A stretch of 64,000 nt of DNA from Eledone cirrhosa (lineage: Eukaryota), in contig OZ024744.1 in assembly GCA_964016885.1 (NCBI GenBank), forward strand, positions 38,998,001 to 39,062,000, given 5' to 3'. Shown piece by piece: positions 1 to 64,000 of the stretch. How positions within the stretch are numbered: the stretch's first letter is position 1; every line of letters begins with the position of its first letter. Position numbers and translations under genes: made by a program. The notes under the pieces are model-generated. The model was not told the origin of the DNA and did no database searches. It was given only the letters and a program-made list of their open reading frames with translations.

Positions 1-152
1 CAAACACATATACACATATATATATATACACATACATATATATAAATATACACAAAAATATATGTATATATACCACCCCCCACACACACATATATATATA
101 TATATACATACATGCATACACACACATATATATATGCATACATACACACATA

Positions 153-564
153 TTGATTCTTTAGAATCTGCCATTTGACCAGTGACAGCGAGATTTTCAG
201 TGCATGGAATCCAGTCCCCGCTAGCTGTTCCATTTACCGAATTATTATTATTTTTATATGAGTCCCCAGTGTCCGCGCATTGCCTGGAGACTTAGCTGAG
301 AATAGACCTCCCTGATGACGCAATGAATTCTCAACAGTTTATTACGTAACTGTCTTTATCCCATTGCAGAAACTAATTAGTTGGAGTGAAAATTTTAGTA
401 AGTAAGTTAATTTTAAAAAAATTTTGTTTTAATTTTCTTATTTTACGTCTTTTATATTATTGTTCTGCATCCTCCTGCATTGAACCACCTAGGTACTATG
501 ACATAACCTGTGTATTTGCTGGCATTAGCGTACATCTGTACGCATATGTTAGTAGATATACTAA

Positions 565-568
<4 letters not shown>
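153..568 (+). mobile_element. PLE pseudo-LTR/tail fragment (family A) ending in (TA)n
   Basis: Contains an HHR; a diverged reverse-complement copy lies at ~23745-24130; 3' end abuts (TA)n. Confidence 0.7.
308..386 (+). ncRNA. Type I hammerhead ribozyme (family A)
   Basis: ctcc-CTGATGA-cgcaatg...cattgca-GAAA-ctaattag(palindromic stem III)-TT-ggag; predicted GUU cleavage. Confidence 0.85.
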
Positions 569-641
<73 letters not shown>

Positions 642-1366
642 GTGTGTATATATATATATACATTGTAGGTCGCTTTCACCCGTCTTTTAGTAATCAAAAA
701 ACTTCTTGCCAATAAACATTAACCCTTTGTGCACCATTCATGTAACTGTAGACCAACAAATACCAACTAAACGGAGCGTTGACAAGAACGATGGCGAAGG
801 AATCTTCGGGGTAAGCAGTTTCCTCTCGAGCTGTTAGTTCACGCAAGATTCTCTGCTACACATTTTCGTAATAATACCGAACAACGTACTGCTGGTCACT
901 CCTTCCTCCAAAAGCCGTACAAAGCGGACATGTGCATCGGGTAGATGGATCGGGTGCAAATCTACACCAGGCCTACGTGAGAAATTCGCAAGGGACTGCA
1001 CCGAGAGGGATAGAGATAAAGAGTAACTTAGAAAGAGTGCGAATGAACTTTTGAGGTAAGTAGCCTACGCCTTACTGCTATTGCAATGGAACCTTCTGCC
1101 AACTTAACCTGTGACTTTCTCTTTCACATTTACTCCAATAGGCCAAAACAGAGGAGTATGAAAAGAAGGAGCTCAACAATATTTCTATGAACAATGGACG
1201 TAGACAGCTAAACTGTACTTTCAACTTCTTAATTTTCTCCAAATAAAAGAAGTTTCCTGTCGGTATATTTTTGTGAGTTTTTAACAGGCACTCACAAATA
1301 AACGTTTATCATTGGAGGTGCTATTACCAATGTTCTTACCCGTGCAACGCCGGGATACACTGCTAG

Positions 1367-1451
<85 letters not shown>

Positions 1452-1499
1452 AACATATACACGCACAATCTATTTTTAGAAACGTTGAGCAAATTACGA

Positions 1500-2570
1500 A
1501 TTCTTTTAGAAAATTAAGTTAACTTACAATTAATGGCTACAAGAAACACTTTTGTCATATATGCTCCCTGGTTACAAAAATGCGCATTTTGTCGCATTGA
1601 GTTACAAAAACATATAAATTATTTTATCATTATTACTGAAGAGTTGAGGGTGATGGATTGGCAGTATCGGTAGAGCGTCCAACACCATGCTTTGCAGCAT
1701 AGAGTTGTGCCCCTTTACTTCTGATTTCAAATCTCGTCGATGTTAGCTTCTCTTTTCATCCTTACGGGGTGAAAATAAAGTACCAGTAATGCACTGGGGT
1801 CGATTTAATCGACTTTCCTCTCCCTCAAAATTGCTGGCCTTCTGCCTCTAGTAGAAACCATTATTACTGAAGCGTTGGTGAGCACCTGGTTAGTCAGACG
1901 TTGTCAAAATTTATTAGCACCTTCATCTCATTAGTTCTTAAGGCTATGCATGTTGGACCCTGATTTCTTGTAATGGTAATGATGTATTGGTAACTGGTGC
2001 ATTATCTTCTTTTTTCCTACCAATTATTCCTGAGAGGGTCTTGTGGGCAGAATCCTCAAACACTCTTTACAACGAGTCCTGCAAGGAGTATTTGAAGACT
2101 CTATTTCAAAATTCTTTGACATGCTGGCTCCTCCGTCACTACTAACTTTAAAATGTGCAAGCCGTCTACATTCGCACACCATAGCGCCGACAAATGCTCC
2201 TTACTTAATCGGCGATGTGGCTGATTCATTGTTAAACGCTTGGATATTCCGTTGTTATGCGATATATTACAAGCTAATTTCATACTCATTAAAAAAAAAT
2301 GAGAAATAGAAGCCTTTCGCACTTAAGCCATATAATCTCTCGGTTCTTTTTTTTTTAGTTTGATTTCCTAGCGTGGTGCACTGTCAGCTTCACCATGGGT
2401 AATTAAATTATGCATTCTATGGCGATTTGTAAATCATCATAACCACATGTCACTAGCTTCAAAATTCTTGATCCCCGTTTGCCTAAATAGCTTGATATCC
2501 ATATCACTTTAGAATTTCGACACCACGGGCATTGTTATGACTGGATCATTGGTGACTAAACGAAACTGTC
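1500..2570 (-). mobile_element. Degraded Tigger/pogo (Tc5-like) DDE transposase remnant, interrupted by a SINE
   Basis: Minus-strand peptides FEASDMWL..RH..HGEADS (CENP-B-type HTH), FNEYETSL (~FNxDETGL), LSALWCANVDGLHILKLVV (~LCANADGSHKLK), VLINFDN; many stops. Confidence 0.7.
1648..1862 (+). mobile_element. tRNA-derived SINE with target-site duplication
   Basis: A-box tggcagtatcggta, B-box-like atttcaaatc, core cttttcatccttacgggg, tail gtagaaac; TSD attattactgaag on both sides. Confidence 0.85.
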
Positions 2571-3237
2571 ACTATCTCCCCAAGATTTCTAACTTTTTGG
2601 AACTGTTGGTTGAAACTTTGTTTCTCGCTATACTTCATTTCACTCCCTCTTTATCTCTCTTGTTCTCCTTTCTCTAGAACCCCCACCCCCACCCAACACC
2701 ACCAGCTCTCGCTCTCAATCAAATACACACACAAGTGTATGTATATGCATGTGTATGTATATATATTTATATATACATACATATATATATATATAGCTCA
2801 TGAGCTCTTCTTTCTCTATCTTCCCATCTCTCCTATTTCATTCACAATGCTTTCCTCCCCTCTCTCTCTCTCTCTCTCTCTCTTTCACCCCACCCCCCTC
2901 TCTTTCTCTCTCTCAATCAAATACAAATGTTTACCCTATCACTACTCTTACTTCCCGTCGCTCATTTCGTCACAACCATTATTCATTCTTCCTTGGTTCC
3001 TTATCTTAGAACGAACGCAATTGACATTTTCTTCTGGGAATTGATAGTTATGCACCTGGCGGCCTTTATATAAATAATTCCATTGTACAGTCGACGTTGA
3101 AATTCCCTTATGAAGGGTGGGGTGTAGATTTTCCTTCTTTTTTTCTTTTAATTAGCAAGACACTGCACGCACTCGCTAACATTAGATTAAACGCATGTAG
3201 GCATATATAATGTACGTATATATATATATATATATAA

Positions 3238-3297
<60 letters not shown>

Positions 3298-4370
3298 ATG
3301 CATGTATATATATATATACTTATATATATACATATATATATATAGGGTGCATGTGTGGGTTTATATATGTATGTATACATACATATGTGTGTGTATGTAA
3401 GTAAGTATGTATGTATGTAAGATTCGTGAATTTCAAACTTCCTATAAAATAAACAATGAATAACTGCTTTTTGAATTTAGTACTTTATATTTTCTCCTTG
3501 TTAAACATTTAAATCTGTAATTGTTTATGTGTGTGTGAGCATCAGAGTGTACGTGTACTCTGTGTGTGTGTGTGTGTGCGTGTGTGTATGCCATGCATAT
3601 GTGTATGCCTTGCATGTGTGTGTACCGTGCACGTCTGTGTGCCGTGCACACATGTGAGTGTGATGCAGAATATTGAAAATACCTGAAATGGTCGGTCTAA
3701 TTTGCATGCATTTCTTGATGTAATTAGAAGAATAATAAATATATATACAAGAACACACAACGTAGATTTGAGGATATAAGACCAACATCTATATATAAAT
3801 TTGAGTGACTTCCGTCTGTCACACAATGTGTGTGTGTGTTTGTGTGTGTGAAGGTATGTGTGTGTGTAAAAGGAAGGAAGGGGATGGTGAAAAAACTATA
3901 GTAAAACAGCGGCTGGCGTTTCATTTGCTACACGGTGTGTGTATGTGTGTGTTTGTGTAAATGTATGTATGTGTTGCGTGATTGTATGTGTATATGTGTG
4001 AATTCATGTGTGTATGTTTATGTGTATGTGTATGTTTATGTGTATGTTTGTGTGAATGTATGTCTGAGTGTGTATTTTCGTGTGTCTGCGTTTGCACGTT
4101 TATATTTATATAGTCATACATATAAATGTATGCATATGCACATATAAACATATGCGTCAGTGTATTGAAATAAATTCTAGTTCATTAAATTAGACGTCTC
4201 AGCTGTGAAGAGAATGAACTCAGTAGTGTAAACACTCTCAGCTATCCTTCTTTTCTTTCCACAGAATATATATTCCTTCATACACGGAATAATAATGGCT
4301 CGAGTGATTTTAAATAATCTGCTTTTCGGTGTACGGAGGAATGTGCTCCGTTTAATGATTCCAATTAAAA

Positions 4371-4400
<30 letters not shown>

Positions 4401-4401
<1 letters not shown>

Positions 4402-4990
4402 GTGACGAAACATAAGTCAATTGCATGAACTCATAATCCTTTATTTACTGCTATATATATTTCGATGATAGCCATTGAATGGTTATGACCTCATCAGGCA
4501 GTTAGTCAGTTCTTAGATATGCCAGCTCTGTGTGTATAGTGTTGATGGTATCAGACCCTTGTATATATAATAACTAGAAATTGATTAACATATAAATAAA
4601 CATATGAAACAATCACAGGGGATAATCTTTACAAGTGTGTAACCGCACATAGCTAGGTAGGTAACTAAATAAAGTTAACTAGAACTTCAAAAATAGATAC
4701 CTTATAATATGATTAATCTTCCTTGTATATATTCCATTAAAGAAATATATTTCACCAATTAATCGATTGGTAAACGACGGAGGCCGGTACTTGGATTCTC
4801 AACAAGGAAGAAGTCCAGCGATCTGTGTTTACGCATTAAGTTCAAATCAGCGACTGGCCAGTAACACGTGCTGTATCTACTAGAAATACACACATAATAC
4901 CAGCTTCGTCCCAGTGGCGTGAATAGGGTTATCGACAACTAGAAACAGCAGTCAAGTCCTTTCAACAGAGTTAGCTCTACAATTAAGGAG
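4401..4990 (-). mobile_element. PLE 3' end remnant between two (TA)n tracts
   Basis: HHR at 4447-4502; upstream decayed GIY-YIG-like C-terminus (QHV..FEL..RLIGE..IN). Confidence 0.55.
4447..4502 (-). ncRNA. Type I hammerhead ribozyme (family B)
   Basis: actgc-CTGATGA-ggtcataacca..tggctatcatc-GAAA-tatata-TA-gcagt. Confidence 0.85.
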
Positions 4991-4992
4991 CC

Positions 4993-5096
<104 letters not shown>

Positions 5097-5103
5097 ATGT
5101 ATA

Positions 5104-5463
<360 letters not shown>

Positions 5464-6429
5464 TGCACATGTTATAGATGTTTGTATATATATATATATA
5501 TATATGCATGAATCTATGTATACTATACACATGCAGACGTATACATATAGATATACACACATTACGTTTTGTTCAAATATTGTGTTTCAGAAGTGGCCAC
5601 ACTAAACGTTTAAACATATCACTTTCTACGGGTATCTACTTCCACCGTATGGAAACACACAGCAGTGAATCCAATTATCACATAAGAGCAGCCCCTCTGA
5701 CCTTACCATTTACCCATCTATCGTTCTCATTTCCAGCATATCAAAGATGATGGATGAGAAAAATATAGAAGTCATAAAACGAACGCTTACTTTATCGCCA
5801 TATGTCTCACTTCTTAAACATTGGCTATTAAGTGCAGCTTCTCCCTATATATTCAGTTTTTACGTGGATCTGCTTTCTTGAGAATTCGACGAAAACATAT
5901 TTTCTTTTTCATTTTTTTTTAATTTGACATCAGAAAATATTTCTACCGTTCAAAGTTTCTGTGTTGGAATCCACATATTGCTCTTTTAGGTTGAACTGAG
6001 TTAGATTGGAAGTTTCCTGTTAAACTTCTCCATCACAACATGCCAGAATCCACATTGCGATCCACATTCTATACATTCTAAGTTGTTTCAGATTCCTGTT
6101 ATATTTCTCACATATTCATTTTGTTTTGTTTTGTTTTTTCGTCACTAATAATACACTTACTATTACTTGCAGACAACTTATTCTTGTTTCTTTTGAAGAT
6201 GCATCACTGACATCTCAAGGTGTTAGCCTTTCACAAATAAAGACCTTGGGGGAAAACGCCATTACAAAGTATTCTCTGCCAACATCAGCAGGATACAGTC
6301 ATTATACATGTTAAGAAAACACAACACTAAACTCTCCTTGTTCCTAAACAATTCCCATCCAGTTATTTCTCAAACTTTATAGGTTATGAATGTTAAGCCT
6401 TGCATTTCTCTGATGACCTTTAATAAGGA

Positions 6430-6642
6430 TTTCTGACTTAGGCACAAGACCAACAATTTGTGGGGAGGGGAAAGTCGATTAAATCGACCCTAGTGCGATA
6501 TTGATATTTTATTTTATCAATTCCGTAAGGATGAAAGGCAAAACTAACCTCGGCAGGATTTGAACTCAGAACGTAAAGGACAGTAAATATATGCCTCAAA
6601 ACAAGTTGTATGACGCTCTACCGATACTACCAATCCACCACC
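6430..6642 (-). mobile_element. tRNA-derived SINE
   Basis: Reverse complement of the SINE consensus (aggatgaaaggcaaa, ggatttgaactcag, taccgatact.ccaatcc). Confidence 0.8.
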
Positions 6643-7899
6643 TGATGGCATTTAATAATTATCAAAGAAATCGTTGACGATGCCGGCAGCGTTTCTACGT
6701 TGTCAAGAACATTTCCAAGGATTAGTGAAGTCTAATCTCCTTCAAATTACATTCTTAAATGTAAAAAAAAAAAAAGACAATTTAGATAACATAGTTGTAG
6801 ATACTCTGTAAATAAATGGGAAGGCCGTAGTTGGAATTCTCACACATTAGTCACAGGTCGTAAGTTTGCTGAAGGTGGAGGAAAGCGTCCTGAGTAGTGA
6901 ATTTGGTTAAAGTGGGGATGAAAGTTATGACTTCGATTCCCACAGGGTTTTGTCTTCATAGCCTTTTTTCTATAAAACAACTGGGAAACTTGTTCGATTG
7001 CAGAGTTCACATGGTATATTTGTGGTTCATTTTATACGTCTTTTATCAGTTGGTGAGGGGCGATGACATGACCATGGATCGGATTCCAATCACTAAACAG
7101 AATTCAAACTAAGGAAACAAAATGCCGAAACGGATACCACAAGGCATCTCGTCAGACGTTTTAACTATACCTCTAATCCATCGCCATCGAGTGGTATTTT
7201 ATTTAACGAACCCAGAAAGATGAAAGACCAACTCGACCACAGTGGGATTTGAATTCAGAGCAGAGAGAATCGCAACAACTACACAAGACAGTCTATCCGA
7301 CATTGTAATGACAGCTAAACTAATAAACTGGTCAAATTTCTACCTTAGAAAGTCCCAAAAGGAATTGTTCTCCTCAGTTAGTAGAGCATCAGATAAAATA
7401 TCTTGCGATATTTATTCCGACTTTTTGCACTCTAAATTCGAATTCCAAAGTAATCGACTTTGCCTTTTATTTTTTGTGTTTGATAAATAAAATACCAATC
7501 GAATTAACGACTGTTTCGTTAGACTAACAAGAATGTTCCAGTCCTGTTAGAATAACTCATCAGAATCGATTAAATAGAAATAAATAAAAACCTTACATGG
7601 CACACTGTGCCGCTGTCGTTCATGACCATCAAACAACTTAGAGAATGGGCCTTAACTCTGACAATGCAACCTTTGTATTTCGGATTGTAGAAATGGTCTA
7701 ATGCCATTCACGCAGCTAGCACGTAAGCTGCAATGCCACTACTAATCTCCACTTCTAGTTTAGCTAATAACTCTCCATCTACTCTATCTTTTTTTCTATT
7801 GCTACTTCTTTACTATAAGCTATTGATTCTACTCTAATCGCTCTCTTGAGAGGGAACCAGCCCTGTCAACAGTCTCTTAATTAATGTACCAATCCGGGT

Positions 7900-9560
7900 T
7901 CTGTAGAGAACGCGCTGTGAACGACGCGTTAAACTTCCAATAACCGAGGCTCTGTCTACGTGTTCTATCTAGGTCGACAATGCAGATTGCAATGTATTGT
8001 CTGAATAAGCGGCCGTCTGAATTACTCCGAGAAATCTAGTCAGGGCCTGTCAAACAGTTAGAATGTCTGATCAGAGTCTTAAGGTTTTTGCATCTACTTC
8101 CACACAGTCTGAGATGTCGTTCCATTCCCTCACTAGGAGTAAAGCGTAAGATGTTCGAAAAAAGTATTTAAGATGTATGAAGAAATCCGGCCGTCCTGAC
8201 AGCTACCAATCTAAAAGCACAACATTCCATATTGTTCACACCCAAGACCACCAACTTACCATCCGGATCCAGGACGATCGTCCATTCTTCGATATCTAGG
8301 CTTTTCCTAAACAGCACTGCCACCCCACTCCCATTCTAGGCAGATTAAGTGATGCCTAGATCTCAAAATCGTCACAAATGGGTGTTAGAGTACGCGTGTC
8401 GAAAATCCTGGTCTTGCTAACGACTGTTATATCCAATGCTAGTGACCTAAGTCATTGTGTGAAGTGACCTTTCTTGCGGGATGAAAGCAAGGTCGCCTGC
8501 ATATCTTTGGGAAACCCTTTAAAAGCCTACTGGAGGATTTTACATTAAAGGTTCCCATGTGGTTGGAGAAGTTCTCCCTAATATCTTTATGTCTCTAAAG
8601 ACATTGCACCATTAGGAGCATTTATGATACCTTTTTATTTTATGATTTTGTGCTATGACAAACCTTAATTGTTCTTTGCTTTTCTCACTAGTACAAAGTT
8701 TGGCGTCTGTATGGCTGGTTGTTATTGTGTGCGTGTTTAGTTGTGATTCTGGGTAGTTGTAACTGTGGTAGTGTTGATGCAGCGGTGAATGTGGTCTCGG
8801 TGACGTTGGGGCTGTAAATGTATTTATTGTGGGTCTGCTCTCTGTGTTTTCTGGTGTGTATATTCGTGTGAGGAAATATGGGGTTTTTCTGTATTTTCTT
8901 TTGTTTTTCTTTTGTTTTGGGGGTTGCCCCTTATCTTCATTTCGAGATGAGGAGATACCGGTGTCTGCAGGATCTTTCTCGGATATAAGTGGGAGTGTAT
9001 TTGTGCTTTTGTGAATGTCGGCCTATGACGGCCCAAGTTTTATCTAATTTGACAAGTTTGGCAGCTCGTGCTAAACAAGTGTCTTTCTCCATTAAGTCTA
9101 TATTAAACATTGGTGTGGCTTTTGTAGCCGTTACTGCAAATGTCTTATTGTTGTTGATGTTGTTTTTGTTAATGTTGTTTGTGTGACTGTTGTTGTTGTT
9201 TATGTCTATTATATTTTTGTTGTTGTAGTGGTGGCAATATTCATGCTGGTATTGTTGTTGTTATTTTTTTGTATTCGTTTTATTTTGTTGTTTTTGTTAT
9301 GGTGACGGCGGTGTTGAAGTTTTTAATTGCGGGAAATTGAGTTCATAGTTTTCCCGTCCACATATTTTGTTGTTGTTATTGTTGTTGCTACTGCTGCTGT
9401 CGTTGTTTTCTACATTCTTGCTGTTCCAGCCTGTGGACAGCCGGCGTTTCTGTTTTACGGAAGAACATTCGTCATTCGCAATGTTTACTTTAAAAAATTG
9501 AGGGGCGTGTTTGAAAAACAAACCCGAATTTAGCCCGAAATGACTACAAATAGAAAAGAA
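7900..9560 (-). mobile_element. Degraded L1/Tx1-like LINE 5' region (APE endonuclease remnant, possible ORF1 remnant)
   Basis: Minus-strand fragments LDITVVSKTR, LLLVREWNDI (~GDWN), LDR; heavily disrupted. Confidence 0.45.
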
Positions 9561-9687
9561 AATTAGCTCATGAAGTTTCTGATTAGTTTATCTATAAATC
9601 TGTGACAAATGTTCAATATATAACGTTGTATAACAATGTAAAAGGGACAAACTTACGGAGCAATTTAACACGTTCTGCTGAGACTCG

Positions 9688-9769
9688 AAAGAAGAAGAAG
9701 AAGAAGAAGAAGAAGAAGAAGAAGAAGAAGGGGAGGAGAAGGAGGGGGATGGTGCCGATGATAATGATG

Positions 9770-9841
<72 letters not shown>
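9688..9841. repeat. Compound (GAA)n/(GTA)n microsatellite
   Basis: Directly visible. Confidence 0.95.
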
Positions 9842-10476
9842 ACAACATCAACAAAAACAACAACTATAATAAAAAAAAATATAGATAAATAAAAATATTA
9901 AAAATAATAGATAAATAAATAATAGATGATAATAAATTGAAAAAAATGTTTTTAAAAGACTGGGCGAAAGGGTTTTGACTGCACTCAGATGAAAAAAAAA
10001 CAACGTAAAACAAACAAAAAATAACAAAATAAAAGGGCCTTTTTCTTGACAGGAAACACCACACCCAGACCTTGAATTGAAACGCTGACGTAATCTGTTT
10101 GTGCACTTTGAGACATTCGAACTGTTCAGCGTGTGTCAGAATTTAGAGAAGAAAATATATAACTCGTAAACACCGTGTGAATTGAGTATATATGTACATG
10201 TTCGTGTGAATTACACACATATATATATATGTGTGTATATGTATATATGTATGCATATATGTGTGTGTGCATATATATGTGAGTGTGTGTATATATATAT
10301 ATATATTTGCATAGATATATGAATGTATATGCGCATATATTATTACATATATATACTTATATACACACACACACAAACATATGTGTGTGGGGGGAGGGGT
10401 CAAAAATACAAATACAAACAATTAAATATAAACTAATTAATTTGCTAATAAATTGGTGTTTTCCTATTCACATATC

Positions 10477-11256
10477 TGTACGTCGAGGATTTGGTTGGGG
10501 AGGCGCCAACTGGCTTCGGCCCTGTCTTCAGAAGCCGGATCGCTGCAATGCACAGCGGCATCAGATCGGTGGTTAAGGTCAATGGTCACCTCTCGGAACC
10601 GTTTCGGATCTCCCGATCGGTCCGTGAAGGGTGCCCTCCCTCTTCCCTTCTGTACGTATTGACTCTCGAGCCTTTACTGCGGAAGCTGGAGCCTTCCTTT
10701 GGCCAGGAAGAGCAGGCAATTTTCCTCTGTCTGGTGGCAGTTGCGAAAGAGGTTGTATGGTGGACCAGATTGAAAGGACTGAAGACAGACACGTTTCTCT
10801 TCGGCCAATCCCTCATCAGCTTCTTCAAGCTTCACCTGGAAAGGAAGGTGAGGGTGGAGAGAGAAGTGCTGCCCCCCCCCCCCCCCAGTACATTTGCTAA
10901 TAGGTGGGTGAATGGGTGAATGTGGCGAGAATGCTCCGTGTGAGTGGGCCTACTCTGACCATGCGCCTATAGGCTGGCTAATTTAATGAGGAGAGGGGTG
11001 CTTTCCCCGGGTGCCCTAGAAGCGCAGGGTGGTTCAGGATGGTGGGGTACCTGAGTCATCCCTGGGTCGTCCACACCCCTATTGGGGACTTTATTTTGTT
11101 ATATTTATGCATAGTTTATTTTATATATTTTTATATCTTCATTGTTAAATAAGTCTTGCTATTGTGCATTTTTACTCGACCTTATTGTAAACCCCCACTG
11201 TACCTGTCTTTGTATTGTCCTCTATATGTCGGCCCTTGTGGCTAATAAATTAAATC
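10477..11256 (+). mobile_element. Internally deleted Tx1/L1-like LINE 3' end
   Basis: RT motif GHLSEPFRISRSVREGCPPSSLLYVLTLEPLLRKL joined directly to the ORF2 C-terminus (AKEVVWWTR..F..RW); 3' UTR ends with AATAAA near 11246. Confidence 0.75.
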
Positions 11257-11261
11257 ATTAT

Positions 11262-11445
11262 TGGATTGACAGTATCGGTAGAAGTTCAGACGCTATGCTT
11301 TGAGCAAAGAGTTACGGCCCTTTATGATCTGAGTTCAAATCCCGCCGAGGTTAACTTTGCCTTTCATCCTTACGGGGTCGATAAAATAAAGTACCAGTAA
11401 TGCACTGGGTATTTGATGGCCTTGTGCCAAAAGTGGAAACAATTA
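11262..11445 (+). mobile_element. tRNA-derived SINE
   Basis: gagttcaaatcccgccgaggttaactttgcctttcatccttacggggtcgataaaataaagtacc. Confidence 0.85.
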
Positions 11446-11531
11446 TATATATATATATATATATATATAAGAACGTATTGAGTACTTTGGTGCGTTATGG
11501 TCCACCTGGTTCCTTACCACATTTCCTCCGT

Positions 11532-11624
<93 letters not shown>

Positions 11625-11810
11625 AAAAAATGATATACAGACGTACAGTATTATGTATATACATACATGCACACATATAAATATATGTACGTATGTGTTT
11701 AACGAACATTTATTATAATGCTCGGTTTGTTTGTAAACAAACAGTCCGAATTATTAGCCGTACAGTGTTCGGCAACCATCGTTGCCCTTTTGTTCAACAC
11801 TGACAAAGGA

Positions 11811-11853
11811 ACGATGAACAGGTTTCTAGCTTATTAGCTGTCATCAGCACCGT
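11811..11853 (-). ncRNA. Type I hammerhead ribozyme (family D)
   Basis: acggtg-CTGATGA-cagct aata agcta-GAAA-cctg-TT-catcgt. Confidence 0.85.
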
Positions 11854-12261
11854 ATACCTTCCTGTCAGTTGATTGAACGTTTGAAAGTATATACTTTCCT
11901 TATGCATATTAACGGCTGAGCAGCCTAATTTGCATATCGAGTGAGTTAGTCGGCCGAGTGTACCGAAAACGATAATTATAATAAATGTTCGATAAACCCA
12001 TACGTACACATATATATGTGTGCATGTGTGTATGTATATACATACTACTGTACGTCTGTATACATATATGTATATACGTATACATACTTATATTTAAGTA
12101 TCAGCCCTACTAAGAGTGAGAAATGAAATTTCAATTTTTTCCATTTATCGTTTTCGGTACCCCGGCGGATTAACTCGATATGCAAATTAGGCTGCTCAGC
12201 CGTTAATATGCATAAGGAAAGTATATACGTTCAAACGTTCAATCATCTGACAGGAAGGTAT

Positions 12262-12305
12262 ATGATGCTGAGGACAGCTAATAAGCTAGACTACTAGTTC
12301 ATCGT
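12262..12305 (+). ncRNA. Hammerhead ribozyme, mutated core (family D)
   Basis: atgatg-CTGAGGA-cagctaataagcta-GACT-actagtt-catcgt; GAAA altered. Confidence 0.6.
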
Positions 12306-13451
12306 TCCATGCCAGTGTTGAACAAAAGGGCAATGATGGTTGCCGAACACTGTACGGCATAATTCGGGCTGTTTGTTTACAAACAAACCGAGCATTATAA
12401 TAAATGTTCGGTAAACCCATACGTACATATATGTATGTGTGCATGTATGTATGTTTATATATATTTATATATATACATACTACTGTACGTCTGTATACAT
12501 ATATGTATGTACGTATATATACTTATATTTATATATATACATTTTTATATAATATAGAATAATTTTAAACGACATATAGATATATCAATTGAGTAACTAA
12601 CCAGGATTTAATACATATATACATATAGAAACAAATACATGTATATATGTGTGCGTGTATGTGTGTGTGGGTGTGGGTATGGTTGTGTGTGTATTTGTTT
12701 CTATATATATATATGTATACATATGTATTAAAGCCTGGTTAGTTAATATATATGTACACAAACACCTTCCTCTCACCCCCTACTTCCACCACTAACCTCC
12801 ACTTACACACCCACAACCTACCACCTTTTTAACACCTCCTCTATTACAACCCCCCCCCCCCACACACACACACTCCACCCCCACGTCCACCACTCTATCC
12901 TTCAACTATACCTCTCTTTATACTAACACACACGCACTTACACCCTAAACGCACACACACACACACACACTCACTCACTCACACGGATCTCACCTCCTCC
13001 CACGTTCACCACACCTGCTCACACATACATACACACTTGCCTTTCCACACAGCTACTACCCTCTTACACAGACAGCAATACTGCTACTGCCTCTCACTCA
13101 CCAGTCTGTTCTGTCAGCTCCACCTCCTCCCCTACCTCTCACACATTGCTCTGCCATCTTCACCCTCACCACCCTTTCCTCCCACTCCTTTGACTTGACC
13201 ATCTTGACCACTTCCTGTTGCGCGTGCCCCTAACCTTCCAATTCCTCATCGCCATTTCTTTTTTCAACCCTACCACCAAGAATCTTCCACTTGGATATCG
13301 ACGCGATTTTACATCCGTATCTTTACCATCCACATACACACACCCCGACATCATTTCAGAATCTTAGACACACACAGATACTTGCACCACTTTCGTGCAC
13401 ACGCAACTACACATTTCACACGAGCCCACATTATCCTCTCTTAACCACAAG

Positions 13452-13643
13452 GGCGGTGGATTGGCAGTATCGGTAGAGGGTCGGACGCCATGCTTTGCAG
13501 CAAAGAGTTATGCCCCTTTATGGTCTGAGTTCAAATCCCGCCGAGGTTAACTTTGCTTTTCATCCTTACGGGGTCGATAAAATAAAGTACCAGTAATACA
13601 CTGAGACAATTGCTGGCTTTGTGCCAAAAGTAGAAACAATTAT
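13452..13643 (+). mobile_element. Full-length tRNA-derived SINE with ~19-bp TSD
   Basis: ggcggtggattggcagtatcggtagag...gtagaaacaatt; TSD ttatcctctcttaaccaca at 13431 and 13640. Confidence 0.9.
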
Positions 13644-13755
13644 CCTCTCTTAACCACACAAACACACGTGCACATCTTCACAGACACCCACACTCCATCC
13701 CACACCGCCTCCGGATCCCACACGATCTCATCTCACCCATCCGACACTTTTCCAT

Positions 13756-13801
<46 letters not shown>

Positions 13802-14053
13802 TTACACCCATACAGGGACTATACACATAGACATACAATCCCCTCCAACACACACTATCTCTCTCAACCTCCACCCACCCCTTACGCACCACCACCGGAT
13901 CCATACAGCCCTCTCACTTTCTGTTGTTTTTAAATTCTGTTTCTATTTATTTCCATTTCATGTTTTATATTAATTTAATTTCTATTTTTCCCGTCCTTTC
14001 ATGTTTTTCCCGCTAACTCCCCCCACTCCTTCTCGAAGTTCCTCCCTCGCCCA

Positions 14054-14086
14054 CTCTCCTGATGAAGGGCATATGTGCGAAACGTC
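14054..14086 (+). ncRNA. Minimal hammerhead-like motif lacking the 3' strand of stem I
   Basis: ctctc-CTGATGA-agggcatatgtgc-GAAA-cGTC, then non-pairing ttaa; ends a C-rich region. Confidence 0.5.
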
Positions 14087-14962
14087 TTAAATAACACCCG
14101 GCCCCCATCTCACCAAGCGTGAAGCTAATAACACCATGTAACAGTTACTCCTGTGTTTGTTTGTTTATTATTTCGAATTATATAGATATAATATATATTA
14201 AATATATTGACGCAGAGAACAAACACCTTAATTGAGTCTTCGCCATAACCGATGGTTGGTAATCGATACTAATCATTGTAATCGATCGTGAATTCTTAAT
14301 TCCTTTTGGTCCTCAGAAACGGATCTGTCTGTGATTAGATGGTCATATTTGGAAGTACGTCCAATTAAAAATAACTTATTCATTTGTGAGTAATGTCTTT
14401 TATTTAACACCTTAAATTGTATTTGTTTCTATATGTATATATGTATTAAAGCCTGATAAGTTTCTCAATTGATACATATCTATATATCGTTTAAAATTAG
14501 TTTATATCATGGATGCTCTACTAAACAAACGTTTATTGATCTAGTTCTGAGAAACATTATCTATATTTTATTGATTAAACCTAAAATTAAATGATATAAG
14601 AACAAACTGAAGTACAATCTTAAGTCTGTCAACGTACCTCTTTCTTTCTTTGAAGCCATGACTGCCAACTGTAAAAGGTGGAGAACCGTTTGCCACAAAG
14701 GTATAGAGAGGTTTGAGAATCTCGTTTAGTCCACCTCTGAGAGATAAGACCTGACACCAGAGTCCGGGCAAGCATTCCAGCCTGCTCTGTTCAAGACCCT
14801 GTCACCTGCACCAAATACACATCGATGTGTAAATCAACAGCTGGATTGAAGAGACATTGGAGGCATTAACATAAAACAATGAACTGAAAACATTGTTGAA
14901 TCCTCATATGTTGAATCGACGGAAGAATCCATTATATATATATATGTGTGTGTGTGTATGTG

Positions 14963-15186
<224 letters not shown>

Positions 15187-15208
15187 CACATACACTAATT
15201 CATCGCCG

Positions 15209-15252
<44 letters not shown>

Positions 15253-15320
15253 GTCTATATATATATATATATATATATATTATTATTATTATTAAGTAAT
15301 AAACAACATAAGGCAATTAT

Positions 15321-15378
15321 TCCATTTACCAGTGGTTTCTTAAAAGCAAAAGGTTTTGCTTTCAATCCTCAGAACGAA
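15321..15378 (-). ncRNA. Type I hammerhead ribozyme (family E, distal)
   Basis: ttcgtt-CTGAGGA-ttgaaagcaaaa cc ttttgcttttaa-GAAA-ccactgg-TA-aatgga. Confidence 0.85.
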
Positions 15379-15512
15379 AAAATCCTGGTTTGTTTATTGA
15401 ATTTGGATCTTAAAAACAAAAAAGCAAGCTATATGAAAGTGAGGCTGGAGAAGGAAGAAGGAAAGGAAAAAATAAAAACAAAATAAGACTACCCATACAA
15501 CCACACATACAC

Positions 15513-15547
<35 letters not shown>

Positions 15548-15926
15548 TGTGTATGCGCGCACGCACGCACGCGTATACAAATATAAATATATTTCCCCCA
15601 TACACATGTGTGTGCGTGCATGCGCGCATACGCGCAGGGTATGTTCTGTTGAAAGTGTCTCGTGAATTTATGGCTACAGTTGTATAGATTATACTTAGAA
15701 ATTGTCCACAGAATTCCCTAAACCTTCGTCAATATACTAGAACCTTTAAGAATTTAGCTTTTAAGGAATCTCCCCTTCCTCTAAATCTATCTACCATGAC
15801 TGACCCCATACTGATCTTACAGACACCTGTAAGCTAAAGAGAAAGCCAATGATAAGGAATGGCTCCAATCTGAATACAGAAATCTGTCTGCCTTTGTTCC
15901 TCTAAGAACAAACATATACAAACATT

Positions 15927-15968
<42 letters not shown>

Positions 15969-15975
15969 TATCTAC

Positions 15976-16034
<59 letters not shown>

Positions 16035-16414
16035 TACACACACACATATACACACACACACATGCATATATACACACACATACACACACACAAAAGCACA
16101 TATACATACGCACGAAATAGTCAACGCATTCACACACTCTCACACATAAAAAAATTCAAATACATAACCGCATACATACGTATACATGCATAACCACGCA
16201 CAAGTGTACAATCTATACACACACACACATGTGTATACAACTATATGCACACACACACATATATGCATACATAAGCACACATATAATTACATAAATACAA
16301 ACGTACACACACACATATATATACACACGTACACATACACACACATATACATACATAGCTAAACAATTATACACATACAAATACGTATATATCAAAAACA
16401 CGCACAACAGAACA

Positions 16415-16466
<52 letters not shown>

Positions 16467-16545
16467 TATATACACACACACACATATACAATTATCAATA
16501 TATACACACGCACATATGTACACACACACATATATACACACACAC

Positions 16546-16625
<80 letters not shown>

Positions 16626-16791
16626 GCATATACACATATACACACATACACAACCACGCCCACACACATGCATACGCATACACACGCGTATATGCGTGTG
16701 TGTATGTAAAACTCAATCTTAGATAAACCATAAGGACCTTACATATACGTATATATAGTAGTAAAGTATTAAAGCAACATAAGGCAATTAT

Positions 16792-16850
16792 TCCATTTAC
16801 CAAGGGTTTCTTAAAAGCAAAAAAAATGTTCCTACAATCATCAGGATGAG
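16792..16850 (-). ncRNA. Type I hammerhead ribozyme (family E, proximal)
   Basis: ctcatc-CTGATGA-ttgtagg..gcttttaa-GAAA-cccttgg-TA-aatgg; stems I and II partly decayed. Confidence 0.7.
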
Positions 16851-16982
16851 AGAAACCTGGCTTATCCACACATACACATATATACACACACACACACATA
16901 TACATACATATAAAAACATGCACACAGGCACACACACACATACGTATAAACATATATACATACACACATACACACACATATC

Positions 16983-17066
<84 letters not shown>

Positions 17067-17290
17067 TACACATATATACACACAAATATACACACACATA
17101 CACATAGGTATGTGGAGGGCAAGGCAAAAAGGCAAAAAGAATATATGTGGGGGCCGCATAGGAGAAGGTAAAATATAAGGGGAGGTAAGGGAGAAAAAAA
17201 TATATATAATAAATGTAGGTATACAAGAGTACAGAACGTAGAAACAGTAAAATAAAAACCGTAGCAGAAGTAAAGAGCGGGTGAAGGAGT

Positions 17291-17809
17291 TCAAGGCGGT
17301 TGATTTCTCATAGGAGTGTCAATCCAGTTACAGATCAGGTGCGGTCTCAGATGAGGACAGCATCTGAAGATCTCAGTCTTTGAATTAAGGCAAGCGGAAG
17401 TGTCTCTCAAGTTTAGCAAAATCCTATACTTTTCTGTGGTACACAAAGAACAATTCTTTGTGCCCCTTTGGTACTCCCTCGAATGGTCTAATATAGACCA
17501 ATCAATAGAGTACGGGATGTTACTATCCTTGAGTTCCCACACCTTACTTGCGAGGGCCGTTGATGTTCGTTTATCGGAGTGCTTAAAAGAAGCGACATGT
17601 GAGTAAAATCTGGTTTTAAACCTGTCCTGGGTCATACCGACATATCGCTCACTCCTGGCTGGCTGGTTGTTGATTACTGGTGTTATCGTAGCCTCATAAA
17701 CGACAGATTTAGTGTTACATCTACCCTGCAATGGGCATTCGTCCGGCTTCCTGCAACTGCATCCTGAATTTATTCTCGTCCGGTTTGAGCTGGTGATTTT
17801 GGACTTCAT
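17291..17809 (-). CDS. PLE Cys-rich linker + GIY-YIG endonuclease (C-terminal part of the polyprotein)
   Basis: CSCRKPDECPLQGRC, VVYEA..YVGMT..FKTRFYSH, WSIL, CSLCTTEK. Confidence 0.9.
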   Translation of the reverse strand: MKSKITSSNRTRINSGCSCRKPDECPLQGRCNTKSVVYEATITPVINNQPARSERYVGMTQDRFKTRFYSHVASFKHSDKRTSTALASKVWELKDSNIPYSIDWSILDHSREYQRGTKNCSLCTTEKYRILLNLRDTSACLNSKTEIFRCCPHLRPHLICNWIDTPMRNQPP

Positions 17810-17997
17810 AGATGGGCAACAAGAGTAGCTGATCTTGACTACGTTCCTTATTAAATATCTTATAGTATCTATGATTAGGAGGAAAATGTTTGTCTAATAG
17901 TTCAAGGAATTTCCTTCCTACATTAGTTTTGACAGTTAGAGAGAAGGGGGGGTGTGTGAACCAAATAATCTTCCTTTTCCTGTTATTGTGGTTAGTT

Positions 17998-19050
17998 TTA
18001 GGGGGGGGGAGTAGGTAAATAAGAATTTTTTTCTGTGAAACCACTGTTCTTAAGGGCTTTATTATAATAAGGGGCGGCTTTATTAAAAATGTCTATAGAC
18101 GAAGATAAGGTAGAAATCCTACGGCTAATGTTAGGAATAAGATTATTAAAAACTATAGGGGGATGGCAAGACTCTTTGTGTATATACCTAAGATTTTCGT
18201 TAGGTTTATGGTAGGGTTTAAAAGAGGCAGTAAGTAAATCAAGATTAATATCGAGAAAGTTAGCATTAGTAAGGTTCGTATCTATAGTAATTTTAAGGTT
18301 AAGATTAGCAAAAGTATTGATTAAATCTTTACGGAATTTATCAAGGTCATGGCCGTTGGTGGTATGAGAAACTGCTAATCCGTCATCACGGTATAAACCG
18401 ATATTATGGGACGGAAATTTCTCTTTGAGGGTGTGGAGAAGGAACAATCCAACTAAGTCACACACATCCGCACTGTCATATGAACCCATTGCGACATCAA
18501 AAGAGTTTTCAGGGTTTGACTTTTTAACCCAAATATTATCATTAGTAAAAAGTAAAGTTTTTCTAGCATGGAGGATGTCTTCTTCTAATTTAGAAATATT
18601 AATGGAGGGTCTTGCAAAATCTAAGGCCTTAGTTAATAAGGACACAGTAATAGAATGGTAAAAATCGACAATATCAAACTGGGTAAATCTACACTTATTT
18701 TTACCTTGTATATTATTGAACCAAGAAATAACAGAGGAAGTATTTAGCCACTGTGATAGGTCAGTGTTAGTTCTGATTTGGAGAATTATTTTTCTTAAGA
18801 TATTCTTACTTACAAGGCCAACCTCGGATTTAGCCGGGTTAATCAATCTACAACTAGGTCGATTAGTAAAGTCCAATTTATGGTCTTTAAGGGTAATATA
18901 TTCTTTACGCTTAGCTAAGCTTTCAATCCGGTTATCTATTTGTAAAGAACTAGCTAGTTCTTTAGCTTCTTTATTGATAGTATTGTAGGTATTATTATTA
19001 GTTAATTGATATTTATTGGTAATACTATTAGTTAAAAGTTGGTTATACAA
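17998..19050 (-). CDS. PLE reverse transcriptase (5'-truncated; frameshift at poly-C)
   Basis: RLINPAKS, FDIVDFY, GSYDSADVCDLVG, YRDDGL, NFLDI, HPP. Confidence 0.92.
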   Translation of the reverse strand: MYNQLLTNSITNKYQLTNNNTYNTINKEAKELASSLQIDNRIESLAKRKEYITLKDHKLDFTNRPSCRLINPAKSEVGLVSKNILRKIILQIRTNTDLSQWLNTSSVISWFNNIQGKNKCRFTQFDIVDFYHSITVSLLTKALDFARPSINISKLEEDILHARKTLLFTNDNIWVKKSNPENSFDVAMGSYDSADVCDLVGLFLLHTLKEKFPSHNIGLYRDDGLAVSHTTNGHDLDKFRKDLINTFANLNLKITIDTNLTNANFLDINLDLLTASFKPYHKPNENLRYIHKESCHPPIVFNNLIPNISRRISTLSSSIDIFNKAAPYYNKALKNSGFTEKNSYLPTPPP

Positions 19051-19372
19051 AGTACTATTAACTTCAAAGAGGTTTTTAGTTTTATCAGAAAGACATTTTT
19101 AATAAAGCCGCCCCTTATTATAATAAAGCCCTTAAGAACAGCGGTTTCACAGAAAAAAATTCTTATTTACCTACTCCCCCCCCCCTAAAACTAACCACAA
19201 TAACAGGAAAAGGAAGATTATTTGGTTCACACCCCCCTTCTCTTTAACTGTCAAAACTAATGTAGGAAGGAAATTCCTTGAACTATTAGACAAACATTTT
19301 CCTCCTAATCATAGATACTATAAGATATTTAATAGGAACGTAGTCAAGATCAGCTACTCTTGTTGCCCATCT

Positions 19373-19891
19373 ATGAAGTCCAAAATCACCAGCTCAAACC
19401 GGACGAGAATAAATCCAGGATGCAGTTGCAGGAAGCCGGACGAATGCCCATTGCAGGGTAGATGTAACACTAAATCTGTCGTTTATGAGGCTACGATAAC
19501 ACCAGTAATCAACAACCAGCCAGCCAGGAGTGAGCGATATGTCGGTATGACCCAGGACAGGTTTAAAACCAGATTTTACTCACATGTCGCTTCTTTTAAG
19601 CACTCCGATAAACGAACATCAACGGCCCTCGCAAGTAAAGTGTGGGAACTCAAGGATAGTAACATCCCGTACTCTATTGATTGGTCTATATTAGACCATT
19701 CGAGGGAGTACCAAAGGGGCACAAAGAATTGTTCTTTGTGTACCACAGAAAAGTATAGGATTTTGCTAAACTTGAGAGACACTTCCGCTTGCCTTAATTC
19801 AAAGACTGAGATCTTCAGATGCTGTCCTCATCTGAGACCGCACCTGATCTGTAACTGGATTGACACTCCTATGAGAAATCAACCGCCTTGA
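19373..19891 (+). CDS. PLE linker + GIY-YIG endonuclease, inverted copy
   Basis: One amino acid different from 17291-17809. Confidence 0.9.
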   Translation: MKSKITSSNRTRINPGCSCRKPDECPLQGRCNTKSVVYEATITPVINNQPARSERYVGMTQDRFKTRFYSHVASFKHSDKRTSTALASKVWELKDSNIPYSIDWSILDHSREYQRGTKNCSLCTTEKYRILLNLRDTSACLNSKTEIFRCCPHLRPHLICNWIDTPMRNQPP

Positions 19892-20765
19892 ACTCCTTCA
19901 CCCGCTCTTTACTTCTGCTACGGTTTTTATTTTACTGTTTCTACGTTCTGTACTCTTGTATACCTACATTTATTATATATATTTTTTTCTCCCTTACCTC
20001 CCCTTATATTTTACCTTCTCCTATGCGGCCCCCACATATATTCTTTTTGCCTTGCCCTCCACATACCTATGTGTATGTGTGTGTATATTTGTGTGTATAT
20101 ATGTGTATATATGTATATATATATATATAAATCAGGAAAGAAGGTTTACATGGTTTGCTATACAAAAAAGTTTTTAATCACATAGCTTACATTTGTTTCA
20201 CTGAACTGGTATGTCTAGAGATCGCTATCCGCCTAATTTTGCGTCACTCGATCGCCAATACAGAATTATAACCAGTCAGATCTTCGGAGCATGCGAGAAT
20301 GAAGAAAATACACAGGCAAGAAAAGAAAAGAAAATATGGAGTAGTTATGGCATTTAATTAGAACAATAACAACAACAATTATTACAACAATGCTATCAAT
20401 AAACTATTTAAGGAGACCCTGACATTACTTAGGTGGGGGGTATATAATGTATCTAATGTTACGGCGTGAAATCCAGCTGTCATAAGGCAAAAAGTATCGT
20501 AGTGTGTATCAATTTTAAATTATAAAGACTGTAAAAACTAGCTTATCTTTATAATTTATAATTTAAAATTGATACACACTACGATACTTTTTGCCTTATG
20601 ACACACAAATATCTATATATATATATATATATAGATATGTGTGTGTATGTGTGTATGTATATATGTTTATACGTATGTGTGTGTGCCTGTGTGCATGTTT
20701 TTATATGTATGTATTTGTGTGTGTGTGTGTGTATATATGTGTATGTGTGGATAAGCCAGGTTTCT

Positions 20766-20823
20766 CTCATCCTGATGATTGTAGGAAAAATTTTTTTGCT
20801 TTTAAGAAACCCTTGGTAAATGG
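20766..20823 (+). ncRNA. Type I hammerhead ribozyme (family E, proximal)
   Basis: CTGATGA...GAAA-cccttgg-TA-aatgg; mirror of 16792-16850. Confidence 0.7.
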
Positions 20824-20993
20824 AATAATTGCCTTATGTTGCTTTAATACTTTACTACTATATATACGTATATGTAAGGTCCTTATGGTTTATCTAAGAT
20901 TGAGTTTTACATACACACACGCATATACGCGTGTGTATGCGTATGCATGTGTGTGGGCGTGGTTGTGTATGTGTGTATATGTGTATATGCATG

Positions 20994-21120
<127 letters not shown>

Positions 21121-21131
21121 ATGTGTGTGTG

Positions 21132-21171
<40 letters not shown>

Positions 21172-21551
21172 TGTTCTGTTGTGCGTGTTTTTGATATATA
21201 CGTATTTGTATGTGTATAATTGTTTAGCTATGTATGTATATGTGTGTGTATGTGTACGTGTGTATATATATGTGTGTGTGTACGTTTGTATTTATGTAAT
21301 TATATGTGTGCTTATGTATGCATATATGTGTGTGTGTGCATATAGTTGTATACACATGTGTGTGTGTGTGTATAGATTGTACACTTGTGCGCGGTTATGC
21401 ATGTATACGTATGTATGCGGTTATGTATTTGAATTTTTTTATGTGTGAGAGTGTGTGAATGCGTTGACTATTTCGTGCGTATGTATATGTGCTTTTGTGT
21501 GTGTGTATGTGTGTGTATATATGCATGTGTGTGTGTGTATATGTGTGAGTA

Positions 21552-21628
<77 letters not shown>

Positions 21629-21635
21629 GTAGATA

Positions 21636-21691
<56 letters not shown>

Positions 21692-22067
21692 AATGTTTGT
21701 ATATGTTTGTTCTTAGAGGAACAAAGGCAGACAGATTTCTGTATTCAGATTGGAGCCATTCCTTATCATTGGCTTTCTCTTTAGCTTACAGGTGTCTGTA
21801 AGATCAGTATGGGGTCAGTCATGGTAGATAGATTTAGAGGAAGGGGAGATTCCTTAAAAGCTAAATTCTTAAAGGTTCTAGTATATTGACGAAGGTTTAG
21901 GGAATTCTGTGGACAATTTCTAAGTATAATCTATACATCTGTAACCATAAATTCACGAGACACTTTCAACAGAACATACCCTGCGCGTATGCGCGCATGC
22001 ACGCACACACATGTGTATGGGGGAAATATATTTATATTTGTATACGCGTGCGTGCGTGCGCGCATAC

Positions 22068-22155
<88 letters not shown>

Positions 22156-22245
22156 GTGTATGTGTGGTTGTATGGGTAGTCTTATTTTGTTTTTATTTTT
22201 TCCTTTGTTTTTAAGATCCAAATTCAATAAACAAACCAGGATTTT

Positions 22246-22303
22246 TTCGTTCTGAGGATTGAAAGCGAAACCTTTTGCTTTTAAGAAACCACTGGTAAAT
22301 GGA
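22246..22303 (+). ncRNA. Type I hammerhead ribozyme (family E, distal)
   Basis: ttcgtt-CTGAGGA-12-bp stem II-GAAA-ccactgg-TA-aatgga. Confidence 0.87.
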
Positions 22304-22434
22304 ATAATTGCCTTATGTTGTTTATTACTTAATAATAATAATTAAGCTCTGTTGCTTACATAGAGCACTCTTTTTTCCTGGACTTTTCCGACGGAATTAC
22401 TTCACATATATATATATATATAGACATATGTGTA

Positions 22435-22482
<48 letters not shown>

Positions 22483-22483
<1 letters not shown>

Positions 22484-22593
22484 CTGTTTCTACTTTAGGC
22501 ACAAGGCCACCAATTACCCAGTACATTACTTGTACTTTATTTTATCGACCCCGTAAGGATGAAAGGCAAAGTCAACCTCGGCGGGATTTGAAC
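22483..22593 (-). mobile_element. 5'-truncated SINE
   Basis: Reverse complement of SINE core and tail. Confidence 0.8.
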
Positions 22594-22619
22594 TATATAT
22601 ATATAACGGCGATGAATTA

Positions 22620-23680
22620 GTTTGGTGGACCAAAGCTATACGGACCCTCCAAAACAATGATCAGGTAAGAAAAATGGTCGCACATGCAATAGGGGTTAGT
22701 ATCAAAACTACCCTAAAGGGCCACATATTCAAATTCAACGAGAAGATCTTCAGCCAATATGAGGGAGTAGCCATTGGCGTCAGCATAGCTGGTGACGTTG
22801 CCAACCTTTTTATGGTATGGTGGGAAAGGAGACTCACAGATCTCCTTAATGAGAGCTCCATAGACCTCATCATGTACTCTCGTTACGTAGACGATATCAA
22901 TATAGTAATAAGGACATCCACACAAGAGAGTACTAACAAGTTTGATTTAGAACGTAGCACAATGGAAAGCATCCGGCAGATAGCTAATTCCATACACCAG
23001 AGTATAACTGTAACTATCGACTACCCTTCCAAACACCCTAACAATAGACTACCTGAAATGAACACTGGCGAGACCTTCAAGTTAATAAAGAATCATCTTT
23101 ACTCTACCAACATGCTAAAATAGAACACAAGGGTAAATTAGAGAACATAGAAATAAAAATAGAATCTACACACAGAAAAGACGCAATGTTTAGACAAATT
23201 ACAGAGGCAATAAACATAAAAGAATTACAACCAAAATTAAATAAAAAATATGAGTGGAACAGCAACATCACAACTTACAATTAAGGACAAAATGAAAACA
23301 CACACACACATAGGACAAACAACCAACCAGTAACATGTAAATAAACAAATAAATAAATGAACATAAACACACACAGACACCCGGATGTGGCGCATGCGCA
23401 GACTGAGCACACAACACACACACAGAAACAAAATGGCGTAGGACAGAACAAAGGAGAGGCACAGAAACAAAGAAAGGAATCCCCAGTCACTGAAGAGGTC
23501 ACAGAGTGTGTGACGAAAGAACTATGACTATATATAAACAACTATCTGGTTGTGGAACCAACCAACCAACCAGAAATTTATAAATTTATAAATTTATTAT
23601 AAATGTATTATAATAAACTGAAGTGAAAGCAACTGGTGCGTGTGTTTCTTATTGGCAACATGACCCTCCCAAAGTATAAC
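22620..23680 (+). mobile_element. Internally deleted PLE (Naiad-like) with 3' HHR
   Basis: RT GVAIGVSIAGDVANLFM..YSRYVDDIN (22674-23055) joined to EN C-terminus LYQHAKIEH..RQITEAINI..LNKKYEW (~23090-23260); ends near (TA)n. Confidence 0.75.
23485..23529 (+). ncRNA. Type I hammerhead ribozyme (family F)
   Basis: agtca-CTGAAGA-g gtcaca gagtg tgtgac-GAAA-gaac-TA-tgact. Confidence 0.88.
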
Positions 23681-23693
23681 AATATATATATAT

Positions 23694-23748
<55 letters not shown>

Positions 23749-23916
23749 AGAATTAGTATATCTAGCAAGATATATATACAGATGTATACCTATGCTAGCA
23801 GATATATAGGTTTTGCCTTAGTAACTTTGTGGTTCAATGCAAGGGGATGCAGAACAATTATATGAAAGACGTAAAATAAGAAAATTATAAAAATTCACTT
23901 ACTTACTAAAATTTCA

Positions 23917-23979
23917 CTCCAACTAATTACTTTCTGAAAGGGAATAAATATGGAGAAATATCCTTTCGTCATCAGGGAG
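23917..23979 (-). ncRNA. Type I hammerhead ribozyme (family A)
   Basis: ctcc-CTGATGA-cgaaagg...cctttca-GAAA-gtaattag-TT-ggag. Confidence 0.8.
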
Positions 23980-24382
23980 ATCTGTTCTCAGCTAAGTTCC
24001 CAGGCAATGCGTGGACACAGGGAACTTATACAAAAATAATTCAGTGGATGGAAAAAAGCAAGCGAGGACTAAATTCCAGGACATTGAAAAAATCACTGTC
24101 GGTGGCGAATTCAAAAGAATCAATCACGTGACATCGAGGTCAATCAGTGAGGAGTGGGGGTGCTAATAAGACAGTAGCCTGGCTATTACTATGAAGCATA
24201 GCAGTAGTTTTGGCAAATTTTTGCTCAACAAAATAATTTGGAGATAATTATAAAGAATTGTGAAGAATTTACACATAATTATAAAGAATTTACGCTACTC
24301 CGGAGTAACCAAACCAACCTGCGCACTTCGTCGAGTGCTCCAGCCTGCATACTGAGGTGTTGGTATACAACCAACATAAACT

Positions 24383-24566
<184 letters not shown>

Positions 24567-24704
24567 TATATAATATATATATATATCATATGATTCCAGT
24601 TCATCAGTGAAATAACAACCCAACCAGGAACTGGGCATATCAGAGTATTGACAATATTATACACCTCAACAACATATGTACTTGTCTATACCATACTAAT
24701 TCAA

Positions 24705-24759
24705 ACTGCCTGAAGAGGTCACAGCCAAAGATGGCTGTCACTGAAATATATATAGCAGT
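24705..24759 (+). ncRNA. Type I hammerhead ribozyme (family B)
   Basis: actgc-CTGAAGA-ggtcacagcca aaga tggctgtcact-GAAA-tatata-TA-gcagt. Confidence 0.88.
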
Positions 24760-24901
24760 AATAAACGAAGCTAAATTTTAATCACTTGACTTTTTATTTA
24801 ACTTTATTTTACACTACTCCGGAGTAACCAAACCAACCTGCGCACTTCGTCGAGTGCTCCAGCCTGCATACTGAGGTATTGGTATACAACCAACATAAAC
24901 T

Positions 24902-25026
<125 letters not shown>

Positions 25027-25160
25027 TATGTATACGTACATACATATATGTATACAGACGTACAGTAGTATGTATATACATACATACATGCTGCTCGGCC
25101 GTTAATATGTATAAGGAAAGTATATACTTTCAAACGTTCAATCAACTGACAGGAAGGTAT

Positions 25161-25203
25161 ACGGTGCTGATGACAGCTAATAAGCTAGAAACCTGTTCAT
25201 CGT
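25161..25203 (+). ncRNA. Type I hammerhead ribozyme (family D)
   Basis: acggtg-CTGATGA-cagctaataagcta-GAAA-cctg-TT-catcgt. Confidence 0.85.
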
Positions 25204-25676
25204 TCCTTTGTCAGTGTTGAACAAAAGGGCAACGATGGTTGCCGAACACTGTACGGCTAATAATTCGGACTGTTTGTTTACAAACAAACCGATCATTATA
25301 ATAAATGTTCGGTAAACCCATGCGTACATATATATATGTGGTTGTATGTATGTATATACATACTACTGTACGTCTGTATACATATATGTATGTACGTATA
25401 CACACTTATATTTAAGTAACAGCCGTACTAAGAGTGAGAAATGAAATTTCATTTTTTCCATATATATATATATATACACATCATTTTATTAATCTCCCCT
25501 AAGGTTGAGATAACATTTTGGTCGTTTGAACTGCTGCTATTTCTACTGGCCTTTTGTCTTTACACACGGCACTAGACAAAATCGGTTCCTTCCTCATTGA
25601 CTCTCATCCGGGAAGTTTTGTATGGCGCCAGTTTGTGATTTGAACTCGGGAATGTTATATGCTCCGAGCGAGAAGA

Positions 25677-25760
25677 ACCTTCTGACGAGAGTCCCCTTCT
25701 CAATAGAAGTCCGCCTGGATTATCCATTTATTTTGGGATTTGAAACCGCGCGGTAAAGGT
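25677..25760 (+). ncRNA. Type I hammerhead ribozyme at the 5' end of a PLE (family G)
   Basis: acctt-CTGACGA-gagtccc...gggattt-GAAA-ccgcgcgg-TA-aaggt. Confidence 0.9.
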
Positions 25761-25829
25761 ACATATAGTAAGTACAGCGAACTTTTTAAAATTTATTTTA
25801 AAACTTTTTCTCTATTTGCTAAACCTTGA

Positions 25830-28200
25830 TTTTATATATATATACCATATTCTCACAATAAGGATTATCTCAAAGATCTAATACTTAGAACTAATGACTT
25901 CATCCGCCGGGTACGATGGAAGGTATTCCACTTCGGAAACAAGATCAACAACCCGAATGATAATTAAAAATACAGTGATCATGATAATTACGGCTTTACT
26001 TCTTATAAAAACCTTCCTAGCAACATGCTTCTGAAGACTTTTGAAACCAGTCTATTAGATATGGTCACTAATATCAAGTTAATAAAAGATCGATACCGCA
26101 ACAGATTCCAACGGAGCCTAAAATTAACTTTGGATCAACTAGCAATAACGGAAGGGATACTCATCTGGGCTGATAAAACAGGTAATATATATTCCCTAGA
26201 CATTGATATCTATAGGAACTTTATAGTTAAGGAACTGAATAAGAAATATAGAAAAACGGATAAGTCTACCATTGATGACATTAATAGAAAAGGCCTTAAG
26301 ATATATTTCTTTATTTGAGAGAAGGCCTTAAGATAGTTAATCGCAGAACAGAACCAGAACTTTTAATTTGAAAGACCACAAGGACAACTTTGAATCTAAC
26401 GCCTCTATTAGACTAATAGGCCCCTCTAAATCTGACACAGGACGCATAAGTAAGCACATTCTAGATAGGGTTCTAATACAAATAAAAAAGCAGACTGACT
26501 TTGAAACTCTGGGGCAATACCGGAGACGCAATCAATAAATAGAGGATAAATCAACTTATAATTTAATTCAATTTGACATAGATAACTATTATTCATGTAT
26601 TTCTCAAGTCCTTCCCAACAAGGCCCTTATATTCGCGATACGCAAGTAGATATAATTAGATATAATTAGATATAATTTTAACTGCTAGACGTTCGATCAT
26701 AATGTTTGATAACGAATACTGGACACGTAAGGATAGACAAAACGCCTTCGATGTAACTATAGGTTCGAGTGACTCGACCTACGTTACGGATCTTGTAGGA
26801 ACATATCTCATGCACAAATTACATCTAGAATTCCCCAGCCTCAAAGAGGGAATATATAGAGATGATGCTCTCTTATGCGTTAAGAATTTCAATGGTCAGC
26901 AGTTGGAAAGAAGAAAGAAAGCTATTAGATCCTTCTTTCACCGCATGGACCTTGAAATATTTTTTTACCATAACCTTAAACACATCAAGTTTTTAGATAT
27001 GACTTTCGACCTTAACTCTGGCTTATACGAACTCTTCCATAAATCGAACGATAATTTACATTATGTTAATCTTTGGTCTAACCATCCTAGGACTATCACT
27101 AGCTGTATTGTTAAAATTGTATCCCTTACGATCTCTAGATTGTCTGCCTCTGGATCCTCTTTCAACATACACGCCGACTACTACAACGCTGCTCTACTTA
27201 GGGCCGGTTATGATGAACTACTAAAATGTCTTCCAGATACACCATGCGGGGGAAAAATCCAACCTCCCCAACGGGAAAACATCACGAACATACCGTACAA
27301 AATTAGCCAATTTAAATACCAACGGCTCAAACCCCACAGTGGCAGGACAAATAATAATACTGATAATAAGAAAACACCAAGGAGGTCCCTCACAAAATCA
27401 TACCTATTGTATAATCCCCCGCACAATGATCTGGTAACTACTAAGCTATCCTATCTCTTCTTCAAACTCTTAGACGAACACTTTCCTCCTACACACAAAT
27501 TCCATAAAATACTCAGTAGGGACAAGATCCGACTATCCTATTCCACCACAGCTAACCTGGGCAACGTCGTCGTGAAATTGAATAACAAAGGCCTCCGCAG
27601 GTATGGCAATATCAATAGCCAATGAAAACCCGAACATAATCTAAACTCTCAGGAACATCTACAGCCTCCAACACTGAGCAGACCAGCACCCGCAAATACC
27701 AACGTCTCTTCCGGTTCATGCGCATATCCGGAGAAATAACAAAATACCCGGAATACCACCCCCAACACAGGAACTGGAGAAGAAACCACACACTCTACAC
27801 GGACAAACTGCAACTGCAGAAATCCCTGCAATTGTCCGTTATTGGGTAAATGTTTGTACAAAAACATCATTTACCAATGTGTGGTCAAATCTAAACTTCG
27901 AATATTTTCAAGAAAAGATGATATGTACACACCCACACATTTAGAAACCCCAGTTTAGCTAGATCTACGCCCGTGGCGAAAGAAATCTGGAATTTGAAGC
28001 GCGCTAATATTGAAGACTAGAATGGTCCGTGCTGAAATTCGCCCGTCCATGCCAGAATAAAAGAGTGAATTATGTTTGGCGGAGGTAATTGAAATAGCGA
28101 CCGGAAAGGACCTTCTAAATTCTCGGCATGATGGGATATTTAGTTGCAAACACAAGGTTCTAAAACCCTTCACGAAATACAAACTGGACTAGAACAAGAT
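25830..28200 (+). pseudogene. Degenerate near full-length PLE ORF (RT + GIY-YIG), same broad clade as the 15-22 kb element
   Basis: ADKTGNIY; GSSDS..DLVG/YRDDAL (26702-27625); CNCRNPCNCPLLGKC; EIWNLK..WSVL..ELCLAE; stops and frameshifts. Confidence 0.85.
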
Positions 28201-28828
28201 TCGATCCCTAATACCTAGATTTTACTACATTCTATTTAGTACATTTCCTGTAGCATTTAAACTTTTCCACCCACCCAAAGAATTAGTAATATTCAAAATA
28301 ATCCCAATTTCTTAATTCCTTTCCTCCCTACCCACTCTACCCTACTCTTAATTTCTACCCTCTCATTTTCTGTCCTGCTCTTTATACCTTCTCTACCCTC
28401 TCGACCATACATGGTAAACATCAAAACCTTAACCCAAAGAATAATTGTTCCACATCACAACACACAGATTGATAATGTGAAACTCTTTACTTCCACTATC
28501 CTCTCCTCTGTACTATCATACTAACTTACTGTATTTTATTCTATTTTTATTGTCATTTTGATTTATTTATATTTTCTTAAACGAAAATCCCATTCTTGAA
28601 TTCTACTGCGTAGTGAATAGTCACTTCCACAATTATAAGCTTTGCATATGATTAAACAATATATATTGTAGTCAGCATATGTAGACAATTATAATTTACA
28701 CAGAAACATCTGTTAGAGCAAATAAATTCCTAATCTCCTTTCTCCCCGATGTTTATATTTTTCTTGGTGCAATATATTTATTTTTTTTCGCCTATTTTCA
28801 AAGTCCGGCAGTTGCAAGAGCAGGAGAG

Positions 28829-28872
28829 ATCGCCCTGACAAGAACCAGCTGAGTTAGAAATTTATCGACGAT
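28829..28872 (+). ncRNA. Hammerhead ribozyme, decayed (family H, repeat 1)
   Basis: atcgcc-CTGACAA-gaac..gtta-GAAA-ttta-TC-gacgat. Confidence 0.6.
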
Positions 28873-29140
28873 TGTCGCCCTTGCTTCTGCCGGGCACAGC
28901 TGTGTGGTGTTAGCTACCAGTGTGTTATTTATAGCTATGGCTTTCTAAATGTTTATTTATAAACATTCCGTATTTCTTTAGAAATACGAAATTCAAATAC
29001 ATGTTCGAAGCTAAATTCTAATCCTATTGTATTATAAGTTGAGCCAACTTATACAGCTTCATATGAAAGTGAGATTAATAACCTCAGACGAAAAATACTA
29101 TATATTTTCGCCTGTTTGGCAGTTGCAAGAGCGGGTAGAG

Positions 29141-29184
29141 ATCGCCCTGGCGAGAACCAGTTGAGTTCGAAATGCATCGACGAT
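29141..29184 (+). ncRNA. Hammerhead ribozyme, one core change (family H, repeat 2)
   Basis: atcgcc-CTGGCGA-gaac cagttga gttc-GAAA-tgca-TC-gacgat. Confidence 0.7.
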
Positions 29185-29350
29185 TGTTCCCTCAACTTGT
29201 CGCGTTAGCTGCCAGTATGTCATTTATAGCTATGGCTTTTTAAATGCTTATTTGTAAACATACCATATTTCTTTAGAAATACGAAATTCAAATACATACT
29301 TGTATACAGCTATGTTCGAAGCTAAATTCTAATATATATATATATATACA

Positions 29351-29575
29351 CGTTAGGTAATTCCGAAGGAAAGCAAAGGAAAAAAGAGTGCTCTATGTAT
29401 AGAACAGAGCTATTTAATTAGAAAGTAAACAACACAAAATATAACTACTCCATTACCAAATGTTTCTGGATGTTATCTCTGTCTGACAACCGATCCAGAC
29501 GCATATCATTATCGTCTGTGATCCAGAAACCTTTGGTAATGGAGTAGTTATATTTTGTGTTGTTAACTTTCTATT
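29351..29575. mobile_element. Fold-back PLE tail fragment related to family E (3' half of HHR in both arms)
   Basis: GAAA-cctttgg-TA-atggag in inverted arms; tail agctctgtt..catagagcactctttt matches 22345-22375. Confidence 0.65.
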
Positions 29576-29741
29576 TGACGGGAACGAAATGATTGGTTTT
29601 CTAGTCTCCCGCCACCACGTAAAATTTGTAAATCGGTGGCTAGTCGAGTGTCATATCGGGTACCAGTTGTTAATCGCTTTACCGTGTCGGTTGGGCTGGT
29701 GTTTGGATTCTGTCGATCGATTGGTTATTGATTAGGCGATA

Positions 29742-29851
29742 CCCGCTGATGAAGCCGCATAAGCCGATTGTGGATTGTTGCATAATATATACAGACGGAT
29801 GGTGCAGTGCACCTTACTGATGCATTAGTGCGGACGAAACATGAGTCCGGG
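29742..29851 (+). ncRNA. Type I hammerhead ribozyme with ~80-nt stem II (family I)
   Basis: cccg-CTGATGA-agccgca...tgcggac-GAAA-catgag-TC-cggg. Confidence 0.75.
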
Positions 29852-30024
29852 AACTATTATAGGCACCCGTTTTACGTGTGCTGTATTGAAGCAAATAACT
29901 ATGTGTATACTCTGGGAATGTATCTTACATTACCCATGGAGTACGCTGAGATACAACCGGTCCTGGCATTGATAAATATGCTGGGCTCGTCAACTCCTTA
30001 TTATAAATATATATATATATATAT

Positions 30025-30169
30025 AACAAAGGAAGTGTGGTAAGGAACCAGGTGGACCATAACACACTAGAGTACTCAATACTTAGGGTAGTAGAGTGGG
30101 TAATAGGAAAATGTTCAAGACCCCGACGGCAGAGCTCAAACCGTTTCGACTAGTCCAGAAATAGCCGTC

Positions 30170-30172
<3 letters not shown>
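30025..30172 (-). mobile_element. Family C PLE tail between (TA)n tracts
   Basis: Matches 45405-45540. Confidence 0.8.
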
Positions 30173-30219
<47 letters not shown>

Positions 30220-30681
30220 TAGTATAATTTTATCAATATAAATATACCCATCAATTAAATTAATTTATATTCTTTTCATAGATGTATTTTTTTCACTCAC
30301 ATTCTTATCGTAAAACTTTAGTCACAGATATTTGTATTGGCATTACTATTTTATAACAGCAACTGCTTGTATACCTTTTACTGACAACCTGACCTATTTT
30401 CACCCCTAAAATAAGCTTCAATTACTACTATTTCACCATTTGGCCAATTATTAACTTTCTATTGGTTAATTCTAAACCTCTTACCAAACAGACAGAATAT
30501 ATTAGATCTTTGTTGGTTTTATTCAATGAACAAATAAAATTATTTCTGAGGTCAGCATAAGACCTATTTTTTCCCTAAAATAATCCTTCATTCATAATAT
30601 TCTTTTCCATCCAAAACTGAAATCTACCTTCCTCTACCCATAATTTAAGGTTCTTCTACTACTATATTACTATCTTGACCC

Positions 30682-31570
30682 TCAAATTGCACTTTTGTGA
30701 TGTTTTTTCTGCTTACATGGCACCGATGCTGCACATGCTGTCCATATTGAGCTCAGAATGTTCTGGAGTACAGTGTTGACATCTCCAGAGTCATAGAACT
30801 CAAGCCAGTTTGGCCGTTGCAACTCGATGCAGTAACAGTTCCAGTCTGCTTTATTCCAGTCAAAGTGAGCAGTTTGGAGATGGTTGCGGTTTTTGTTACT
30901 GCCCATGAGGGATAGATTGGCAATGATCATAGCATGATCAGAGTCACCTAAAGGTTCCTCAGTAGTAACACTAATGACCGTTTCAGGAGTAGTGGTGAAG
31001 AGTAGGTCCCAAATGTTGTCACCTCTTGTTGGGGAGGTGACTACTTGGGACCAATTCGAGTCCAGCACTAACTCAAGGAAGTCATTTGCACTTGGCGGCC
31101 AACGAAAGGTTTCCCAGTCAATCTCAGGGTGATTGAAGTCTCCTGCAATGAAAACATAAGTGGCTGTCTTCCTGGCCGCAGCTCTGAGGATATCACAAAT
31201 TTGAGTGTCCTGATGGTAATTTGGGGGACGGTAAACGACTCCAAGTAGCAGTGTTGACATGGTCATACGTATATCGCAGAAAAATATTTCCTGCTGCGAT
31301 TGGTTCAAATCAACACAAGGAATTGCCGACAAATTTGACCTAACATATACCATTACACCACCACCACCACCACGATTAATGGAGTCTTTACGAAACAAGT
31401 TGTAGCCAGTTATGCTGAAAACCCCATCACAGAGTAAGGGATGTGCCCAAGTTTCCGTGACTGTAATGAAGTCAGGGTTGATACTTTTGACGTAGGAGTC
31501 AAAAAGATGAATCTTATTTCATAGGCTCCGTGCATTAAAGGACAACAATTTGTACCTCGATTCCAGTATA
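30682..31570 (-). pseudogene. CR1/L2-like LINE ORF2 N-terminus (APE endonuclease); one stop near the start, 3'-truncated
   Basis: SFNARSL*NK..TETW..GYNLFRKD..GGGV..VYRPP..GDFNHP..WDL..SDH. Confidence 0.85.
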
Positions 31571-31604
31571 TGATTATGTGCAGGGGATGGCAGGTTGTTC
31601 TGAT

Positions 31605-32273
31605 TTAGCTTCCCAGAGTTTTTTCAGTTTTTTTATTGTCACTTGTTGTGGGTACAGTGTTTTCAGACCAGCTGGTATCTCTTTTCCATGATTCGCCAGC
31701 CTTAACAAACTTCCATATCTGCCCATCATCACGTAGGCTGAAGCTTTTATATTCTGCCGAGCTGCGGTTTAAGGAAGCTACAGCACGCAACTTTAGGCGG
31801 ATATCAGGTGGCAGACCAGGTGGAAGACCAGGGCGTGTACGGAATGCAATCCGACTTTCACGCCCAGCTTTATCTGAGGCTACAAGGTATGAACGTGCCT
31901 CAGTTGAGTTCGAAAAATACAGTCTAATTAGCCTGAGTTTCGGACCTGGTCGGCCCAAGTCTTTGGATGAACTGGCAGCGAATGCCTGAAGATCAATTAT
32001 GTCTTCTGGTACACCAATGGCAATCACTTTGTGATTTACAGATTCAGTGGCATTCTCAATGCGTCTAGGTTCAACATGAGGTACACGGAGAATTTTAAAA
32101 AAGGCACTCCGGTAAGATCCCTCATTGTGAGGTTCTACACGAACGCTTGATTTTATTCCCGCTATTTCTCGGCTTAAAGCGGAAATCATTTGCTGTATCT
32201 CCTCAAACGCCGTATTGACGGTCGATGTTTGTTGTTGTTCTTCTCCTTCAACAGGCAGGGTAGGAGAAGACAC
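31605..32273 (-). CDS. Putative LINE ORF1
   Basis: 222-aa ORF directly upstream of the APE; coiled-coil N-terminus, IGVPE and RLIRLYF motifs typical of CR1/Jockey-group ORF1. Confidence 0.6.
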   Translation of the reverse strand: MSSPTLPVEGEEQQQTSTVNTAFEEIQQMISALSREIAGIKSSVRVEPHNEGSYRSAFFKILRVPHVEPRRIENATESVNHKVIAIGVPEDIIDLQAFAASSSKDLGRPGPKLRLIRLYFSNSTEARSYLVASDKAGRESRIAFRTRPGLPPGLPPDIRLKLRAVASLNRSSAEYKSFSLRDDGQIWKFVKAGESWKRDTSWSENTVPTTSDNKKTEKTLGS

Positions 32274-33089
32274 GTCGTCGGTTGTTGTTGTTGAAAAGTA
32301 ACGGGGGAGGAAGACATGGGTTGCTGTTGTTGATGAACTCCTTCAACGGGGGTAGTAGCAGAAGCTACGGTTGGTGGGGTTTTTTTTTTTTGGTTTTTGG
32401 TTTTTGCTGTTGTTCAGGAACAATGGTAGAGGAAGACACGATCTTCGGTTTTTGTTGTTGTTGTTGTTGTTGTTCAGCAGCAATGGTAGAGGCAGACATA
32501 CAGTCCAGGCACTGAAAGGACCAATTTGTTAGCTGGACCATCTCCCAATTAGATTATATGAAGAATTATGGTTGTAAGTACATTTTATCTTATTACATTA
32601 CAACAGGTTGTAAGTATATTAATATATATATATAGATTAATAATTGTGCATGTATAATTATTATAGAAATAGAAATAAGTTACAATTATTAGTTGTTTAC
32701 ATTTCTCGTATGAGTTACGAAGGAAGTTGATTCTGCATTTTACATTAAAAAAAAAACAGGTGGTTCAAGTTGTAAGAGGAGAACAATTTGTAGATTCAAA
32801 TATTTTGTTCCAACATTGAAAATGTTTTCAGAATATTGTTAATTTAGCGAAGTTATATAGTTTATCATACGTATTATATTATAATGTTTATGTTTGCTCG
32901 ATTGAAAAGGTAAAGATAACTCCAATCTTGTTTGCTAACCGTTAAATTTGATGAATGATTTACTCACAAAATATATAGAGAAAATTATATATTATTTTGT
33001 GTGAGATTAATTTCAATTATATATTATTTTAGTCGAAAGATGTTTGCACACGTGGGTGTATTGTTTAATAGTAATAACACATCTCGTCT

Positions 33090-34610
33090 CTCCTGCATCC
33101 CTCCCACCAACACCATCATCACCACCACCACCACCAATCTCATCGGCCTCACACCACGCTTCTCCACCATCTACTTCCTTCCCCAAATCCACAAACAGTA
33201 TAACCCTGGCCACTCCATCATCTCCATTTGCAACTGTTCCACCGAACTCATCTCCGCCTGTCTCAACTCCAGCCCCCACCTCCCACCCCTAGTAGCCGCC
33301 TCCCTTCCCCGCATATCTAACCACGCGCTCTACCTCATTGGCTCCTTCATCTTTCTACTGCTCTCACCTTCTTTTCACCCTCGACATCAAATCCCTCTAC
33401 ACGGTCATCCCCACTCCGAAGGCCTATGTACCGTCCAACACTTCCTCGAACTTCACCCCTCCCCTCAACACTCCACCCTCATCCACCTTGCTGAGCTGGT
33501 CCTCAACCTCAACTGCTTTTACTTCTGGGGTGACTTCTACCAACAGTTAACCGGCATGGCCATGGGCACAAGAATGGGCCCCAAATACGCCAATCTACTT
33601 GTTGGCTACGTTGGGGCCCAAATCTTTGCCCAATACACTGCCACCATCCCGAGCTATATGTTCGGTACAGCGACGACTATACCGGCGCCACCTCACTCAC
33701 CCGAGAACAGTTAGACTCCTTTCTTTCTTTCCTCTTCTCCTTTCACCTTGCCCCCGACCGCACCACCTCCGTTCACCTCCAGGATATCTCCGTCTCCATT
33801 GACTCCCATAGTTCCCTTAACACTTCCGCCTTCAAACCCACCAACGCTCACTTCTACCTCAATTTCACCTCATACCACCTCCACTCATACCAAACACTCC
33901 ACCTCTACTCTCAATTCTTCCGCCTCTGCTCCCATTACTTTGTGGCTCAAATTTATGGCTAGATTCTTCACTCCGTAAGGTTATCCTCCTCTCTAATCAA
34001 TACCGCCTTCACCCGCGTCCGTGGTCGACCGCACCACCACCCTCACTCACACACTCGTTCCCCTACCAACCGACTCTCATTCCCCTTTACCTACCAGCCC
34101 TCCACCTTTCCCCATAGAGGACGGTACTCCGGCTCTCTCACCACCTGTGATCGGCACCCTCCATTTCCCCTTCGACCCCTCCCCTCCTTCAAGCGTGCAC
34201 GCAACCTCCGAAATCTCCTAGCCCACAACTCTCTTTCCTTCAAACTCCTTCTCCGGATCCCACTCTTGCTCCTGATCCCGCGTCCATACATGCAACTTCA
34301 TCACCAACACCATTACCCTCCGTGAACCCAGCGGCCAATCCTTCCGAGTCAGGGTCTCCTTCAGCTGCACCTCCACCAGCCTTGTACGTGGGCTCCGCTG
34401 CAAGCAATGCGAGGTCGTCTACGTTTGACAAACCAGTCGAGTAGCATCTCCAGGACAGCTAGGCATCGAGTCTGTGGTCAGCTAGGCATTTCCGCTCTGC
34501 CGAACACTCCACCAAACACCTCACTGTTTTTGGCCTCATTGCTTGCTCCTAAGCCTTCGACATAGGTCTGAAAACAGAGCAGCAGATTATTTGAACGGCC
34601 CTAATTCACC
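33090..34610 (+). pseudogene. Degenerate C-rich PLE (Neptune-like) RT + GIY-YIG
   Basis: IYFLPQIHK, TLDIKSLYTVIP, YQQLTGMAMGTRMGPKYANL, FSCTSTSLV..LRCKQCEVVYV. Confidence 0.8.
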
Positions 34611-35396
34611 ACCCCACTTCCTTTAGACTTTCTCCTCACCCTCCTCCCATCCACTCTCATACAAATTCACGCGCACTACTACTTCACCATTGCACACCAA
34701 CACCACTAATTAATTAGTTACTCCTATACGACCTTGATATACATTTCATCCCACTAACGGTTTTAAATAACTATCAGACCAGTCTCACACAACAACTAAT
34801 TAACTAACTCTTCTAACTACATTCACTACTCTCCTTTACCACCAATACACATGTGTGTGTGTGTAGACCATCCCTGGTTGTGTACACTTGGCGGTATAAC
34901 CCAGTCATGAATCTCCTATTCGATGCCTTACAAATATAAGGTAGCACTGTTAATCCAAGGAAAAATAATGCACGGCCGTTTTCCACGTGTTTTCCTGAAG
35001 GAGGAGGAAAAAAAGTGCCAAGGAAAAAAAGTGCCAAGGAAAAAAAGTGCCAATGCCTGGAATATACAAGCTCACCTGAATACACGCTAGTATTCTGAAG
35101 CCATATTGTTATAACACCACAACACCCTGATCGTATGACATAGTCTAACTCGATAAAAAAAGTCCTGATAGTTGAGCTGACTGTGCCTTGAGAAAGCAAT
35201 ACGTAATGGGTTCGTGAAAAAAAGTACCTAAAGTACGAAGAACTAAAGGAATCGTTTGATAGTCGAGGATGGCAGTGTTTATTGCTTTAAGCTGAGTTGT
35301 GGCTAGATCCACTCGGATGACATTAAACTTGGAAATGAGAGTAAAGAGCTGATTCAAGAACTTAAGACGGAGGCATAAAACGCTTCATTATGTACG

Positions 35397-36252
35397 CTAG
35401 CAGAAAAACCACCCTCGGGTGGTTTTCTGCTAGCATGTGTAGTGTGTATATTGATATTATACGCAAGTATATATACATGTAGATATGATACATCAAATAA
35501 AATCGTAATTGACAATATACACACAAATTGAACAAAGTCTATGTTACACTGTCTTATGTAATCAGTAACGTAATCCATGATACGTTTAAAAAAAGACGAT
35601 ATTATATATAAACTGCATTAGGAGAAAATTAGCGACGGAAATATATGCTATTATAAGTGTTATAATATAACGGCCGCTAACCGGAAGTGTTGACATTTGA
35701 AAGTTTTAAAGAAATAAATCTTTAAATAAGCTATAAAATATATTTAATCAACAGCCACGAAATTTAGCACATAAATTATGTAATATTCATTCATTATTTA
35801 TTCAAAGTAGTTCAAATGAGTTCAAATCCCGCCGAGGTTAACTTTGCCTTTCATCCTTACGGGGTCGATAAAATAATGTACCAGTAATGTACTGGGTAAT
35901 TGCTGGCCTTGTGCCTAAAGTAGAAACAATTATTTATTCAAAGTAGATAAAATAAAGTACCAGTAATGTACTGGATAATTTTCTGGCCTTGTGCCTAAAA
36001 TAGAAACAATTATTTATTCAAAGTAGGACGGTAGATTGGCAGTATCAGCAGAGGGTCGGACAACATGCTTTGCAGCATAGAGTTATGGTCCTTTATGGTC
36101 TGAGTTCAAATCCCACCGAGGTTAACTTTGCTGGCCTTGTGCCAAATATAGAAACAATTATTTATTCAAAGTAATTCAACTTATTTTACAAACGGGGTAA
36201 ATAAAAATATTCTGGACGCAGTCCCGCACTCCTTTCTTTATTATAGTTAAGA
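35397..36252 (-). mobile_element. Probable non-autonomous Helitron
   Basis: Minus-strand 5' A|TCTTAACTATAATAAAG; 3' hairpin cagaaaaccacc cgag ggtggtttttctg followed by CTAG. Confidence 0.6.
35795..36172 (+). mobile_element. Tandem cluster of three SINE pieces separated by one repeated target sequence
   Basis: attatttattcaaagta occurs four times, framing SINE fragments of different lengths. Confidence 0.8.
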
Positions 36253-37043
36253 TGCCGAAATCATTTAAGTGAATGATGTGAGTGGTTACCACAGCATCAC
36301 GATTCTGGTGATAGCAGTATGGGTAACAAGGAAACCCTTGCTACAGAGTGGTTCATAAGGCCCGTAATTTCCCTGGTAGCATCAAAGCTATGTCACAGCC
36401 GGCGGGGACAATAGTGTCGACAGCAAATTAAGCAAATGTCCCGCAGTGCAAGCTGTAAACAAGCACGCATACACACACTATTATATCACATGAATGATAT
36501 ATATATATATAGGAATGAAAAATGGCGTGCTGTGTTGTTGCAAATGTGATTCATATGAAGTAAAAATTAAAAAGAGAAGCCAGGACTATCCTTCATCAGT
36601 GATCTACTAGCCATCATAGGTATTTCTTGCATTAAAGACCAGATACCTCAGGCTAGCGCGAACAATAACTAAAATAAGTTATTGGGATAAAAAGAATTGG
36701 GGGGAGAAAGAGAGACAGGTGAACAAACAAGAATGGAAAATGAGAAAATCAAGTCAGTCATTCATTTGAATATAAGAACTTGCGAACATTGACGAGAAGA
36801 CGAAAGACCATCAGTGCCGTGCGAAAAGTGAGCGAGAAATGAATTTCGAACGGTGCCGGACGTTGGAGGAAGTGAGAGAGGGTGAGTAGCAGAGAGTGAG
36901 TGAGTGAGTGAAAGTGTGAGGAAGAGGCTAGCCGACAGAGGGTGACTAGCAGAGGGGGAGAATGAAAGTAAGACGGAGAAGGAGAGAGAAAGAGGATAAC
37001 AGTAAGGGAAGAGAAAAAGCCGGCTTCTCTTTTTAATTTTTAC

Positions 37044-37094
<51 letters not shown>

Positions 37095-37205
37095 GTTCGT
37101 ATATGTATAATAAAGCCAAAACAATGCAGGTATGAACATAGAATAAAGAATGCAAATGCAAAAGATATTGTTGACAATTAGTCTTTTACCTTAGATTTAT
37201 TTAAA

Positions 37206-37246
37206 TGTCCCTAATTTTCGAGATAATATCTCTTCTTCGGAGGGAA
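37206..37246 (-). ncRNA. Minimal hammerhead variant, CCGAAGA core (family J)
   Basis: ccct-CCGAAGA-agagatattatctc-GAAA-at-TA-gggac. Confidence 0.65.
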
Positions 37247-37564
37247 GTAAATCGGTTAAACCAGTGTTCTAAATAGCTTGCCAAGTCATGCTGACAGGAA
37301 ATGGTATAGAGTATCTGTTCTATCTTTAATGTCAAAGAGTTAAGGTTAGGTGGATAAAAAGTAGTCTCCCTTTAAAAGGGTTATTTTTGTACATGCCTGT
37401 TTAAGTGTGTGGGAGAATGCATGAAGGTGTAAGTATGTGAGTGTGTGTGTGTGAGTGTGATAAGATATGTCTATACGTAAATGTGGGGGATAGATGTTAT
37501 CTCGCGTTAGAACTGGTCTTTGTGTGTCTATGTGTGTGTGTGAGAGAGAATAAGTGGAGGTGTA

Positions 37565-37631
<67 letters not shown>

Positions 37632-38653
37632 GCGTGGGGGGGGGGGGGGGGGTAAATATGGGGCTAGATGCTCTATCAAGTTATGAATTGGGTGTTGAGT
37701 TCTAGCCTATTATTGATTGGTGGTTGTGTTTTTTCTATAATTAATGCTTCCTTAATTCTAAGATTGCCGAGGTTTCTTTCCTTAGTTTCTATCCTAACTG
37801 TTATGGTTTTGTCGGTGTTTTTGCATTTAACTAGGTGTTTCTTAAATGAGGAAGCGTTAGTATTGAGGTGTTCTTTTATTCTAATGTGGAGTGGTCTGGT
37901 GGTGCTACCTACGTAGAAGTTGCTGCATTTGTCACACTCTAGTCTGTATACGACGTAAGCCTGGTGGCATAGGTCTGTGTAGTTGATGGGGCAGTTGGCT
38001 AGCCTGCAGCAGTTGTCATGTCTGGTGGAGTGTCTTTTGGTTAGCTGTCCGCGTAGAGAAGGACCTGAGTGGGCCAGTTGGATATCTAGTCCCTCTCGTC
38101 TGATAGCTCTGCGGATGGCTGTTGTTGTTTCGTCACTGAAGTGTGGGAGCTTCAGGAAGCAAGTGTTAGTGCCTCGGGCGTGGTGTCCTCTGTTCTTTCT
38201 GGCACGGTTTGTGGTGGATGTCGTGTATCCGTTCTGTTTGAGTACTTCCAGGAAATGTGTGGTGCGTGTGTCTCGGTCTCTAGCGTCGGTGCATTTGTTC
38301 CCGATACGTGTTAGTTCGTTCCTTATGTATCCGAACTTAGCACCGGCTGGGAGGGCCGATCTGAAATGTACGAACAGGTCCCTGCTGGCGGCTTTTTTAT
38401 AGAAGCAGGTGGGATGTTGCCTTCCTCTGTTACCCTGAGTTGGAAGTCCAGTAGGGATAGGGATCCGCGGTCATCGGGGTGTTCCATGCTGAACTTTATA
38501 CAGGCGTCCATGCTGGAGAATGTTGTGTATATTTTATCTGCCTCCTCACGGGATGATTATACATATACAAACGTTTATACCTCATTACACAATGCTTCAA
38601 GTGAACTATAACTTCCTCCTTTCCTTACGCCTGAGCCAGGCCCAGTTCACAAC

Positions 38654-38694
38654 TGTCCTCCGAAGAAGAGATATTATCTCGAAAATTAAGGACA
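38654..38694 (+). ncRNA. Minimal hammerhead variant, CCGAAGA core (family J)
   Basis: tgtcct-CCGAAGA-agagatattatctc-GAAA-at-TA-aggaca; perfect 6-bp stem I; AAUU stem III can form only as a dimer. Confidence 0.75.
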
Positions 38695-39004
38695 TTTAAA
38701 TAAATCAAAGGTAAAAGACTAACTGTCAACAATATCTTTTGCATTTGTCCATACCTGCATTGTTTTGGCTTTATTATACATATACAAACGTTTATACCTC
38801 ATTACACAATGCTTCAAGTGAACTATAACCTCCTCCTATATATATATATATATTTAAAAGAATAGAGGTGTAACACACGAGTTGTGATATATTGGTAAAA
38901 GGAAAAGGAAATGCTGACAAATTGTTCCCAGTGAAAAATAGTTTAATTAGGAATAAGCAAAAATTAGTAATAAGTATTGGTTAGTATTCAGTTTTAGTTT
39001 TAAG

Positions 39005-39043
39005 TTTTTACCGGTTGCGCATTTCTAATGCTTTTCAAAAATA
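39005..39043 (-). ncRNA. Hammerhead-like variant (UUGAAAA/GCAA; family K)
   Basis: ttt-TTGAAAA-gcatt aga aatgc-GCAA-ccgg-TA-aaa; identical copy at 44982-45018 (+). Confidence 0.5.
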
Positions 39044-39426
39044 ATTTTGAGATAGAGCGCCCGTGATGTTTGCTCTAATCTGATTAGTTTTGGAAATTCT
39101 ACCTGTTTTATGTGAAAAAAGTGGCTCCAGAGGTATTAAAATAAGTTTCACGCCAATTCGTGTTGCAAAAATTCTTGTGGTCAAAACAATTTTGATTGGT
39201 CGCTAGAGGTCACGTGAATGCTAAAAATTGATTTTGCGCCAATTGTAGGTTTGTCGAAGAGTGTCCTTTTTCGCCTGATTGAGAAGTCACTGAAAAATAA
39301 GTCTTTTAAGACAAATATGTGTGTGTGTGTAGTAAAGAGGTTCATTGTTGTGATAATTGTCAGTAGTGATGTGTGTGAATTGCAGTCATGTTGAAAGGTC
39401 AACAGTTCAGGTGCCTATTAAAACAA

Positions 39427-39538
<112 letters not shown>

Positions 39539-40215
39539 CAGAGTAATTCGTGGTAGAGGGATCGGTCAGTAGGAATGTGTCTGTACGTGTGTCGGGGATA
39601 TTTTAACATGTTGAAAGATATTTTACAGCTCTTGTCTTATACGGAGAAGTGAGTGTGTGTGTGTGTATAAGTCTCTTTGTATGTTAGTGTACGCGTGTGT
39701 ATGTGTGTATGTGTGTGTATATATATATATATGTGTGTGTGTGTATATGTGTGTATGTGTGTGGGGTAGACCAGTATTTTTGTGATACTGGTAAAAATGG
39801 TGTACATTATTCGATATTTTCAGCAAAAACGATTCTCTCAAGAGAACATCAATAACATCAATAATAAAAGGGGTGAAATGACATATAGTATTGTCATAAC
39901 ACCAAGGTGTGTGTGAGTGTCCAGATTGTACGTACTGCAAGAGGAATCCATTAGGCCCTGCCGTATTGGAATACTTGTGTACAAATATGTATGTGCCCAT
40001 CAGTGTGCAATGCATGTGTGCGTATATGTATGTGTGTGTGTCGGCACGTCTATATCTATAGACATCAAAAGGTATGCACATTTGTCTATATTTGTGTTGC
40101 ACCATAGAACATCTGTGTTTACGTATGTCATTGTGTTTATATGTGGATAGAGATGTATGTAGGATTTATGCTGATGTAGGTATGTATGTTGACGTGTGTA
40201 TGTTGTGGGTTCGTC

Positions 40216-40758
40216 TTAGGGAGAAGTGTTTAGACGGGGTTCGTATTTGTTAATAAAGTGAGGTTCCTTGCTGATGCGCTGGGTGTGGGTGGCATTATCT
40301 TTAAATTTGTAGAAGGGAAAGATTCTAAAATTGGGATGATTTTGGGCGGCACAGGTATCAATGTGTTCACTCAGTGGTATTTTCCTGTATTCCCGTATTT
40401 TAATTTGGGATCTATGGACAGTCATGCGTTGGCGGAGGCTGTTTTTGGTCTGGCCTATGTATTGTTCTCGACAACCTGAGCAAGTTAATACATATATTAG
40501 ATTTTCTGATGCGCATGTGAAATTGTGTTTTACTATAAAACGTTGTCCTTCTTTGAAATAGAATTCCGAACCCTCTATTAGGTTGATGCATATGCCACAG
40601 TTGGGTCTATCGCATTTTTTTACTGTGGGTTTCGTTGTTGTGGTTGGCAGTACTTTGGCATGTGTTAGGATGTTTTTCATTGACTTAGATTGTCTTTTGC
40701 TCTTTATGATATCGTGTGTTCGAAGGATTTGATTCATTCTATGGTCCTTTTTTAACAC
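40216..40758 (-). CDS. PLE Zn-linker + GIY-YIG endonuclease
   Basis: CDRPNCGIC, FTCASENLIYVLTCSGCREQYIGQT, RMTVHR, HIDTC, LN. Confidence 0.9.
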   Translation of the reverse strand: MLKKDHRMNQILRTHDIIKSKRQSKSMKNILTHAKVLPTTTTKPTVKKCDRPNCGICINLIEGSEFYFKEGQRFIVKHNFTCASENLIYVLTCSGCREQYIGQTKNSLRQRMTVHRSQIKIREYRKIPLSEHIDTCAAQNHPNFRIFPFYKFKDNATHTQRISKEPHFINKYEPRLNTSP

Positions 40759-40788
40759 AGGATGTTCTGGAGGATGGTGTCAAAGGCC

Positions 40789-41900
40789 TCATTGTTGAGG
40801 GGAGTTGTGTGTGGAGATGTATGGAAGAGCTTTTAGTTTCGGTTGATTTAATTTAGGGTGTCTAAGGTCCTGGGTACTGAGTTTTAGGGCACGTTGGATT
40901 CCATTGTCAATTAGTGATGCAGGGTAGTCCCTGCTTATGAATGTGTCCTTTAGTTCTTGTAGCCGTAAGTAACAGTTGTTTTTATTGGAGACTATAGTAC
41001 AGATTCTCTTGGCTAAGTTGTAGGGAATATTAATTTTAACGTGTCTAGGGTGGCAAGAGTTGAAAGGAAGATATTGCTTGGAGTCTGTGGGCTTGTAGTA
41101 TATGTCTGTTTCTATTTTTTTGTTATGAATCTTAATGAGGATGTCGAGAAAGGGGAGTTGTTGATGGTTGTATTCCATCGTAAAGTTAATATTCGTGTTG
41201 AGCCCATTTATAAGGGTGTGAAATTCTTTAAGTTTCTCGATGTTTTCGTGCCAAAGGATGAAGCAGTCATCTAGATATCGCTTCCAGTTCCTTTCTATGT
41301 GTAAGTGGAGAGTGTTTCCAAATTTGTTTAGTACTGTGTAGAGGGTGATTTCCAGGTATCCCATGACTAGGTTGGCATAAGTGGGGGCTGTTTTCGTTCC
41401 CATAGCGGTCCCAGATTTCTGCCTGTAGGGTTTGTTATTGAAAACGAAGTAATTGTTCTCCAAGATAAATTTGAGTCTCTCTATCACGAATTCTTTTTTG
41501 ATGCGTTGTGGAAGTTCATTGTGGTAATTATCCAGCCAGAATTGGATAGCTTCTATTCCTAGGTTGTGGGGGATGTTGGAGTATAGGTTGACTACATCGA
41601 ACGTCACTAGTACGGTTTGTTCAGAAAGTGGCATATTAGGGAGGTGATTGAGCATATCTAGGTTGTCCCTTATATAGCTTTTGAAGTGTTTGAGAAAAGG
41701 CTTGAGAAGGGTATCAATGAAGTTGCTAAGGCGGTGGGTTTCGCAAGCGGGGCCTGCTATTATAGGTCTTAATTTGAGATCATTGGGTGAGGGAACATTG
41801 ATGACTATGTCTGTGGCTTCCTTGCATGCCTTACTTATTAATTCGCTTTTATGTACTTTAGGGATACCGTAGAAAAGGCTGGATTTACTTGTGAAGTCTG
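40789..41900 (-). CDS. PLE reverse transcriptase (frameshifted segments)
   Basis: FYGIPKVHK, LRPIIAG, FDVVNLYSNIP, GTAMGTKTAPTYANL, RYLDDCF, FLD, HP. Confidence 0.92.
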
Positions 41901-42185
41901 TGATGAAGCTGAATTCCTTGTTAGTGAGTCCTTCTTTGTATTGGTTGATCAGGTGTGGGTTTGTTGTGTATTGTGGAAGCGAGAGTTGAGAAAATGGAAA
42001 TTACCTTGCTGTCCCCTTGAAGCGAGGAAGTTGTTACATCTATCATGGTGGTGGTATCTTTTCCCTATGTTTGACGATGAGGCATCTGCATAGTAGTTGA
42101 GTGATTTGGTATGGTGTCTCCTTGAAGGGGGGAAAGTTGTAAATGTCATTCTGGGGGTGATAATTTCTAGGGTTTTTGTTCCTTC

Positions 42186-43015
42186 TTATGGAAACGAGGT
42201 TGGGAAGTTCATCTTCGGTGTGGTGCTTCTTTCTTCTTTTGTTAGTGGGTTTGCGAAGTTGTTGTGCGGTTCGGTTATGTGTTTTCCTATTTTTATGAAC
42301 GGGTTATTGGAGGTGTAATCCGTTTGAAAAGTCGATTCATAGTTTAGGAACCAAGCGGCACTTTTTTCCCAGCGTTGAAGGGATTTCAGTTCTTCTCTGT
42401 TGCAGTCCCCTTTCCATAATTTAGAGATCTTCTCTACCTTGGGGCCTTCAGTCTTATTGTTGATTTCCAGGAGAATCTCTTCATCGATGGTTTTGATTTT
42501 TTCCTCATTTGTCTGGGCCCTCAATTTAAGAAGTTCAATTTCTGTCTTCATTTTTTCCAATGCCATTCTTTCCCTAAGGTGTCTTTGAGGTTCGGGTTCA
42601 TTTGGAATGGACTTTATTTGTATTTTACGGAGGAGAGTTAGAGGTTTGAGTTAAGCCATTTTTCATATATCTCCGCTTTGTTGTAATTTTATATCATCTT
42701 CCAGAATGAGAACTTTCTGTCTCTGAGGGATTTGTTCCATTTTGGAATTGTTCGAATTTTCATTTTATATGAATCAATCTCACATGGTTCTTCGTTGGTT
42801 TTTCCTGGGTTGGTAGTAGTGAACATAGTTTGGATAGTATCGCAAAGGTTTTGAAGTTTATCGCAGATTTCGGAGGGTTTGTATCCGGTGACGGTTTCCT
42901 CATTTGTGGAGTCAAGTTTGTCGACCAGCACAGATAGGTTGGTGTTAATTTGCTTGAGTTCCTGTAGAATCTCTTCATTTGTGTTGATAAGAGTTGTATC
43001 TGTTTTTGTTGGCAT
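42186..43015 (-). pseudogene. N-terminal coiled-coil region of the same PLE ORF (split)
   Basis: ORFs 42689-43015 and 42186-42566 are collinear upstream of the RT; ATG ~30 nt after the upstream pLTR end. Confidence 0.65.
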
Positions 43016-43528
43016 TTTCTATATCTCGTGTGAGGGTATGATATTTAAAAGAATAGAGGTGTAACACACGAGTTGTGATATATTGGTAAATGGAAAAGGA
43101 AATGCTGACAAATTGTTCCCAGTGAAAAATAGTTTAATTAGGAATAAGTAAAAATTAGTAATAAGTATTGGTTAGTATTCAGTTTTAGTTTTAAGTTTTT
43201 ACCGGTTGCGGAAAAAAGTGGCTCCAGAGGTATTAAAATAAGTTTCGCGCCAATTCGTGTTGCAAAAATTCTTGTGGTCAAAACAATTTTGATTGGTCGC
43301 TAGAGGTCACGTGAATGCTAAAAATTGATTTTGCGCCAATTGTAGGTTTGTCGAAGAGTGTCCTTTTTCGCCTGATTGAGAAGTCACTGAAAAATAAGTC
43401 TTTTAAGACAAATATGTGTGTGTGTGTGTAGTAAAGAGGTTCATTGTTGTGTAGGGTCAGTAGGGTTGTGTGTGTGAATTGCAGTCATGTTGAAAGGTCA
43501 ACAGTTCAGGTGCCTATTAAGACAAATA

Positions 43529-43605
<77 letters not shown>

Positions 43606-44243
43606 CAGAGTAATTCGTTGTAGAGGGATCGGTCAATAGGAATGTGTCTGTACGTGTGTCGGGGATATTTTAACATGTTGAAAGATATTTTTCAGCTCTT
43701 GTCTTATACGGAGAATTGTGTGTATGTTAGTGTACGCGTGTGTATGTGTGTGTGTATATATGTGTGTGTGTATGTGTGTGTGTGTGCGTGTGGGTAGACC
43801 AGTATTTTTGTGATACTGGTAAAAATGGTGTACATTATTCGATATTTTCAGCAAAAACGATTCTCTCAAGAGAACATCAATAACATTAATAATAAAAGGG
43901 GTGAAATGATATATAGTATTGTCATAACACCAAGGTGTGTGTGAGTGTCCAGATTGTACGTACTGCAAGAGGAATCCATTAGGCCCTGCCGTATTGGAAT
44001 ACTTGTGTACAAATATGTATGTGCCCATCAGTGTGCAATGCATGTGTGCGTATATGTATGTGTGTGTGTCGGCACGTCTATATCTATAGACATCAAAAGG
44101 TATGCACATTTGTCTATATTTGTGTTGCACCATAGAACATCTGTGTTTACGTATGTCATTGTGTTTATATGTGGATAGAGATGTATGTAGGATTTATGCT
44201 GATGTAGGTATGTATGTTGACGTGTGTATGTTGTGGGTTCGTC

Positions 44244-44880
44244 TTAGGGAGAAGTGTTTAGACGGGGTTCGTATTTGTTAATAAAGTGAGGTTCCTTGCT
44301 GATGCGCTGGGTGTGGGTGGCATTATCTTTAAATTTGTAGAAGGGAAAGATTCTAAAATTGGGATGATTTTGGGCGGCACAGGTATCAATGTGTTCACTC
44401 AGTGGTATTTTCCTGTATTCCCGTATTTTAATTTGGGATCTATGGACAGTCATGCGTTGGCGGAGGCTGTTTTTGGTCTGGCCTATGTATTGTTCTCGAC
44501 AACCTGAGCAAGTTAATGCATATATTAGATTTTCTGATGCGCATGTGAAATTGTGTTTTACTATAAAACGTTGTCCTTCTTTGAAATAGAATTCCGAACC
44601 CTCTATTAGGTTGATGCATATGCCACAGTTGGGTCTATCGCATTTTTTTACTGTGGGTTTCGTTGTTGTGGTTGGCAGTACTTTGGCATGTGTTAGGATG
44701 TTTTTCATTGACTTAGATTGTCTTTTGCTCTTTATGATATCGTGTGTTCGAAGGATTTGGTTCATTCTATGGTCCTTTTTTAACACAGGGATGTTCTGGA
44801 GGATGGTGTCAAAGGCCTCATTGTTGAGGGGGTTGTGTGTGGAGATGTATGGAAGAGCTTTTAGTTTCGGTTGATTTACT
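44244..44880 (-). CDS. PLE linker + GIY-YIG, tandem upstream partial copy
   Basis: Near-identical to 40216-40850 and open through the region frameshifted in the downstream copy. Confidence 0.88.
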
Positions 44881-44981
44881 TTAGGAATACCTTTGGAGCC
44901 ACTTTTTTCACATAAAACAGGTAGAATTTCCAAAACTAATCAGATTAGAGCAAACATCACGGGCGCTCTATCTCAAAATTA

Positions 44982-45018
44982 TTTTTGAAAAGCATTAGAA
45001 ATGCGCAACCGGTAAAAA
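44982..45018 (+). ncRNA. Hammerhead-like variant (family K, inverted copy)
   Basis: TTGAAAA-gcattagaaatgc-GCAA-ccgg-TA. Confidence 0.5.
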
Positions 45019-45368
45019 CTTAAAACTAAAACTGAATACTAACCAATACTTATTACTAATATTTACTTATTCCTAATTAAACTATTTTTCACTGGGAAAA
45101 ATTTGTCACCATTTTCTTTTCCTTTTACCAATATATATATATATATATATATGAATATATCTATAGTACATTTGGCAATATACTGTATGTTTAATTAAAA
45201 ACATTTAGATGACCATTAGGTATGAGTTTTAAAGTAGTGACTATGTCACTTACTTAATCTCGGCATATATATATTTGTATATATATATAAACGTAAAAAA
45301 TGAAACGAAATTTCATTTCTCACTCATACTTATATTTATATATATATATATAAATATATATATATATA

Positions 45369-45404
<36 letters not shown>

Positions 45405-45496
45405 ACGAAGGAAATGTGGTGAGGAACCAGGTGGACCATAACGCACCAAAGTACTCAATACTTAGGGTAGTAGAGTGGGTAATAGGAACGAGTAGG

Positions 45497-45592
45497 ACCC
45501 CGACGGCTGAGCTCAAGCCGTTTCGACGGCTAATTCTGGACTAAATGAAAATGTTTATCCTGGTATATGAAAAGCCGAGCTTCTCAGGGGGT
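45497..45592 (-). ncRNA. Hammerhead variant with CUGAGAA core and extended stems II/III (family C)
   Basis: acccc-CTGAGAA-gctcggct...agccgtc-GAAA-cggct tgagctc agccG-TC-ggggt. Confidence 0.75.
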
Positions 45593-46945
45593 AATTCCAT
45601 ATATGGTAAAAGTGATTGTCACAAGGATTGGTCAAAAGTTTGTTGTTGAGACACATAATTCTATCATGGCAATTTGTGGAAAGAAGGAGTAGCTGAACCT
45701 GCCAGTAGAAGAAAGAGGGAGAGGGAGTGGAGGAAACCCAGTCTTGCGTTGATAGTGCCAACTACAACAGGATCCTAAGGGCAGGAGGTCAAGCAAGTAT
45801 ACTAGGGAGGGGGAGGGGAGGCAGTCGAAACAATAAGTAAATCAATATGGAGTAAATATATAGAAGACTACCAAGAATGTTAAAAATATAATAAAACAAT
45901 TTCTGGTTACTATTCCCTAACCACAATCATCAAGTCTCTCACTGGTACTGCTAAACTATAGAAAAGTTAACTAGGTGGGACGGAATTGTAGTGGGACAAT
46001 TTTATGAGTTAGTAGTAATCAACCGAGTATATCTTACAGTGACAGGTCAACAAGTGGGGGGCCAAAATACTAAAGAAACTACCACGAAATAATAATTCGG
46101 AGTCCCGAAACTAATACGAAATAATTGTTTCTACTCCAGGCACAAGGCCAGCAATCACCCAGTGCAAAACATAAACTAATACGAAATAATAATTCAGAAT
46201 CCCGAAAATGAATACTAATACTATCTCTAAGGGTGCCGCTACGATACAAAAATTCTAGTACAAACTACATAAATGTTCGTACGATATATATGAAAGATTT
46301 GATACGGAAAATTAATTCAGAATCCCCCCCCCCCAAAAAAAAAAAAATAATAAATACTGATATACGAGAAACTAAAGCAGATGCCACTAAGAAATGTAGA
46401 AAGCACGGAAATGGGGCAGCCATCGGATAAGAAAGCAAGTATCTGGGGTCTATCACCTCTGCTATAAAAAGCGGAGTCGGCCAATTCTATCACAGAATAG
46501 GGGATGGGGGTGGGGGTACTGAGGCTACAAAGGACCGAGGGGCTGCCTCGGGGTTGGCGAGAAAGTGAAAAGGACGACGACAAAGAAGGAGGACTGATGT
46601 GGAAGGACTAGGAAGGGATGGGATGAAGAAGGAAATATAGAGGAAACGATAAAAAAGATATAAAAGAAAATCTTACGTCTACCTTTGCAAGCAGGTGTTA
46701 CCCATTACAAAGTCGGCAAGTGGGGTGTTACAGCCCTTGTCTACCCCCCGGGTCATTATGGGGTTTGAGGGCGAGGTAAGTCCTACGCAATCTGTGTTTG
46801 CATGCAATTACCAGTTCGTCTTTCCTGTTTAGGAGTTGGTCCGTCGAAAACAGGCATTTGTAAAGTTTCCTCCGAGCATAAATTGCACGGACGGCGTCCT
46901 CCCGTGTAAGAGTTGGCTCTGGACAGTAAGCTCCAAGTGAAAATT

Positions 46946-47041
46946 ACCCCCTGAGAAGCTCGAGTATTCATATACCAGGATAAAAATGTTCATTTAGTCC
47001 AGAATTAGCCGTCGAAACGGCTTGAGCTCAGCCATCGGGGT
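46946..47041 (+). ncRNA. Hammerhead variant with CUGAGAA core (family C, inverted copy)
   Basis: acccc-CTGAGAA-gctcg...agccgtc-GAAA-cggcttgagctcagccA-TC-ggggt. Confidence 0.7.
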
Positions 47042-47053
47042 CCTACTCGTTCC

Positions 47054-47086
<33 letters not shown>

Positions 47087-47224
47087 AATAAATGTAATCT
47101 GAGTTGTTTCGAATATTAATAATAACATTCAATTCGTTTGCAATTATGCAAACAAGCCTCAATTTTATAGCCATGTCAGTAGAATGAGCCCCTCATTCTT
47201 TCTCTTATGTTGGCATGCGAACAG

Positions 47225-47272
47225 AACTGTAGACACTAATATTTCTTGGTATCACCCTTCATCAGTACAGCT
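47225..47272 (-). ncRNA. Type I hammerhead ribozyme (family L)
   Basis: agctgta-CTGATGA-agggtgataccaa-GAAA-tattagtg-TC-tacagtt. Confidence 0.82.
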
Positions 47273-47661
47273 GACTTCACCTGCCAACTGTCAGAGCTAG
47301 TGAAAATATATACTATTTTCAAAAATACAGTGACTGATCGGCCTGATTTGCATATTAGCAGGCTAATATCAGATTAATATTCGAAAAAACTCAGATTACA
47401 TTTATTGTATTCAGCCATGTAGAGCGAAATTTTCTTTTTTATTTGAATTTGGCAAAGCCGGCCATTTATCGCTGGTATACAGGAAACTGACTGGCCAGTC
47501 TGCTGATATGCAAATCTGGCTGATCAGTGGATCTGCTAATATGCAGATCTGACTGATCAGCCAGTCTGCTAATATGCAAATCAGGCCGATCAGTAACTGT
47601 GTAGTTTAGAAAATAGCATATATTTTCACTAGCTCTGACAGTTGGCAGGTGGACAGTGAGG

Positions 47662-47703
47662 TGTACTGATGAAGGGTGATACCCAGAAACATTAGTGTCT
47701 GCA
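47662..47703 (+). ncRNA. Type I hammerhead ribozyme (family L)
   Basis: tgta-CTGATGA-agggtgataccca-GAAA-cattagtg-TC-tgca. Confidence 0.87.
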
Positions 47704-48155
47704 GTTCATTTACATGCCAACACAAGAGCAAGAATGAGGGGCTCATTCTACTGACATGGCTTTAAAATGAGGCTTGTTTGCATAATTGCAAACGAATTGA
47801 ATGTTATATATATATAGAGAGAGAGATAAATATACACAGACGTGTATGATTGTGTATAGAAGATTATATTAAGAAAAGGAATTCCAACTTTGTCTGATTT
47901 ACTCGTTTTATTTACAATCCTTTAAAATTTATAATGGTATACCTGCCCCCACCACTCCACTGAAAAGATACTACACACCCTCCCATGTCCCATTGTCCTT
48001 CCGACTCTCTCTCTCTGAATAATTAACACTTTAATAGTATCTCTCTCTCTATCTAACGGCCTATCTCTCTCTTTTTCCCCTCCCCTCTGTTTTTCTGTCT
48101 CTCTCTGTAGATGTGTGTGTGTAGTTTTCCTAATCTTTCTCTAAATCTCTCTCTT

Positions 48156-48252
<97 letters not shown>

Positions 48253-48566
48253 TGAAGGGAGATACGGAAACTAAAACAGTGATGTCATATAGAGAGTGAA
48301 GAGCGACAGAGAGAGTAAAGCAGTTAAATTATATAGAGGAGGAATGATCTTACATACATACATATATACATGATGGCTGCCCTCTCGTTATCGAGTATGG
48401 CCATTGCACGAGAAAAGATATATATATATACACATACATATACATATACATATATATTCATATATATTAATAACAAAAATAATAATAATAACAACAATAA
48501 TAATAACGACACAACAATAATAATATACATATATATATATATATATACACACACGCACACACATAA

Positions 48567-48615
48567 GCAACTAACAGCGCAACTAACAGCGCAACTAACA
48601 GCGCAACTAACAGCG
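48567..48615. repeat. 12-bp tandem repeat (GCAACTAACAGC) x4
   Basis: Directly visible. Confidence 0.85.
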
Positions 48616-49701
48616 CTGCGATCGAATGTGGCTTTTTAGCCCAGCCAATGATCTAAAATGTCTTGCACAGAGTCGGCAACCAAAACATTCACTGGGAATA
48701 GCCGGACGTGGTTGGAGTTGGTGTACTTTTGCATGTCGTTTGAGCCCTCCTGCTGATTTAAATTCTCTACCTCATGTTTGGCAAGCATGATGAGTAGCAT
48801 CTCCAACAGCAGCCTGGTAGTCAACCACTGGTCTTACTTTATGACTGCGAAGATGACTTTCGAGTCCAGCTTTTCTTAGGCAGAGTCTCGCACAGACGCT
48901 GCATGGCAGCACCATAGGAGGACCCTCGCCGTCTGGAAGTGCAACAGCAATGCCCTTCCTCACATCCCGCGTTACTTTCTCGTATGCGATTCGAGATGCC
49001 TCAAAGGCAACTTTTCCCTCATATACAGTCTTTCTCCATTTATTAAGATCAGCAGCAATATTTTCCCATGTACCAGCAGAGATGTTAGCGTCTTTCAAAG
49101 AGGCTTTCAAGGAATCCTTTTACCTCTTTTTTGGTTTATGTGGCGGTCGTTTTCCTTTAACTAACTCTCCATAAAAGAGTTCTTTTTGGTATTCTAGAAT
49201 CCTTCATCCTGGCAAGGTGACCACTCCAACGGAGTCGTTGTTTAAGCACAAGAGCTTCTATACTGTCACACATAGAGCTTTCTAAAATCTCGACATCACT
49301 GATGTGGTCCCTCCAGTGAACGCCATGGATCCGTCTGAGACACATCTGATGGAAACGCTCCAATTGCTTAAGGTGGTGTCGATATGTGACCCAGGTCTCG
49401 CAGGCATAAAGAAGAGAAGAGAGCACACATGCCTTTTACACCTTTACCTTTGTCTTCTTGTATATGTCTCGCCGACCCCAGAGTCGCCTTTCTAGCTTTC
49501 CGAAAGCAACACTTGTTTTCCTAATCCTAAGTGAGATTTCACTGTCAAGGTTGCTGTATCGATTCACAGTACTTCCCAGGTAGACAAACTGATCAACCAC
49601 TCCAAGTCGTTTACCATACACATAGATATTTGGTTCACTGTACTGCTTACCAAGGGCAGGTTGGTACATGACGACGGTTTTCTTGAGACTGACAGTCAAT
49701 C

Positions 49702-50832
49702 CTAGGGCAGTGCAAGCGTCAGAAAATGCATCAAAATGTGCTGCGTATCACTCTCTGTGTTCGCTACAAGATCGCAATCATCTGCATACACGAGGTCTCT
49801 TATGATTGATGTAAATACTTTTGTCTTTACAGCAAAGCGCCTGATGTTAAATATGCTGCCTGAGGTTCGATATCGGATGTAAACACCATGCTCGCAATTC
49901 CTGAATACAATGCAGAAAACCATTGCAAAGTATATGGCAAACAGGGTCGGTGCTGGAATATCCCCCTGTTTCACTCCATTTTTTACTGAGATAGGCTCCG
50001 ACATGTTACCTCCGACATTAACCCAAGCCTTCATGTCGTCATGGAAAGACCTAACTAAAGCAAGGAACTTATCAGGGCAACCTAGTTTCTGGAGAACCTT
50101 CCATAATGCATTTCTGTTAACAGTATCGAAAGCTTTTGTCAGATCGACAAAAACCTGATACAGATCCAAACCTTGTTCCATGCACTTCTCCTGGAGCTGT
50201 CTAGCTGAGAAGATCATATCAGTAGTGCCGCGTCCAGCACGAAAACCAGATTGACTTTCAGGAAGAACACAATCTGCAATGTGTGTCAGCAGACGGTCCA
50301 GAAGCACCCTACATAAAACTTTCCCTACGACAGAAAGCAATGATATACCTCTGTAGTTCCCACAATCATTCCTGTTACCCTTTCCCTTGTACAAGACCAC
50401 CATTACTGCATCTCTCCAGTCCTCAGGTACGGATTCATTAGCCCATATCCTGCCAAACAAAGAGTGAAGATGTTGCAGGAGTCTCTCACCACCATATTGT
50501 AGGAGCTCAGTATGTATGCCATCCATACCCGGAGACCTTCCACTGTTCAGCTTTGAGATGGCCACTGCAACCTCCACAAGCGTCGGAGGTTCTGCGAGAG
50601 CTACTTTCACAGGACTTTCTGGAATGAGATTGAGGAAATCTTCATTGACGACAGACGACTGATTCAAAAGATCATCAAAGTGCTCTCGCCACCTTCGTAG
50701 AATTCCTTGTGAGTCACGAAGAAGTTTTTTGCCATCCTTGCTGCGAAGCGGTGTCACCAGAGAAGAAGAGACTGTACAACAGCTTTGTGTTTTTGGAATC
50801 TGACGCAGTTTGTATCTCATCAGCCTTCTCAC
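49702..50832 (-). CDS. RTE reverse transcriptase domain
   Basis: NYRGISLLS, GRGTTDMIF, FVDLTKAFDTVNR, YADD. Confidence 0.92.
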   Translation of the reverse strand: MRRLMRYKLRQIPKTQSCCTVSSSLVTPLRSKDGKKLLRDSQGILRRWREHFDDLLNQSSVVNEDFLNLIPESPVKVALAEPPTLVEVAVAISKLNSGRSPGMDGIHTELLQYGGERLLQHLHSLFGRIWANESVPEDWRDAVMVVLYKGKGNRNDCGNYRGISLLSVVGKVLCRVLLDRLLTHIADCVLPESQSGFRAGRGTTDMIFSARQLQEKCMEQGLDLYQVFVDLTKAFDTVNRNALWKVLQKLGCPDKFLALVRSFHDDMKAWVNVGGNMSEPISVKNGVKQGDIPAPTLFAIYFAMVFCIVFRNCEHGVYIRYRTSGSIFNIRRFAVKTKVFTSIIRDLVYADDCDLVANTESDTQHILMHFLTLALP

Positions 50833-51329
50833 TCCACCACTGATCCTTCATCTGAGAAAGACTCCGCCTAATACGTGATTTTACATCCTTGAATTCCTCA
50901 TGCAACGTACTCCTCTCCTGTGGTTTTGCCGTCAAGTAGCGTGACAGAGCACGCCTCTTATCAGCCAACAAGTCTTCTATACGTACATCATCCTCATTAA
51001 ACCAGTCGTGATGTTTTCACTGCACCAATCCCAGAACACGCCTGCCTACATCATAGACCGACTTTTTAAGGGTCGGCCAATCCTCACCAAGATCTACAAC
51101 CTGCATCTCTTCTTGCAATGTCCTCTTCACATTTTTATCCTTAAGACGAGCAGCATTCAATCTTTTGGGCAGGGCAACACCAGGAGCCCCGATTTTACTT
51201 TCACTGATTAGTTTCACTTTTGCGCGTACCAGGCGGTGGTCCGTCCAGCACTCAGCTCCACGAAGAGCACAAACACACTGCACCTCCTGTCTGTCACGCA
51301 TCCTGTCTAGCACGTAATCCAAAAGATAA

Positions 51330-51880
51330 TACATACATACATACATACATACATACATACATACATACATACATACATACATACATACATACATACATAC
51401 ATACATGGTGGTGGCTGCCAACTCGTTTTCGAGTACGGCCACTACTTTATATCCATGTAGGAGAACTCCTACCGATGCGCTGAACGAGTGTGACATTTTA
51501 GTCCAGCCAGCGACTTGAAAACTCTGGTACAAACACTACACTTGTGACAATTATTGACACATAGTGCTGGGTCCATGGTTCCATGTGACGACAAGTGCAG
51601 AGAGATCTCCAGATATAAAGCAATGCCTGTGCCGTGAAGCTTTTATAGTGAGCAAAGGCACTGCACAAAGCCAGTCCCACTCTCTTAACCAAGATGATAT
51701 TTACCAAAAAGAAGAACAAGTCAACATCATTGGATACCGTCAGGGTTGCAGGTGGGGTTGCCAGTTTAGTCGCCAACGACCCGACCATGAGAGAGGTTGT
51801 ACTGGGATACATGTTACCAGTAGCACCAACTGGTGACCTGACATATATATACGTATATACACACCAACTGGTGACCTGAC
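51330..51880 (-). mobile_element. Second RTE 3' end with (ATGT)n tail
   Basis: 3' hairpin actcg aaaa cgagt..gcagcc then long (ATGT)n; matches the ends at 48373 and 53196. Confidence 0.65.
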
Positions 51881-51925
51881 ATACATACATACATACATAC
51901 ATACATACATACATACATACATACA

Positions 51926-51959
<34 letters not shown>

Positions 51960-52330
51960 CATATAAAGTATAGATATGTGCGTGTGTGTGTTTGTGTACG
52001 TGTATGTGTGTATGTGCATGTGTGTGTCTGTGTGTTTTGTTTTGATGTTATCCGGCAATTGGCGAAATCAGGTGTGAAAGTATGTGTATTTGTGTGTGTG
52101 TGTATGTGTGTGTGTAGGCGTGTGTGTGTGTGTGTGTTACTTATGCGAGCGACGACAGAAAAAGTGTGTGGGATACATACATTATTATATTTGTCTGTAT
52201 TTTCGTTGTGCAACCATTATATTATGATATTTGTATCCAAATGATTTAATTGTATGTATTACCTGCTTCCCGTCCCTCTGTTTCTCTTTCCCTCTCTCTC
52301 TCTCTCTCCCTACTCTCTCCTCTCTCTCTA

Positions 52331-52375
<45 letters not shown>

Positions 52376-52589
52376 AGATGTGTGTGTGTGTAGTTTTCAT
52401 AATCTGTCTCTTTCACTCTCTGTCTCTCTAAGAGGGTTACCTTTTGATGTGTGTATTACCTGCTTGTGTGTTGACCGAATTTGAAGGAGGTTATCCTTTT
52501 GAAATAAACATACATACGGCGCTCATCTCTATGTTGATATATGATATAAATAATGGGATTGATGAGTTAATATCTGTATACAATAACTA

Positions 52590-52870
52590 CAACGGTACGC
52601 GATGGGGCCCACCCACAGCCCCGGCGGACAGAATGGAGAAGGCGTTTCCCCGGAGGACGGCAAGAGAGACGCGCTGAAAAAGCCACTCCAACTCGCGGGG
52701 CTCACACATGCGGCTGGCCAGCTCAGAGCTATGGTGGTGAGTAAGGAGGTAGCCCTGGGGCCGAGGACACCTGAAGTCTCCACTGCCAGGGGTACGACCG
52801 CAAATCTGTCGGAGAGCGACCGGTATTTGAGGAGTTTGGCCCCCCTCAACCCGACGTGCAACAGAACCTG
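52590..52870 (-). pseudogene. CRE-like non-LTR retrotransposon C-terminal restriction-like endonuclease fragment
   Basis: KYRSL..VVPLAVETSGVLGPRATSLL..FFQRVSLAVLRGNA. Confidence 0.7.
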
Positions 52871-53184
52871 GGTATATATTGGTATATTGAAGGTAGATAC
52901 GGAAAGTAAAAGAGTGTTGTCATATAGAGAGTGAAGAGAGACAGAGAGTAATGCAGTTAAATTACAGAGAGGGTGAAAGAGGGAGAGAGAAAGACGACTC
53001 TCAGCTTTATAATATTTGAGAGTGAAGAACGACAGATAGAGTAAAGCAGTTAAATTTTAGAGGGGGTGAATGATTTATTATAGAGATAGAGAAGAGCGAC
53101 GGAGAGAGTAAAGCTAAGAAACTATAGGGAGGTGTGTAGGATACATACATACATAATACACAAGACACGCAGCTTTATAATATT

Positions 53185-54835
53185 ATAGATATATGATGGC
53201 AGCAAACTCGTGTTTGAGCATTGCCATCGCCTGATAAAATGCTAAAGAATGTGAGGCACGAATGTGGCTCTTTAAACAAGCCAAAGACTTGCACCCTCTG
53301 GCACATATATGGCAACTGTAGGCTCCTCTGAGACTTTCCACTGCTTTGTTCTGGCTGTGTGTTCTCATGTGTCTTTTAAGACCTCCAATGTTAACACATT
53401 CCTTGCCACATTCCTTACACCTTTTCAGATTATAATCTACACGAGGTCTACTGATATGACTTTGTTCATGTCTAATCAAACCAGCTTTACTCAGGCAAAC
53501 TCGACCACAGTGCTGTCAAACCAGATGATGTTCAACAGCAGGCAGTTCAGAACAGTCTCCTTTCCTTACATTCCTTTTCAGTGTAAGGTGTTCTCTCCGA
53601 CGAGTTTCAAAGTGTTCACTACCTGACTTGATCAAACGTCTCCACTTCACTCACTCCCCAGCCATTTTCTCCCATTCGTCAGATGAAATTCCAGCACAAG
53701 CCCCTGACATAGTCCCGGTACCACATCTTTGGTTTATGTGGTGGTCACCTTCCTTCACACAGTTCTCCGTAGAGAAGTTGCTTTGGAATGCGATCATCAG
53801 ACATCAGGATCACGTGTCCACACCACCTCAATAGTCACGCACCTGCTCCGTTCGAGAACTTCGAAATCACTAACGAACATTTTACATCACACCCCAAGTA
53901 ACTTACGAAGAGATTGTTGGTGAAGACTCTCCAGTTCCATGAGGTGTGTTTTCTGTATGTGACCCACGTTTCGCAAGTAAAAAGCAAAGAGGAGACGACA
54001 GAAGTCAGATATACTTTCACCTTGGTTTCGATAGTGATACCTCCTCTGGACCATAAACGTTCATGCAGCCGTCCAAGAGCATCACTGGCTTTCTTGATTC
54101 TTAAGGATATTTCATCATCAAGTGTGCACGAGTTGTTCAGCGTATTACCAAGGTACACAAACTTGTCAGCAACTTTTAGCCTCTTTCCGTACACGTTCAC
54201 AGTTGGTGTAGTGTACTCTTTTCTAGGTGCTGGCTGATACGTCACAACAGTCTTTGCCAAGCTTATTGTGAGGTCCAAAGCGCTGCAAGCTTCAGAAATA
54301 GAGTTCATAATATGCTGCATGTCACTTCGTGAGTGTGCAAAAAGATCGCAGTCATCTGCATACAAAAACTCTTGGATTATAGATGTTAATATCTTTGTGC
54401 TTACACCAAAGCGCCTGGTGTTGAACAACCTTCCAGAAGTGTGATACCTGATGTAGACTCCATGTGAACAATTCTTCCTGAATGCCATGAGAAACACTAT
54501 CGTAAAATATGCGGAAAACAGAATTGGAGCTGGAATGTCCTCCTGCTTCACTCCATTTTCAACTGATATTGGTTCAGAGATGCTACCACCAATACTGACC
54601 CAAACTTTCATGTCATCCTGAAAAAGACGCAGAATCTTCACAAACTTTGGTCCACAATACAGTTCGACTGACGGTGTCAAAGGCCTTTGTCAAGTCAACA
54701 AAGACCTGGGAAAGGTCCATACATTGTTCAATACTTTTCTTACAGCTGCCGAGCAGAAAAGATCATATCCACTGTTCCTCTTTTGTTTCTGAACCCACAC
54801 TGAGACTCAGGCAACACATTCAGAGCAGCCCTTGA
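53185..54835 (-). mobile_element. Third RTE-clade LINE fragment (RT C-terminal half + tandem C2H2 fingers)
   Basis: GVKQE..YADD (53835-54680); CKECGKEC..H..H and CHICARGC..H (53183-53479); same 3' hairpin. Confidence 0.88.
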
Positions 54836-54990
54836 AACCAATCTATCCATGCGTCGAATAAATCAAATAATTTATTTGAAACACCTTACCTGAAAATAAG
54901 GTGAATACTTGTCACTATTCTAAATTAAATTAAACATCTAGACCAGATCCACGAAAACACCCTACTGATCTTTCCCGGCTTTTTTCTTTA

Positions 54991-55052
<62 letters not shown>

Positions 55053-56228
55053 GAACTGTTCTGATGCTCGATTCTTACTCACAGAATAAAACTTCTGTAT
55101 TTGTGGGCATTTGTGTGTGAGTGTGTGTGTGTGTGAGCGCGCGCGCGTGTGTGTGTGCGCGCGCGTGTGTGAGCGCGTATGTGTGTGTGTGTGCGCGCGC
55201 GTGTGTGGGCATATGTAGCAATATGACGCTCGTTAGCTCATCCTATCTTAAATTACTTCCATCAAAGATCATTGAAACTGTTTGCTAATAACGTTTCATG
55301 TGAAAAGTATTCATCTTATAAAAGTGATCAATTCAAACTGCTGCTGGACTGAAATATCTCTCTAAAAGCATGTTAGTTGTTATCGAGTTAATGATGAAGC
55401 CTCTATGTGGTTGATTACCTACAAGCGTTGACAAATAATCCATTTGTCAATACAAAAATAAAAGAACATAAATGCAAGCCCATAGAGGGACACATATTCA
55501 TTTCACAGGACATTCAGATACAGAGGGACAGACATTATTTCACAGGACATTCAAACGTAGATGTATATATACGGCTGGGTCTACACACGCTAGTTAACAA
55601 ATTTGATTACTATGCTGTTCTTTTTTTTAATTTCTTTCTTTTTATTTTTACGCATCGCTGACATTCTGCCGACCAACCAACTCCATTTTCCCCTGACCTG
55701 AAATCTCAAATAGCAATCCATTCCCTTCGTCCATTATTACCACCACTTTTTAATAAAAACCTACTAGCATTTTATTTGTATTTTTTATCATCTCTCTTCT
55801 TTATCTCAAAAACGACCTTATGCCCGAAACGTTGATACTTTTTTTCCTTTTTACGCGACTTTCATTTTAATTTTTATATATATTTTATTAGATTAGATTT
55901 TAGGTTGCCGATGCATAGCCACAACAAATTTCTCTGATTCTGTATGTTATACCTGACACAGACTAACAGTCAAATAGTTGTTTATCGAGTCAACGAGAAA
56001 GCTTTTAAGCAGTCGTTCGACCTGCTAGTAAAGGCAGCCATACCGTTACTAAATCACACTCAACTATTTCAAGATAATGGGATGGAAACCCATTGGATAA
56101 TATCGTCCTCAGAATGAAAAGAAAGGTGGGCAGATCACGGTTAGAACGCTTTCATCGTAGCCCTACTCGATTGGACATGATCTGGTGGTAAACATAACAA
56201 CCAGGAGTGTATTATTTGTAATTTTTTA

Positions 56229-56422
56229 GGGCGGTGAATTGGCAGTATCGGTAGAGGGTCGGACGCCATGCTTTGACGCATAGATATACGGCCCTTGCCA
56301 TTCTGAGTTCAAATCCCGCCGAGGTTAACTTTGCCTTTCATCCTTACGGGGGTCGATAAAATAAAGTACCAGTAATACACTGGGAAATTGCTGGCCTTGT
56401 GCCAAAAAGTAGAAACAATTAT
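56229..56422 (+). mobile_element. Full-length SINE with TSD
   Basis: TSD attatttgtaatttttt at 56211 and 56418. Confidence 0.9.
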
Positions 56423-56849
56423 TTGTAATTTTTTTTTTTTTTTTCAACTAAAGAACAAAGATTTCTCTGGGCTCATTGAACATTTAGTCTTCAGCCAGTC
56501 ATATCCAATTTTTTTTATATCTCACCTGAAAGAATAAATAAAAATTAATGAAAACATACCAATTATATATACAATCGAGGTTACTTCTGTGTTTTTATTA
56601 GTATTAGTCTTTATAAAATAACTATATAAAGTGACTGAATGGTTTCTGGCATTATGGCAAACAGAGAACTTATTTGATATGGCTATTCGTCTGAAACAGA
56701 GCATGTTGAGCTCGTTATACAGTTAATAAATAAGCATTGCAAAGGAATGGCTTTAGGGATGAGGTAGAAAAAAAGAATTAAAAAATCAGATACAGCGTAA
56801 AAATGACTTGAATTGCCAGGGTGTGTAGTTAAACAGAGAGCATGAACCA

Positions 56850-57120
<271 letters not shown>

Positions 57121-57401
57121 ACCTCTTTGCCTACGATTAATACTGGCGTCCGCTCGAACATTCCGGCTCGAGATGGTCATTTTTTTAACCTTTATTGTTA
57201 TATTTTTATTTTTATTTTCACTCCAAGAAAGACAACCCCGTGGTTGACCCCAGCCTGTTCACATGATGAGTTATGTTGAATAACGATGTGGTCTGCTGGG
57301 AAGGAAACGTAAATTTTTACATGTGTGCCTATGTGCATTTTGTTGAGGGTTATGAGCACTGCAGCAATAATTCTATTTTGCTGTTGTAGCAAGTTCTAGT
57401 T

Positions 57402-57452
<51 letters not shown>

Positions 57453-57528
57453 GCTGATGCTGCTGATGATGATAGTGGTGTGGCTATTATTGTCACTGCT
57501 GTGCTGTTGACGGTGGCGCTGCTGTTAA

Positions 57529-57705
57529 TTATTGTTGCTACTTTTGGCACAAGGCCAGCAATTATCCCAGTGTATTACTGGTACTTTATTTTATCGACCC
57601 CGTAAGGATGAAAGGCAAAGTTAACCTCGGTGGAATTTGAACTCAGATCATAAAGGGCCGTAACTCTTTGCTGCAAAGCATGGCGTCCGACCCTCTACTG
57701 ATACT
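57529..57705 (-). mobile_element. tRNA-derived SINE
   Basis: Reverse complement of the SINE consensus. Confidence 0.85.
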
Positions 57706-57984
57706 GAATAATGATGCTGTTTTTGTAGTCACTGAATGGGTACCTGAGCTTTTTCCTTTCCATTTCCATGACCAGCTCGGATTTTGTGTGGTGGGGTGTT
57801 TCCTGATCTATCTTGACCAGGAGCTCCATCCCTATCACCGAGAAGGTAGCCTCACCACTTCTACGATAGTCATCTCATCTATTTCTAATGGCATATATAT
57901 AAATATATATATATATATATAAAATATTAAAAAAATAATGAATAAAACAATGAAACAGTTCCTTATATTAAACAAAAAAAGTTC

Positions 57985-58131
57985 ATTACTTAACGATCGT
58001 TTCTAGGACATATATGTGTTAGAATTGGCATGCATATTCAAAAGATCTATGTACAAAATTATACAAAATTATACAAACTATCAAATAGAATATACATACC
58101 AACACATACATATGCCGTCTTCAGAAATAAT
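57985..58131 (-). ncRNA. Type I hammerhead ribozyme with ~115-nt stem II (family M)
   Basis: Mirror of 58373-58519. Confidence 0.8.
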
Positions 58132-58372
58132 GAAATATATTTATTGATAATAACAACAATTCAAAATTACATTGTTCAAAATAACGAGGGCGGTGGATTG
58201 GCAGTGTCGGTAGAGGGTCGGACGCCATGCTTTCCAGCATAGTTACGTCCCTTTACGATCTGAGTTCAAATCCCGCCGAGGTTGACTTTGCCTTTCATCC
58301 TTACGGGGTCGATAAAATAAAGTACCAGTAATGCACTGGATAATTGCTGGCCTTATGCCTAAAGTAGAAACA

Positions 58373-58519
58373 ATTATTTCTGAAGACGGCATATGTATGT
58401 GTTGGTATGTATATTCTATTTGATAGTTTGTATAATTTTGTATAATTTTGTACATAGATCTTTTGAATATGCATGCCAATTCTAACACATATATGTCCTA
58501 GAAACGATCGTTAAGTAAT
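58373..58519 (+). ncRNA. Type I hammerhead ribozyme with ~115-nt stem II (family M)
   Basis: attattt-CTGAAGA-cggcatatgtatgtgtt...aacacatatatgtccta-GAAA-cgatcg-TT-aagtaat. Confidence 0.8.
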
Positions 58520-58716
58520 GAACTTTTTTTGTTTAATATAAGGAACTGTTTCATTGCTTTATTCATTATTTTTTTAATATTTTATCTTGACTCTGTATTC
58601 CGTTTATCTTTCACCGAAAGTGATTTTTGAATGCATCTCTTCTTTCCATGATATCCGGATTACATTGAGTTCTTCATACGGATTGGACACTACCGTAAAC
58701 TTTTGGTAGATTTATC

Positions 58717-58802
<86 letters not shown>

Positions 58803-58899
58803 ACATATACCCTCGACCCCGATAACAAATAACAAACAGAATTTAAAAAAAAACATCATATGAACCAACATTAACATTGAGTAACATTAGGAGTGAACA

Positions 58900-60060
58900 T
58901 AATAAAATCAATCAACATAGATCAACTTAAACACCTGTCCAAGCTGGACACGGACTAGCAGCTCCTTGAAAGAATAAATAAATAACTAAGTGCACTGTAA
59001 CAAATTCTCTCCCCTGAAACAAATGACCTAAATAGCAACAGACTGAATGATCTAATCTATTGAATCGCAATGGTAGTAAGTGGGGAGACCAGGCTTTAGC
59101 TTAATCGTCAGACATTCTACATCTTATCCGTCTGCACCTACCCATTCACAAAATGAAAATAACATATAGTACATAAAATCGGAAAAAAAACCTGTCCTTA
59201 CTGGACGTTTTGGAAAATGAAGGACCCAAACTGAAAAGGATATCAACAAAAAAGTCTTCACTCTGAAAGCAAAAGAAAAGATTAAATATATTATCTGAGC
59301 AAAAGCATGCAGGATAAGACGATTCAAAGAAACATCAAAGCTTCTTCCAAGAAAACTAGATATTTGAATCAAATACCAACAAATTTTACGGGAACTTTAA
59401 TGAACAAGCATTATATTGAGGAACACCAACAGAAATCCAAGCACAATGAGAATTAATATGGAACAACAACAATAAATAAAATAAAACATGGACCACTATA
59501 AACGGCGACACACCAACAGATCAAGAACTGCAAGCAACTGGAAAAGCCCAGACTGAAACATCTGGCTAGTATCTATGGATGTGTTGTAGCGGCATTCAAC
59601 GAAGTGCTAAACCGAACAGAATCAATATCTGAGGAAAACAATATCTAAGGAAAACAAATATAATTTCAAAAAGCAAAACAAAAATATCAAAGACGCCAAA
59701 GCAACATACCTATAACTTGTCTGCCAACATACTAAGCTCTTACTCCATACTTTATAATTTTCTGGTTACTTACCTCGAGAGCAATAATGCATTGTGAGAG
59801 GAGCAGAAAGGGTGACGAAGAGGAACGTATGAGCTAGTATGAAAGGAAGAAAAGCAGAATTCGAACTTTGGTATGGCTTGTATGAATTACCGAAAATATA
59901 CCACACTCTTCTATACTGGAATAACTCCATATAAATAAAGCAGACCCAAGACTAACCACAAAATACCATTAGGCAAAGAGAGTATAAATAAAAATACCCA
60001 CAAGATTAGGAATCTTCCAGGACACATCATATCCTCTACAGTTTCGTTTGAATTTGACTC
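58900..60060 (+). mobile_element. Heavily degraded R4/Dong-like non-LTR RT remnant
   Basis: Fragments SNWKSP, PITCLPT, EEQKG*RRG, GMACMNYRKY (~MAWIDYRKAY). Confidence 0.55.
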
Positions 60061-60095
60061 CTTTAACAAATCTGTTGACTGAAACCACCAAAGAA

Positions 60096-60135
60096 GCTGA
60101 CAGATCTGTTTCACACTATTGGTGTTCCTCAGAGC
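60096..60135 (-). ncRNA. Type I hammerhead ribozyme (family N)
   Basis: gct-CTGAGGA-acac caata gtgt-GAAA-cagatctg-TC-agc. Confidence 0.85.
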
Positions 60136-60349
60136 AACGTACTCGCCGACATCTGCCGAAAATTATAGAAGCTCGATTCTTATAGAATTCCACTAATAAT
60201 TTGGTGTACATCGCTATTTCAGAGTACCTATCCTAATTTTAAATGTTTTCTGGACCGGCAATCGCTCTGTATAATCAGTTCCTGATTATTACTGGAATTC
60301 TATAAGAATCCAGCTTCTATAATTTTCGACAGAGGTCGGCGAGTATGTT

Positions 60350-60389
60350 GCTCTGAGGAACACCAATAGTGTGAAACAGATCTGTCAGC
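60350..60389 (+). ncRNA. Type I hammerhead ribozyme (family N)
   Basis: gct-CTGAGGA-acac caata gtgt-GAAA-cagatctg-TC-agc; inverted repeat 60092-60200/60285-60393; tail to 60505 matches 45150-45250. Confidence 0.87.
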
Positions 60390-60511
60390 TTCTCTCCCTT
60401 CCTTTGCTGAAAAAAGAAGTGACATAGTCACTACTTTAAAATGATAGCGCAAGGTCTTCAAAATGTTTTTAATTAAACATACGGTATATTGCCAAATATA
60501 CTATACATACA

Positions 60512-60633
<122 letters not shown>

Positions 60634-61897
60634 CGCTTGCCAAACATCTCGGAAGTTGTTTTTCGCTAATTTCCAATAGCCGAAATACGATTCTCGCTAA
60701 TTTATATTTGTATATATATATATTATTAAAATAACAGGTTAAAGTTTAAGCAAAGAATCGCTGCTTTCATCCTTAACGGGATCTTCTGAAACTAAAAAAG
60801 TCAATCTTTGAACGCATCAGTAAATATTTCAAAAAACGTTGCAACCGAAGGAAGACAAGAAGACAATACTTTGGTTCGGGGAAACGTTCCCTGGCAAAGA
60901 ACGGAAAAAAAACGAAGATAATACGTCATTATTTGATGCAGTGAAAACAATTACGTGCGAAGACAAAACCACGTTTAAGGTATAAATGAAGTCGTAGACT
61001 AATGTTCTCTTAGGTGGTTCATAGAGACGTTCTCTGGCAATGAACGGAAAAAACGAAGATAATACGTCATTATGTGGAACAATGAGAACAATTGGACGCA
61101 AAGACAAAACCACGTAAATGGTATAGCTGAAGTCGTAGACTAAAATTCTAACTAGGAAACCGAATGAATCTCCGCTTCAGAGTTAAGAATAAAGTAAAAT
61201 ACAATACAGAGGTAATAGAAATTAAATATATACATACACGCATGCAAATACGTACATACACAAGCATACGCGAAAACACGTGCCATAGGTATACAAAACC
61301 ACGCACATATAAATATGTGCGCGTGTGTGTGCGTGTATAAATAATTAAATAAACGTATATAAATAAATAAATACGTATATAACAAGCGCACACACATACC
61401 TACGTGTAAGTACACAAATGTTCGGAGATGTAAGTCAACCAAAACATGAAGTACACATATACACACACCCTACATACGTACGAACCTGCATACTCACACA
61501 GACGCAAAACTCCCGTATACACAACCAAACCAAATGTACCAGAATATATAAAAAATTATACGCCATAACATATACAATCAAATATACGTACGAGAAAGTA
61601 TACGTACCTTCACAAAACATACAGGTAATATATACTTACCTATGCAAATAAGTAATGGTATAAACAAAACATATACTTAGCTACCACATCAAGACGTAAA
61701 ATATTCACGTATAGATCGTACTATCCGTTAGGATATAACGTGGGCTGTAATATATATTATTATTAGAAAGTCTTTTTTTTTACAAAATGAAAAATAACCG
61801 AGGTGTCCTACACGAGTGAAAGTATAAAGAAAAAAAGATGAAATCGAAAATTCAACTGGAGTCTTATTTTTTTTTAAATATATATATTTATTTGGTT

Positions 61898-61934
61898 CCT
61901 TTACCGGTTTCGCAGTTCTTCTGCTTTTTAAAAG
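61898..61934 (-). ncRNA. Hammerhead-like variant related to family K
   Basis: ctt-TTAAAAA-gcag aagaa ctgc-GAAA-ccgg-TA-aag. Confidence 0.5.
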
Positions 61935-62992
61935 TATGGTTGAGGTGGAAGGTCTGTGGTTTTTCTCACATCTGGTTGGTCTTTGAATGTTACTTGTTTT
62001 ATATGGAAAAAAAGTGGCTCGAAACGCCAGGTTTTTAGAGAAGTAATTTGATTGGTTGGTCAATAATTATAATAAATTTCGCGCCAGTTCGCGTTACAAA
62101 GTTTTTCAAACAAGGGGGGGGGGGGTCTCAGGTTGTTTTTTCATATATGAGTGAAGTTTGGTTGGTTGATGCAGTCACGTGAATAAGCACATCAGCTTTC
62201 GCGTCAGTTTGTTTGAATTTCTTTTTACTTTAAAAATAGTGGCTCAGGAAGGCTTTTTTTTAATAAATGTAATTTGATTGGTTATAAATGAAATTATGAC
62301 TGTCACGTGAACAAGTTCATTAAATTTCGCACCCGTATTTGGGAATTTATTTTGTAGCCTTTTAGAGAATTTTATGACAAACAAAAGATAATGGTCAAGA
62401 GAAATGGGATGGGAGAATTGTTCTGGTTCAGTGAATATGGCTGGTTTGCAAAAGGAAAAGTGGGTATGTTTAGGAAGTCTTACAAGGAAAAAAACACGGA
62501 AGGGAATTTATAAAGGTGAGGTAGATCGCAAAGAGTTGGGGAAATAAAAAGACAATATATTACTGATTGTTACTGAAGCAACGTATTTGTCCGAATATTT
62601 CGGATTTATGTCCGAATATTTCGGATTTACCATCTATTATCAAGGAGGAACCGTGGGGGAAAACCTCGTCTGTGTCTAGACGATAAACAGCCCCTGATGC
62701 GAGTTAGCGCGTATACATGTGTTTAAATCAATACAACGGCAATTCCAAAATAAACAGTGACCAGAAAAGACAATCTCAGATTTCTCCAAGGTTTTTGCAA
62801 TGGGACCCCTTGATAATAGATGGTAAATCCGAAATGTTTGAACTAATAGATTATCAAGGTAACAATCAACCATTCCTTGTTTACTTTCTCTTCCCACTTG
62901 CTTTCTACCTCACCTCTCTCAATTCTCTTCCAGCTGGTTGCATTGGTATTTCCAACCCACATGCATTGTACGGTTTTCTAAACATATACACC

Positions 62993-63023
<31 letters not shown>

Positions 63024-63127
63024 ATGTGTGTGTGTGTGTGTGTGTGTGCGTGCGTGTGCGTGCGTGTGTGTGTGCGCGCGCGCGAAATGTTGTTAAGACA
63101 ATGTTACACTTACATTATTATTTTATT

Positions 63128-63203
63128 GCATAATATATATTTCAGTGACATGGTTGTGCAATGTTCATAACTTTGACAGTCTTTATGTGGCATCATCAGA
63201 TGC
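63128..63203 (-). ncRNA. Type I hammerhead ribozyme (family B-like, long stem II)
   Basis: gcat-CTGATGA-tgccacat...atgtcact-GAAA-tatata-TT-atgc. Confidence 0.75.
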
Positions 63204-63368
63204 TCATACAATTTTGAGGTGTAGTTATGCAAATATGCAGATATGCCGCTGATAATATATTACCATCTTGGTGTGATGCGAGCGAACGTATGCTTTTGGA
63301 TTGCTTAAACCGGTTTATCTTCCCGGATAAACACCCTTATTATCTGCACTATATATATATATATATAT

Positions 63369-63564
63369 GAACGAGTAGGACCCCGACGGCTGAGCTCAAG
63401 CCGTTTCGACGGCTAATTCTGGACTCAGTCCAGAATTAGCCGTCGAAACGGCTTGAGCTTAGCCGTCGGGGTCCTACTCGTTCCTATTACCCACTCTACT
63501 ACCCTAAGTATTGAGTACTTTGGTGCGTTATGGTTCACCTGGTTCCTTACCACATTTCTTCCGT

Positions 63565-63566
<2 letters not shown>
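63369..63566 (+). mobile_element. Fold-back family C mini-insertion (near-perfect ~115-bp palindrome + tail)
   Basis: Palindrome centred near 63426; 3' half of HHR in both arms; (TA)n on both sides. Confidence 0.85.
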
Positions 63567-63595
<29 letters not shown>

Positions 63596-64000
63596 CTCTT
63601 CTTTGATCACATTATTTACAGGCAATGGCGAGAGTCTATGGCTCCGTTAATTTATCGTGATATTTCGCTCCTTATAACAGTGGTTTTGGGCTGCCCTTTC
63701 TAGGAGCTCATCCCTCAGAGGCCACAGGTTCACTGCCCTTAAACACGCTGTGACTTCTCTCTCCCACGTGTAGCTGGACAGTCACTTTAAAATTCTCTTA
63801 GTGTTGTCTGAAGTGTATAGCCTAACACACGCTGACGAACTGGGGTTATTTTATTTCTGTCAACAACTTACTGGCGAAACAGATCTCTTTGGATTTGTAC
63901 GTGTGTTATATAGTTATAGAGGTATTTATTTACGCTTTAATTTATATTTTTAATTATCGTGTGTCTACTCTGCCTTTCATAGGTTATAGATCCCATACAC

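What the first reader, a model, noticed from the sequence alone, without database searches (positions are those of the whole stretch)
47086..47807. Coding-free fold-back element with two outward-facing hammerheads
About 240-bp inverted arms each carry an HHR (47225 minus, 47662 plus), with no ORF and TA-rich flanks. The loop holds an inverted copy of the tail and 33-bp repeats. A transcript from either strand contains one sense HHR and folds into a long hairpin. The same architecture recurs in unrelated families (11620, 57920, 60092). This suggests either a general class of non-autonomous HHR fold-back elements mobilised by PLE RT, or the minimal product of PLE 5' inversion. The arms differ at several sites, so this copy is old or combines two variants.
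Basis: partly seen in the sequence, partly recalled or inferred. Interest (0 to 1): 0.78.

Follow-up and report, generated by a model that had tools for sequence, protein, structure and literature searches.

The report
Fold-back insertion of a hammerhead retrozyme
This 720-base hairpin is a real but one-off insertion of an abundant 435-base non-coding repeat that carries a hammerhead-ribozyme motif, likely pasted in by Penelope-type jumping-gene enzymes that often leave two shortened copies head to head, so the hairpin is a known kind of insertion scar and not a new element.

Summary
The hairpin and both hammerhead cores are real. What spreads is not the fold-back but a 435-nt ORF-less unit (window 47373-47807) with one type I hammerhead. 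It resembles a non-LTR retrozyme (4202 first-look candidates genome-wide). The window copy is one unit plus an inverted 5'-truncated partial copy. Of 94 loci, 60 are such fold-backs, with turn points spread along the unit; this copy's junction was not found again. This scan has reported that layout before on other genomes. Added here: in 38 of 40 scorable fold-backs one end stops at a short site and the other about 35 nt further on. The same holds in three other families (9/9, 6/6, 13/14), one of them a coding PLE. Neither end type goes with the longer arm (18 vs 19). This favours priming from both target ends at two RNA sites, and links retrozymes to PLE enzymes by their insertion signature. 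The 33-bp repeats match the motif upstream of the host's U6 genes (a lead only). No autonomous partner was found; cleavage and expression are untested.

The parts
47054..47087 (.). (TA)n target run, left flank
   Evidence: 82 of 98 classed fold-back ends lie at a TA run, against 13% background
47083..47364 (-). Inverted 5'-truncated copy: unit positions M191-435, then M1-38. Ends at the 'short' site (about M33; the last bases merge with the TA run)
47232..47265 (-). Type I hammerhead core of the left arm. Core intact; helix II reduced to 3 bp; U-G wobble in helix III
47352..47372 (.). Head-to-head junction: 8-bp local palindrome around a 2-nt loop plus a short filler; not found elsewhere
47373..47807 (+). 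One 435-nt unit (M1-435) of the retrozyme-like family. The roughly 70-nt tailed end expected after it is missing
47430..47440 (+). T4/T6 run (M58-68), where the family's 'long' ends cluster (mode M70); possible Pol III terminator
   Evidence: role inferred
47486..47594 (+). Three 33-bp repeats. Each has an octamer-like word; the last (47573) is within one mismatch of the motif at -77 to -79 of host U6/U6atac genes
   Evidence: promoter role inferred
47615..47625 (+). TATA-like box 42-44 nt after that motif (host genes: 46-48)
   Evidence: role inferred
47659..47706 (+). Type I hammerhead: core 47666-47699, helix I 4 bp in this copy, helix II 4 bp beside an A-A mismatch, helix III 3 bp; helix III region is self-complementary (dimer predicted)
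47808..47817 (.). Short TA run, right flank

Best explanation
This is a single, aged insertion of an abundant 435-nt non-coding hammerhead unit (retrozyme-like), likely written in by a Penelope-like RT/GIY-YIG enzyme acting in trans. Shown: tandem ORF-less unit, variable head-to-head turn points, TA targets, one short and one tailed end per insertion, arms that usually share a haplotype. Inferred: a multimeric transcript from a tandem source locus is bound by the PLE protein. Both strands of a (TA)n site are cut, and each DNA end primes reverse transcription, one at the short RNA site (about M33) and the other about 35 nt downstream (about M70). The two cDNAs stop at variable points and are joined head to head by microhomology or a short snap-back. 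The hairpin is a by-product. With one sense hammerhead per strand this copy could not release a unit-length circle and is likely a dead end. Its two arms likely came from two different unit variants, and its tailed end was likely lost later or never completed.
For: Unit map and variable turn points over 94 loci: 60 fold-back, 29 one-orientation, 5 complex. End rule 38 of 40 (2 long-long, 0 short-short; binomial p 7e-10), and 11 of 12 in the last-fetched set. 9/9 and 6/6 in two other ORF-less tandem families; 13/14 in a family shown to be the end of a coding PLE. The window's coding PLE at 38850-45136 has ends that differ by 37 nt. Longer arm is the short-ended one in 18, the tailed one in 19, equal in 1. 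Haplotype agreement: inverted arms 130/145 site comparisons, tandem neighbours 83/92, between loci 56%. This copy's arms carry opposite common alleles at several polymorphic sites. Layout and one-sided 30-40-bp tail are published (PMC8557442; PMC3846280). A purified PLE cuts and extends both strands and starts at two RNA sites that bound the tail (PMC11167929).
Against: No coding PLE sharing this unit's sequence was found, so the enzyme is inferred from the scar. This copy itself lacks the tailed end, and 20 of 60 fold-backs could not be scored at both ends. Loci are the top-scoring hits to four queries, not a random sample. Self-copying followed by trimming of either end could give the same end pattern. 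Target duplications were seen at only 2 of 94 loci (3 rows, one low-complexity). No pile-up of 5' ends at the hammerhead cut site (4 vs 3.2 expected). The 57920 family does have a recurrent turn point.
Confidence: 0.8

Rival explanations
1. Same element and enzyme, but the inversion arises by self-priming: one nucleic-acid strand folds back and copies itself (the antisense self-priming model of Arkhipova et al. 2013), and the endonuclease then trims one end to give the one-sided tail.
For: 8-bp palindrome at this junction; palindromes at inverted junctions are the published basis of the model; arms share haplotypes about 90% of the time; Craig et al. ascribe the tail to EN-mediated resolution.
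Against: Neither end type is tied to the longer arm (18 vs 19). In L032, L054, L060 and L062 neither arm contains the other. This copy's arms carry different common alleles. The lizard PLE starts RT at both tail boundaries in vitro.
Confidence: 0.12
2. The hairpin is itself the mobile unit, a non-autonomous fold-back element copied as a whole.
For: 7 of 1770 pairs among the 60 fold-backs have turn points within 5 nt on both sides (about 2 expected under a uniform spread, my arithmetic). In the 57920 family two loci share one junction and three more lie within a few bases.
Against: No second copy of this junction among 40 scored of 556 candidates. The near-matching pairs inspected differ in filler or in which end is tailed. 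Contigs of public runs show many different low-depth joints (15 of 72 rows shown). The 57920 cluster sits at a short palindrome where my query began, and one of the two identical loci has short-short ends while the other is short-long.
Confidence: 0.03
3. The unit is just the pseudo-LTR of a coding PLE and these are its 5'-truncated remains.
For: This is the case for the 57920 family; the layout is identical.
Against: The 3' end of the unit runs straight into the start of the next unit, with arms up to 882 nt and two same-strand hammerheads at 14 of 94 loci. No shared non-unit sequence lies 5' of 29 one-orientation copies. PLE fragments next to four copies that were examined sit 3' of the unit and were not a shared, contiguous partner.
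Confidence: 0.05

Closest known systems
Insertion units of endonuclease-positive Penelope-like elements (Craig et al. 2021, PMC8557442; Arkhipova et al. 2013, PMC3846280)
   Same: Partial tandem, adjoining inverted 5'-truncated copy, 30-40-nt tail at one end, microsatellite targets, hammerhead near the 3' end. Craig et al. also mention non-autonomous Chlamys elements that form pLTRs.
   Different: No RT-EN ORF; the repeating unit is only 435 nt; no partner with shared sequence was found.
Animal non-LTR retrozymes (Cervera and de la Pena 2020, PMC7229834; Li et al. 2026 preprint 10.64898/2026.07.22.740005)
   Same: 150-450-bp tandem unit with one type I hammerhead, low GC (0.36-0.39), no ORF, strongly self-paired predicted circle, proposed PLE dependence.
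   Different: Seen here as dispersed insertions of at most about 2 units with PLE-type inversions and tails, which the passages I read do not describe for retrozymes; circRNA untested.
Poseidon element of the green anole in vitro (Frangieh et al. 2024, PMC11167929)
   Same: Two RT start sites bounding the tail; cleavage and extension of both strands; AT-rich targets; hammerhead cleavage not needed for insertion.
   Different: That paper reports no difference in start site between strands and, in the main text read, no one-site-per-end pairing within an insertion.
Newt satellite 2 and schistosome SM-alpha hammerhead repeats
   Same: Hammerhead repeats with their own internal snRNA-type (Pol II) or Pol III promoter, as cited in PMC2220036.
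   Different: Here the match is to the host's U6/U6atac upstream motif plus a TATA-like box at shorter spacing; the primary papers were not held.

Membership tests
Type I hammerhead ribozyme | Core CUGANGA / GAAA / NUH | tested here: met
   Both arms; near-invariant over 78 aligned copies
Type I hammerhead ribozyme | Helices I-III can form; short helix III, self-complementary for dimer | tested here: met
   4-7, 3-4 and 3 bp; helix III duplex -8.8 and -5.0 kcal/mol; the monomer hammerhead fold is not the minimum-energy fold
Type I hammerhead ribozyme | Match to an Rfam hammerhead model | tested here: not met
   No hammerhead family at E up to 10
Type I hammerhead ribozyme | Self-cleavage | not testable with these tools
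   Indirect 5'-end test flat, p 0.41
Animal non-LTR retrozyme | Tandem unit of 150-450 bp with one type I hammerhead | tested here: met
   435-nt unit; two same-strand hammerheads at 14 of 94 loci
Animal non-LTR retrozyme | No coding capacity, GC under 50%, self-paired circle | tested here: met
   Frames up to 79 codons; GC 0.36-0.39, circular MFE -147 to -168 vs about -100 for block shuffles, 4 natural units
Animal non-LTR retrozyme | Long multimeric arrays | tested here: inconclusive
   Longest arm 882 nt among 94 loci of about 3 kb; no dedicated search
Animal non-LTR retrozyme | Abundant linear and circular RNA | not testable with these tools
   No RNA holder listed
EN+ PLE insertion unit | Partial tandem plus inverted 5'-truncated copy | tested here: met
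   60 of 94 loci; 16 of 28 in the hammerhead-only query
EN+ PLE insertion unit | 30-40-nt tail at one end | tested here: met
   End modes M33 and M70; 38 of 40 one of each; missing in this copy
EN+ PLE insertion unit | Microsatellite or AT-rich target, TSD when visible | tested here: met
   82 of 98 ends at TA runs vs 13%; 10- and 12-bp duplications at L015 and L026, 0 of 466 control pairs
Autonomous PLE | RT plus GIY-YIG ORF | tested here: not met
Non-autonomous derivative of a named PLE | End sequence shared with an autonomous partner | tested here: inconclusive
   No match to the 30 loci of one young PLE family, to the window's PLEs, or to four neighbouring fragments; most families not surveyed
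Self-propagating fold-back / MITE-like element | Same internal junction and symmetric termini at many loci | tested here: not met
U6-type (type 3) Pol III promoter | Host upstream motif | tested here: met
   Same 12-nt motif at -77 to -79 in 3 U6 and 1 U6atac upstream regions; one mismatch in this unit, none in the 11.6-kb family; 3% of shuffled units
U6-type (type 3) Pol III promoter | Motif-to-TATA spacing as in host genes | tested here: not met
   42-44 vs 46-48 nt
U6-type (type 3) Pol III promoter | 5' ends at the predicted start | tested here: inconclusive
   8 vs 5.4 expected, p 0.18

The most novel reading that the evidence does not exclude
Animal retrozymes here carry a captured U6-type promoter and are inserted by a PLE dimer that primes both target strands, each at its own fixed RNA site, one short and one tailed. 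This would explain the PLE inverted copy and one-sided tail in a single step. It could even join two different RNAs head to head, as in the unit-U6atac junction at L260.
Probability: 0.35. Interest if true: 0.55.

Novelty: new member of a known kind. Interest (0 to 1): 0.3.

Why it matters
As an object it is an ordinary scar. Its use is as data on two open points. The origin of PLE tandem/inverted structures is called undefined in PMC8557442, and the pairing of one short with one tailed end (66 of 69 scorable insertions in four families) is a sharp prediction for the existing in vitro PLE system. That PLE enzymes move animal retrozymes has been proposed from co-occurrence and phylogeny; here three ORF-less families share the insertion signature of coding PLEs in the same genome.

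Tried and rejected
Rfam scans gave no hammerhead hit. Partner hunt: the young 784-aa PLE family (30 loci), the window's PLEs, and four PLE fragments beside copies of the unit shared no sequence with it. Expression: no RNA holder listed, no evidence either way. Laying contigs of four runs did not resolve an empty site because repeat contigs swamp the stretch. 5'-end enrichment at the cut site and at the predicted start was not significant. U2 upstream regions showed no match to the unit. Of 12 extra snRNA stretches and 8 U6atac loci, only L256 had the upstream motif; the rest look like pseudogenes or another promoter class and were left out. L1-type twin priming was rejected because both insertion ends are the element's 3' end facing outward. 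Paper searches found no paper that counts paired short/long ends or reports a U6-type motif in retrozymes. Subscription papers and all supplements (Frangieh Fig. S2, the Craig files, the preprint's files) were not seen and may contain this. Two primary papers were not held.

Full report
Observation. The arms, both hammerhead cores, the absence of an ORF, the TA flanks, the 33-bp repeats and the inverted 38-mer are all present. The cores start at 47666 (+) and 47265 (-). Rfam does not recognise them; they pass a manual test of core and helices and are near-invariant in 78 aligned copies. Short, self-complementary helix III is the form described for metazoan hammerheads that work as dimers (PMC4209133, passages).

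What the unit is. The window lies in a 3.0-Gb genome. A search with the whole element gave 4202 first-look candidates, 40 scored. Mapping showed a 435-nt unit M (47373-47807) whose end runs into the start of the next unit. The window copy is M1-435 on + preceded, head to head, by M191-435 plus M1-38 on -. So the 'tail copy' and the 33-bp repeats belong to the unit. I fetched 102 loci with four queries and dropped 8 duplicates, leaving 94: 60 fold-backs, 29 in one orientation, 5 complex. In the query least biased to hairpins, 16 of 28 were fold-backs. Arms reach 882 nt, 14 of 94 loci hold two same-strand hammerheads, and no shared non-unit sequence lies 5' of the 29 one-orientation copies. Copies are 4.9% from the column majority on average, so the family is moderately old. 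Size, GC and predicted circular fold fit non-LTR retrozymes (PMC7229834, passages).

Turn points are spread along the unit. A query across this junction found, besides itself, one spanning hit at 81% among 40 scored of 556 candidates, and that hit maps to a different junction. Seven of 1770 pairs fall within 5 nt on both sides; those inspected differ in filler or in which end is tailed. Contigs of public runs show many separate low-depth joints. The hairpin is therefore not the propagating unit. Against full generality: the 57920 family has a recurrent turn point at a short palindrome, with two identical junctions, though my query began at that point.

End rule. Ends cluster at M33 and M70. 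Of 60 fold-backs, 40 could be classed at both ends: 38 short-long, 2 long-long, 0 short-short (p 7e-10 against independence); the last-fetched set gave 11 of 12. The window copy is short plus unclassed, since it stops at M435. Other families: the 11620 family is a 429-nt ORF-less unit, 9 of 9 classed (13 fold-backs in 24 loci); the 60092 family is a 325-nt unit, 6 of 6 (9 fold-backs in 24 loci); both were scored by eye. The 57920 family is the end of a coding PLE (RT and EN fragments in L214): 13 of 14, with a tail of about 140-150 nt and two loci scored by eye. Two coding PLEs in the window have the same inverted layout (15136-22482; 38850-45136, ends differing by 37 nt).

Mechanism. The longer arm is short-ended in 18 cases and tailed in 19, and in L032, L054, L060 and L062 neither arm contains the other, which plain self-copying cannot give. 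Arms agree at 130 of 145 polymorphic-site comparisons, tandem neighbours at 83 of 92, unrelated loci at 56% (sites are linked and pairs are not independent), so both arms usually come from one source, though not provably one molecule. The window copy is an exception: its arms differ by 8%, like random copies, and carry opposite common alleles at three linked sites and one indel, besides private changes. A purified lizard PLE cuts and extends both strands and starts at two RNA sites bounding the tail (PMC11167929, parts 1-2 of 4 read). I infer priming from both target ends, one site each, then head-to-head joining. Self-priming with later trimming (PMC3846280, passages; PMC8557442, passages) is not excluded. 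The enzyme is inferred: no partner was found.

Promoter lead. The last 33-bp repeat is within one mismatch of a 12-nt motif found at -77 to -79 of three U6 and one U6atac upstream regions of this genome; the 11620 family carries it exactly. A TATA-like box follows at 42-44 nt (host 46-48), which would put the start about 20 nt before the hammerhead core, and the first T run downstream is where long ends cluster. Against: the spacing differs, 5' ends do not pile up there, the 11620 long end lies a few bases past its T run, and the 60092 family lacks the motif. Internal promoters are known for newt and schistosome hammerhead repeats (cited in PMC2220036, passages; the primary papers were not held). 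I put this at about even odds.

Comparison and verdict. It works like a PLE insertion and files as a retrozyme-like non-autonomous element; it is not an autonomous PLE and not a self-propagating fold-back. The layout is published, a 2026 preprint already argues that retrozymes depend on PLEs (first part, passages and Discussion read), and earlier notes of this scan reached the same reading on other genomes (seen after I had stated mine). New here are the counts for paired ends across families and the promoter lead. Cleavage and expression are untested. Novelty: new member of a known kind; interest 0.3.

Noticed in passing
L260 (G000:C19:7529994-7533117), locus 1257-1624: An inverted piece of the unit (M169-409) abuts a full-length U6atac copy head to head with no filler: possibly two different RNAs copied from the two target ends, or two separate insertions. 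One case only.
   Followed up: partly
18 of 94 unit loci, e.g. L015, L033, L048: A 190-bp SINE-like repeat (as at window 58190-58379) has its 3' end abutting unit position M1 on the same strand: an insertion hot spot inside the retrozyme.
   Followed up: partly
window 15136-22482: Large coding PLE in fold-back layout; inner arms 98% identical, RT- and EN-like frames, four hammerhead-like motifs.
   Followed up: partly
window 37676-45136: Partial-tandem PLE with RT and GIY-YIG. Its family is young: many near-identical copies, 784-aa open frames, 20390 candidates.
   Followed up: partly
window 57919-58740: End of a young coding PLE (99% identity between copies) with a hammerhead-like core whose helix II is about 110 nt long, read by eye; recurrent turn point just upstream of the core.
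   Followed up: partly
window 11634-12531 and 25090-25465: 429-nt ORF-less hammerhead unit that aligns with this unit from the promoter-like motif through the hammerhead: possibly a related family.
   Followed up: partly
window 46942-47056 (also 5028-5391, 30002-30219, 45331-45596, 63350-63594): Another abundant repeat that forms inverted pairs and sits beside TA runs; it borders this element on the left.
   Followed up: no
L248, L249, L258: U6 and U6atac copies that start directly after TA runs and lack the upstream motif; likely retrocopies.
   Followed up: no
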